64,000 bases of DNA from Tubulanus polymorphus. Lineage: Eukaryota; Animalia; Nemertea. Positions 1-64,000 of this stretch are shown here, one piece after another. A model generated the notes under the pieces. That model did not search any database. It saw only the letters and a list, made by a program, of their open reading frames with translations, and was not told the DNA's origin. The stretch spans positions 10,194,850 through 10,258,849 of the forward strand of contig NC_134029.1 of the NCBI RefSeq assembly GCF_964204645.1. The letters run 5' to 3'. The translations under genes and the position numbers were made by a program. Every line of letters begins with the position of its first letter. The stretch's first letter is position 1.

Positions 1-3000
1 CTTGCAGTACTATCCAGTTAATAATCTATTCCTTTCACTGTCTGCGTGGCGTTTCTTCAGTTCTTCAGTACCGGCACTATTTTCAAAAAAGGGATCGGTT
101 GGTTCTGTGTTAGAAAGGTTTTTAAAAATGAAAGGCCGCTCTAATCGTATTCGGGTCAAAAAGGTTTTATCCAATTATGATCATCGAAATTCATGAAACA
201 CGCTACGGCACAAGATTTAAACCATATTCAACTGAGTGGTATACTTTAATCATTTAATCCCTATGCATTTACGGTGCGGAAGTACAACACCTGTGTAGTA
301 TAGGTAAGAAAGTACCAACAGGTGATATGGGAAGATTATGTATAACGGGGGAAGAATTCACCCTGAACCATGAATACACTGAATAACACCACACTAACTA
401 TTCATAGAAGTAGCCTACGTGTGAGTGAGGAGCAGTTCCGATGCTCTCCTGCCTATCTTTCGTTCCATCTTTCGTTTGTGTGTTCCAGAAGATTATCACC
501 CCAACCACGATCAATCAATGGAGTCGGCCTATAACTACCAGCAAGAACTTTTATCAAATTAGGATCAGTTGGTCATTTATGATTGAAATCAGTTAAATTC
601 TTATGGCAATCTATGGCAATAAATTCAAATGTTAAATGGCGATAAATTCAAATTTACAACATTAAAACCAAGCAGCTTAAAGCTATATCCAGCTTGAATA
701 CTTTTAATTTGATCACTTAAAAGCACTTTCTTCAATTACACTTACATAGAAGGGAGAGAAAAAATAATGACAGCAAACTTAAATTCAAGGGATCAGAGAG
801 AAATGCCTAAAGTCCCAGTGGGCTAAAAATCTATCAAAAAATGAATTCTGAGGCATCTAACATAAAAATCTTTGGACAGTTACAAAGCCCTGATGTCATA
901 TCCCCAACAACCAATGGCTGTTCTAGGAAATTTGGAAGGCAGTGGGTCTTAAATATAAGGTATGCTTTATCAAGGAGCAGGAGTCCTTTGCTAGTTGCTG
1001 GAATCACTTGAATATGTGATGAACAGATTGGCGATGCCTGTGCGCGTGAATGGCAAATTTTCAATCAACATCTTGTCTTAGAATTTCAACTTGAAATAAA
1101 GAGGCCCATGGGCCTTGAAGCTTCGGTACTGATGTTATAAACCGAATAAGAGTGCTCTTTGGATTGGCTGATATTGAATAATATCTTCAAGAACCGATAA
1201 TTTTTTTCGCATTTTTCAACTAACATTGACAACTGATGCCGCAGGAACGAAAATTTCAGGTTGGTTTTTTTCCAACGATTCATGCTAAATAAAATTGATT
1301 TGAATTAGATTTGTTTGCTGAATAAAATCTAATTGAATCTTTGAGTTCAAATTGAATTGAATTTTCTCAATCGTTGCTTCATGATTTAATCTCATTTGTT
1401 TAAATATTAGTACTTCATAAAAGTTTGTGAAACTAAAGCCGTACCAACTAGAGCGTGTTACTCGACTAGGACTAAAATCTCTGTGAGATATGGCTTATCG
1501 AGTCAAAATGATGGCCTAGAAAGATCGACAGGTAGAACAATTACAAGGTGCCAATTCAAACCAATGTAGTCGTCCGCATATTGATGACTGGGACCAGAGA
1601 AGGCAAAAATAGGCCCATGACCACAAGGTTTTTTTTTCCTAAAATAATATTTATTGAAAATACGGAATGTCACCCTCTCGACAAAAATGAATCATGAAGA
1701 GGAAAAGACGTCATGAAATGATTTCCTGGCGCAAAGAATGCCAATAAGGGTAATCGATTTTAAGTACTAAGTATAGGAGCTCACTTCTTTTCAATTCCAG
1801 GGCGACACGATTTTCGAGTCATATTAGTAGCTCAGGTGACTACGTCTACCGAAGCTAAAAAGCCCGACTAGATTCATACATAATTGAACATAACTTGGTT
1901 ACATTCTGTGTTAGCCAGATACAGTGAAAATTTCAGTTACTCAGTTTCAGTTACAGGAAATCCATGGCTCAGAACAACCGTTCACATGGGTACCAAATGG
2001 GCCTGCACCTTGTTAGCCCTGGCCTGAATGAAAATGTTGGATCGGGTGAGTGGTTTGCGTGTGAATGCGCTCTCTAATTAGGTATAGGCCAAATTTTACT
2101 CGCGGATTGATCCAGGCCATTTGACCCATGTCAAATCGGCTCCGTGTGATCGCGGCTCTTACAATAGGAGTGCATGGGCAGATATTCTAAAATGGTCACA
2201 GCTGCATCACATCATTTGGGAATCGGTTGAAACTCCTTCAGATACATCTGTGACCGCATCCAGAATGAGCTAAATGCAGATTTATTTTTCTAATATTTCT
2301 AAAATATCTCGATACAATACAGTCGGTTGTACTTTTTTATCAAGATTCAATTATCTATCGAACCACTGTGCTGAAAAATGCATCCAGTGCGAAGAAACTA
2401 TGGCGGTCCCCCAGGAATTCAACCTTAAATACTTTCAGTCAACCAGCTGCCACTTAGTCACATATCGTAAATATTGTCACCAACTACCCAAAATGCATTA
2501 CATTTCAAAGACAAACTTATACCTTTTCAGTACATATATATATATATATATACTACTGCATTCTGACTTTAGGGTTAATGATACAAGGTTCACAGGTTCC
2601 AAAAATATTAATGGAATTATCCTACAACATTCAATCTAGCTTGTTGTGACATTCAATTAAATCATTTACTATCGAAATAGGGGCGTCTCCAGGGGGACTT
2701 GTGAGTGGTCACATACCACAAATATTGTGCAAGTCCATCAAATTTGCGTGCCATTTTTAATTTCATCAAATAAAGCAACTGAAATTACATTTCTTACATG
2801 ATTACATCAATATAAATAGGCCAATCGTGTCAAAACTAATCTTCATGAATAATGTAAGTAATCTTATGTTCTATAAGTTTTAACGACTATCTAGAAATTG
2901 ACAGGATGGAGACCAAGGTTTCCCCTGGCCAAGATGCCTGCTCGTACATTTCAATGTCGTCTTTCGAGATGACACGTTATTCAAAATTAGCCCAAGATCC

Positions 3001-3870
3001 GCCCCCGCAAAATAGACGATCGCCGAGCTCATACCTTTTGTGCAGATTATCGGAACATATTCGTCAGGATTTAACAACAGCGCGTGAAAATATTTCATCC
3101 AATGAAAATGCAGCTCCTCTATGAATAATAATAATAGGAAGTAACGGATCAATTCGTCGAGTAGCATCCTCACCACCATCATTTCTATCATCATCTATGT
3201 GACGAGGATTAACCGATACCGAACGATGACAATGACGGAGTGTGAATCCTGCACAATCCGCTTCCGCAGCACACATAATAACAATGATACAAGCACCATG
3301 AGAAATGACGATAGATATTCCTTGTGATCGACTGAATTAGTTACGCAATATTCATAATTCCTCATCGGTAACTGACTTTTCGGTTGTTTTCTTTTTTTTA
3401 CTTTAAATATTCCATTGTCGACGACGACGATTGTTGGGAAGCACGACCTCTACGATCAGGAGTCTTAGTGTCGCAATAGTTCATAACAAGTGCATTGTTG
3501 CCCTAGATGATAGAATTCTTTTAAAATCACTCTGGAACAAACTATAAAATCTTGGACTGTACATACAGATATAACAATGTTCATCATCAGACGCATTTTC
3601 TAATCACAGTTAATTTTTCAATAATTTCTTTTCATTTCTTGAAATAAAACTCAATGAGTTAAATGGTCAATGGTGCCTTAGAGGTATCAGCGTATACACG
3701 CTATGTATAAACCGCCGAGCCAACCACCAAAGGTTCATATCACAGTAAACCAGGAAAATGCAATAATTTGTACACAATCCTACAGGCTGAACAGCCTCAA
3801 TTCATATTCATATATATAATCCTGTTGGCATTGCACTGGCTAAAACAACAGAAAGAAATGTGTATCTAAT

Positions 3871-4623
3871 TTATGAACTGGAGCTCTCCGACTCGAGGAG
3901 CAGCCTTTTACTGCTCGTGCTGCGTTCGCGACGACAACGACAGCCCTGGCGGTTGCAGCAATTGTAACAGTCCGTGATCGTGTCGACGAGACACCGAGCC
4001 GGCATATAAAAACATAGACACGGTAAACACAACGACATTAATCCTAAAAACGCCCAACGCGCGCAACAGTGGGGCTTGTTGCAACAAGCGCACGGGTCGT
4101 CGGCACTCGACACGTCAATGTCCTTTTCGGCGTCTTTGAAACAATGATAGAATAAGCACCTGACACAGCACAAACACGTGCACGTGTTAATACATTCTTC
4201 GGCGCTGCAGTGCACTGTCTTATCACAAATCCACGAGTCCGGAAGTTCTTTCGGTTGCGTGCAGCTTTTACACTTGCACTTATGACATTTTTGACAGATG
4301 ATCGAGTCCGAGTGCGAGTCGGATGTCGGCTCCTGCGTTATCGGCGGCGCTTGTTCCTTGAAAACTTTGTCCAGAGATGGATTTTCGTGCTGTATACTAG
4401 TCGGCCGCCCGATCGACACAACCAAGTTATTGTTGCCACACTTTTGAAGATGAGGAGAGTCTACATATTCATTCGTGGCACGCACGGGACGCACTTGCTC
4501 CAAACTCCTCAGGACGGGCGCCTGAGGAGTTGGCCTCACTGAATGAATGGTTGGTCGTGCATACCGCGATGCTGCCGCGGCACTAATGCGCCTTATTTCT
4601 GAGTCCCCATTATCAGAATCCAT
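3871..4623 (-). CDS. spry: Sprouty homolog (RTK/MAPK feedback antagonist), single coding exon
   Basis: 250-aa ORF with the N-terminal NEY tyrosine motif (ATNEYVDSP) and a C-terminal Cys-rich SPR domain (CQKCHKCKCKSC...CTCLCCVRCLFYHC...ADDPCAC...LPCLCFY). A splice acceptor (tttgcag) lies at 4637-4643, just upstream of the ATG. Confidence 0.95.
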   Translation of the reverse strand: MDSDNGDSEIRRISAAAASRYARPTIHSVRPTPQAPVLRSLEQVRPVRATNEYVDSPHLQKCGNNNLVVSIGRPTSIQHENPSLDKVFKEQAPPITQEPTSDSHSDSIICQKCHKCKCKSCTQPKELPDSWICDKTVHCSAEECINTCTCLCCVRCLFYHCFKDAEKDIDVSSADDPCACCNKPHCCARWAFLGLMSLCLPCLCFYMPARCLVDTITDCYNCCNRQGCRCRRERSTSSKRLLLESESSSS

Positions 4624-5450
4624 GGATGTGACAATACTGCAAATAGAAGAAAATACATTCGTTAAAAATACAGCGTGTGATTGAGGTGAAAAAAAAAAGA
4701 TATGGATGGATATAAATCATTCCACTTGAGAGCGGAGATCATCAGTAATATCCTCGTGTTAGATTGTGCAGGAAACATCTCGCCTCATAGGACATCCAAC
4801 TAACTCGGACAAAAACAAAAATATTTTTCTGACTTCCTAACATATTTTCGGACTTCGCTCATTTTTTACCAATTCAGAGTTAGGCGAGGTTTACTACAGT
4901 ATTTGATCAGTAAGAAGCCCCTGTGTACCATACTTAATATTCGATATGACCATAGAATATATAGGACCTAATATAGTTTACTGAAAATCAAACTAATAAT
5001 CACATAATTTCACAAAGAAAAAAACCTAAAAATTAGTTCATGTTCAAAATGCAAGACTTTGAATTTGATTAGTTTACATTTGGTGTCAACTAAAACGGTT
5101 AATATTTGGCCAATAAATCACAGATTTTTTAATTTCTTCAGTCAGTAAAAATAAAATAAAGAACTATACAATGCAATTGCTTTAACCCGTTGCTATTTCC
5201 AGGCTAAATAAATTGTACCAAGTATACCTCACTATCACTGAAACAATTCTCAACTATGTAGTATGGTGAAGTTTTAATTCACAGTAAAGGCAATCCCACA
5301 TCTATGACAATATGACTACGTGAAATATGCAAATCTAGTCAAAATTTCAACTCTCCCACATGAGAACATGCATACATGTACGAAAACTGACAACATGGTA
5401 TGTTCGTTCATATTTCACTCATCAGACACCTGTAAGCTGGGATTGGTGCG

Positions 5451-5458
5451 CACACACA

Positions 5459-5495
<37 letters not shown>

Positions 5496-5503
5496 ACACA
5501 CAC
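5451..5503. repeat. (CA)n microsatellite in the Sprouty intron
   Basis: Directly visible. Confidence 0.95.
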
Positions 5504-6205
5504 AGTATTATACATAACAAGCTGGTGCTCGGTAAATATACATCATCGCCATCATCACCATTTACAAACAAAAAGGCTCATTGTACATGATTCGATGTGA
5601 CAAATAATTACGAATCAGAAACAGAGCCGAACTTAATCTGCATGGGTTAGTCCGGACACAACATTTTCTATCCATTAGCTCGTTTCAAAATAGCGAAATC
5701 AAAATCTAAGTCGGACACCAAAATTGAAAATCCACACTGAGCTTTTGTTTTCCCGGATCATGAATTTGAATATATAACCCATAGATTTTCGATAATATCC
5801 ACTAACGATTTCCATACATATCATAAATTATGGTTTTCCGAAAAAATTAACATTTCATAAGCCGGGTTTGATTATTATCATCACTTTTAAGTGAACTGCC
5901 CCTTAAAAACAAAGTCAAGGCTAATCAAAGTAAAAACTACACACATCGAATGCGAAATTTATAGCTTCACCGTGTATTCAGTAGACTCCAGCATCCATCC
6001 AGCTATGCACAGCGTCAGGCTATTTACCTGTAATGCCATTGTATGTGGTCTAGAAGAATATTTCTTCGCTCCCTTTCTCTGAATTAAATGCGCTGTTTAC
6101 CGATCGCGAAATCCCAGATATTCACTCCTTTGGATTCATGGTAATTTAGTAGTATAAGTAATCACAAAAACAGTGAACCACGGATCTATTTGGTTGTGAA
6201 GACTC

Positions 6206-6213
6206 TGACGTCA
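6206..6213. promoter_or_regulatory. Palindromic CRE (TGACGTCA) near the putative Sprouty first exon or promoter
   Basis: Perfect CRE consensus, 180 bp from a candidate splice donor at 6027 on the minus strand. Function is inferred only. Confidence 0.3.
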
Positions 6214-9200
6214 GCCCCAGTCTTGTAGTGAGGGGAAGAGCTCTCCTATCCGCTGTGTAATGTATAAAGCTATACAACCACCACCAGCACACACCACCAC
6301 CGCAGTTCAGTACAGGCAGCCATATTGTGCTCTCTCACACAAGCCCTGCTGCTTGCTTGCTTGCTTGTAACAACTACTCAACGCAATGCAAGGCAATTCA
6401 TTGATTGAAAAAACAGCATCTCGCATTTTATGGTTTAAAACATCGCCGGTCCATTGAGAGGACTTTTCAGCTACTACTGTCGCTGCTGTCAGCTATCTCT
6501 ATCATATCATTATCGTCATATCTGTATCCACAAAAATGTAGACAATATAATCAAAAATATCCTCCTGGATTGTCAAAGTAAAAATTCGTGCAATTCACAA
6601 GGCTAGCTTTTAATGCTATGGACTATACAAGGCCCCTTATTCACAACTGGCAGCAGTTGCCTTCACAATATCCAGCTGACTGGAATTATGCAGTGATAAT
6701 GTCCACACTTGACATGAGCTCATTCCCAGCTGGCACACCCTAACCTGACACTGTCCTGTTTCTTTTTTTTCTATCACACCTGACCTGAGCTGGCTATGAC
6801 ACTAAATCAATCTAAACCGAAAGATTCTATTCACCGATAGCCACTTATAATGCTAGAATCTAGAAACAATCACTTTCTTCACATAAATATAGTTCTCATG
6901 CAATAAATGATAAACCCTCCCTTTACCGGAGCCATAGCTAGGCATTTAATTATCAATTTTTCATGTTGATGAATTCACCATCTTCGACTGAAATAAATTT
7001 TAATAAATCTTTAATAGATAAATTACAATTAGTATTCAGAGGGCAGTACTCAATGACTGTGATGAAGATCCAGTGAGTTAAATAGAAAATGCAATACGGT
7101 CGACGGGAAAGGTCAAGTTTCAATGAGTATAGAAGGAGCATGAGGAGCACCATACCCATTAACCCATTAGCACTGGGAATTTCACTATGTAGTGTCTATA
7201 ACTCCTCTGAAAATTCAAGGGAAATTCCAAATCTATTAAGATACTGAATCAGCTCATTGCCGTTTATTTTCATGCATTACAAGATCTGATCAGTCATGTT
7301 CATACTCCAAATACTCGAGAATATACAATAGAAGATGTTGTTTTCTGTACGGTATATCGAGGACTTTGATGTGTAGTGTAAGTATCACAAGCTATTGGGT
7401 TCGAATCCCACTATAACCGTTTTTGTGCAGGGTACGAAAAAATTGTCAGGGTGGCTTCGGGCAACTTGAGGAATTATGGCGCGGGCGGATACGAGTGCTA
7501 ATGCCGGGTTAAAATACTTGTCATTCCAAAATTCTTAACATTCAGGTCTCCTTTCCCCAACGAACATCAGGACCCAGCATCGCATATCATATAGGTCTAG
7601 CATGGGCTATAAATCGGTAGTTGTGGTTATCAGATGCTAAATCAGGCCACACCAATGGTTTGAAAAGATCAAAAAGTACAGCCTTTACGCAAGGTGCCCG
7701 GTCACACTAAGTGAAGTGGTCATCCACATATCAATAAACTTAGTAAATAAATTAATTCCAGAAACTTGCTGTTAAACTCTCAAAATATTTTCAAGATGAT
7801 TGTGATCAACTATCACCACCATTCAGTGTTACACGATAAAATTTTTAGCCAAAATCCAATCACTATTTCTCTTCTGCAAACGCATTCATCGAGACAAGTG
7901 CGTGCTTATTTGTGACCAGTTTTGTATCGGTCATGCATCAGTGATTTTTCAGTAAAGGAAAAAGGAGACTAGTTGTTTATTGCCGAATTTCAAAATGATC
8001 AAAGGTCATAACATATATAATTGACTCAACTAACAATCAAGGTCATCCTCAACAATTCAATACGCAAAGTCCAAATACAAATCCAAACTAAATACAGGAC
8101 AGTACCTACAGCTTATCAGTATTAGTTAGTAACAAAATTTCCTGAAGACTAGTCTTTTTGTTAGTACACACCAGCATATCATTGCACTTCTCTTAATAGG
8201 CTCCTATCAAAATCAGGCATATGACCCAATTATTTGTGATGGGACAATTCACGTCAGATGCTGAGTTTCTGTATTCACAGAAAATATCCAGGTCAACGGT
8301 GGTCCCTATTCTAGCCGGTGTAGTCACTATCACTGATATAATGATGTGCCTTAAGCCCACCACAAATTAAACGATCCCCTTAACGATATGTGGCTGATTT
8401 TTGTCGTAAGCCATAAATGCGCTACGATATCGCGAATGTGTGAATAATGATCCATCAGGGATCTGCATACAGCAGCATCCCGACAACAAATGCGTATACA
8501 TATTTTCTTAGCTCCCACAAACGCAACACATTTAATAGTGATTCATTTTCGGCGTAAATTAATCACCCTGAAAAACAATTCCCATAAATGTGATCTGTGA
8601 ATTTGATTTTTTTTCAGTAGAATGATGAAATTTGATTTGATTAAAATTATTTTTTTGTCAACACGTTCTCTATTTAGGCACTAGCCAAATTCGACTCCGG
8701 CCCGGCCAGCGCCCGTTTGACCCGGGCTTAATTGTCTAGGCGTGATCGCGACTATAAAGGCATTCCATTTCGTGAGAAAACGGTCAGTGGTCAAAATTTC
8801 GATCAAGTAGAAAATTACGAATTCCGCCAAGCAAGATCAGTAAAGCGAAGAGAGTCTTGAAGTCACAAGTATATCGAGGCATAATACACAGACGTTAGAG
8901 GTCTTAATTGAAACAGAGAATCGAAAAGTTTTATTCTATGAAGGGCCTTAACATTGGTTCGCCGCAATTTTTCAGGGAAAAAATTGAGCGCGTGCACGAA
9001 GCACTGCTCAATTTCAATCTACCCGAGAGTCGAGAGGAGTGGATCGCATTCACTTTCTCTCAACTCAATCGAGCAATATCTAGCCAATCAACATGCGGTA
9101 TATCGCGTTTGGGTGAAATATAGGGTGATGTACGCATTTCAACAATGAAATTTAATCAAATTAAATCTTACGCCGAGATAGTTTTCATATCAAAAGCAGA

Positions 9201-9850
9201 TCCTTTTCCGAAATTTCTGGTATCAGGCGGGTACGTATCCCATCTGACACCAGGCCCGTTTCGAGGGGGGTTCGGGGTAGCGAATGAAGCCCCTTAAAAT
9301 TTTCATCTAAGTTTCATCTAATTTTTTTGGGAAATTGAAAAGTAATCCTTTGTCCATTCATTTACTCGGGTACCCAGGCATTTTGTATTTACGATCTGTC
9401 CTTTTTCAATAGGAAAGTGCTCCTTTTCATGGTAAAAAGTGCCAATTTTCTTGAAATAGAACTGCCCCTCGGGCCTGGACACCCGGTATGATCAATGGTC
9501 CAGATCACACTGACATCTTTTTTCTAATTGACAATTTTTTTTTCTATTGCAGCCACAGTTATGATTTCGTGTTAAGTTACCACTAGCAGCGATTAGAAAC
9601 TGCGGCAACTCTTGAGCAATCAGTCGCTCGTAGTATCCTGTATGTCCTATCACACATTGAGACGAGTAGCGACTATTTTTTCCCAAACATCGGTATCATA
9701 TATGAATTATCAAAATGGCGATCTTCGAACAGAAGAAACAGGCTGCAACAATCCGTACTCCTATGAATCCAGATACACAGGCAGTCTTGGACTAGGCTGA
9801 TAGATGATCCGAGGTCAACACAACTAAAGTGACTAACTGGTCACTGGCGA

Positions 9851-10045
9851 CCGGGGGCGGGCGCAGGAAAACCCTGTTAGCCTAACTGTGGTTAGTGGCC
9901 TATCCGTGGTAAGGCTAACCAGCTTGAAATAAGAGGCCACACGAAGACATTGGTTAGCTAACAACATTTTCCTGCGCCCATCTATGCCTAACCACAGTGT
10001 ACTAACCACGGTTAGCACTAACAGGGTTTTCCTGCACTCGCCCCA
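9851..10045. mobile_element. MITE with TIRs ggggcgggcgcaggaaaaccc
   Basis: Inverted termini; a shorter copy of the same family lies at 41336-41428. Confidence 0.75.
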
Positions 10046-12368
10046 GTCACTCGTGATTATGGTTTCGCAGACCATGAGCCCAAGGAAAGTGACGATATGG
10101 AGATAAATGAAACTGATTTGGTCACTGACTTATAAAATTCATTTCGAAACCAAGAAAATAAGTTTTTCGTAACTTCCTCGAATTTGGTCCAATTTTCTTT
10201 AGAAAATGAATAGCTCCGTCCATACATCAAATCTTTCGAAGGTCATTAGATCACTTTTTCCCTTCAATACAGCAAATGGCGATTACTGATCTTAAGTGAG
10301 ATCAAAAATCTCTTTAAACATATTTTTGGTGTGGTCTGAAGTTTAACTACACAACCATTATATGCTGGTTTTGTTTATTTGTACGATTTTTATGATGGGA
10401 GAGCAGCCCAGCTTGAAGTTTTATTAACACATTATCAGTGGCCTTTTATCATCTGACAATATGTGAATATCCAGTCTAAATGTTCAATGAATCAATAGTA
10501 TCAATTTCAATTGAATGTCTATAGTCTCAGTATCCATCAAAAAGGTCACAACGTAAAAATATCCCTTAATTTAAAGCTTCTAACAGGTGTCTTTCGATAT
10601 ACTTATTAATTCAGCCTAACAGCATAGGCTATAGGCCTAGGTCTATTGAAAATACAACATTTAGCCTGGGCACACACTGGCGAAAGCTTTCCCTAATACA
10701 GCTCACAGAGGTTCAGAAGAGAAAATAGGCTGATTATCTAACAAATTTTACAAGGGGAACCTGGGCAATTGTCTAAAGAGTCTTAGGCTGACCCAACTAA
10801 TGTGAGCGATGTTGCGCTGACCACAAGTGTGACGACAGTACATGTCACCTGACAAAAACCGCTCAATGAAAGAAGACTGTTAATTGTCAATTGCGTAATT
10901 CAGGTCATTGCTTTGGGCAAACATTTTTTGTCAAAAGATGCGGAGGAAACGTTAGGCGATAATGCATATTAAGGGTTTTCTGTTACATCACAGAAAACCC
11001 TATTGAGATTCGCGTGATTATTATCATTTTATGTCACACTATTTTCACTAAAAGAACAAAGGCTTTGTTACCTTGCCGCTGTTGGCGATACAATCCGTAT
11101 GATATTGTTCAGCTCACTGAGATCTACAAATACTCGGCGTGTTTTTTCACGAATCATCGTTACAAAAGCCCCATTCAAAGAGCCGACATGTTTTTCTAAG
11201 TCGTCTTTCCGAAATCTACCGCACATTTCTCGTCACGTCGATTATCAATTCAAGCATAAATTAACAAATTTATTACCCAAAGATTGCACATCCAGTCGCG
11301 GTTTTTAAAAACTAATTTTAACAATAGCCCATTTTCCTCATGAAATCATATTACCGATACACAGGAAATTTACTACTTTAGATTTTAAAAGCACTGTCGA
11401 GCCGTAAACATCGACGAATCGACGTGTGTCACTACATCGTCGTTCCGGGGATCAGCTGCGAGTTTCTCCTCATCATGAGAATCAAATCGAGTACAAATTA
11501 ATTTATTACTACCAGTGATTTGGCCGCGGGCTTCAAGCAGTTAGTTTAACAATCCCTATTTTTCTTTACCACATTAACCGTGTATTTATTTGCTAAGATA
11601 AATCATTAGTGTACCGGGGAGTCGTAGGCCTACACGCCGAAGAGATATAGCGGAGAAAAGCTGTTGTGTCGACGAGATATCAAAATAAAAGAATATATTA
11701 CTTTATTTGGCCGCGGGCCTCAACCTCTATATCAATACCATCAATACTCTATATTTCCTACAGTACATACCGATCATTGTCAAATGCACAAGGTATTTAC
11801 TAAATACAAGTATATAACACACTCCTATCCGTATGATGGACTCACACTTGACATTCGGAAAAAGGCTTAAGCATTCGCTGTGGGGGAAAGGAGATCATTC
11901 GCTGTGTTGCTTGAAGTGTTTATCGAGTTTACGCGACCTTAAGGCTTTAGGCCTACCGGGAGCCTTACTGTCACAAACAAACACAGTATAATTGTTGCGT
12001 TTATTAACAGACTCATTGGATTGAACTTCAAAACAAAATTTACGATATTTAGGAGGGTTGTTATTCCATAGGCCTACGACCAATCTGTCCGGATGTTAGG
12101 CCTACACATATACATAGGCCTACATAGGCTAGTAGCCTCTACAAGTAAAAGCTAAGTTCACTGAGGAATCAGAATTATTAAAATGCATGTTAATTATTGA
12201 TTAACTGGTTCTGACTTGCAACGATCAATCACAATTATCAATTTTATTGGCAAAAATGAAAATTTTTTTGAAAATATCGTCTGAGCAGACAGCTTTATAA
12301 GCCAGACTTTTCATTTGAGTTTTTTCATCATAAATGAAACTGGTTTTTCATTAATTCCTAATGACTTA

Positions 12369-12695
12369 AGCCGGGCGTAGGTCGGCCTTGCAACGGCTTG
12401 TGACTCACTGCAATGCCATTCACTGCGACCGCCAGCGACGATTGTGTCGCAACGACTCATCGACCTCACTCCCTTGCGACGGGTTGCGACTGTCAGCAAC
12501 GCCAGTAACAAGGAGTCGCACGTGTTCCACTTTCTGCGACGCCACATGATTGTCACAACCGACCCACGCGCTCTTGCGACTGGCAGAAACTAGTCGCACA
12601 GAGTCGCTGACAATCGTATCACAACCGACTTACACCGAAACTTGCGATGCAACGCGAGGATCACATCTCGTCGCAAGGCCGACCTACGTCCGGCT
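12369..12695. mobile_element. PIF/Harbinger-like MITE
   Basis: TIRs agccgggcgtaggtcggccttgc / gcaaggccgacctacgtccggct, flanked by tta/ttg, with internal tgcgac repeats. Confidence 0.75.
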
Positions 12696-12724
12696 TTGAG
12701 TTACTGCGGAGCCCCAGAAATATC

Positions 12725-13280
12725 TTTTTTTTCGTTCATAAGACCTTTCGCTTGAAAATTCTTTCGTCGGAACAAAATTTATTTCATTCGAACCAGTAAT
12801 ATTCTTTTCGATTGAACCAATTTGAAAAAATCGTTAGAACAAAGTTGAAGAAATTTTTTTTGTCCAAACGAAAGGTTTTTCGTTCGAACAATCGTTCGAT
12901 CGAACAGAATCATTTTAATTTGAACAGAATTTTCTTGACTGAATTTTCTTGTCAGAACATTAAGTTTTTCGTTCGAACAAGTATATTGTAAAAAGTTTTT
13001 TCTCCGAACCAAAAGTATTAAGTATTTCGTTCAATCGAACAGAATTGTTTTCATTCAAACATTCGTTCGAAAAATTGTTTTCGCTCAACAAAATTTTTTT
13101 GCCGAAACAAAAAGTTTTTCATTTCAACAATAACAAAGCTTTTTATTCGAACACATTTTTTTTGTCAGAATGAAGAAAAATTTAGGTGGTTCAAACAAAA
13201 AGCGTATTGTTCGATCAAACAGAATTGTTTTCATTCGAACAAGATTTTTTTGTCGGAACATTAAGTTTTTTGGTCAAACA
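12725..13280. repeat. Degenerate AT-rich array built on ttcgaac/gttcga motifs
   Basis: The motif recurs about every 20-40 bp. Confidence 0.6.
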
Positions 13281-15278
13281 GCGTGTTAAGGTCGTTTTGG
13301 AAATTTACTCGGTCTGGTATATTTTGGATTACTGTGTATGTCATTTGTCAGGACATTAAACAGACGAGGACTTAGGATACTACCTTGCGTGACGCCACTA
13401 GTTAGACGGACTTATTCCAAGATGAGGCGTTCCATTGATTTCGGCTACAAGTTTTCGTTCAGAGATAACTTCTGAGCCATTTGAATGACCTATCATTGAT
13501 ACTGTTTCCTAATTAATAGCTTGTTTAGTAATGGCTGATGTTGTGCCTTATCAAATGCTTTGTCGAAATCCACCGCTGAACAGGATTCTAAGACTGTGCA
13601 GAAAACCCGTTATTGCTGCTTTGCAGCTATATTTGAAATTAGAATATAGAAGTTCTTTTTGTTAAAAAACCATACAAAGCTGTCGGGCAGCAAATCTGCC
13701 GCTAAACATGTTTTAGAATGGACCTCTATGCAGTGCTGGGACGCTAGATTTTGGCTGAAGATATGCTCGCCTTCCTAAACTCCAGATCTGCCCCCCGAAT
13801 GGCTTTAACAACAACTTCGAAACACCATTTATGACTAGCACGTAGGCTGTAATTCTAATCTATTTCCCCCATACCCACACACTCCCACACCGTGTTACCA
13901 CTCAAACAAAATACACGTATACGTACGCAGTTACATGAGCCTATCCCATTATAGAATTAAATCAATAACAACTAAGAGCGCGCAGAAAAATTATACACCA
14001 TCTCAAAATGTTTAAAGGCCCCTCCCCACTCAAATATGAACAGCCCCCAGCAAGAATCTGTTGACCATTCAACTATATGAAAATGAAAGTTACATCTTAA
14101 TAATTTAGTCGCGGATTTTAGAATAATGAGCCCAGTTATTTTCCCTGCACGGCATTCAACTTGAATTCCAGGATTATCAGGTTTTCTTTGATCTAACCCC
14201 GTGAGTTGCAAAACGTTTTAATTCTTCGTTTCTCATCATTTTCATCTATTTCCACATAGTTTCTATTTAAATGTCATTCTGGAAACTGAGAACATGCAAG
14301 ACCATGTAACCCTGTCTTTACAAGCCCGGATGCCCACTCAGTGAAATGCTTGTTGATGGAAATTTCAATATTAAACAGTATCAAAACCGACCTTGAAACT
14401 AGAACATGATCACATTCTTATGATTCATTTTCATAGAAACTACACGATTAAGAACCTCTTGCGAAATATACGCAGAAGCTCGAAAAGAATTTTTATGTAA
14501 TAATTCAGGCTAACTAAACAACACCAAATAGGCGAATAGGCTTTATCTGATAACAACAGCTTCTCAATTTTTCACCAACTCAACTGTTAGAACTATTCAT
14601 TTGACGATGACATTTTTGGCTGACCAGTAGCCTGAGCCTTTTCTTCAGCATCAGTTGTTATCAATGCAAACACATTAAATTACTCATATGTAAGAATTTT
14701 TGATTAGTCAATTAGTTTGACCGCCATGAAGAATTCTACTTAAATAACGAACAGTAGCATTACGCAAGAAAAAATGTTTTTCTTTATATTTTTCAGATTC
14801 ATACTAGCAGAGGAGTTATAACTAGTTAATTTGATGTGCCATTTGTGTTCGAGTCATTGATGTGCCATTTCTATAATGCACCGAGGGCCCTAGGGGATCA
14901 AATATAGGTACCCAGATTTTTTGAACGAGGTCTTCACTCCCAAGAGATAGGTTAGTGGTTGCAATGCATTTTGTAGCCTTTGACTAGGTGCTTGTAATGC
15001 TATATCAGTTGACTGGGAAACTGATGGTAAGCCTATAATGCCACCTACTAAACGTGGAACATTTCGATGAAATCCCTCAATACACATACCTAATATTAAG
15101 CGACAACCAATAACCTACACAATCAGTTCCAATCCTTACCACTGGGGGGGGGGGGGGGGTTTGGCGGTGAAAATCTTCTGACAATAGCCGATTCTGATGC
15201 GCTATATAATTACGTTGCGGATCGATGCACACTGAGTTGCTGAGCTGGGATAAATAATAAAATTTTCTGAGTTCTTGA

Positions 15279-15830
15279 GCTCAGGCTCCAATGCGAACTC
15301 TGAAATTACCATGCATTAGTTCACATTGCATTTTGGGTTGTTGAACCCAAGGCTAATAGCTTAATTTTGTCAAAACAACTTTTTCATTTTCAACTTCGTT
15401 CCTTAAATTATGAGGTCATCTTCAAGGACATAAACAGTTTTTAGTGCCTAGTTCTACTGCTAGGTGGCACACTGGGTCCATTCATTGCACTGCACAACTA
15501 AACCCCCAATACTAACATTGTACCGAAGTTTCATCAAGATCGACTGACTATTAACAAAGTAGCTATATAAGACAGAAGACAGAGACCCGGGCTCAGGCTC
15601 AAAATCTATCTCCGAAATCAATATGCGTTAGTTCGCATTGCATTTTGGTTATGTTGTACCTGGGCAATTTCGTCAAGACATATTTTTGAATTTTGGCTCT
15701 ATACTATTTTTGAGTTTTTGGTGCCTAGCTTTGTCGCTAGGTGGCTTACCAAGCCCATTCTTTGCAATGCACAACTAGACCCCATACTAAACATTGTACC
15801 GAAGTTTCATCAATATCAACCTATTAATGG
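15279..15830. repeat. Diverged tandem dimer with a unit of about 280-310 bp
   Basis: ctcaggctc...gttc(a/g)cattgcattttgg occurs at about 15279 and 15592; atacta(a)acattgtaccgaagtttcatcaa occurs at about 15509 and 15784. Confidence 0.7.
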
Positions 15831-16733
15831 GATTTTAATTAGCATTAAAACCTACCACCTGTTTTGTGCTAGTGTAGCCCATCGGATCAAGCTGTCTGAA
15901 CTCATCAGCATTAAGTACTTTAGACCTTTTTGAATCCTAACTGTAGCTATATTGTATTTTTTTTCTAATTTTCATTAAGTAATAATACTACATTGCAATC
16001 CGAGATGATTATAATATAACGGACACAGTAACATATCAAAATTGATATCAGCCTGGGCAAAAACAAGCACCAGATGGTGCGTCATCAACATCGTCAGAAA
16101 TGCTTGGATCTTTATTCGGGATTGCTGTGGCGTCAGCTGTATCGGTTTTGTGGGGATCAGCTGAACATTATGGAGATAGGAGTATAAATAGAAAGACTGC
16201 TTTGATAGACTAGATAGAAGAGGTGTCAGCCTATATCCGAACTTGTATTATGCTATTCGAGAGCAAAATCTACCAAGTACATTTCGGCTTTAAAAATCTG
16301 GAACAGGTTTGATCAGTAAGTTGGTCGTAAGCCCGCCGCACAAATTGCGGATGAAAGATGTTTAATCGTTGGCAACTTTCGTTGAAATTGCTGTGCAATG
16401 CGATGGCACATTTGACTACATGTTCACGGCCAGATTACTGACCGCCAGTGGCCCCACCAACAGTTGTTGATGACACTTCACCGGAAAAATGCCTTGTTAT
16501 TTTGGTGAAAGACGAATTTCAGACAGATAATCCGTCCACAAAAATTTTTGAAATGGTATTGTTTTAGGGACAGCCTGTACTAGCGATTTCGATGCCCCGA
16601 TTTGAATATTCTCCAAGCCTAAGACGCTGATCCAGGCCGTATTCCATGTATCCGTGAATGCAGTGGTGAGAAAGTACCCATTTTAACTTAAGACTTTTAC
16701 CAAGAGATTTGTGGACTTTTATAGATGCTGAAT

Positions 16734-17067
16734 CAGTGTTTTCAATAAGAAATTAACAAGCCGGGTCCCTTTGAAGAACAGGAGGGTACCATAATATGTC
16801 ACAGTCCCTGAAACAAAAGCTGGTTTCTTGAAAAAACAGGCGGGTCCTTTACAAACAACAGACGGGTCTGAGACCTGGCTTTAATTGGTAACACTGAATG
16901 TTATGTTCAGTGTTTTCAATAATAGCCAGGTCCCAGACCTGTCTGTTGTTTGTAAAGGACTCGCCTGCTTTTTCAAACCAGCTTTTGTTTCCCGGACTGT
17001 GACATATTATGGGACCTTCCTGTTTTTCAAAGGGACCTGGCTTGTTAATTTCTTATTGAAAACACTG
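16734..17067. mobile_element. Inverted pair of about 160-bp MITEs with CAGTGTT...AACACTG ends, forming a long foldback
   Basis: Copy 1 (16734-16896) and copy 2 (16908-17067) are near reverse complements of each other. Confidence 0.8.
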
Positions 17068-17617
17068 ATGTTTGGATAGGGGTTTGATCACCATCTGATT
17101 GTTAGAAAACTCACAATCAATGTGGACCTCATACACACCTCAGGAGATGAGCTTTTGAAATTTGGATTTTCCGCTTTCCTTGTAGAAATGGCTATACATA
17201 ATGTTCAAGTGTATCAAGTTTTGTCGAAATCGGTCGAGATCTTGTTAGTTATTGTTTAGGAGCGTCACCTAGGGGTCAACATACGTATTGGACATCATGT
17301 ACCAAGTTAACCCGATAGACCCCAGAACATCCGCCGACCTTCGACTTGTATCTCGGCAAAAAAACCACTGTACGATACTGCCACCTATAGTTTGAGGTGG
17401 TCAAAGGTCAAACTTTTGACCAATGATTGTCCAAATCTATACAGGAATAGAAAGCCTGTATAATTATCTTCAAAATAACTAATGGTTGAAATGAATCATG
17501 TTCAATAGTTTTCACACTGCATCTACTTAATCTTTATATGCAATCCAATGGGCTTACGTATTAAGTTGCGGCGTCTAATGGGTTAATTCAAAATAGCTTT
17601 CGAGGATAACATAGTCC

Positions 17618-17763
17618 CCTGAGCCCGGTTTCACGAAAAAGCGTAGGCCTAACTCAAATTTATGGGGTAATTGCCATTGGTTACTTCATGTTTTCAATAT
17701 ATATAAGGACAACAATTCAAACTTAACTTCAAGCTTAAACTTTTTCGTGAAACCGAACCCTGG
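17618..17763. mobile_element. Short MITE
   Basis: Inverted ends cggtttcacgaaaaag / ctttttcgtgaaaccg. Confidence 0.6.
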
Positions 17764-19221
17764 TGCCGGTTGTATGAATTTATTAATGCCAAATGCTATG
17801 TTGCACGTGTTTGTACCTAAATACTTTAATTTGTGATTTGAACGATAACGACTATTGAACAACAATCAAAAGACCGATGCTGAAATGAGTTTTTGAAGAT
17901 TTACACAGCCTAACGGTGAGAGTAGAAACTAATTGTCTAGGGCATTGGTTGCCTTTCAGTATCAGGGATATGTGTATCAACTTTTATTTAAATTCAACAT
18001 GTAGACATAATACATGAAAACACGTTTTCCACAGTTTGTAGGGAGTGCTATTAGAGAACCATGAGTTTCCCAGTTATGATACATAACAATATAAATAATA
18101 ATTGAAACGCATCTAGTCAAGTAGAGAATCAATCAGTCAAAACGTTAGTAAATCATAAAACCAGGTAGCTGACGAACTGTGAACTAGAAAGAACTTACAA
18201 GCTTTCAGATGGCAAGACTAGGTCGACTGATGTTATACAGGCATCTGTTACAAGTATTCCCTTTCTTTTTACTCATGTAGCAGGATTTCCTCGGTGCCCA
18301 TGTCGTGATGTCGGTTGACCTAATGATGGCGTCTGAACACCTGTTACATTTTTCCTATACGCTCACAGTTCATCATCTCAAAGTCTAAAAGATGTTTTAC
18401 GAATTGAGTGTGTCACATAGGCCTAATTGCATATAACATGTGAGCGTCGCGTATAAATAAAAGTTTCAATTTTACTTCGAAAAACGAAGTCAATATTTCC
18501 TGTAGTCATCGTCCGACATATAAGAAGCAAGACGTTTTTTCTATGGTTTATTGCAAAATAACCACTCTGAACGCAGATGCATTATCAATAATCCAAGGCA
18601 CTGTAACCCAAGCGCAAAGGTTGCCCCGGGTTCAAATAGGCTAGGCCTACTGCTCGGTCGGCTCCATAGAATTCTCTCTACTAGTCTTAATAAGCCAATC
18701 AGGACGAGTTATTGACTGTATGAATCGCAAAATATCAGCTACCGTGAAGATACGAATAACAAATTTGGGAGGTGTTAAGAAAACTTGCAATACCACCAAG
18801 AAATGAAGGCCTACGGTATTTTATTCTCTGATAACGTGATATGCTCTCCGAGCGACATTTCGATCAACAATTTCATTCAGTATATCTGCTGCGTATATAA
18901 TGCGTCAGTCTGTTCGGTATGGATTTTGCATGAATTGGCATAAATTCGAATTGTTTTCATTCATCAGCTATTATTTACCTAGAATACGCTCGTGTAATAC
19001 TGAAAAACAGCCGCCGCGGTCCATTATGTGGTGCCACCTACTGTGTTTTTGAAGCAAATGAATAGGCGATGACATTATAGCAACAACGTCTCCGGAGCAG
19101 TTTTTCTGCATTACGTAAGCTTGTAGTAGCTATCTTGACCTTGAACTTGAAGATTAGATGTTTAAGGCCCTGATGCGTCTGTTCATCATTCCGAATTTTG
19201 TAGCTTCATTAATTTTAGGCT

Positions 19222-19659
19222 GTGGTTATTTAGCCGGATCCGGTCACCGACTTACTGAAGGATATTTTGCCGGATATCGTCTCTAATTGGCTGATTTACT
19301 CCGCGCATGCGCAGAGAGGTGCGCGACTTAGAAAATTCGAAGGAAGTGTGGAGAACAGCGTTAGAGAAAATAGAGCGGATAGAGCGAAACTCGAACCCGG
19401 GCCAGCAAATTACTAGCGCAGCGTCTTCTTCCCACTTGACCACCGAGCTCGCTGAAAACCACCAGAATGTTTTAACTACATATAGCCTCACCTTACCCCT
19501 AACCCTATCCCTAGTTGTGAAACGGTTCCCTCTGGACCCTCTTCTAACCCTCTTGACACTAACCCTAACCCTAATAAAATGATTTTATTGTTATATATGG
19601 CTCCGGCAAAATATGTTTTTTAAGTCCATACCGGTAACCGGATCCAGCCAAATCACCAC
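19222..19659. mobile_element. TIR-bounded non-autonomous element containing a tRNA-like segment and telomere-like (taaccc) repeats
   Basis: Outer inverted repeats gtggttatttagccggatccggtcaccg / cggtaaccggatccagccaaatcaccac; inner inverted repeats atattttgccgga / tccggcaaaatat. Confidence 0.7.
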
Positions 19660-21605
19660 TTCCTTAATTTCATGCGGCATGTGTTTATGGCAAAGACTTT
19701 AAATAGCCATAAGTTTAGGAGAAGTTTATCGCTGATTAATGAAAACAAAAAATCTTTTCTGGGCTGAACACATTGATAAAGTACAGGTAGATCAAACTGA
19801 TTCCTTAATAAATGAAATTACGTACGGACCGAAAGTGGCATGGGTCGAGAGCACATACATGTGTGTGATCGACAGACAGTACGCAGGTACGCCCAGCCCG
19901 GCCCATGTCGTCTGCGTGACATAAACCCGAATCAGAAATGAGCTGTGGCCGAGGCTACGTAGCAGTAGCAAAATGAGTGCGTGGGCAGGGGTGGGGAGCA
20001 ATTGGACATTGATTAGGCCTCGGTGAAAATGGTGTCTATTTAGAAATCAGAGATCGTGTTTTTAATTAGAAACGATGTGGTACACTCACCATCCAAAGAG
20101 CTGAATCAATTACATCAGAGTAGTATCCGTTCATCGAAGCTTTAATTATCAATATATATATAAACTCCTCCGCTGGGTCCTATGGTCTCGGCTAGATGGG
20201 CCGAAAACGGCAATTCTCTTTACGTTTCGACAATTATTAACTGTGTACTGGCCATACTCAGCTACAAACCGTAACGTGACACTGTAAACTACCTCCCGCC
20301 ACGTTTCCGGTAGCATCGAGTCCATTAGGTTTAAATAGGGTATTCAGGTTGTAATGGATTCGCCAAATAGCGGTTAGGTTCGAATCCTAACTTATTTCAG
20401 CGGAATAAGTAAAAGTCCACTGTTCGTGGTTTAAACGTGATTGTCTGACAGTTTCCGGGTTTATCTTAACTTCATCATCAGAGAAATGAAAGTCACAACA
20501 GTTGTCAGTTAAGATTTTTACTCAAGGCAACGCAGGCGACTGTGCGCCGGAACGGGCCCTGGGACCTTATTCACTAACGTTACGCAAGGTTGCGTGATTT
20601 GCGTTGCGAGACCATTTGCGATGAAAATCAGTTTGCGTTGCGTGGTATTCACTTAACTCCTCAGAAAAGTGATTCGCAATTTTTCATGCAACGGGAACCA
20701 GTCCAATTGTAAAACCGCTGCAGATTGATTGTGGATTGCAGATATTGCGTCAATATATTATTTTACCGCCTCCATAGCTGGATTCTTGAGGCATGACCCC
20801 ATTGAAAATAATTAGTATTTGATTGGATTTATCATCATCAATCATCATATCTAAATTAACATAGCATCTTAAATATTCATTATCCATGATGGGGCCGGAA
20901 TAGACACGTGTACCTTTCCTTATGATCGCCGGATTTCATGAGTTTTAGAATTCGAAAATACATAAATATTTATTAAAATTCTTTTCTTGATAAAATAATT
21001 TTGTAACGATGAAGTCTGCCCCCACCATAGGGCAAATGTATTGGTGAATGAGTCGTAACTAACATATATATCTATATAAAATAACTAATTGACTATTTTA
21101 GATAATTATTCTATATATACTATAGACATTGGATTAACAGATTATCTTTTTTACATTAATCTACAATGTCTGATACGAACCCATGTGATCAGTGCAGGAT
21201 CGTTCAACTGCGTGGTGGATAGAAAATATGTTTCTTTTCGACTTTCTATCTGCCAGAGCAGCTCGTTTAACTGTTGTGATGGATAGAGAAATTAGGTTTC
21301 TTTGCGATTATTTAACCGTTCAGAGCAGGATCTATAATGCAGCGCTTTCTTATAACGTTGATCGGTTGGTTTTCGTTCAATAAACATATTCCAATTATTT
21401 CAAAAGTATTTTTGTGTGTATTATTAACTGGCAAATGAATCTCATTTCTTTCCTTTTCAATTATTCTATTCTTTAATTATTATATTACTTCATGTTTTGG
21501 AAATTGTTTCCGGGTTGTCGAGAACAGGATGTTTATGTAAATATGTCAGTAACCATATAGTGTTCACTCCCCCTTAGCCTATGTAGCGAATCATCATATA
21601 TATTA

Positions 21606-21797
21606 TGTGATGGAATATGTCCATCAGTCGTTTTCTATGTTGTAACTGGAGGGTGCTGCCCTCTCTCTCGAAAATACAGAACAATAGGTGATTGTGTTAA
21701 TATCTTTTGTCCGCCTTTTTACTGGTTTTTGGGCTCTCAGAGTCGATATTTGGAGGAAACTTCTACTGTGGAACAGGCAGAATAGGACCTCGTTACA
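21606..21797 (+). repeat. 5' LTR
   Basis: tgtgatgg...cgttaca; identical by eye to 29319-29510. Confidence 0.97.
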
Positions 21798-21799
21798 TC

Positions 21800-21820
21800 T
21801 GGTGGCAGCGTAGTGGGATT
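21800..21820 (+). promoter_or_regulatory. Primer-binding site, tRNA-Leu-like
   Basis: TGGTGGCAGCGtaGTGGGATT, 2 nt after the LTR, resembles the complement of a tRNA-Leu 3' end. Confidence 0.75.
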
Positions 21821-22039
21821 TGATTGTGAAAAAACCAGTTGAAATTGAGTTGAAGCGGTGAACACGTTTTTCTCCGTTTAGTCTGTGTAAATTACTGTTA
21901 CTTTTTGTGTGTACTTAACGTATTTTTTTACCTACTTCGTAAACCCTAGTACATATTTAGTATTTTTAAGTGCCTGTTTCCCCTACATTTATTTGCGGTC
22001 CTGTATTTTCTGTGTCATTTATATAAAAGAATAGTAATT

Positions 22040-23158
22040 ATGTCGGATGTTGAGAATGATGTGTGTGAGCCCTTGGCCTTATCTAGGCCTATGTCACCAA
22101 CGGCCGGAGCTGCACATCATGACCTCCTGGTTAGTGGGGAGGGTAACCTCTCGTTAAAACCAAAACGTGGCCGTCCAACGAAGACAAAAGCCGAAAATTT
22201 GAAAACATCTGAGGATTCCATCCTCCAGCGACTGACTGAAGTGATGGAGAGGGTCGTGACGAGAGATGCACCCACCCCGAAAATGCACAATATTCCGGCA
22301 CCCAAGCCCTATACCATGGGACACAATTTCCGCGTTTGGCTCGAAAGGTTTGACGCGTTCGCTGACCTGGCCCAGATTAGTTCCCGCATCAACGGGGGCG
22401 AACAGCGTAAATCACACCTGATGATGCGACTTGACCATGAGGCATACCAGGCTGTCTCGAACCTACGTCTCGACTCGAGCCTGTCGTATGATGATTTCTG
22501 TCGGCGGCTATCATCCCGTTTCCAACAAACAAAGACTGTGGATGACTTTAAGATGTTGTTGAAAGGGAGGGACCAAAAGACAACTGAATCTGTGGAACGC
22601 TATGCCGACGAGTTAGCAGAGCTGGCAAGGAACGCATACCCTGGCATTGCCTTCGAGCTGCAGGATGAATTGGCCAAAGACCAATTCCTTAAAGGTAATA
22701 GCCTACCCGTCTCAGCGAAGCAGTCAATGTATGCGGCCGAGCCAAGTTCGTTGGCTGCAGCAGTCGCTCAAGCACGGACTCTGGAAACAGCGAGACGGTT
22801 GACTGAGGGCACGACTCATAAACAAAAAGTATCCGTTAACCAGACCCAGCTCGACTCGACTAGCTCAGCCATAACCAAACAACTCGACGAATTGAAGTCG
22901 ATGATGGGAACGCTGATGACTCGAGTAGGCCATTTGGAAGCAGTTGTCTCTGGTAATGGCAATCGTCGACCACCCGCCGATGACAAATGTTGGCGTTGCA
23001 GGGATGCAGACCACCCCAAAAACTTGTGCCCACAAGTTAAATGCTATAATTGCGGGGGGAGTGGTCACTATTCAAGTAACTGCCACCTACCTAAGGGAAA
23101 CCAGGGAAACGAGAAGCGGGGTTTTCAGGGGGGCAGTGGAAACCCCATCAGGAAATAG
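22040..23158 (+). CDS. gag: Gag (capsid region, two CCHC zinc knuckles, N-terminal AT-hook-like motif)
   Basis: CWRCRDADHPKNLC and CYNCGGSGHYSSNC knuckles; QKTTESVERY major-homology-like region; KPKRGRPTK. Confidence 0.93.
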   Translation: MSDVENDVCEPLALSRPMSPTAGAAHHDLLVSGEGNLSLKPKRGRPTKTKAENLKTSEDSILQRLTEVMERVVTRDAPTPKMHNIPAPKPYTMGHNFRVWLERFDAFADLAQISSRINGGEQRKSHLMMRLDHEAYQAVSNLRLDSSLSYDDFCRRLSSRFQQTKTVDDFKMLLKGRDQKTTESVERYADELAELARNAYPGIAFELQDELAKDQFLKGNSLPVSAKQSMYAAEPSSLAAAVAQARTLETARRLTEGTTHKQKVSVNQTQLDSTSSAITKQLDELKSMMGTLMTRVGHLEAVVSGNGNRRPPADDKCWRCRDADHPKNLCPQVKCYNCGGSGHYSSNCHLPKGNQGNEKRGFQGGSGNPIRK

Positions 23159-23166
23159 TCCCCCCT
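23095..23166 (+). promoter_or_regulatory. -1 programmed ribosomal frameshift signal (G GGA AAC twice, plus predicted H-type pseudoknot)
   Basis: Heptamers at 23095-23101 and 23104-23110 are in the gag frame. Stem 1 pairs 23118-23126 with 23138-23146; stem 2 pairs 23127-23133 with 23160-23166. The -1 frame is open into pol. Confidence 0.85.
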
Positions 23167-23208
23167 GTACCGCTGTATATACCCCCCGCAAGACGTAGGA
23201 AAAATCGG

Positions 23209-26200
23209 ATGAATACGGCAAATGGTCTAACGTGCGATGCAAGTAGAGATGCACCTATTGATGGTTACCATCATACTAGCCCCACCACCGTGAGACCATC
23301 AAACCATATTCAAACGACACCTCAAGATGGATATGTGGTTGCTGGCCCGGCATGTGATTCTAGTGGAGATACACCTACTGATGGTCTGCATCCTACTAGA
23401 ACCATCACTGTTAGACCACCACAACATACCCAAAGTATAGAAGAAAATCGACGTGACCCTTCGGAGAACAGTGAGGCTCCCAGTCCGGCTACGGAAAACA
23501 CTTGTCACAAGTTGCGCGACACCAAGGTTCAAACAACAGGGACAGAACCAGCCCAGACGAGCTTAGTTACAAACATCGGAACAGTGAGGCTCCACGCCTC
23601 GGGCCTTTTCTGTGATGCCGTAGTAAATGACCATTCGAAAGCGGTGGTACTCCTGGACACTGGTGCCTCCTGCACAATCATTAGAGGTTCGGTATGGGAC
23701 TCTAGCAGCCCGACTGGTGAAGCCGCTGCACTGAGGCCAATCGAAGGAATCGTGACAACGGCTACCGGTCAGCCAATGGAGTTACGTGGATTAGCTGATG
23801 TATGTCTGAAAGTTGGAACTGAAGAATTTCATGTCCCCATGATCGTCAGTGAGGATTTGGCACAAGACTGCTTGCTTGGAAGTGATTTCTTCGAGAAATA
23901 TGGCTGCAACATAGATTACCGTAACAAAGTGCTCCGCTTCGGAAGCCTCAGCGAGGTGCCTGTCCGCCAGAGCCCCAAACGCGCGAGCGCTTGCAGGGTG
24001 TTTATCAGTAAGAGCCAAATCATTCCAGCTGGATCCGAGGTGGTGGTAAATGGATACATGAAACGGAGTTATGCTCATAATAATTCGACCTCAGGGATGA
24101 TCAGCAGCTGTGGACGGAATAATTTTTGCACTGGGAAAACACTGGTGGTACCGGAGGCAAACCAGATACCGGTTCGGCTGGCTAACTTCTCGGATGAGGC
24201 TTGTAGAGTCGACAGGGGCCAGACTATTGGTCTATTCTGCCCCCTACAGTCAGTTGACATCATGACTGTCGACGACCATGCTCAAAACCCGTCAACTCCA
24301 AAAATCCAGCTGCAGGGTGATGACAATACTGAATTCAAGGACCTCTTGAGAGAATTGAAAATCGACCAGCTTGAAATCCCCACTGACATGAAAACACAGC
24401 TTGTTGACATCATACGGGAGCTAAAGTCAGTATTCTCGATGGGAGACTTTGACATTGGTCGAACAGATTCGCTTGAATTCGAGATTGACACCGGTGACCA
24501 CCCACCGATAAAACAACATCCCCGTCGGCTACCCCCCGGTAGGAGAGCTTTTGTTGAGGGGACGACCAAGGAGCTTTTAGAACACGACTTGATCCGGCCA
24601 TCCACCAGCCCGTGGTCAAGCCCAATAGTTCTAGCGAAAAAGGCCGACGGTTCCCTGCGTCTATGCTGCGATTACCGCCGACTCAATGACGCAACAGTCA
24701 AAGACGCTCACCCATTAGGTCGAATAGACAGTACCCTAGAGGTTTTATCGGGCGCAACCTGGTTCTCGTCCCTCGATTTAACTAGCGGATACTGGCAGGT
24801 CCCAATAAAGGAATCAGACAAACATAAGACCGCATTCACGACTGAAAACCATCTATTTGAGTGGAATGTCATGCCGTTTGGAGTCTGTAATGCCCCGGCG
24901 TCATTCAGCAGACTGATGGCAATGGTACTGGATGATGTTGCATGGAAAACATGCCTTATCTACCTGGATGATGTAGTAGTGTTTAGTCATGATCTACCAA
25001 CCCATCTGACGCGATTACAAAAGGTATTTCGTTGCTTTCAGAAAGCCGGTCTCAAGCTAAAACCGAGGAAGTGCTCGCTTTTCCAGCGGCGCCTCAAGTT
25101 TTTGGGGCATGTAGTAAGCGAGGCCGGTGTCGAAACCGACGGTGCCAAATGCGATAGAGTCAGGGATTGGCCGACCCCAACGTCAGTTACCGAACTGCGT
25201 AGTTTCGTTGGTCTTGTGACATATTACTCACAATTCATCAAGGATTTCGCCGACTTGACAGCCCCGCTACACCGCCTTACGAGGAAAAATGAACCATTCG
25301 TCTGGACATTCAAGCAACAACTAGCGTTTGACGGACTGAAAGAAAAGCTGACCAGCTCCCCTATCCTGGCATTCCCAGATTTCTCGGAGGGTGCTGGAGA
25401 GTTCATTTTGGACTGTGACGCCTCTAACTGGGCTATCGGAGGGGTGCTGTCACAACTACAACACGATGGTTCTGAGAGAGTGATCGAGTACAGTAGCCGC
25501 ACGCTGAAAGGTGGAGAGGAGAACTATTGTGCCACCAGGCGCGAAATGTTGGCCTTGGTTGACATGATTGATCACTTCCGCCACCATTTACTAGGCAGGA
25601 AATTCAAAGTTCGCACAGACCACGCAGCACTCAAGTGGCTACAAACCTTCAAAAACCCTGAGGGCCAAGTGGCTCGGTGGCTTGAACGCCTGTCGGAATA
25701 TGATTTCGTGATCGAACATCGAGCTGGAAGCAAACATTTGAACGCAGACGCCCTGTCTCGCATCCCTAAGAGACAGAGGAAACATGGGGACTGCCCAACT
25801 TGTGGTGACACTGGTCCATCTATATACCAGGTGACTGCAAAACATCAGGGCGATTTGACAGCGCACTCCACTGGCTTGTCCAGGAACAAAATAATCGAGG
25901 CGCAAGTAAATGACCCCGAAATATCAGAAATTAGGGAGTTCTTGGCCGGAGATGGGGTCAAGGACAAGAAACGGCTACAACGGTGTGGTAGAACAGCGAG
26001 GAGCCTCTATAGTCTGGTTGAGCGTCTAGAGCTTTTAGATGGCATTCTTGCGCTTAAACCACTTCCGGGGGCTACCTCAACGAGACACCGAGTGGTACTA
26101 CCCATTTCACTGACTGATGGAACCATAGGAGTCATACATCAGGGATTTGCCGGGAAACATCTCGGTACCAAAAAGACAGAGTGCAAAATTAGGGAAAGAT

Positions 26201-27723
26201 TCTGGGTATTAGGCCTCTCAGCTAGGGTCAGGGATTTTGTTCGGGGCTGCAAAACTTGCCAAGAGTGCAAGTCCCCGTCCAAACTACCAAAAGCCCCAAT
26301 GATGTCTACACCGGTAGGGCGACGCTTCCAGCGTGTACATATAGACATCGTGGGCCCATTACCGAGAACCCGCCGCGGCAATGTCTACATTCTAGTGGCT
26401 CAAGATGCATTCACTAAGTGGCCCGAAGCATGGCCAATTCGCACGGAAAAGGCCTCCGTGGTGGCACGTGCCCTTGTGAACGAGTGGGTCACCCGTTACG
26501 GCTGCCCTGAATCCATCCACTCGGACAAAGGCACGAACTTCGAGTCGAAAGTTTTCATGGAGATGTGTAGGATCTTGGCTATTGAAAAGACCAGAACCAC
26601 TGCCTACCATCCTATGGGCAATGGGCAGGTGGAAAATTTCAATAAGTCCCTGAAGGCCATGCTGACTACAGCCGTCAATGAGTGTGGAACAAACTGGGAC
26701 GAGGAACTACCAGCGTGTTTGATGGCATTTCGTTCAAGCGTCCAGCACTCCACTCTTGAAACGCCGTTCTACTTGATGTACGCCGAGGAAATGTCACTAC
26801 CAATCGACATCAGCGTAGGCTTGCCCGAGGACCACCAACCAAGGACTAAGTATGGCATGGACCTCTCTGACCGCCTCACTAAGTCACACAACATTGTTCG
26901 TGATCGACTAGTGATGGCACAAAGGCGTCAGAAAATGGACTATGACCGTTTCGCAAAACGCGGGGGTTACAAGGTCGGGGATCGCGTGTGGCTGATGAGC
27001 CATTTCTTGAAGAAGGACGAGGCATCTAAGTTCCGCCGGAAATGGAAAGGGCCTTACGTCGTGACCGAGAGACTATCGGAGGTGAATTACAGGGTTGTCC
27101 TGGAACCAGGCGCCGATCCGAGGGCGGTGAAGAGAAAGCGGGTTGTGCACTTCAATGATATGAAACCGTGCTTCCTGTCTAGTGAGACCGTGACCATAGG
27201 TCATAAAAAACCTAGACAGGAACCGGTTAAAATGACCGATCCCGAGGAGCAACCAACCCTCAATGACGACGAGGGGGAGGAAGATGAAGACTGTGTCTGG
27301 ACACGGTCACACCCCGAGACAACGGCAGTTATTCAAGAACCTCTTGTAACAAACCCTACCCAAAACCATCGCGGGCCTCCTACTCAAAACCGCTCCAAGC
27401 CTGGGCCTTTGAACATTACAAACACTGAGGGGCACAGAAGACTCAGGCCCAGAGTAGGGATCAGGCGCCCTAGTCGGTTCGTAAACTCATGTACAGTCAA
27501 TAACGATGATTCGCTAGCCAACCAAAATAGGGCCTCAGACCCTTTGGTGGATCCAAACACACTTATAGGACCTCCAGTCGCCTCGGACAAGATTGAGCAG
27601 AACAACATTTTTGATATAGAACTGATCCAAAATTGCCAGAAATGTCGCGAAGTTCGGTCCCGGATTAACATGAGGAAAGGCTACTGGTTAGAAATGGGCC
27701 GGTACCTTAAATCAAAGGGTTAA
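23209..27723 (+). CDS. pol: Pol polyprotein (protease, RT, RNase H, integrase); probably entered by frameshift at about 23110
   Basis: LLDTGA protease; LRLCCDYRRLN and YLDD for RT; CDAS...DALSR for RNase H; HHCC zinc motif, D-D-E (HIDIVG, SDKG, VENFN) and GPY motif for integrase. No stops in 1504 aa. Confidence 0.97.
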   Translation: MNTANGLTCDASRDAPIDGYHHTSPTTVRPSNHIQTTPQDGYVVAGPACDSSGDTPTDGLHPTRTITVRPPQHTQSIEENRRDPSENSEAPSPATENTCHKLRDTKVQTTGTEPAQTSLVTNIGTVRLHASGLFCDAVVNDHSKAVVLLDTGASCTIIRGSVWDSSSPTGEAAALRPIEGIVTTATGQPMELRGLADVCLKVGTEEFHVPMIVSEDLAQDCLLGSDFFEKYGCNIDYRNKVLRFGSLSEVPVRQSPKRASACRVFISKSQIIPAGSEVVVNGYMKRSYAHNNSTSGMISSCGRNNFCTGKTLVVPEANQIPVRLANFSDEACRVDRGQTIGLFCPLQSVDIMTVDDHAQNPSTPKIQLQGDDNTEFKDLLRELKIDQLEIPTDMKTQLVDIIRELKSVFSMGDFDIGRTDSLEFEIDTGDHPPIKQHPRRLPPGRRAFVEGTTKELLEHDLIRPSTSPWSSPIVLAKKADGSLRLCCDYRRLNDATVKDAHPLGRIDSTLEVLSGATWFSSLDLTSGYWQVPIKESDKHKTAFTTENHLFEWNVMPFGVCNAPASFSRLMAMVLDDVAWKTCLIYLDDVVVFSHDLPTHLTRLQKVFRCFQKAGLKLKPRKCSLFQRRLKFLGHVVSEAGVETDGAKCDRVRDWPTPTSVTELRSFVGLVTYYSQFIKDFADLTAPLHRLTRKNEPFVWTFKQQLAFDGLKEKLTSSPILAFPDFSEGAGEFILDCDASNWAIGGVLSQLQHDGSERVIEYSSRTLKGGEENYCATRREMLALVDMIDHFRHHLLGRKFKVRTDHAALKWLQTFKNPEGQVARWLERLSEYDFVIEHRAGSKHLNADALSRIPKRQRKHGDCPTCGDTGPSIYQVTAKHQGDLTAHSTGLSRNKIIEAQVNDPEISEIREFLAGDGVKDKKRLQRCGRTARSLYSLVERLELLDGILALKPLPGATSTRHRVVLPISLTDGTIGVIHQGFAGKHLGTKKTECKIRERFWVLGLSARVRDFVRGCKTCQECKSPSKLPKAPMMSTPVGRRFQRVHIDIVGPLPRTRRGNVYILVAQDAFTKWPEAWPIRTEKASVVARALVNEWVTRYGCPESIHSDKGTNFESKVFMEMCRILAIEKTRTTAYHPMGNGQVENFNKSLKAMLTTAVNECGTNWDEELPACLMAFRSSVQHSTLETPFYLMYAEEMSLPIDISVGLPEDHQPRTKYGMDLSDRLTKSHNIVRDRLVMAQRRQKMDYDRFAKRGGYKVGDRVWLMSHFLKKDEASKFRRKWKGPYVVTERLSEVNYRVVLEPGADPRAVKRKRVVHFNDMKPCFLSSETVTIGHKKPRQEPVKMTDPEEQPTLNDDEGEEDEDCVWTRSHPETTAVIQEPLVTNPTQNHRGPPTQNRSKPGPLNITNTEGHRRLRPRVGIRRPSRFVNSCTVNNDDSLANQNRASDPLVDPNTLIGPPVASDKIEQNNIFDIELIQNCQKCREVRSRINMRKGYWLEMGRYLKSKG

Positions 27724-27969
27724 ATCCTATATATATATTTAGTACCCTTGTATATAACCCTGCCTATATATTTACTTAGTTTTAGTAGACAGTTTATTAT
27801 CACTTGTAACTGGTGGTGACTAGGATTTCAGACCCCTTGCACCTCCTGATGGTATGCTTGGGACCACCCACCTTGCATGATTCGGGTGGTATCTGAATGA
27901 ACGGAATCTCCGCCATTTAGTCTTGTCGTTGCAGCCAACTCATGTTTTGAACTATTTATCGTTTCTAGC

Positions 27970-28803
27970 ATGGACTGTATCGAGTTAGACCAGTTATCTA
28001 GCCTCCACGAGGCGACACAGACCCTTAAACGGCAGGTCTCGAAAGAAGTCTGTTCCACCCTTCACAGACAGGACAAGACCCTCAGCGAATTGAGAGCCAA
28101 GATGGGCAGACTTTATAACTCTGCCGTAGAACAGTCGTTTGTGGAGGATCCTGGTCGCATAGTAACCGGTGCGGTAGTAACCGGTCTCAAGACGACAAAG
28201 ACCCGACGTTTTCGGCCGAAGATGAGCACAGCTGCATTTGAGTACATCAGCCAGGAACTAGTGAACGCCCTGGCCGAATGTGGTGGTGACTCCTCGTACA
28301 TCTGGTCGAAACTTGGAGACTTGAAACAGAGGGCAGTTGAGGACTTACCAATCGTGTTGCTGGGAGACTCGATGTTTACGGGGCTAAAGGCCAGCGGCGG
28401 TTTGATTCCAATTTGCCACCCTGGTGAACGACTCGGTGATTTGTTGGAGTACCTCCCACATGTATCCTTTAGGGCAAGAGCGATTGTGGTCACGCATGGT
28501 ATGAACCATGCCGGCGATTATGGCAGGACGACAGAGGAGTTGGCGGAAGTTTTGGCGCTACTCAAGGGCAAGCACCCTTCTGTTCCCCTTTTCCACCTAC
28601 AGACCCCTGTCCCTCCTTGCTGGCGTGGTGACCACAATCGGGTAAACAACATCAACCGGGTTAACGTCTTCGCCCTCCGTGCCGGGTTCCAACAGGCCGA
28701 CCATCCAGATATCCTGGATTCTGATTTTGTGGGGATCCACTACAAAAAGTCGGCCATGCACTATGTCTGTCGGGAAATAATCCGTGTGGTAGATCGCGCC
28801 TGA
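27970..28803 (+). CDS. ORF3 of the Gypsy element: N-terminal coiled coil plus SGNH/GDSL hydrolase-like domain
   Basis: Block I IVLLGDSM, block II HPGER, block III VVTHGMNH and block V DFVGIHY. The ORF is intact at 277 aa and lies inside the LTRs. Confidence 0.8.
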   Translation: MDCIELDQLSSLHEATQTLKRQVSKEVCSTLHRQDKTLSELRAKMGRLYNSAVEQSFVEDPGRIVTGAVVTGLKTTKTRRFRPKMSTAAFEYISQELVNALAECGGDSSYIWSKLGDLKQRAVEDLPIVLLGDSMFTGLKASGGLIPICHPGERLGDLLEYLPHVSFRARAIVVTHGMNHAGDYGRTTEELAEVLALLKGKHPSVPLFHLQTPVPPCWRGDHNRVNNINRVNVFALRAGFQQADHPDILDSDFVGIHYKKSAMHYVCREIIRVVDRA

Positions 28804-29306
28804 ATGTGTTTCCTTCGGTACCTAACGATGGTTCACCTGGAGTCGCTTATTCTTTGTAATGTTAGTGACAAAAAGCCATTCAGTCCAAATACTACCACAC
28901 GTGACCCCCCAGATGTAGCACACCCCATTGCGAACAGTTTCTTTCCGTTTTCTTTTGATTGTATTTTTCAGCTTCCCAGGACGAGGAACAGTGGCAGAGG
29001 GGCAAGCCAAGTGCAGTGTCCATTGGCCGTATCTACCTTTTGATGGTATAGATATTTTTGGTTAGACACTACGCTTAGGTGCGCCCCGAAAACAAACCAC
29101 AAACCATTAGTGGAGATCGAAAGCTGCATGTATTATCATCACTGAGATGCAACCCTAATGCGAAACAACGACTACGCCATGTTAGATGTCTACTGTATCC
29201 AGAGCCGAGAAGTTTGGAGCTTAATATACTATAATAAGGACTATAATTTAATTTGTGTAGATGTTTTGACTATATATTCCTGTTCAAATAGGAGTTTGAA
29301 CAAGTT

Positions 29307-29318
29307 GAAGGGGGGTGG
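29307..29318 (+). promoter_or_regulatory. Polypurine tract
   Basis: gaaggggggtgg immediately before the 3' LTR. Confidence 0.85.
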
Positions 29319-29510
29319 TGTGATGGAATATGTCCATCAGTCGTTTTCTATGTTGTAACTGGAGGGTGCTGCCCTCTCTCTCGAAAATACAGAACAATAG
29401 GTGATTGTGTTAATATCTTTTGTCCGCCTTTTTACTGGTTTTTGGGCTCTCAGAGTCGATATTTGGAGGAAACTTCTACTGTGGAACAGGCAGAATAGGA
29501 CCTCGTTACA
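29319..29510 (+). repeat. 3' LTR
   Basis: Identical by eye to the 5' LTR. Confidence 0.97.
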
Positions 29511-30509
29511 ATTAGCATGCGCATGTGCAGTCGGGACAGGTGGTTAGCCTGTGTGTGACCGAAATAAACGAGTATCTTATGATCTGTAGACTGAACCCGT
29601 CGTGTTTTTAGTCTTTCTCTTCTTTTATCTCCGAACCTGGTCTTCTTAGTGACTCGCAACGCCACACGGGTTTCTTAGGACGACGCCATTTACGTGTACG
29701 TGGCGCCATCTACTGACATTTCGGCGCATAATTTTGCGACGCAGAAATGTCTTCGTGGCGTGGATACGTCTTCGCGGTGCGGATTTGTCTTTATCGCGGC
29801 TTATTACAACGCATAACTAAACACAGTCTTGGCAGGGATTGTCGCCCATAGATAAACAACAAAAATGTTCAGTCACACACGCTAACGCCTCAGCCCAATA
29901 CAATCACTCATTAAGTAAGTGAGTTTATTGCTTTGAACCGGCAGCAGTGCCTCGTAGGTTGCACTAAGTGGGTTAATTGCTTTTTTATTCACTATCATCT
30001 TCGTCGTTCTACTTAAAATTTCCAGAAACTGCGATGTCACATAGATTTAGGGAGTTGCACCTAAAACCTGCTTCGAAAATATAAGTAATTTGCCTTTTAG
30101 TAATAATTTTCATTGCCATCCTAATTAACAATTTGAAACTGTGATAACGCAAAATTTCATTTAATTTCCATTCCTGCGGAAGTCTTGAAAAATGCAATGT
30201 CAGTGAAATCAGGTGTCAGCCATGGAAGATGCACAGGTTTGGATGCCTATTTTATTATGTAACCGCCATATCAGTGTTTAGTGTAGGTCTACTTATAAGT
30301 TTGTTATCATACAAGTTAAGTTATGTAAAACTTTGAATCAATAAACAATAAACGTAAACCAATTTTTCACAGAAATTGCCGACAGTTGCTTTCGGGCACA
30401 ACCAACCTAAGCTCAGCTGCGATGCGACAGAACTGAGAGAATGCATGAATTCCATCCAATCAGAGACCGCATACATAGTACAAATTATTACCACTAGCGT
30501 CGTCATGAG

Positions 30510-30890
30510 TGCCTTGTTTACAAAAGCAAAAAAAGCAATTCACGACAAAGCTGTTCGAGCAATGTTTGTTATTCAAAAAGGCAGAAGATGTAATCTACCT
30601 CCAGACTTAATTTATAAATTATTCTACTGTTGTGTGGCACGAATTTTATTGTACGGGTGCGAAATATATGGAGCCATGAAAATATCGATATCTTAGAAAA
30701 AGTCCACACAAGGTTTTGTAAATTAGTTCTAAAAGAAACAAAATTTAGCCAAAATACTATGATATATGGCGAGACTGGCAGGTTACCATTATCGACTACT
30801 ACTAAACTTAGAATGATCAAATATTGGAACAAAACTTTGAATGCTGAATCTAGTAATGTATAATATTTTGTACGATTTATACTAAAAGAA
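30510..30890 (+). pseudogene. Non-LTR retrotransposon ORF2 C-terminal fragment (frameshifted)
   Basis: ILLYGCEI / LEKVHTRFCK / IYGETGRLPL / RMIKYW, a post-RT region typical of LINEs. Confidence 0.7.
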
Positions 30891-30914
30891 CTACGAGCAA
30901 CACGACTTATAGTT

Positions 30915-31181
30915 CATGGGGCAACATTAGACATTCCAGGTTTTACAAAAGGTAAAACTCAACTTGATCCGGAGGAGGTGGAGAGAACCAGGAACATAGC
31001 TAATGTAAAGATTCACGTAGAGCGTGTAATATGAATGATCCGACAAAGGTTCACAATTTTAGAGAGCACAATACCTATCTCGTTTTTACAAAACTCGGGA
31101 CACTATACTACACTAGATGAGATAGTACGGATAGCTTGTGCTTTATGTAATGTATCGAATCCGATTGTACCTGCAGAATAA
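30915..31181 (+). pseudogene. ISL2EU/Harbinger-type DDE transposase C-terminal fragment
   Basis: Translates as [42 protein letters not shown]...IVRIACALCN, with one internal stop. Confidence 0.85.
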
Positions 31182-31989
31182 ATTCAAAATTTCCTTATTA
31201 TTAACGACTAATGTTGCAGAATAGAATTTATGCTTGTACTTGTTACACAGAAGTAAAATGTAAAATGAAAGTTTCCATATTCAAATATTAATCATATGAA
31301 ATTGCACTCTAATCTATTCTTTTATTTTCGTTGTAATTGTAAACTGGCTGGGGAACTAAGTAGCACCCATGGTACAGGATTCCATCTACAAGAACAACAA
31401 AACAAGACAGTTAAACAGTATATCTAGAATTTTTATTGCGTTTTGGAATGAGAATGATTATATTCAATTTACACAATCTTCACAAAATTCCAGGGAAACC
31501 ATACCAACTTAGGAAGAGGCTTGAAATACTCAAGAATACCAATATTCAATACATACCCTTTGGAGAAAATTCAAAATTAACCAATGACCTTGAAACTTAT
31601 CACAATTACAGGACATGTCATGAGCTACAACTTTGCAATTGATGCATATGTATCATTATATATTGACAAATTCTAATAAATTCAATATTCAACTTCCCAT
31701 GGTGGCAAGAACAAAGTTTTAGTATTCCCAATTCCATGTGACTGTGCTGGTAATAATCATGTATCAAGAAACCACCCGAAATATTTCTAATTTTCCCCTT
31801 CAAAATTCAAATAGGTGTATAAAGTGCAATTCAGCAATTAAGGACGACTAGTGAACGCAATAGCCCTATTGTCTCAATGGACGAAAAGAGGCCCATGTAT
31901 AATTCAACTAGGTTTACTTGGACTTGCCACGGTCTTCCTTTTATTGCGACCCTTCCCGAGGACAGCGGAACATGCTGTACATATCCAGA

Positions 31990-32950
31990 CTTTAGGGTAT
32001 CGTTTAAGTCCAATACAATCCTTGTGAAAATATTTCACTTTACTGCATCAGACGAGCACATAATCTGTGACATCGTAGGGTCGTTTTTCCGACAGAAACA
32101 TATACCTGTATCATTTGAACCAGAGATATTTTGAATAGAGGGCACTACGTTTTCCCTAGTAAAGTAATCCCCAATAAGTTCAGGCAACAGACATTTTTGG
32201 AAAAACTGTCGAGCAATGTTAACCTGTAAACTGAAAAATTCTTGGTTAAATCCTATCTTTTCAATTGCCATCGCATTATTTGCCCATACAACGAAATCAC
32301 ATTGCTTAAGTCATGTTGCATGGAGTTGAGTTTGTATCTGATAATAATATGCGTGATCTCGTTTTAAAGTTAAAGCTCCATTGGAGTCAATTTCCATGCA
32401 GAAATTATGGTCGTTACTTGCTGCTTCCTCAGCAGTTTTATCTCTGAGGCAGAATGGGCACTTGATTTCAATAAGCTGTATTCCGCAACAATCACAGGGC
32501 ACTACGCCAACGGGGGATGCTCCAAGAAAAGGATAACACTTATCTATGTAGAATCCACTTTCCTTCACTTTGCAATTGATGTGTGTTTGATTCATGAGCT
32601 GCTCATAATTGCTTCGTGCAGTCTCCTCGTGCTTGCAACCCCATCTGGGAGGAAATTTAAAGTAAATATATTTCATTTAGAACTAGAAAAATATGGGAAT
32701 CTTTAGAGAGAATTTTATGACCGGCAATTGGTAGGCCTAGTTCGCATATTTTTTACCTTGTTGCTTTCGTTGAGAAGGAGTACGCCTTTGGATAACAGAT
32801 CCGCTTTATCAATGACAGCCTTGAAGGTTTATCAATTGATGTTCTTGTGACAAATTTCAGGATAGAAGCTGTTATCCTTCCAGCTCTGTGCGAAAACCAT
32901 ACTGGACTTTCACTCTGCTTCCAAGTCAGCATTTCAACGTTTTGGATCTG
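31990..32950 (-). pseudogene. YqaJ/lambda-exonuclease-like gene with PHD-like C-terminus (second gene of an ISL2EU-type transposon), degraded and intron-containing
   Basis: QSESPVWFSHRAGRITAS, WGCKHE, PFLGASP(D>V)G, IEIKCP, YYYQIQTQL, ICFCR. An intron lies at about 32645-32755. The gene is convergent with the transposase. Confidence 0.85.
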
Positions 32951-33746
32951 TAAATATATAATAATATAAGCCAATATGCTCAAAGACCAGAGCTAAGTCT
33001 GTCATATTACGATTTGAAAAATCTATAGCATAAATAAACCTATATGGACATTTTACTATACCTGTTCATCTGTGATGGCTAGTTGATCTAGAACCTCTTT
33101 TGAATAGTCCTGTAATCTGTCAAGTGATGCTGTCAACTGTCATCGACATTCAAGACCCTTCCAATTTCAATTCATAGTCAGTATCCATCAGGCTTATTAT
33201 TATATAAACATTGGTTAAACTATGGTCTTGAGTGGCGACCTCTCTACTTGTAGAGATTTTTACTTGTAGAGTATTTTAGTTATTCTATTGTATAGAATGT
33301 TGGGGAGTTTAGTGATTAACTAATGGAAAGGGGAGACTTGGGGTGATCTTCTGGGGATAAAAAGGGTTAGTTCAGTAGATTCAGGGAGAACTAGACGCGA
33401 GAGAGAACTAGACGCGAGATAGAACTAGACGGGGAATAGAGCAAGACGGGGGTGAGAGCTGAGTTTATTCCAGGGAAAGCTAGGCACTAGTACCGAGAGA
33501 TCAGATCGGGATCGAACGGGGACAATAGCCGAGGGATTGGATCTGGACGTATCGGCCCCACTCCGCGCGGATGCGCCACCGCGCGGGATTTACGCGAAGC
33601 AGCAAACACAAACATGGCCACTCTCTCAATTTTAAATGATAGAAATCGTGTGTGCATTTCAATTATTTCGGCTGTTAGGGTTTTAAGGCACAATATAAGT
33701 TGATGATGTGATATGGCGATGTTATTTAATGATAATTCCGCAGTGA

Positions 33747-33858
33747 AGGGGAGGGGAGGGGAGGGGAGGGGAGGGGAGGGAGGGGAGGGGAGGGAGGGGA
33801 GGGGAGGGAGGGGAGGGGAGGGAGGGGAGGGGAGGGGAGGGGAGGGGAGGGGAGGGAG
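33747..33858. repeat. (GGGGA/GGGA)n polypurine microsatellite
   Basis: Directly visible. Confidence 0.95.
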
Positions 33859-34415
33859 AGCTAAGTTAAACGTGACGATGAATCTTTGATCAGAAATTGG
33901 AAGCGCAAGTTAAGTTGACAGATACGTAATTATAAAACTCGCCGTTCACGCTTGATCCTTCTGCATTTCACTAATGACTACCAAAAATTGAAATTAGTTT
34001 AAAACAAGCTAAATGTGATTCGGAGAAACAAACAATAAATCGTTTTTCTCAACTACTTTACTCCGAAAGTATATAAGTTGTGGTCATTCATGCAGAAAAA
34101 TCTAGGAGTAGCCAGACATTTGTTCATACTCAAAATTTATTTGTGCAAAAAGAAGATGTCACGGTGGCGGGATTTGACCCACATTAAAAGATATGGCACT
34201 CGATCTACACCCTTTAACGCTACGTTAAACAATCAGTTTTTCGTCTTAACGCCACGATAAAATTTTTTTCGTTTTGACGTGGTCGTTTTCATTTGAGCAC
34301 CGAATACTTTTCAAGTGAGCCTGATTAAGCTAGCCAGAACTGTTTACTTTCACACACCAGTTTAGTGATTATAATAAATCAAAACTAAGCACTTTCATCT
34401 TCGTTTTAGTTTAGT

Positions 34416-37400
34416 TTAAATGTTTTCGTAGAATACAATATTTGAATCTGCACCCGTGCGCTGCCAATAATCTATGAAGCGAACTTTATAGTATCCACGG
34501 ACAGTGAGCTGTGTGTAGTGACGATATACCCGACACTGTCTGTGTAGAATCAGATTATTGAAGCCATGAGGACCATGGTGCCGAAGATGTCGACCGGAAT
34601 GTAGACTTATCATCCTCCAACATATACGACGAATCCGATCAATTCCTTAAAAAGAGAATAGTCTTTTACATCATGAAGGATATACTAAAATTTCAGTGTC
34701 TGTAAGGCCAGGAACTGCATTGTGGTGACTGCAAACCATTGACTTAGATTTTAAAAAAAACTATGGTCTCAAGCCTAAACATTGACTTCGCACCAAGTTG
34801 CCAGGTTTTAGGCCTATATATAGATTTGTGCAAAATTAGTTGTGACATTTGATCGGCTATATAACAAGGCAATAGGCCGGGTAGGCCTATATGTATCAAT
34901 TTATACCGTTGTCTACCTCTTATCCACGTTGCTGTATTGACAGAATGATAATGAACTGTTGAAATAGAATTCTTTGCGTTTATGCGCCTGAAGCGACCAT
35001 TTCTGCTTGTGGAGTAAAGAACCTCGTAGGTCAGTACACATCTGCGTGGGATTAAATAGAACAATTAGATAAACACAGGAGATCTTGGAGAGGATCTTGT
35101 TTTTAGGTGTAGGCGTTCGTATAGTAAGGCTAGCGAAATTTAGTGTGTTTTGATGATACCGAGTTTTCAATGATTCCATCCTAGATTTCCAGGTCAGTAG
35201 AATCTTCCCCTGTGTCAGTCTTCTGACGTTTAAATCCGTCACCTTGGAAAACAGAAAGTATGCAAATTGAAAAACCAGCATTGGTACCACATTTTATTAT
35301 AGCTGCCCCTATAAATTCCCCTATATGTTTGAATGACATGATCGAATTGGGTAGTATTTTATCAATAATGGTGCAAAAGTATAATGAATAATTCAACCTG
35401 GCCGAGTGTTCGACTCTTCGTGCATACGTGAACAACATGAACAGACGGATTTGGCAGTAAGACGTGTACTGAGTTACAGCTGTAAGACGAGGGTTTACCT
35501 ATCGCGACAGGACCCTGAAATACCAATAGAAATTGAATAGAATAGTATTAAAAACCTGGACCCAGTTTCATAGAACCTGGAACCCTGATCCAATTCATTT
35601 GTCTGGCACCAGGATCAACAGTTCCATAGTTCAAGGACTCACGAACCTGTTCCTTTGGTCTGGACCAGAGATCCAGATCCATAGCTCAACTTAAAGATAA
35701 TTGGAAATGAACTAATTCTCAACTATATTGAAAGAAACCTGTCCGACAAATAAATCTAGATCCAGTTCTTCAGTTCTCGCTTAAATCTGACTGATGTGTA
35801 TAGCATTAAAAGAAAATGACACTGTCACAAAAAGAATTACTCAAATTGTTGGTTTAATTGCCGTTGGTGCAATTGAACGCTTTCAACGAGCCCAAAAATT
35901 CAAACTCAAACGTAACCGAATTCAGGCTGATTATTTTTGTATTATTTCTCTCGAAGTTGTAATCAAACCCTCTGAATGACGCAGAGTGTTGTTTTGATCT
36001 GTACCTCGTGTTGTCTCATCAGTGACAACAGGAAGTCGTCTGGTGTATCGGGTGAACGGAAATGTTTCCAAACATTATAGGGATTCCCGAAATGATGATC
36101 GATTCTAAACTGCATCAATCTCAAATCTGGATAATTAAGAATTTCATCATTTTAAATATCTCTCATCAAAATTTCCAGAACAATCAAGCTATATTTTCGG
36201 AAATTTGATTCAGTTTTTCACTCTTACCGGTTGCGTTTCTCATACTCGCCGGAAGCTCGATATGCAGTGCCACCTGGCGACTGATTCCGTATCTATGCGT
36301 ATCGTTACTGTTATACAGCAATATCGTTAATTCTTTTCCCGCATACTGCGCCGCCAGAACGCCGAAATTGCCGTCATCAGTGACGCCATCTGTTGACGAA
36401 AATAGAAGCAGATTCACAGACAAATTTAATCGCCAAAAGCGCCATACGAGGAATGCCTCTTCACAGTGAGATTTTATCGTTACAAAATTAAGCTATAACA
36501 ACGTTTTGAATTACGGATGACACTCTCCCTATATTCATTTGATAGATTTTGACGTCGGAAAGATGTAGCAAGGATCGATGGTCGGTCGAATTCTAACAGA
36601 ATTCTTGTACAATTTCAGTTCCGTGTTGATTTACCAGTTCTGTTGATGAAATGTTGAAGATGATCGCCTTGCATCAGGGCTAACAGAATCATAGCCGAAT
36701 AGATGGGTTTCTGGATGAATTCGACGGACCGTGCCTGCGGCCACGTGGCAGTGCCGTTCATCTGGAATCTGGCAAGCAAGGTTCTCTGAGTAAAATAATG
36801 CGGTCGATAATTCAAAAACGCGTTATCGTTACTGAACAGTTTCAGCGGAAACACGTGATCTCTGATAACCTCGTTCTGATGTCTGGATATAACCTACAAA
36901 TAAGATTGAATTGATTGCAAAAACCATAATTTCAAAGAAATTATATCAACCTGTCAGTTTTTCTCAATTGAATTATAGATAGTCACTTGTCTATGGAAAC
37001 TTATATTGTATATTTGCTTGGCTCGATTTGGGTTTTTAACGGGGCAGTTCCATACCATATGTGGAACCAATTACCTTGATGACCATAGCCGGATATGTGG
37101 TGTCAGCTCTCCACTGATGAGGAGTTATCCACGACACCATAGGGTCACCTTCACTAAAAAATCAAAAATCACACTGCACTGTGGTCTTCTCTCTTAGTGG
37201 CCATATTGGATTTTGATGAGAGACTGACAAAAAAACCTTCCCACTTGGACGCTCATATTGGATATATGTTTTTTCAAAATCGTACGCGATCCAAGATGGC
37301 CGTTTTAATGCGAAATCGTCCATACTGTCTTAACATACTCGTTGAATACTGAATGGTTTTTTAGGGTCGGGTATAGTTCGTAAATTCGTTTGACAGTTTC

Positions 37401-40400
37401 GAGTTCAGTATGTAGAATGTAATCGCTACTTCCGCTTCCGTGTTTATCGGGTCCTCCCTAGAAACAGAAAAACGAACGGCTCAAGTCCAGTATACGGACA
37501 AGTAGTCCCCGAGACCGCATAACACTTAGAAATAAATTCTAAATCAGTAACCATCCACATTGCTTGATTGAATTCGAAAATTCTCTATGCAAGATTAAAA
37601 TTTCATTAAGAATGGTTTATTCATACCGCGACATTCATATAACAACACGATTTCAACTTTTCAGGATGTGGTTTGTTCTAGGGTCCATTCTGAGTCTGTA
37701 TACCTTTTTATGAAATGATATAAAGTCCATTCTGACGGTTTCACCCGTGAAATAGTTCCTTCCGTTGACCACGTGGTCGAGCAACAGCCAACATAACCTG
37801 GAAAATCTATATGAAACGGCAATGTACAATATATGTACATGAACATGTACTTCATTTTCAGTAACGAGGCCAGAAACTTCAAAGAAATCATTATTTCATC
37901 GTATTGGGGTTTTAGAGAGTTTGTACCGGTATCAATGTTTCGTGGCGCCTGCCAGGGGTCGGTAGTTTATATCATTGTCGGTTGTAGAACATTTCTGACG
38001 TCAATGAGGCCCTTGATTTTCAGAAGCAGCAAATACTAGGCAGATCCAGAAGATTACAATTTCAAAACCCCTAGAGTGTGCATAAAAGGGCTGTACCTTG
38101 TAAGTCGGCAGGCCGCTGCCGGGCCTCCGAATATAAACCATTCTCCAGCCAGGCGTACCCCTTCAGAACTAGCGTCGTAGTAATTCAGATAACCACGTGA
38201 CGTCATATTTATCCGTTCGAACACGTGATGGTCCGGTTCGTTCCATGATTCAAATATCCACATGCGAACGTACGACAATCCAAATAGTTCTACGGAAATA
38301 AATCCATTGCTTGCAAATAAAGCTTTCATGTTGAGTTATCGGATTCGAACCTGGGACACTCCTGTTTGTTCCTCCATTCAGCACTCAGACTGATGAAGGG
38401 TTCAAATCCAGTCTGAAAATGGGTTCATCATCCTATATGCGGGAATTTCACAAAGGCAATGATAAGAACTAATTTTGATATTTCAATTCGGTAGATTTCT
38501 CACTGGGCGCCGCTGCGTCCGAGTGAGATTGTTTCTTTTGATTTAGTTTTCTAAACATCATATGTAATTCCATACGCAGTTAGATTGATTACAATCAGAA
38601 CCCTAAAAGCTACAAGAATAGTCATGAAAATATAGGAGTTAGACCTGTATATCTCTGCATGACCAGGCATCTATTCACACGTTGGAAACAAGATTGTGTA
38701 AATAGTACGACCAGTAACAAACGGCGGAAGAAAATCCGTTTATATGTGATAGAATATTGATATGCTTTTTTTTGTTCCAGAATCGTCTGAAATACAGAAG
38801 AAGTCTTTCAAAATTTATTATAATAAATTTTGAAAGACTTCTCGTTGTCGCGAGTCACAACTACGGCCCATTTTTGCCATTTGATAACTATGAAACAGCA
38901 GTAGAACCTAAATTATAATTTCGTGTCCGAAATATGCCCAATCATCGCCACGACCGAGAACTTCTGCATTATACATGTGTACACTGAATAAAATAAGTTA
39001 GTTAACACATTTTGTTGAACGATTGTAGTCGCCTTTTCAAATCAACATATCACAGCTATATTCAAGATAAACGAGATCGGTAAAAACATCCGATAGAAAA
39101 GAATCTAAGCTTTGGAGATCAGTAAGTAATATGTAAATAACTCGGTTTATGAATGCTGACGGCGACTACACCTACGATTTAATTCAAAATTTAAATTTCT
39201 GTTCACAATCATAAAAGATGATGCTTTATTCATCTGTGAATTATGTTGCACAATTTGACCTAGATACGAAGTTAATGCAGGTTATTCAGTATTTTCATTA
39301 AAAAAACTAGCGTAGCCTTATGGAGGAATATCTCTCATTTTGGGATAGAAAATGCTTGAATTTTGAAGGGAATGCCCGGAAAATCTACCCATCAAGAAGC
39401 AATGACCAAACAGACAGTTGAAATTATTTTAAAAGTTCCATGTTATCAAGAAATTGAACTGTTTTCCAAAATATTCTACATTCCAAAACTTCTACAGTTG
39501 TCAGTGAACACTCTTGAGTAAAAGTGATCCAGCAAACACTGCAACAGTGAAAACTCAGAACCAGCTACTTTCACCTGAACCTGGCCCAAGTCTTTAGTGT
39601 CCTCGATTACCATTATATTCATCGAAATTCAATTTTTATTTTCAAAAATCAGGATCAAGGAGGTTCTGCAGTTCTGCAGGTGTCGGTTCACGGTTCATTT
39701 TCGCAGTCTGTTCGCAGGAAATTGTGGAACTGGGTCATTGCAAACTGTGGAACTGGGTCATGGTGAACTGTGGAACTGGTTAATAGAAAAATGTGGACGA
39801 ACTGGGTCATAGAAAACTATGATTTATTGCGAGTTTTGTGAATTATTTGCTCTTACCTACAAAATGTTGGATCAGACCCCGCACTAGATTCCGCCATTTT
39901 ATTATTTGATGATGATCTTCGAAATCAGTAAAATGTTTCGACGGATTGCCCATCAGCTCGAATACGGGAACCAGTCCAGTGGACTGAACGATGGCGATGA
40001 AGCGGTCGAGTTGTGAGTAGTCCCAGGCTTCTTTACCTTCAGGCACGGATCTGTGAGTGGAGAGAGAAAAGAGAGAGTGGAATAGGGAGAGATTGAGGAA
40101 GAAAAAGACAGGGAAAGAGATGGTATAGAGAGGGGGAGGTGGCGATAGTGGGCAAAAATGGATGACTTGAATAAGAGTACGCGGCAAGAGAGTGAGTGTG
40201 GAAGAGAGGGCGGAAGGGGAAGAGAAGAATGATAGCAGATGAAACTGGTTTTTACCATAGCAGTGAACTTCACTAAATATCAATACAGAAGTAATAAAAA
40301 TCAAAACGAACTTTTGAATAGTGATTAGATCTAACAACCAGTGAACTCTAATGTATCGCATTCCCGAGAACGGAACCGCTCCGATAATCGCTAGATTATG

Positions 40401-40900
40401 TTCAACATCTTGACTGGTGAAAAATCGGCGTCTCTCGTCAGGACTTGGTGGACTGTATGGGTGTAGCAGCAGGGGCAGCGGTAGCAGCAGCAGCATTCCG
40501 AGCAATGGAATAAATTCGAAACAGAAATCAGGAGTTATACAGAAGAAAATGGAGTAAATTCAAATCATGAATTGAACAATTTCGAATAGTAACTGAGCCG
40601 ATTTAAAATTGAATGTAATGGCTAAAATACGACACAGCCAGTATTAAACTTGCGAACCCGTGTACAATAATACTCATGTATTCATTGATTTTTGAATAAA
40701 CTGAATCGTGAATCGATCAGGTTCGAATCCCGACGAGGGCACATGTTTTTAAATGAAACTTACCAAAAACCTGTACTCGCCCAAAACGGTTCCACGCGCC
40801 CTATGACTTCCTCCCCGCACACTAGGACGTCATAGTTTATGGGCGAAACGGCCCCACATGTACCAGAGACAAAAATAAACAGAAACAATGAAATTTTCAT
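34416..40900 (-). CDS. IDUA: Alpha-L-iduronidase (GH39). Approximate exons: 40900-40764, 40452-40312, 40050-39857, 38289-38097, 37797-37704, 37457-37339, 37153-37075, 36893-36635, 36389-36228, 36126-36005, ~35515-35398, ~35243-35182, ~35042-34916, ~34508-34416
   Basis: Signal peptide, then [27 protein letters not shown], catalytic [26 protein letters not shown] nucleophile region, [18 protein letters not shown] and C-terminal VRFIDYW. GT-AG boundaries were read manually. Confidence 0.93.
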
Positions 40901-41335
40901 ATCCGTAATTCTTGCAAAATTTCTCGCACTGAAATTCGCCATAACGGCGAAATCTATGTGTTTACATATCAAAATGGTCTACATTCAGACTATCAGTAAA
41001 ACGATTAGATAGCCCGGATTTGGATAAGTTATGGTAGCTCTTTCGGGCCACATTTAGGAAAAATATGACACTCGGTCTCCTACCAATTGTTTTTGGTATA
41101 TACATAACGCAGGCCTGCGTCAAAACCACTTTTTTTGCGTTTTAACGCCACGTTGAAACCAGTTCTTCGTTTTACCGCCACGATAAAACAAGTTTATCGT
41201 TTTAACGCCAACAAGTTGCATTTAACGCAGCGTTAAACGAAAGGTTTTAAAAATTACTCATGCTAATTCAATAAGATTGAACATGCTAAGCCCATACCAT
41301 AAAGTACCCAAAACAGTGAAAATGATTAAGATCAA

Positions 41336-41428
41336 CAGGGGCGGGCGCAGGAAAACCCGGTTAGCCTTAACGTGGTTAGTGGCTTATGGTTATATTAGGT
41401 TAACAAGGTTTTCCTGCGCCCGCCCCAG
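41336..41428. mobile_element. Short MITE, same family as 9851-10045
   Basis: ggggcgggcgcaggaaaacc / ggttttcctgcgcccgcccc. Confidence 0.75.
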
Positions 41429-41789
41429 TTTGTTTCAATCTTTAGAGGATATTTTAAAACATGATTTCTCATAATTGCTTCATGATGATAAGATTGAGTA
41501 ATATTCCATAATAGGCCTACTTAGAATAATTATGCACAGCCTTTGTACGGTTTAGATATTACATCCTCGAATTTTGTAACTGTTCATATTTTTGAAAATT
41601 CATGAACGTTTCGGAGCAGCATGATTACTTCACAATCCCATCAAATTGGATATAGAGGCATTCCTGCAGTATGCTTGCAAAGTCTCAGCAGAATACACGA
41701 GTTATCGTGTTTTGAAATTCGCACCTTCCAATATGCATTCAGAAAAAACATGATATTTTTGGGTCTCCAACATGTGAGACAGGTGCCTG

Positions 41790-42277
41790 GAAAACAGACT
41801 GGGGAGATAGACCATTTGCCAGCTATCGGTCTTAGCGACCACAATGTTCTTCTGTTCGAAATAAATGCTCCACTTTCTTCTAACTCATCTAGAGGCGCTA
41901 ATACTGTGAGGCTCATGTACGATTCTGCAGACTACAGCTCAATAAATAAAAAACTTGTAGAAGCCAAAATGACAGATGAGATACAAAAATTAGATGTTGC
42001 CGGGAGTTGGATATTTTTCAAGGATTGCCTTCATCTATGTAGCGAAAAGTATATCCCGAAACGATGGAATCGGAATAATAAGAGTAAACCGAAGTGGCTA
42101 TCCAGAACTATTATTCACAAGGTAAAGACAAAACATCGTCTGTTTAAGAAATACAAGGCAGATAGGTCGCGAGCGAATTATATGGAGTACAAGGCAACCA
42201 GAACAGAGGTTAAGAATGAAATCAGGGTTGCAGTTAGAAACTTCGAAAAAGGATTGGCTACATCAGTTAAGACTAAC
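41790..42277 (+). mobile_element. CR1-group LINE, 5' part (end of APE domain plus linker)
   Basis: GLSDHNVL, KPKWL and the ending ...SVKTN, which continues as PMDFWAY at 48601. Confidence 0.85.
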
Positions 42278-45200
42278 GAACACGAAGAAAGTGACACGGA
42301 CGATACGTGCGAAGTTGCTGCAAAAACAACAAAACCAAGCACTGCGCCACCAGCACCAGTCCGAATGCAGAAAAGGAATCAAACAAAGAATGGAACTAAA
42401 TCAAAGACCAAAAAAACTACTTAAGGTGAGGTATTCATAACGTTTTACTAATGTAGGCAAATGAGACATAAAATGGCGGACGTGTTAGAACGTATTAGAT
42501 TACTATCACTAAATTGCAACGGCTTAGTTTACTCGAATGCTCGAATTTTCGGCATTTTTGAAAGACTTAAAAACTATAATATCATTTTACTTCAAGAAAC
42601 TCACATATCGAATGACTATGAAGTTCAAAAAATATTTAAGCCCTTGAGGAAAGATTTTGAAATTATATCTTATATTATAAACGAAAGAAAATGTGGGGTA
42701 ACCATTGGTATTCGAAAATCTTTAGACTATACAATTTTAGATAAGACTGTAGATAGACAAGGGAGATTGATATCCTTGAAAATATCCCTATTCAGCCAAA
42801 TTTACAATATCGTTAACATATATGCCCCAAACAAAGGAACGTGATAGGAAAATTTTCATAAGCAATATCAGTAATTATCTTAATATAAACCCTAATGAGC
42901 ATACAATAATAGCCGGAGACTTTAATTGTATAGAAAGTCCCATAGATCGTGATTCAACATCCGTCAATTCATCAATACGTAGTGGTTCAGAACAATTAGC
43001 TAATTTATGTCAACAAAACAGATTAGCAGACGCTTACAGACTTAAAAACCCAGACACACCAGCTTTCTCTCGAGTAGCAAAACGCAATGACAACGTCATT
43101 AAAACAAGAATAGATCGATTCTATGTATCAGACACTTTACAGCCAGACATAGAACAGGTGAAACATATCAACTCTATTCACTCCGATCACAAGATCGTCG
43201 AATTGACAATTAACACTTCTCAAGTCAAACTTGGCAAGGGATACTGGCATCTCAACAAAGAACTACTTAAAAACCCTAATTACATCACTATGATAACAGA
43301 ATTTTGGAATCAATGGCAAAATCACAAACAGTTTTATGAATCGATTATTGAATGGTGGGAAGAGGGCAAAATTCAAATAAAACAAAGATCTATAAAATTT
43401 GCATTAGAACTCCGCAGAATTAAAAACAATCTCAAAAAATCATTAGAATCTGAATTATTCATTCTCGAAAAACTTTCTGATTTAGGAGTAAACACTAACC
43501 AAAATCAAATTGAATATCTTACCAAGCGTATTCGTGACTTCGACATTGAAAAATCAATAAGTGCAATGATAAGATCTAAAATTGAGTGGAGAGAATTTGG
43601 GGAGAAAACAAGTACCTTCTTTGCAAATAATGAAAAACAACGCGCTAAAAAGAATCACATCAGGACTCTAAAAAATAATCTGGGTGGAATTAAAACTGGT
43701 CAAAAAGACATTGAAAAAATTCAGCTAAAATTTTATAAAGACTTATATAGAAAAGAAGAAACGGATTTAGAAACCCAAAATCTATTCCTGAGTAATCTAC
43801 CTAAAATTTCTAATCAAAAGAAACTCCAGCATGACTCCGTAATAGATATCGATGAATTAACAAATTGTCAAATCTTTCCAAAATAATAAATCCCCTGGTA
43901 TAGACGGACTACCTATTGAATTTTATAGAATATTTTGGCATACTCTCCAAAATGACTTTCTACAATAAGTACATGCGTGTATACAAGAAAATAGACTTTC
44001 TAAATCAATGCAAACTGGTATTATTTCATTAATTCATAAGAAAAATGACAAAACAGACTTGAAAAATTGGAGACCAATCTCATTACTATGTACAGATTAC
44101 AAAATATTCACAAAAGTTCTCGCTAACAGATTAATTAACTGTCTAACAGACATAATACACCCAGACCAGACTTGTAGCGTTAAGGGACGTCGAATTCAAG
44201 ACAATGGTCATATCATAAGAGACTTAATTGATTACGTTAATAATGATAATTTAGAAGCATTTTTAGTGACCATCGATCAAATGAAAGCTTTTGATCGTGT
44301 TGACTGGCAATATATGTTTAAAACTTTAGAATCTTTCGGTTTTGGAGAAAATCTAATTCGGTATATCAAGACTTGCAATTCAAATCCAAAATCCAGAATT
44401 AAAAATAACGGCTTCTTAACTAAACCCTTCACCTTAGAAAGAGGCGTAAGACAGGGATGTCCCATGAGCGCAATACTCTACATAATAGCAGCGGAAGAAT
44501 TAGCAATTAAAATACGCGAAAACAACAATATCAAAGGAGTAAAACTACCAGATGACACAGAAATTAAAATCAAACAATTTGCAGATGACACTACATTATG
44601 TCTAACCGACTTAGAATCATTGAATCAAGTCCTTACAACCTTAACCTTGTTTGAAAGAGCATCAGGTGCAAAAATTAATAAAGATAAAACTGAGTGTATG
44701 TGGATAGGATCTTGGAAAGCTAGAAACGATAAAGCTTTAGACTTAAATTCGAAGAAATCAATGAAAATTTATGGAATTCATTTCGGCAATGAAAATACTG
44801 ATGATTTAAACTGGAAAATAAATAAAATTCAAAATATCATAAATCTTTGGCGCCAAACTAAATTATCTTTACATGGCAAAAAGGTTGTCATAAACTCTTT
44901 TATACTACCTATATTATGGTACACTTCCGAGATTTTTCCAATTCCAGATAAATATATCAAAATCTTTGAACCAAAAATCATCAATTTCCTATGGGATAAT
45001 GGAAAACGCCTTGTCAGTAAAGACATAATACATAAAAAAATCGAACACGGAGGTCTCGACTTACACAACATTAAATACAGACAACAAACACAGGCAATTA
45101 AGACGATAATAAACCACGCTCTAAAACCAACACACTGGAAACCACTTATCAACTACAATCTGCAAAAATATCTAGGCCCAGGCTGGAATATTTCAAACAT

Positions 45201-48200
45201 CATTCACAATGAAATACCCAAAAAATCATTACAAATGACTACTACAGACATTTATTAAAATCATGGACAGTTTTAAAACAACATCTAGTTACAACTGAGA
45301 CCATTACCGAAATTCTGCAAAAACTTATTTTTGGCAACCCAAAAATTAAGCTCAACAAGAAAACCAATTTCACAGAATACATACATCACGGTATAATCAA
45401 TCTACGACATCTATTCGATAATCGTGGAAACTACAAAGCATTTAACGAAATTCCATTAACAAATAAATTTAAACACACATGTATATACAATGCGATACCG
45501 CAACATTGGAAACTAATTCTGTCTGACCAAAATTTAGATCCCGATGAATTACCAAAAATCTATGTACAATTTGGTAATATAGTGTGTACTATAGGAAAAC
45601 TTTTATCATCTCAAATCTATCGAATTCTATTATTAAAAAATCTCCATCAAATCACACCGATAGGGCAAACCAAAATTACTGAAATTTTAAATGCTGATCT
45701 GAACTGGCCGGAAATTTGGAATGAAGTTTATAATAAACATATTGATAGACGATTTAGTGTTATTCATTGGAAATTACTACATAATACTCTGGCAACAGCT
45801 TCAAAACTTGTACTTTGGAAAATAAAAACTGATCCAAATTGTAAAATTTGTGGACGCGCGGCAACGAATGACCATGTAGTATTCTCATGCACAGAAGCAC
45901 GGCAATTATATTCATCTATACAACCAATCATTCAACGCATACTAGACACACCAATAAATATCACTCAAGACATCGTCTACACAGGAATTACTAAAACAAT
46001 AGAAAGAGATTTCTTCAAACGCACACTCGCGAACTACCTTTTGTTTCTCGCACAATCCATTTTGTACAAAAATCACTACAATTTAGAACAAGGCTCTGGC
46101 CGCATCAACACTATAATTTATTTCAAAAACTCGCTAATAGATCGCCTAAACCAAGAAATCATGCTTCAACAAAACCTTCATATTTGGACTCTTAACAATG
46201 TACTTATACACCTGGATGCAAACGGACTGAACGTAGTAAACAGAATCACAATCGACACCATTAGCGTAGTCTATTAATTAAACCCAACGCTTTTTTGACG
46301 CCTTATAAAACGTTACCATTATGAAACCTAACCAATGTTAACCATTCAGCGTCATTTTACAAACGACAACCGTAAATCGATGTGCAAAACGTCACAGGTT
46401 TATGTGTACACATACAAGCTATTTGGCAAAATATTATTGATAAAGATGTAGAATGGCTCCCTTTGATTATATAATGACGTCTATTTGAACGTCGAAATGT
46501 TATATTGCATTGAATATCATGAGAAGACGTATTGTAATAGTAAAGGATGTATGATTATATCAGGAGCGGCAGGCATAAATAGAAATGATAAGTAAATCGG
46601 ATTATTCGGTTAAATGGCGGATGTATACACGATTTGGAAGTCTGATATAAAAGTCTGATATAAAAGTCTGACATGGGGATGCTAGTGGAATGACGAAGCT
46701 ATCTACGATCTGAGTAGGGCCGGCGTGAATTTCATCGGCGGCTACAAGCGGTCTATATAAAAACGTGTTAACATATAATTTCAATATTCAAATGTTTTAG
46801 AAAATATGTTCGATATAAGGGGTATGCAAGTTTCATGAGATTAGCAATTTATAATAGCATAGCTGTCATATACGGCTCCGCGTCCATTGATGGCATGTGT
46901 ATAAGGTGACAATTCAATTCAATACTTTATTGATCATTATTACATTGAAATTCCGGGATAAAATTTAAAAAACTTACAAATCTTAAAATAAGAAAATACA
47001 AAATACAAGACACACGGTTAATTCATACAGAATAACATGAATAAGTTCTTTAAATGACAATGTCTACTTCAACCCAGACTCAAGTCTAGGATATCGAGTG
47101 ACAGCCAAACCGGGCCCCAGGACCGGGCCGGCTGGCTACACGATATGCTCAACGTCATGACGAAGCAAACATCCAAAGAACTCTTTCTTCAACCATGGAG
47201 GTAATGAGGTTGCAAACCAGCTTAGAGGCAAAAGTGAATCGAAGTCGGTCACAAGTTGACAATTTTTTTAAAATTAGACCAGTTGAAGACTGTATCATCT
47301 ACCCAATCGCCAAATCTCATAATTCCCCAAATTTCTTAAAACTTCGATTTCAAATTTGCAATTCCACATTAGCTTCTCCCAGAAATTCTACATTTTTTCG
47401 CAGGCGTCAAATAATTTATTAAAGTTAATTTTCTTGTTTATTACTTACACCTACATATCCCGACTTTGACACTTGAGGTATGTTCTGATTTAGATCGAAC
47501 AGGGATGACGGTCTATCAATACGCATAGAACTGTCTGACCACTTTTGCTCTATATCATCACATACGCATTAGTTTATTAGTTTACTGTTTCTGATGTTTT
47601 GACTGTAAACTCAGTCTCATTGCCACGATAGCTGGAACGCTGCCTCCGTTTGTGACCTTAGGATAGCAAGCTCAGTCTATCTACGCGCAATGGTGACTGG
47701 AAAGTTGCCTCTTGACATCAGTCTCATTAAAAGCTACCAAAAACCTAATCGTGACAATGTGAATAAAACCCGATCAAGACTGTATATATGTGTGTGTACA
47801 AACATGTATTCAATATTCACGTGTCTGTGCCGCTTTCTTACTGACGGTCTATCAATACGCATAGCACTGTCCGTTTGATTGCGATACATTCACGGACCTA
47901 ACTCACTGTATATTAGAAACACATAACTGCTCCCAGTGTAAAACTTATACTTTTAGGCAAATTCAGCACCAGATGTGAAGTACCATCTGCGCACCCCTTG
48001 ACGGAGAAACCCATCCTCATTGGAGCTGCACCGTCGATGTCATACAACTACACTTCGGATACCCCAGGGCCATACTCTCATCTGGAAAATTTGCATTTCG
48101 AAATGTGCTTTCTTCCTATCTAGTCAACACGCGGGATCATCAACTTAGAGGACTTCTACATCAACATCTACCCGAGAAAAAAAAACCACAATAAACTATC

Positions 48201-48592
48201 GGACTATTTACACGTAGAAAACGACCAAAAAAATATAAAAATGGACAAAATGATCTTGTAATATAGCTATTTCCAGAATCTCATTGTATTAAATTAGGCA
48301 GCCAGAAAAATTCACCCCAATCAGTCGCTTGCCGGTTCAGACTGAATGGAAGATTGTTTGGATGAACCGGAACCGAATTTCCAATTATGTACTTCGATTT
48401 TAAAATATTCTGTTAACTCGACCGCCGATCACACATCTATATCTGTACTTCGATTTCCGATTTCAAAATCAAACCCCCTGTTTCGCTCCCGGCAGGTGTG
48501 GTGGGTCTGTAAGGGGCACTCAATCGAAAAATCAAACAAAATTTACCAGCCAAATAAATAAATAATGGGGACAATCCCTATTTTAAGATCAG
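42278..48592 (+). mobile_element. 5'-truncated L1/Tx1-clade LINE with a 3' extension of about 2.3 kb, inserted in the CR1-group LINE
   Basis: Flanked by a 9-bp direct repeat aagactaac (42269-42277 and 48593-48601). An ORF1-like tail ends at 42424 and is followed by ORF2. Confidence 0.85.
42461..46277 (+). pseudogene. L1/Tx1 ORF2 (APE endonuclease, RT, CCHC zinc finger) with several frameshifts and stops
   Basis: SLNCNG, LQETH, NIYAPN, GDFN, RIDRFY, SDH; NWRPISLL, KAFDRV, GVRQGCPMS, FADD, HGGL; CKICG...HVVFSC. Breaks at about 42835, 43880, 43968 and 45250. Confidence 0.93.
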
Positions 48593-50575
48593 AAGACTAA
48601 CCCGATGGATTTTTGGGCTTACGCCAAGTCCAAAACAAAAGCTAAGTCATCTATACCTGATCTCCTTATCCCACATCCCACATCAGTTAAGGTCAGTAAT
48701 GAGATAGAGAAAGCAGAATTGCTAAATAATCAGTTTGTTAAAGCGTTTACATCAGAAAACTTGACAATCATCCCTGAACCGCAAAATAGACAGATTCTGG
48801 TGCCTTTTCAGCACATTCATATTACATGCAAGGCAGTGGAAAAAAAACTAATCAAGCTTAAACGTGTTCAAGAGTATGGGACCAGATGGCCTGCATCCAA
48901 GACTGCTAAAGGAAGTAGCTTCGGCTATAGCGGAACCCTTAACACTCATATTTCGCAGGAGTTTGAGTAATAGTATAGTACCAAACGACTGGAAAGAAGC
49001 CAACGTGACCCCATTATACAAAGGAAAGGGAAATAGAGCCGAGGGTGTAAACTACAGACCAGTTAGTCTTACATAGATCTGCTCAAAAATAATGGAAAGC
49101 TTCATAAGAGATCATATCATGAAGCATTTAGAAATCAATGGTTTGATCAGTCATCACCAGCATGGTTTTGTCAAAGGAAAAAACTGCGTGACGAATTTGC
49201 TGGAAGCACTAAATAACTGGACAACAGCCCTAGACTCTGGAAAAAGTGTAGATGTCATTTATACAGATTTTGCAAAGGCGTTTGACCGAGTCCCACACCA
49301 ACGACTTTTGAAAAAGATGCATAGTTACGGGCTATCGGACGAGGTATGTCTATGGGTTAATAATTTTCTGTCAGGTAGAGAACAAAAAGTGGTTATTAAT
49401 GGTCAATCGTCATCATCAGCGGCTGTCACTAGCGGCATACCCCAAGGATCGGTCTTGGGTCCAATACTATTTGTTATTTATATTGATGATTTGCAAGATG
49501 TGTTAGATTGTTGCGTGGGTATGTTTGCAGATGACACTTATATATAACATCATCGAAAAAATCAAAGACTGTGAGAATTTACAGGCAAATATTGACAGAA
49601 TGACAGTATGCCACAAACTGAGGCAACTGGGATTTCAAACGGCTAAATGCAAAGTAATGAGAATAGGTAGAAACCCACCGGATTTCAGGTACCACATGAA
49701 CTATGCTGATGGAAACCGCTTACCATTGGATGAAATCAAGTGTGAGAGAGACTTAGGAGTAGACGTCGACAATAAACTGATATTTGAATCACAAGTTCGA
49801 AATGTAGTGAACAAAGCATACAGAACATTATCAGCTATTAAAAACACATACGTCTATCTAGAAGAGGATACACTTATACCTCTGTATAAGGCCCTAATTC
49901 GACCGATATTAGAGTATGCTAATCTAGTATGGGCCTTGCAGTATCAAAAGGAAATTGACGCTATTGAGGCAGTCCAAAGGAGAGTTACTAGGATGGTTCC
50001 CCGATTACAGAATTTATCCTATGAACAGCGCCTAAAACAACTTAAACTTCCAACCCTGGTCTATAGAAGAATGAGGGGTGATGCAATCAACACGTACAAG
50101 TATGTACATGGTATATGTCCCTCCCCACCAAACTTTCTACCCAGGGTACTGTCCACTAGAACTCGCGGTCATCCATTTAAATTGTTTCTGTCAAGAGTAA
50201 AATTAAACTGTAGAAAATACTTTTTCAGCATTCGAACGATCCAGATCTGGAATTCGCTACCGTTAGAAGTTGTTAGTGCGCCGTCGGTGGATTGCTTTAA
50301 GGTCAGGCTTGACAGACATTGGAGTACGCACCCGAAGCTGTATTCCTATAAGGATTAAACTCTGAACATATGTTACGTGTGTATATATGAAACTTTTTAG
50401 AATTGTGTTATAAAAACGCTAGTGGAAACGGAATAGTAAGCGGATATAGCATCGATTTACGAATTTATAAAACTGCGCACCAACCAAAGCTGCAGTAGTG
50501 ATTTTTATTTACGCTAGGAGAGGTCAAGGTCTAAGAGACCAGAGTACCAAACGGATACGATACGATACGATACGA
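48593..50575 (+). mobile_element. CR1-group LINE, 3' part (RT pseudogene, 3' UTR, (GATAC)n tail)
   Basis: GPDGLHPRLLKE, NYRPVSLT, QHGF, DFAKAFD, GIPQGSVLGP, FADDT, TRGHPFKL, WNSLP. Contains frameshifts and a stop; tail at 50554-50574. Confidence 0.92.
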
Positions 50576-51119
50576 AAACGATCTAATAAAATCCTTAGAG
50601 TAAAATTGCAGTGTTCTTGTTTGGCACAGAGTGGCAGCACCTTTTAGTTAACATCATAGAGGAGGATGAAATGGGCACTCTATTCAATATGGGCTTCACC
50701 TTGGTAGACTGGTTGCCGGTCTACTTTTAGTTCGATTCTGACTATTCTGACTGCGAATGTAAGTGGCGCATAATTGGACAGGCAACCAGTCTATCCCCTG
50801 GGATCATCGAACCACTTCCGGTTAACGATTTTGTCACTTGGAATATCAATTCTAAAAGGTGTAAGCTCAGTTTGCGATTTTTCAATTTTCAATTTTCGAT
50901 TATTCAAAATTTTGCAGAACTAGTGCCCTATCAGTGGTTGGGCATTTAAAGTTTTTACAGCCAGGTTTGATTAGTTTGCCATCTAATGCTAAAATAAGGT
51001 TAGTAGGCCAGTCGCCCGTGACGTGAGAGGGACGCCCGTAGCCAGGGGGAGTCACCCCTTCGAACGATACTCGACAATTCTTTCGACGCGCAGTTAAAAT
51101 ATGCGGTCCTTTCACAATA

Positions 51120-51945
51120 AATATTCTCATTTGATTTTCTCAGTCTACCGTAAACCTATCAACGCCGAGGCATACCTTCACTTCTTTTCGTTTACTGCTA
51201 AATCAATCAAAATTGGTCTTGCCCAATGCCTCTTTCTCCGTGCACTACGGATCTGCGATGAAACCTTCCTTTCGGCTGAATTTGACCATATATCCAACTC
51301 TCTTAAAAAATTGGCTTACCCTGATCACATTTTGAAAATTGCTATTTCTAAGGCTAAACGTACTTTCTTCAATTCTAAACCTCCAGAAAATAAAAAACAC
51401 ATTTCATTGAGAGTTCATTGTAGTTCCGTATGTACCTGTTATGGAAAAGTTTCGTCACTCTCTCCCTTTATTGGATAAACAAATCATTTTCACGTATGAA
51501 AACAAAATTAGTAAGACTGGTTAAAAACAATCAATCTAAACCTTTGGACTGCGGAGTTTACAAAATTCCTTGTTTTGGCTGTGATAAAATTTATCATTGT
51601 TTTAATTTTTTAATTTTGATAAAGCCGAAATTATTTATACTTCCAGCAATTACACTAAACGCCACATAGTTGAGTCTGCCCTAATTACTCGTCACTCAAA
51701 TATTAGTACCAATTTGAATAATGGCTTTTCTCCGCACAATTCCCTTCTTTCTAAGTATATTACTTCATGCCTTGCCAAACACTAGTTATTTACTCACTCA
51801 CCAATTTACTCAATTAACCTGTTCTATATATATATCTATATATATATATATATATATATACCCCTGTTTTTAACCTATATCTCACACCTGACGATGATCT
51901 CTAGGGCGAGATCGAAACGTCGTGTCTTTTATATATTTATCTTAT
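51120..51945 (+). mobile_element. Penelope-like element 3' fragment (RT thumb plus GIY-YIG start), decayed
   Basis: SVYRKP...YLHFFS...RALRIC...LAYP, then GVYKIPCFGCDKIY, followed by (TA)n and a hammerhead motif. Confidence 0.85.
51884..51925 (+). ncRNA. Minimal type I hammerhead ribozyme (Penelope-associated)
   Basis: acac-CTGACGA-t-gatctc[tagggc]gagatc-GAAA-cGTC-gtgt: intact catalytic core, stem I, stem II and a palindromic ACGT stem III. Confidence 0.85.
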
Positions 51946-53135
51946 TATACGGTCCTTGATTTCACATCGTCACTGCTCTCAATTTTGACGTTCAAAAATC
52001 CAATAATCACCGGCAAATACCTGCATTTCATTTCAATACCTGCATTTTAAAGTGGTGAATTAATTAAGTTAATCAAGCTAGGGACTGCAGAGCTATATGA
52101 CATTCAATCAAAACTTATGTTTCAAAAATGAGCGCAAATTATCGCAACAATGGGGACCTCGAGGGACCGCGACAAAATGGCGCCTAGGAACTGGAAACTT
52201 CTTTATTGTGATGTGTTCTGGTACTATTACAGAACGAATGTCCTACCAGTATTAGTATTAGTAATTGAAACACTCTACGATGCCAATGACCGAAGTTTGA
52301 ATGTGAGTAAAATATTAACTAGATGCGTCGGGAATAGTTTTTCAAAGATCTTCTGGGGGAGGCCTCTAGACAGGCGAAGTAACTGCGGTGCTTGCTTTTC
52401 GAAAATACAGAACATGTCAAAAGTCTCCTTTTTATAATTCAAGAACGCCCCTTTTAAAATCCTGGCTACGGGCTTACTGACCACGCCAAAAAATATCGGA
52501 TTACATAGTCACGCCCCATGTCAGAGCGCCAGTGATAGAGAGTTGTCTGATCAGGGAAGTGTGATACTTCCCTGGTCTGATCAATACACGACGATAAAGA
52601 ACGTATAGGCTAATGTGTCACCGCATTCAGTTTCTCGAGAATGAAAAATTTAGGTGGGAGCACCCTTAACGCATCGAAGTACATTTAGCCGTTTATTGAT
52701 GATGAAAATTTGATTTCTGCTTACATTGTTCTCACATCCAATTAGTCACTATCATCCTTCTTCCCAATATATCAATTTTCTTCCCAATATATCACCCAAT
52801 AACTTTCCACTTTCACTAGAGCAGCCAAAAATCGACGCATCAACGAATTTTTCAGTACCGGCATACGCAATCTTCATCATGTTCATTTTCATCAAATTGC
52901 AAGAAACAAGTTCGGTCATAGCTTTTTTAAAAGTGAATTCTTTACTGTAACCAAGGGTGCGTCAGCCATGATATGATGTCTTCGTTGCCAAAAGGCTGAA
53001 ATTTCTTTTGTTTATGAAATGTTGTAATTTCTTGTGGAAACAGTTAATGCGAGATGAAACATATAATTTCGTTCGAATCAAAATATGAAAAAATATTCAT
53101 TTTTAACGTGTCACCTCCGGGGCTCCGTACACTTA

Positions 53136-53929
53136 AGGCTGGCTTATGTCGACAAGCAACGCGACGCCTACCGACGCAACTGGGTTTATCGCCGATGAGC
53201 GGCAACTTGCGGCCTACAAGAGGCCACCAGTTGCTCCTCAATCGGTTCGACATAAGCCGGCTTGCGACGGCAACGCGACGCCTACCGACTCGTTGCAAGC
53301 CGTATCCGGCTAGTTGCCCATGTTCTACTCCGGCCTACGGTAGGCGGGCAGTTGCTTTCGATCGCAGCCGACATAAGCTCATCTGCGACGCGACGGAACT
53401 GAGCGCAGGGGTTCCAGCCAATGAGAGACCGCATATACATAGTACAAATTATCACCGCTAGTTAGCGTCATTCGTAATTAGTCATAAACTTTCAAATTCA
53501 AGTAGTTCAAAACGTAAACCAAACCTTCAGCACGGCAGAGGACTGGACCGAAGATCTAGAAACGAAATTGGTAGAATTATGGTGTGAGCGGCCATCGTTA
53601 TATGATGTCGCTAGCACGTTGTATTCAAAACAGAATCAGAAAAATCTAAGTCTCAAAGAAATAGCTTTTCTAATAGAAATATATTTCCTAATAATTCAAA
53701 TTTATTCTCAAAATGCTTATCACGTGACCATTTGAGCTGTTGCAGTTGCTAGTAATCGCAACCGACATAAGCAGGGAAGCAACTGGGAGGATCTCATATC
53801 CCGCTAGTCGGCCTCAGTTGCTGCGAATCGGAGCGCAGTCGACATAAGCTGGGCTGCGATCGCGGTTGCTCTCAGTTGCGTCGGTAGGAGTCGGTAGGCG
53901 TCGCGTTGCTTGTCGACATAAGCCAGCCT
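53136..53929 (+). mobile_element. PIF/Harbinger deletion derivative with a MADF/Myb-SANT fragment
   Basis: TIRs of about 40 bp (aggctggcttatgtcgacaagcaacgcgacgcctaccgac) and TTA TSD. The internal segment at about 53541-53670 reads DWTEDLETKLVELWCERPSLYDV...LKEIA. Confidence 0.88.
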
Positions 53930-53938
53930 TTACGAATA

Positions 53939-54095
53939 CAGTCAACCCCCGATAAACCGCCACCCCGCCTACCACCAGGTTTCTCAATGTACATCTCTAT
54001 ACAAATACATAGTAAAACACACCCGATAAAGCGCCACTCTCTATACCGCCAAAATCGATCAGCACCGATGTGGGCGGTATATCGGGGGTTGACCG
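53939..54095. mobile_element. Tc1/mariner (pogo/Tigger-like) MITE
   Basis: ta|cagtcaacccccgataaaccgcc ... ggcggtatatcgggggttgaccg|ta. Confidence 0.8.
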
Positions 54096-54166
54096 TATTT
54101 TGACTGCGATTTATTTTCCATGGAATTATATCTACTCTAACGGCGAAAGACTGACGCGCAAAAGAT

Positions 54167-54379
54167 AGCTGCGATCACCCGAGCATTCTTGGCCCGGAGC
54201 AACTGTTCACACGGGTGCTAAAAACTTCGACCTACTATATCAAACCACTAGGCTCAAGCCAATTTTTGGCAAGGGTCAATTATTGCGTGTTCTCACTTAT
54301 TAGGCACGGGCCAAATTTGAATCGGGCCTGATCCTTGCCATATTGGCCCGGGCCAAATCGTTTGCGTGTAATCGCGGCT
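54167..54379. mobile_element. MITE; related partial copies at about 1970-2158 and 8690-8753
   Basis: Ends agctgcgatcac / gtaatcgcggct; copies share gttcaca(c/t)gggt and gtgatcgcg(g/a)ct motifs. Confidence 0.6.
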
Positions 54380-55077
54380 AAGTGACGTCACGCACATGAA
54401 ATCTACAAATATTTAGTAGGACTTAAATGGCCGAATTATGGACTGACGCCAGCATTTTCCTTTTACATTCACGGATGGTTTGCGCAAGTTTGAGAAGCGA
54501 CGGACGTTTACTACGATTGCGTGATAGCTTAACCATCTGTGCAACTTCACATATTGTGTGTCGTCTCTAAATGTTGCAAAATGTGTTTGCATACTTTCGA
54601 ATATTTTGATCTTCCTAGAAAATATTTTGAAGAGTTCGATGAATATACAGTAAAAGTCCATTATAATGCCACTGTTGGGACCAGTGAAAAATATAATATG
54701 GCGTTTAAACGAATTTGGTGTTATGAATTATGTTCTCATTGAATTCGAGTTAGATTGAGCAAATCTTTTCTCCGAAAAATGTTGGCGTTTAATGAGTAAT
54801 GGCATTAAAAGGATGGCATTATAACAGATTTTGAGAGCATGACGTGCAAACATATTCCTCGAGTCACCAACTGAAAACAAACATGTCCAGGGCCCAATTC
54901 ACAGTACGATTTAAGTTTTATTTATCATTTAAATATCGGAATCCAAGGTTTTTAGTAACAACTACAAGTCGTGCAGGGAATCGTTATTATGAAAGGATGA
55001 TATTCATATTTCTTATCGGCTAGTTATTTCCCCATTAAGAAACGTGTGCCTATACCCCTTATGCTTGCCGTGGTAAC

Positions 55078-55280
55078 AGGTAAAAACCCCCCCGGTAAAA
55101 ATCCCCCATAGGTAGAAATCTTTTGTAAAAAGTATTATCTGTTTTCATAGGTTTTTTACTTTAATTTGTTAGAGAACAGATATTGGGGGGTTTTTTTACC
55201 GTGGGGGGGGATTTTTACCTGGGGGATTTTTACCGTGTGGGATTTTTACCAAGGGGATTTTTACCGGGGGGATTTTACCT
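55078..55280. mobile_element. Foldback-like MITE with subterminal tandem ggtaaaaatccc repeats
   Basis: Repeat blocks are in opposite orientation at the two ends. Confidence 0.7.
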
Positions 55281-56018
55281 ACATTCGCTTGCCGTACCTG
55301 GTCAAATTTATCTTGTCCAAATTGAGATGTCTCAAGTGAGTATCCAATTCTGTTGTAACGTAGGAGCACATCAAGTATGTGCTCAACTTCCACGGATCAT
55401 TAAGAGTAACTAATGAAAATGTGGCCACTTGTTCCCACGTACACCATGAAGTAAGTCTGATCCAAATGGCACTGATCAATCCATGTCACTTCAATGGAAT
55501 CTAAAGTCTTGAAATACAGCCTATACATTCTAACAAAAAGTCTCATCATCGCTAATTTGTAACGTCTACGAATATTTATTTAGTTAGCAGCACCAATGAA
55601 CAGAAGCTGTTCTTACTTAACTATTGTCATTTTTGATCAAAATAATCTAACCTCGTTATGATTCACCAGAAGCACCAAAACATCAACCCTACATTTATTT
55701 ATCAGTTTGAAAACTGTACCGGTGTATGCTTAACCTGTGAGATACCAGAGACAGTGCTATTAAGGCATTTTTTAGTAATATCTTATCACACCCGAAATCC
55801 ACCACAAATGGTCTCCTAGGTCATATCGATATCACAGCTTTACTTTCATTCACACATTGACAAAACCTGAACACTAGATTTAGCGGCGACCGTTCACTCT
55901 TCCGCGATGAAAATGTCGTAGACACATATTGTTATCGACATAAAGGCGTACCATATTTATGTCACAGTTTGTCATTTTGTTATTATTTCATAATCATGTG
56001 ATTCGATGTTCACATAAT

Positions 56019-58838
56019 TCACTCAATGATATCAAGGTAAGTGTGAATTGGCTTCGATCGGTCTATCATCACTTTCAATCTAGCTTTGATCTCCGCCATA
56101 GTTAATCGTCCAAATGGCTGGCGATTCCAACAAGCGCGCATTATTTTATAGATTTCTTGTGGACAGTTTCGTGGAGCATCAAGTAATTTCCCATCCTGTA
56201 TATACTGCACAACCTACAATGTATAAACACCAACTCGTTAGAAACAGGTTTCCATATTGTATCGCATCTTATGGTGATTTAGATTTGGTGAAAATACATG
56301 TACTCGAGCGATCTAAAACGTTTCTACAGGGCATCTCCCCTTATGGTACAGCCCCCGGCTTGGAGATGTCCGTTTCTTAAATTGTATTTATGTGTGTATA
56401 TGAATTATTTGTAATTAGAGAGAATAAAGCATATTCATTCATTCATTCATTCTACTGACACTTATGTAATACTGTGGAAAAATGAAAGCGTAAGCTCTAC
56501 TACGATCCTCCGGCCTATTTGAAAGAGTAAATATCACGCTAATGTATCAGCCATTATATCAACGGTGGCTGATTCTAGTTGAAATTGAAAACAAATCTGA
56601 CATTCAAGCTCCACCATATTTCAAAAAGGTTTCACCGTGGCGTTAAAACGAGAAGGACCACGTTGACACCAAAAACTTGTTTTAACGAAGCGTTATAACG
56701 AAGTAGTGTAAAACGTTTTAAGTATTGGCGGATATCGAGCGTCATCAACTGGGAGGTGGGACAAGACAGATAGAGAGGAACGTATTTGTACTCTATGTAA
56801 CAATGGTGTCGGTGATGAATATCATTATCTTTTTTGTTGTATTTATTTTAGCGATGTAAGAATGCGCCTAATCCCCCAATATTTTTGGATTAATCCAAAT
56901 CCCTTCAAATTCAGAGCTTTAATGCAACAGAAAAATGAATATGTATTAAAAGATTTGTGTACTTTTGTATCAACTGTTATGAAAACATTCGCTTAAATTT
57001 CCGGCCATCTGTAAGCATACATGTACCATTTTTGGTTTTTCTTGTAATTTTCTTGTATTACGCTCTAATTGTCATGTAAATGACCTGAGTTTATCGTAAA
57101 TAAAGTAAAGTAAAATCTATTTTGTTTTCAATGTGGTGCGAATTAGCCAACGAAATTCATTTTTTTCAGGCCACGCAACGATAGTACACCCGGTTTGCGT
57201 CAAAAAAGCGTTTAACGCCACGTTGGTGTCACGTTTAAACTGGCGCAAATTGGGTAGTGACTGATTCAGAGACTCCCTACTCTAAGAAACTGGAAGCCGG
57301 AAACGGATGAAAGCTTCTGGTCTAAGTCCATCGGAAACTAGATTGAGGACGCTAGCGGAGTTTTTCTACCACAAGGCGAATTTCTGGGAGCGGTTTGGTG
57401 ATTGATCTTGCGATTTTCCGACCGAAAGCTACGTACGTAGCATCCTCGATTTAATCAGCGAGGGATAACGCATAATCGGTAGGCGGGGCACCAAAAGAAA
57501 AGAAAGGAAAAACCTCGGCAGTGGCCCCTCTGTTCCTCCTACCCAATCAGCCGCGGAGACCCTATCATTACAATATGTTGCATAATAGACCTCATTCACG
57601 GGTCACAGGTACACGTCGAAAAGTTTTGTATATCTGATACAATTTCTCTCGGATTTCGAGTTCAGCTCTTGCTTGCCTTTCATGTTACCGCCACAGATTT
57701 AGTCTCTTATTTTTTTCAACCGGGTAATCGTGTTTGAACTATATATTTTATTGTTGCAAGCTAACACGGATGAACCGACTTGACGAGGTGTGAATTGATG
57801 AACTGTTTTAACTTCGTATTAACGCGAATCAACGGTTTTAACGTGGCTTTCAACAGATGAACGGTTTTAGATATGATTTTCTAAAAAAATACACATAAAT
57901 AGTTACTGTCAGGTTGAATACATAACATTAGTTTCATCAGTAGTATTCAAACCAATTTTCTGTATAAACGTTTTTCTTACCTCATGATTTGATAAATCGT
58001 ACCAAGGCTGCTTCCCATACGTGTAGATTTCCCACAATACCACGCCATAACTCCAGACGTCTGATTCGATGGTGAATTTCCTATACATGACACTTTCGGG
58101 GGGCATCCAACGAACCGGTAACATCGTCTGTCCACCGACCTATTCACAGAAACAATTCAACAATTCATGTATTTTAACTACGGTTCTGTTCGTACAGTGT
58201 GATTAACCTTGATATTACTACCTTATAATAATCAGCGCTGTAGATATCACGAGACATTCCGAAATCTCCTATTTTCACGATGAAGTTTTCACCAACGAGG
58301 CAATTTCTTGTAGCCAGATCTCGATGAACAAAGTGTTGGGATGCCAGATAGTTCATTCCTTCGGCTATTTGCCAACTGATATGTAGCAACTCGGCTGCGG
58401 TGAGTTGGGCAATATCAACTGGGTCTCTGCACAGAAAAGCAGCATCGGGTCCGTGGGACCTACGTAGACACGTATTAATTAATGTAAATTTATATCTACA
58501 ATGTATTCAGAGTTCTCGTCGCCTTATTTACCTTAGATAGTTGTTTAAATCTCCATTTTCCATGTATTCAAATATCATCATTAACGGTTCACGGTCCGCA
58601 CAAACGCCGTAAAAGTTAACTATATTTTCGTGATGCAGATATGTCAACAGTTCCACCTCCCGATCAAATGTTTTCCTTGCATCTTCCATCGTGCAATCTT
58701 TCAGTGTTTTAACAGCCACCAGGGTGCTCTGTTCACCGTCCTCTAAACCGACGCATCTACCAAGATACACTCGACCAAAGGCGCCTTCTCCGAGCTCACG
58801 AATAAACGTTATACACTCTAAATTCACATGTCGTATAA
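56019..58838 (-). CDS. Trk: Trk-family receptor tyrosine kinase, kinase-domain exons 58838-58532, 58459-58222, 58139-57981 and 56213-56019 (5' part not resolved)
   Basis: [82 protein letters not shown]-terminal YLDII (PLC-gamma site). GT-AG junctions keep the frame. Confidence 0.93.
56250..56452 (+). mobile_element. LINE (L2-like) 3' end in a Trk intron
   Basis: Stem-loop ggcatctcc...ggagatgtc, AATAAA and an (ATTC)n tail. Confidence 0.55.
56720..57115 (+). mobile_element. LINE 3' fragment with C-terminal zinc knuckle in a Trk intron
   Basis: [21 protein letters not shown], then AATAAA and a (TAAAG)n tail. Confidence 0.75.
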
Positions 58839-61800
58839 CTATAATTCAAAAGAGTAATAAGCAATCAGGGCCAGAAAAAAACCAGACAAAAACTTCAAAA
58901 GTTCATAAATTTCAATTTCGATGAAGAGATAATGCGATATTTGAATAGTTACTTAATATGGCTGGCAACAATTGGAATGAATAGAATGTAAAGTTGCTAA
59001 ATGTAAAAAATGAATATGTGAGGACTCACTTCTCATGATGGCTCCAAATAAATTGAAATCCATTGATTGAAAAGATCGTAAAGTTTTCAACATTCATTCA
59101 TGCCATTAACTTCTCCATTTTCACCAACATTCAAAGCTTTTGATAAACGATTTAAAACACAAATCACAACGGTAATACAACGACATTAATGCACCGTAAC
59201 CATAAGCAACTTATCACACTTCATATTCTATCCCCGCCACCGAACGGAGATTTTATTACCACCACTGCTCAATTTTCAAATATTAACCATTACCCTGTCC
59301 CATACGTAGTTGTCACCTTGGACTCCAGCAACACTTTCTGCATTTGTGAATTAGGGTTAACAGCCGAGTTAAGATAAGTTCATTTCCAATGAGCTCTCGG
59401 TCATATCTCAACTCACTGTTGAACTGGGTCTAGGGTAAGAATAAAATCATGTGTGATGTTATTAACCCACAGGTAACCCACGACTGTCAAACTGGTTGTA
59501 AAATGAATGAACGAAATCGATCAATCTATGCGGTTGTTCTTGCTGATCAATTGAATCAAAATAGGCTACAATTACCATGAAATAGATTGTTATTGAACTT
59601 GTTGATTTGCTCGCAACCTCTGTATGAAAGTCGGCATAAGGAATATTTAGACTGCATTCCGAAATTCCGCCGCACCCTGAAAGCAGGACAAGTTTGGATT
59701 TTTTAAATTTCTCCGTAATTTTCTGGTTGTCAGTGTTATTTTTCGGGAAGATATGATGGTTGATTCGACCATAACCTGAAAATCAGGGTAATAAAACACT
59801 AGAAAGCCAAAACAAGAAGAAAGCTGAATTTGAACAAAGAACTAAGTAATAGACGAATATGTTTGTTTTTTTTTCAAGACGCCAATTCCCCGAAAAAATG
59901 TCTTTTTGGCGCGCTAAAACAACAGTTAAACAAACTGTTCAACAACGGTAATATCGATTCTTTCCAATTCAGGTCTGCCATAACGAAAACTGATTTTTAC
60001 CGTGGCTAAAGTTTTCTTTCTTCTTGGGGTGTGGTCGACAAAAGGATATTCAGTTTTGATTGGGCCTCAAAACGAAAGTTTTTCTTCGTGGTACACCAAA
60101 ACGAGAAATTCTCTAATGTTTCAAATCCTTTTTTTCCAGTAATCGTCATTCTCATCCATTTTTGCTGTTTTTTTCTATTTTTCTATCACCATCTACGGCA
60201 AACCCAAAAAGGCAAAACGACAAGCCCGTAAGAGTTCACCCCTGCCAAATGCCTGTCTGTGTTATTTCAACGAAAAATTGTACTGTGTAAATTAAGCAGA
60301 AAGTGTCACATTTAACACACAAATTGCAATTTTTATGTTATATGTGACACTTTCTGCTTTACTTTATACTTTCACTTTTTATTTGATTTACACAGATTAT
60401 GTTTGTGCGGTGCATTTCCACAAACTGAATTAACTGAGGTTGAATGATCAAACCTTAGATGCTAAGACTTAATTAAGGGTTTAATTCTTGTCAAATTGGC
60501 CTCGATATTGTGTTACTATCAGCGACCTTCTCTGATTATCAAATAATGACGATGTTTATCCTCTCGAAAGCATTTTGCTATTTTCGCACCTCGAAGTAAA
60601 TGCCTGTGCGATGTCGCCAAAATGATTAATCGTTTAGCTTTTGAGGTCATTGAATTTCGATTCGTTAGAATATCTCTTCTGCAACTTGCACAACAGCTTC
60701 CACCTTACCAAGGTCCACGCGAGTAATGTGGTCCCATAATTTTCTTCAATTAGACGCTAATGATGTGAACGTCATCTTCGAATTTCCATTCGTCTCAACC
60801 GCATTCTCATCTTGTAGAAGAACTGGTAGTTTTAATCAAAATGATAGGAGTTTCCGCCATTTTGCAGAAATTCTATCATTATTCCCATCCACCACACAGG
60901 AGTATTCCAAACTTGATATCTCCGTCAGTTCTTATCGGATCTTCATGATATTTTTGGAATGTATTCAGCTCCTTCATTGTCACAAAGCAATCTTTGAATT
61001 TTCGTCCGTTATTTAAAGGGAAAGTTAACTTAGCACCTCTCTAGGATCAACCGTCTTAGCCGTGGGGTATATATGGGATAGAGATAGAGTGGTTCCCTCG
61101 CACGACTTGGGCGCTTCAAATGATACGTAACCCCTTTGGCTCTCCGGTAGTGCCACCTTCCCAAGGAAAATGGAAAATATAATAGTGTGCGCACACCCTG
61201 CATGCAGCCTCGATAGCAATTTTAGGTTCAAGGCCAAATTGATTTCACGACGGGAATAATACATAGGAATTAGAGAAAAGAAATCAAATTTACAATCGTT
61301 TCAACAAGCACAATTACACCGTATGAAAAGGAAATGAATGAAGCTTTCTACGCATGGATCTAAAAAAGAAAGCGCTACCACGTGGAATTTAACCCATAAT
61401 GGTTGGGTTGATCAAATATTTACAGACTATAGATGACATCCAGAGGTTCATAAGCATCAACATTGCTATCAGGCTTGCGGTAAATGGTCACTATTAGAGA
61501 ATCATAACCTTGGTGTCAGTCATGAAGTCGAATTACCAAAAGGGACGAGATTACCAGTTTTCCGTTAAGTTTATGGAATTTGATTATAGATAATGTTGAG
61601 GGTGCAAGTTTTTTTATAGATAAAAGGCGAGCTGTCTAGTTGCACTGCCAAAAAAGTCATTATTTCTTTCTTCTTGCATTGCCTACAATATTCTAATGTG
61701 ATACCAAAATATCATACAAAACGATGTGATTTATAAGTAAAAGGTTGACTCTATTTAGTGTCTATGTTGTCTATTAAGATTAATTCCTTTTCTTGCTTAT

Positions 61801-62697
61801 ATTTTCTTAGAACTGAGCATGTGATTGATTACTAGTGAACTTAAAACAAACCTTGCATATAAAAGAAAGTATTTCTGATGTCAGGTATATAATAGAGTTA
61901 TGCGATGTAACAGGCTGGCATGCAGTGGATGACACAAATCTACTGGAGGAGTGCAGAAAAACATAAATTCGAGGGTAACGGAGTTTATTCCATCAATTTA
62001 GAAAATATAATTGACATAAGGAGCTCAATCCGATTAGACAGATAGCTTTCGATCGTCGCTTCCTCGATGACTATAATATCGATGTATATGTTGGTCGATA
62101 GTACTATGACCTGGTAAAACCTGATTACTTGGAGCAGCTATTATCTTAAGCATCTTGTTTGTAATGAGATTATCCTTTCATGCTTGTCAAGGTTTCTTCA
62201 TAGCCATTAGAATCTTGTATACATCTCCATAACCAATAGGATGAGTAACCTCTATCTGCAGCTATTGGAGAAATGGTGACAGGCATAGCCGGTGATTCTG
62301 TGTGATTCCATATTTTTGGCATTGGTTCTTAGAAAGTGGTTTCCTATACGGGATCGATGTATATCGGGATCACTGACTAGAATTTGATACCCAAAAGTTT
62401 TTTATGAGCCTCCAGTATCGTTTAGAGTTTGTGCTATGATCATCAAGGTTTTGAAGAATTCTAGCATGAAAAGCCAAAACGATTTCCCGACCCACCACAG
62501 TAACCCAAACCCAGTTTTTATTACATTTATACAAACGATTTCTCGAAGTAATAGCACGTTGCACTCTATCTGCAATGCAAAGTCCGCCATTTCTTTTATG
62601 CTTGATCACCCGGTTAGGAATACAAAATTTTGAGAAACTTCGCAACTGTGAGGCACAATAATAGCCATATGAAGTTTGTAATTATGGTGGCTGATAA

Positions 62698-62954
62698 GGG
62701 CCATAGCGTAAAATTCCTGGTATTCAAATCAAGGCGCCAGAACGTCAGTACGCCAAAACGAAAAAAAGGTCCAATTTTCTCTGAAAGTCCGTTTTGGCGC
62801 CCCGAATTTTCTTTTTGAATTTTCTTTTTGTTTTGGCGCGCTTAAACGAATTTTCAAAGAAAATGAGACGGTTTTTTTTCGTTTTGGCGTTCTGGTATGA
62901 AATTCCTGGGATGCATATCAGGATATGCATACCAGGAATTTCACGCTATGGCCC
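62698..62954. mobile_element. PIF/Harbinger-like MITE
   Basis: taa|gggccatagcgtaaaattcctggtat ... ataccaggaatttcacgctatggccc|gaa. Confidence 0.75.
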
Positions 62955-64000
62955 GAATCAGCCACCATATGTAATCGTTAACAACGGTGCTTCAATCAAG
63001 TTCGTTTATAGTTTCATTGAGCATGGTCGAGTCACAAAGATCATAACTCCTGATAATTATGAGTTATCGGGTATAGGGAGTTTGACGAACAAATCGAAAG
63101 CAAAGTGCAATGATACAAAAAGCCAATTGGGGATCGATATAAAAAGAAATGAAGCCAGCAGAATCGGTCACTAAGATCAATGTATGAATTCGATCTTTGG
63201 GTTATACGAGCATGTTCACTGACGAGCTAATTTAGATTGAGGCTTTTAAGAATATCGTTAAACCCTTTTAAGAACAAGACTGCTAGGTCTATAAAGAACC
63301 GTTGTCTACCCCAACTGAAGGATTCTGTTAAATTTCTATCGGAATAGTATTTCATTACACTAAAAATCAATTCTAATGCAGAACGATTATTGAAAAGGCA
63401 CAAGCATAACGGCGCGACAATTCCCTTCAAATAGACACATTTTTTCTTTCACTTTGTATAAAGCCGTGACAAAGGCAATACCCCGCTACGTATACATTTT
63501 TGCGATGCGAAGTCGTGCACCAAAATGTCAGCAGTTGGCATCACGGAACGATTTTGAAGTGCGTGCTTGCAGGAACGAGCAGAATTTTACTTCGATTGAA
63601 TTGAAATTCAATATTGAAAATTCTACATTCTTATGGTATATTGGCATATTCGTTAGAATGTTCAAAGATTCAAACACATAAATGGAAAAACTCATAAAAT
63701 CATAGAATTTCCAATCGATTTTTCGCGAACACCGTTTCAAAAACATCACAGTACTTTAGATTATTAGGTTCCTATTGTTTTGACTCATAGCATGCGACGA
63801 TTTTAACCCAGAGCCCGATTTTGAGTCATCCTACTCCGCCATCCTGAATCTATTTCGATTATTTTTGTAAACTTTTCTTATGTCAATTTCATAGATATAA
63901 GCGAGAAGATAGTTTTACCACAAAACTCGTTTATTTCTAAAAATAATAATAAAACATTAATAAACAGTCTCCCTTCCCTCCCCCAACAGGTGGATTTTAT

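Follow-up and report, generated by a model that had tools for sequence, protein, structure and literature searches.

Structure of the element and its surroundings

The window analysed, a stretch of 64,000 nucleotides from the genome of Tubulanus polymorphus, contained a complete Ty3/Gypsy retrotransposon at positions 21606-29510; the element and all of the features assigned to it below lie on the forward strand. It was bounded by a 192-bp 5' LTR that begins with TG and ends with CA (21606..21797) and by an identical 3' LTR (29319..29510), and was flanked by a 4-bp target-site duplication, ATTA (21602..21605, with the second copy at 29511-29514). A primer-binding site (TGGTGGCAGCG.., 21800..21819), which we take to be of the tRNA-Leu type, and a polypurine tract (29307..29318) were recognised in the sequence. 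The gag gene (22040..23158) encodes 372 aa with a Retrotrans_gag domain and a CCHC knuckle (Pfam E values of 6.8e-5 and 2.6e-4). It is followed by pol (23095..27723), in which Pfam analysis identified protease (PR), reverse transcriptase (RT), RNase H (RH) and integrase (IN) domains, in that order, ahead of an acidic/basic tail. Both gag and pol were open; the first ATG of pol is at 23209, which gives a product of 1504 aa, and the GPY motif of the integrase was intact, reading WKGPY in the window Pol protein.

The pol frame is -1 relative to gag and opens at 23095, where two in-phase G GGA AAC heptamers are located (23095..23110). This heptamer is presumably a recognised frameshift motif, and the pair would likely direct a -1 frameshift from gag into pol. 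The element is young and multi-copy. Other copies carried a 30-base in-frame insertion at 23291, in a short repeat region of the 5' part of pol that precedes the protease.

The element was found to be inserted into a solo LTR of 242 bp that belongs to another family (21516-21605 and 29515-29666, forward strand) and has its own 5-bp target-site duplication, CGGGT. Joints from 21601 to 29511 in the genomic reads, which share 4 letters, were considered as a possible empty allele; this reading was dropped because the target LTR is itself repeated and the reads may stem from other copies. One contig continued from the 242-bp LTR into a different sequence resembling a primer-binding site, which indicates that full copies of the 242-bp-LTR family exist elsewhere.

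The window also contained a LINE-like element (41621-45258), the endonuclease ORF (42822-43886) and RT ORF (44008-45258) of which are in separate frames, with a 267-aa ORF preceding the endonuclease ORF. Two host genes were located on the reverse strand, a single-ORF Sprouty gene (3871-4623) and a partial gene of glycosyl hydrolase family 39 (39843-40496). A long, near-perfect, MITE-like inverted repeat (16732-17069, arms of 95 and 71 nt) and a 275-aa ORF with no Pfam match (49531-50358) were also observed.

ORF3 is a third gene conserved within a small Gypsy subclade

A third open reading frame, ORF3 (27970-28803, 277 aa), was located between the end of pol at 27723 and the polypurine tract. 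The preliminary description of this DNA had reported an intact ORF in this position within an intact element, and the identical LTRs, the target-site duplication and the open gag and pol genes confirmed that report. At NCBI the ORF3 protein corresponded to uncharacterised T. polymorphus gene models, three accessions in all, and the protein P0002 was 100% identical to ORF3 over 277 aa. Median genomic-read depth was 298 over gag-pol and 279 over ORF3 and exceeded the depth of the low flank bins 13-26-fold; since the two depths were similar, most copies of the element carry ORF3. Three read joints that delete most of ORF3 were seen in 4, 6 and 14 reads.

A search of 1.84 billion representative sequences returned 12 matches, comprising ORF3 itself, 10 relatives and one LysM protein. 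The latter (P0133) was rejected as spurious, its match being confined to residues 14-70. The relatives were 24-34% identical to ORF3, and the nine that were looked up, as well as P0131, were all unnamed or annotated as hypothetical. The alignment used below (A2) has 11 rows, including the 10 relatives. A scan of metagenomes yielded two ORF3 loci, L001 and L002, from 207 candidates; L002 was added separately, bringing the number of relatives to 11. No ORF3 relative was found on any of 78 candidate viral contigs, and word-index searches returned either ORF3 alone or ORF3 with two relatives that were already known.

At both metagenome loci fetched, the ORF3 relative began shortly (108 and 171 bases) after a pol-like tail that is acidic and then basic; these short contigs provide the DNA context for two of the 11 relatives. 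The pol tail at L002 matched the end of the full Gypsy Pol P0008 at 76 of 76 positions. In addition, the ORF3 relative P0127 and the Pol protein P0006 are both encoded on JGI contigs of 9139 bases, which suggests that they lie on one contig and represent a third link between ORF3 and Pol. P0008 and P0006 grouped with P0004, P0007, P0009, P0010 and the window Pol in a seven-member clade, for which FastTree support was 0.913 on RT-RH (119 of 121 sequences) and UFBoot support was 50 on RT-RH and 100 on RT-RH plus IN (32 of 119 sequences). A motif in the Pol tail picked out the same seven of the 121 sequences, having been written from those very sequences.

The PR-RT spacer of the window Pol (23932-24318) was conserved in the related proteins at 30-38% identity and seems to resemble a decayed dUTPase-type beta domain. 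When this 129-aa stretch was searched for a dUTPase, no Pfam family was found at E values up to 5 and no PDB sequence match at E values up to 10, and Pfam detected no dUTPase in any of eight related Pols. The stretch may be the remnant of a decayed dUTPase.

Between L001 and L002 the ORF3 products were 51% identical, with saturated synonymous sites (pS = 0.83) and a dN of 0.45. Among Tubulanus copies, the 21 ORF3 variants listed, beyond which the variant table had 418 further rows, comprised 10 synonymous changes, 11 non-synonymous changes and no stops, and a selection test on these 21 gave p = 0.013 or p = 0.15, depending on the null used. Selection was thus evident between the two loci, and the signs of it in the within-Tubulanus variation were weak. 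On comparative sequence grounds, a small Ty3/Gypsy subclade has kept ORF3 as its third gene, under selection over deep divergence. The earlier suggestion that it is an accessory gene of an LTR lineage was supported by its position behind a sister Pol and by the retention of its catalytic residues.

A candidate splice-acceptor site at the start of ORF3

A site resembling a splice acceptor, with a pyrimidine run followed by TAG (27954..27968), ends 1 nt upstream of the ORF3 start codon. All three loci (the window, L001 and L002) had such a pyrimidine run with AG at a distance of 0-10 bases from the ATG, compared to a background of 87 of the 2362 ATGs in the window (3.7%), for a threshold that was chosen after viewing the sequence and in spacers that are T-rich. 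This site suggests that ORF3 may be expressed from a spliced message. A clear splice donor for such a message was looked for and was not found.

The C-terminal domain has a predicted SGNH hydrolase fold

The C-terminal part of ORF3 (residues 125-277, 28342..28803) was identified as an SGNH hydrolase domain by structural modelling and alignment. The Pfam match to Lipase_GDSL_2 was below threshold (E = 0.0087; score of 17 bits, cut-off 32.9). When the 10 relatives were supplied as an alignment, the model reached a pLDDT of 87.5, compared to 46 from the single sequence. In a VIA structure search with this model, all 50 of the matches listed were SGNH-type chains by title; the best match had a Z score of 16.2 and an rmsd of 2.3 over 154 aligned residues, covering model residues 124-277. 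Foldseek likewise matched residues 124-277 to SGNH hydrolases. The predicted fold of residues 125-277 is almost certainly SGNH, as had been proposed from the sequence.

The four SGNH blocks (GDS, G, GxN and H) that had been noted earlier were found again, with S134 at 28369, G152 at 28423, N179 at 28504 and H257 at 28738. Residues D133, S134, G152, G177, N179 and H257 were invariant in all 11 rows of alignment A2. Besides the catalytic His, four other His residues (176, 180, 209 and 245) were invariant in the 11 rows. His180 stands in the place of the Asp that usually follows the block III Asn. These four residues could possibly form a metal site or an internal hydrogen-bond network.

Among the VIA matches were acetyl esterases that act on sugars and on peptidoglycan, as well as the Oskar domain, which is non-catalytic (Z = 14.0); the fold therefore does not point to lipids. 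PAF-acetylhydrolase was among the structural neighbours of the small SGNH domain. The pI of the SGNH domain ranged from 5.8 to 9.5 across the family and was 7.3 in the window protein, so that membrane binding driven by charge is not favoured for the window copy. An Atlas search returned GDSL clusters at 0.87-0.88 for ORF3, which were treated as a lead only. No match for ORF3 was found by PDB sequence search, in which the profile gave only helical chance matches, and NCBIfam and PHROGs searches with 11 members revealed no real family. Serine-esterase activity is predicted for the ORF3 family and is quite probable.

The block V acid is retained in the family

The preliminary description had pointed out that block V reads DFVGIH, and had suggested that catalysis may rely on a Ser-His dyad or be altered. 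The sequence does read so in the window; however, the alignment revealed a two-residue gap here relative to relatives with the DxxH motif. The acid at position His-3 was Asp in 10 of the 11 relatives (nine of the 10 in A2, and L002) and Glu in the remaining one, so a Ser-His dyad was not supported as a family trait. In the Tubulanus form, both the window protein and P0134 are without the block V Asp and are two residues shorter at this point. Judged by its residues, the family is a canonical triad enzyme, from which the Tubulanus form departs.

Among SGNH structures (PMC10792757), the block V DxxH acid is not universal, being present in 23 of 30, and SGNH enzymes are known in which 1-12 residues separate the acid from the base or in which a main-chain oxygen serves as the acid. 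Because such spacings and substitutes exist, loss of activity in the Tubulanus form does not follow. Activity of this form is predicted with middling confidence, with Asp252, Asp250 or a main-chain oxygen as the group that may replace the block V Asp.

The N-terminal domain is a predicted five-helix domain

The N-terminal part of ORF3 (residues 1-124, 27970..28341) is conserved across the aligned relatives and has no named relative. No usable Atlas match was obtained for residues 1-124, and the VIA search with the whole model barely covered residues 1-79. The alignment-based model predicted five helices of 15-20 residues each (14-33, 39-54, 61-78, 87-103 and 109-123), whereas the single-sequence model (mean pLDDT of 46) had one helix at residues 6-56.

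A heptad-rich, coiled-coil N-terminus had been described from the window sequence alone. In the window copy this observation stood, since none of 300 shuffles reached the heptad score of residues 1-60 (a home-made score). It did not extend to the family: none of the seven full-length relatives, to which the comparison was confined after three that were too short had been excluded, had the heptad pattern, with 36-265 of 300 shuffles reaching their scores. Five of these seven have a Pro at positions 36-43. The N-terminal domain is predicted to consist of five helices; the alignment model leans on the relatives, and the window copy may have a longer helix.

ORF3 does not have the features of an envelope protein

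In the window protein, no 19-residue stretch exceeded a hydropathy of 1.24 and no RxK/RR furin site was found. Across all 12 family proteins the maximum 19-residue hydropathy was 0.86-1.38, and none had a hydrophobic stretch of membrane length. RxK/RR was present in three of the 12, at unaligned places. In agreement with the preliminary description, the hydropathy scan and the motif search gave no sign of a signal peptide, a membrane-length helix or a furin site, and on these features ORF3 is not an envelope protein.

Proposed role of ORF3

Our best explanation as a whole, which we regard as an evenly balanced proposition, is that ORF3 is a conserved third gene expressed from a spliced RNA, and that its product, a cytoplasmic predicted deacylase, acts in the docking and release of particles at membranes. 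An RNA spliced from the 5' LTR region to the acceptor at the ORF3 ATG, a step that we hold to be fairly probable, would encode a cytoplasmic two-domain protein with no membrane anchor. In this protein Ser134 and His257, with an oxyanion hole of Gly and Asn, would cut an ester or thioester and remove an acyl group, and the helical domain would act as a tether or oligomer that links the enzyme to a partner. The docking and release of Gag particles at membranes is the weakest step; it is proposed tentatively, by analogy with the ZfL2-1 esterase, and falls somewhat short of an even prospect. ORF3 probably stems from a capture event distinct from those of the rotifer and LINE esterases.

It is unlikely, but not far-fetched, that the protein is instead a deacylase with activity against a molecule of the host, such as an acylated or acetylated protein, a lipid messenger or a sugar, and serves in counter-defence or cell remodelling and not as part of the particle. 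A distinct ORF preceded by an acceptor-like site would suit such a role, as would a small SGNH domain with acetyl-esterases and PAF-acetylhydrolase among its neighbours; the options listed for ZfL2-1 include deacetylation and depalmitoylation (PMC3905857). However, there is no clue to a substrate, and the conserved helical domain would suggest a partner from the element itself.

That the SGNH domain is a binding module for RNA, lipid or metal, similar to Oskar, with catalysis being minor and already lost in the Tubulanus form, is quite improbable. The match to the OSK domain of Oskar and the four extra invariant His residues are consistent with this reading, as is the fact that the ORF has stayed open in many Tubulanus copies with a block V that is without its Asp. 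On the other hand, the invariance of the catalytic Ser, Gly, Asn and His in the 11 rows and the presence of an acid at His-3 in all 11 relatives would be needless for binding alone.

The coiled-coil and esterase module of a LINE ORF1p might also have moved into a Gypsy element, where it would dimerise like ZfL2-1 ORF1p. This origin is likewise quite improbable: the heptads and single helix of the window copy, and a domain order that is the same as in ZfL2-1 ORF1p, speak for it, but the heptads were absent from the relatives, five of which have a mid-helix Pro, the higher-scoring alignment model breaks the helix, the His expected at Asn-4 was absent in 11 of 11 rows, and no CR1/L2 ORF1p was among the 12 matches. 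Finally, the reading of ORF3 as a recently captured host esterase and functionless passenger, to which the weak selection among Tubulanus copies and the deletion of ORF3 from some of them might be attributed, is largely refuted and very improbable, given relatives of 24-34% identity at the same place behind a related pol, with catalytic residues kept and synonymous sites saturated, and no host gene among the named matches.

In its most specific form, the particle-docking explanation states that an undescribed Gypsy subclade moves its particles across or along membranes without env, by means of a separately captured, spliced serine hydrolase that bears a new five-helix adaptor; this full combination is rather unlikely. 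If it were true, and taken together with the cases considered below (rotifer, LINE, Ngaro and the fusion to Pol), SGNH capture would be a repeated, convergent strategy of retroelements, for which a young element with many copies would offer a test protein that is small and under selection. It would also provide a non-envelope route for the trafficking of LTR elements. Retroelements have repeatedly captured SGNH esterases, and the rotifer study showed neither activity nor selection (PMC5408684). The ORF3 family adds catalytic residues and a gene position that have been kept over saturating divergence, likely spliced expression like that of env, and a conserved partner domain that belongs to no known family. 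The natural pair of forms with and without the block V acid raises the question of whether catalysis or binding matters.

Comparison with known SGNH-bearing retroelements

The preliminary description had left open whether a Gypsy element with an SGNH ORF3 was new. To a large extent it is not: Vesta LTR elements of bdelloid rotifers carry a GDSL/SGNH ORF3 behind a Gypsy-type pol (Rodriguez, Kenefick and Arkhipova, 2017; PMC5408684). The catalytic residues of this ORF3 are intact, it has neither a coiled coil nor a membrane helix, and its within-genome variation was reported as neutral. The same findings are restated in two reviews (PMC5718144, PMC6431247). The Tubulanus element resembles Vesta1 in having a separate ORF3 behind a Gypsy-type pol, intact SGNH residues, no membrane helix and a function that is unproven.

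There are also several differences. Vesta has a dUTPase between PR and RT, where the Tubulanus element gave no dUTPase match. In Vesta1-5 the GPY/F motif is reduced to a proline, whereas it is intact in the Tubulanus element; WxGP[YF] was present in all seven members of the Pol clade. The Vesta GDSL clones are 1.3 kb, compared to 0.83 kb for Tubulanus ORF3. In contrast to Vesta, with no coiled coil and neutrality within the genome, the Tubulanus family has a predicted conserved five-helix domain and selection over deep divergence.

Schneider et al. (2013; PMC3905857) describe the ZfL2-1 esterase as an active enzyme with slow turnover that binds liposomes, and include deacetylation and depalmitoylation among its options in their Discussion. 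As in the ORF1p of ZfL2-1, CR1, L2 and RTEX (PMC3905857; PDB 4c1a, 4c1b), ORF3 places a helical N-terminal part before an SGNH domain in a retroelement. However, the ZfL2-1 type is the ORF1 of a non-LTR element, in a gag-like position and with a dimeric coiled coil, whereas ORF3 belongs to an LTR element and has a predicted helical bundle. The ZfL2-1 type is also marked by H191, a transposon-specific His, and by S228. At the H191 place, four residues before the block III Asn, the Tubulanus family has Asn in 10 and Thr in one of the 11 rows, the place being assigned by spacing and not by structural overlay. The domain-swapped crystal form 4c1b did not appear among the Foldseek and VIA structure matches listed, which is compatible with kinship all the same. 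The ZfL2-1-like architecture of coiled coil plus esterase that had been proposed was not supported, given the five-helix domain and the absence of the H191 mark from every row.

Ngaro-like tyrosine-recombinase retrotransposons (bioRxiv 10.1101/2021.08.05.455354) also carry an SGNH ORF. They share with the Tubulanus element an extra 3' ORF, an SGNH domain and an unproven function, but belong to another order of retroelements, with no integrase and with split direct repeats. A further case is P0053, an unnamed and more distant Gypsy Pol in which an SGNH domain (residues 1517-1670) is fused after the integrase. This domain aligned to the ORF3 family (hhalign probability 89, E = 2.3e-6, 149 columns) and, like Tubulanus ORF3, is without the Asp at His-3. 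It differs in its fusion to Pol, in having no match to the helical domain, and in an RT that falls outside the 20-member clade.

No SGNH ORF3 in a non-rotifer Gypsy element was found among the literature matches listed, a search with Repbase, GyDB and most subscription papers outside its scope. Since two Vesta marks and one LINE-esterase mark failed, separate capture is likely, and the ORF3 family, set apart by these marks, is probably separate from both the Vesta and the LINE esterases. The kind of element, an LTR element with an SGNH ORF3, is known; the ORF3 family and its helical domain appear to be undescribed.
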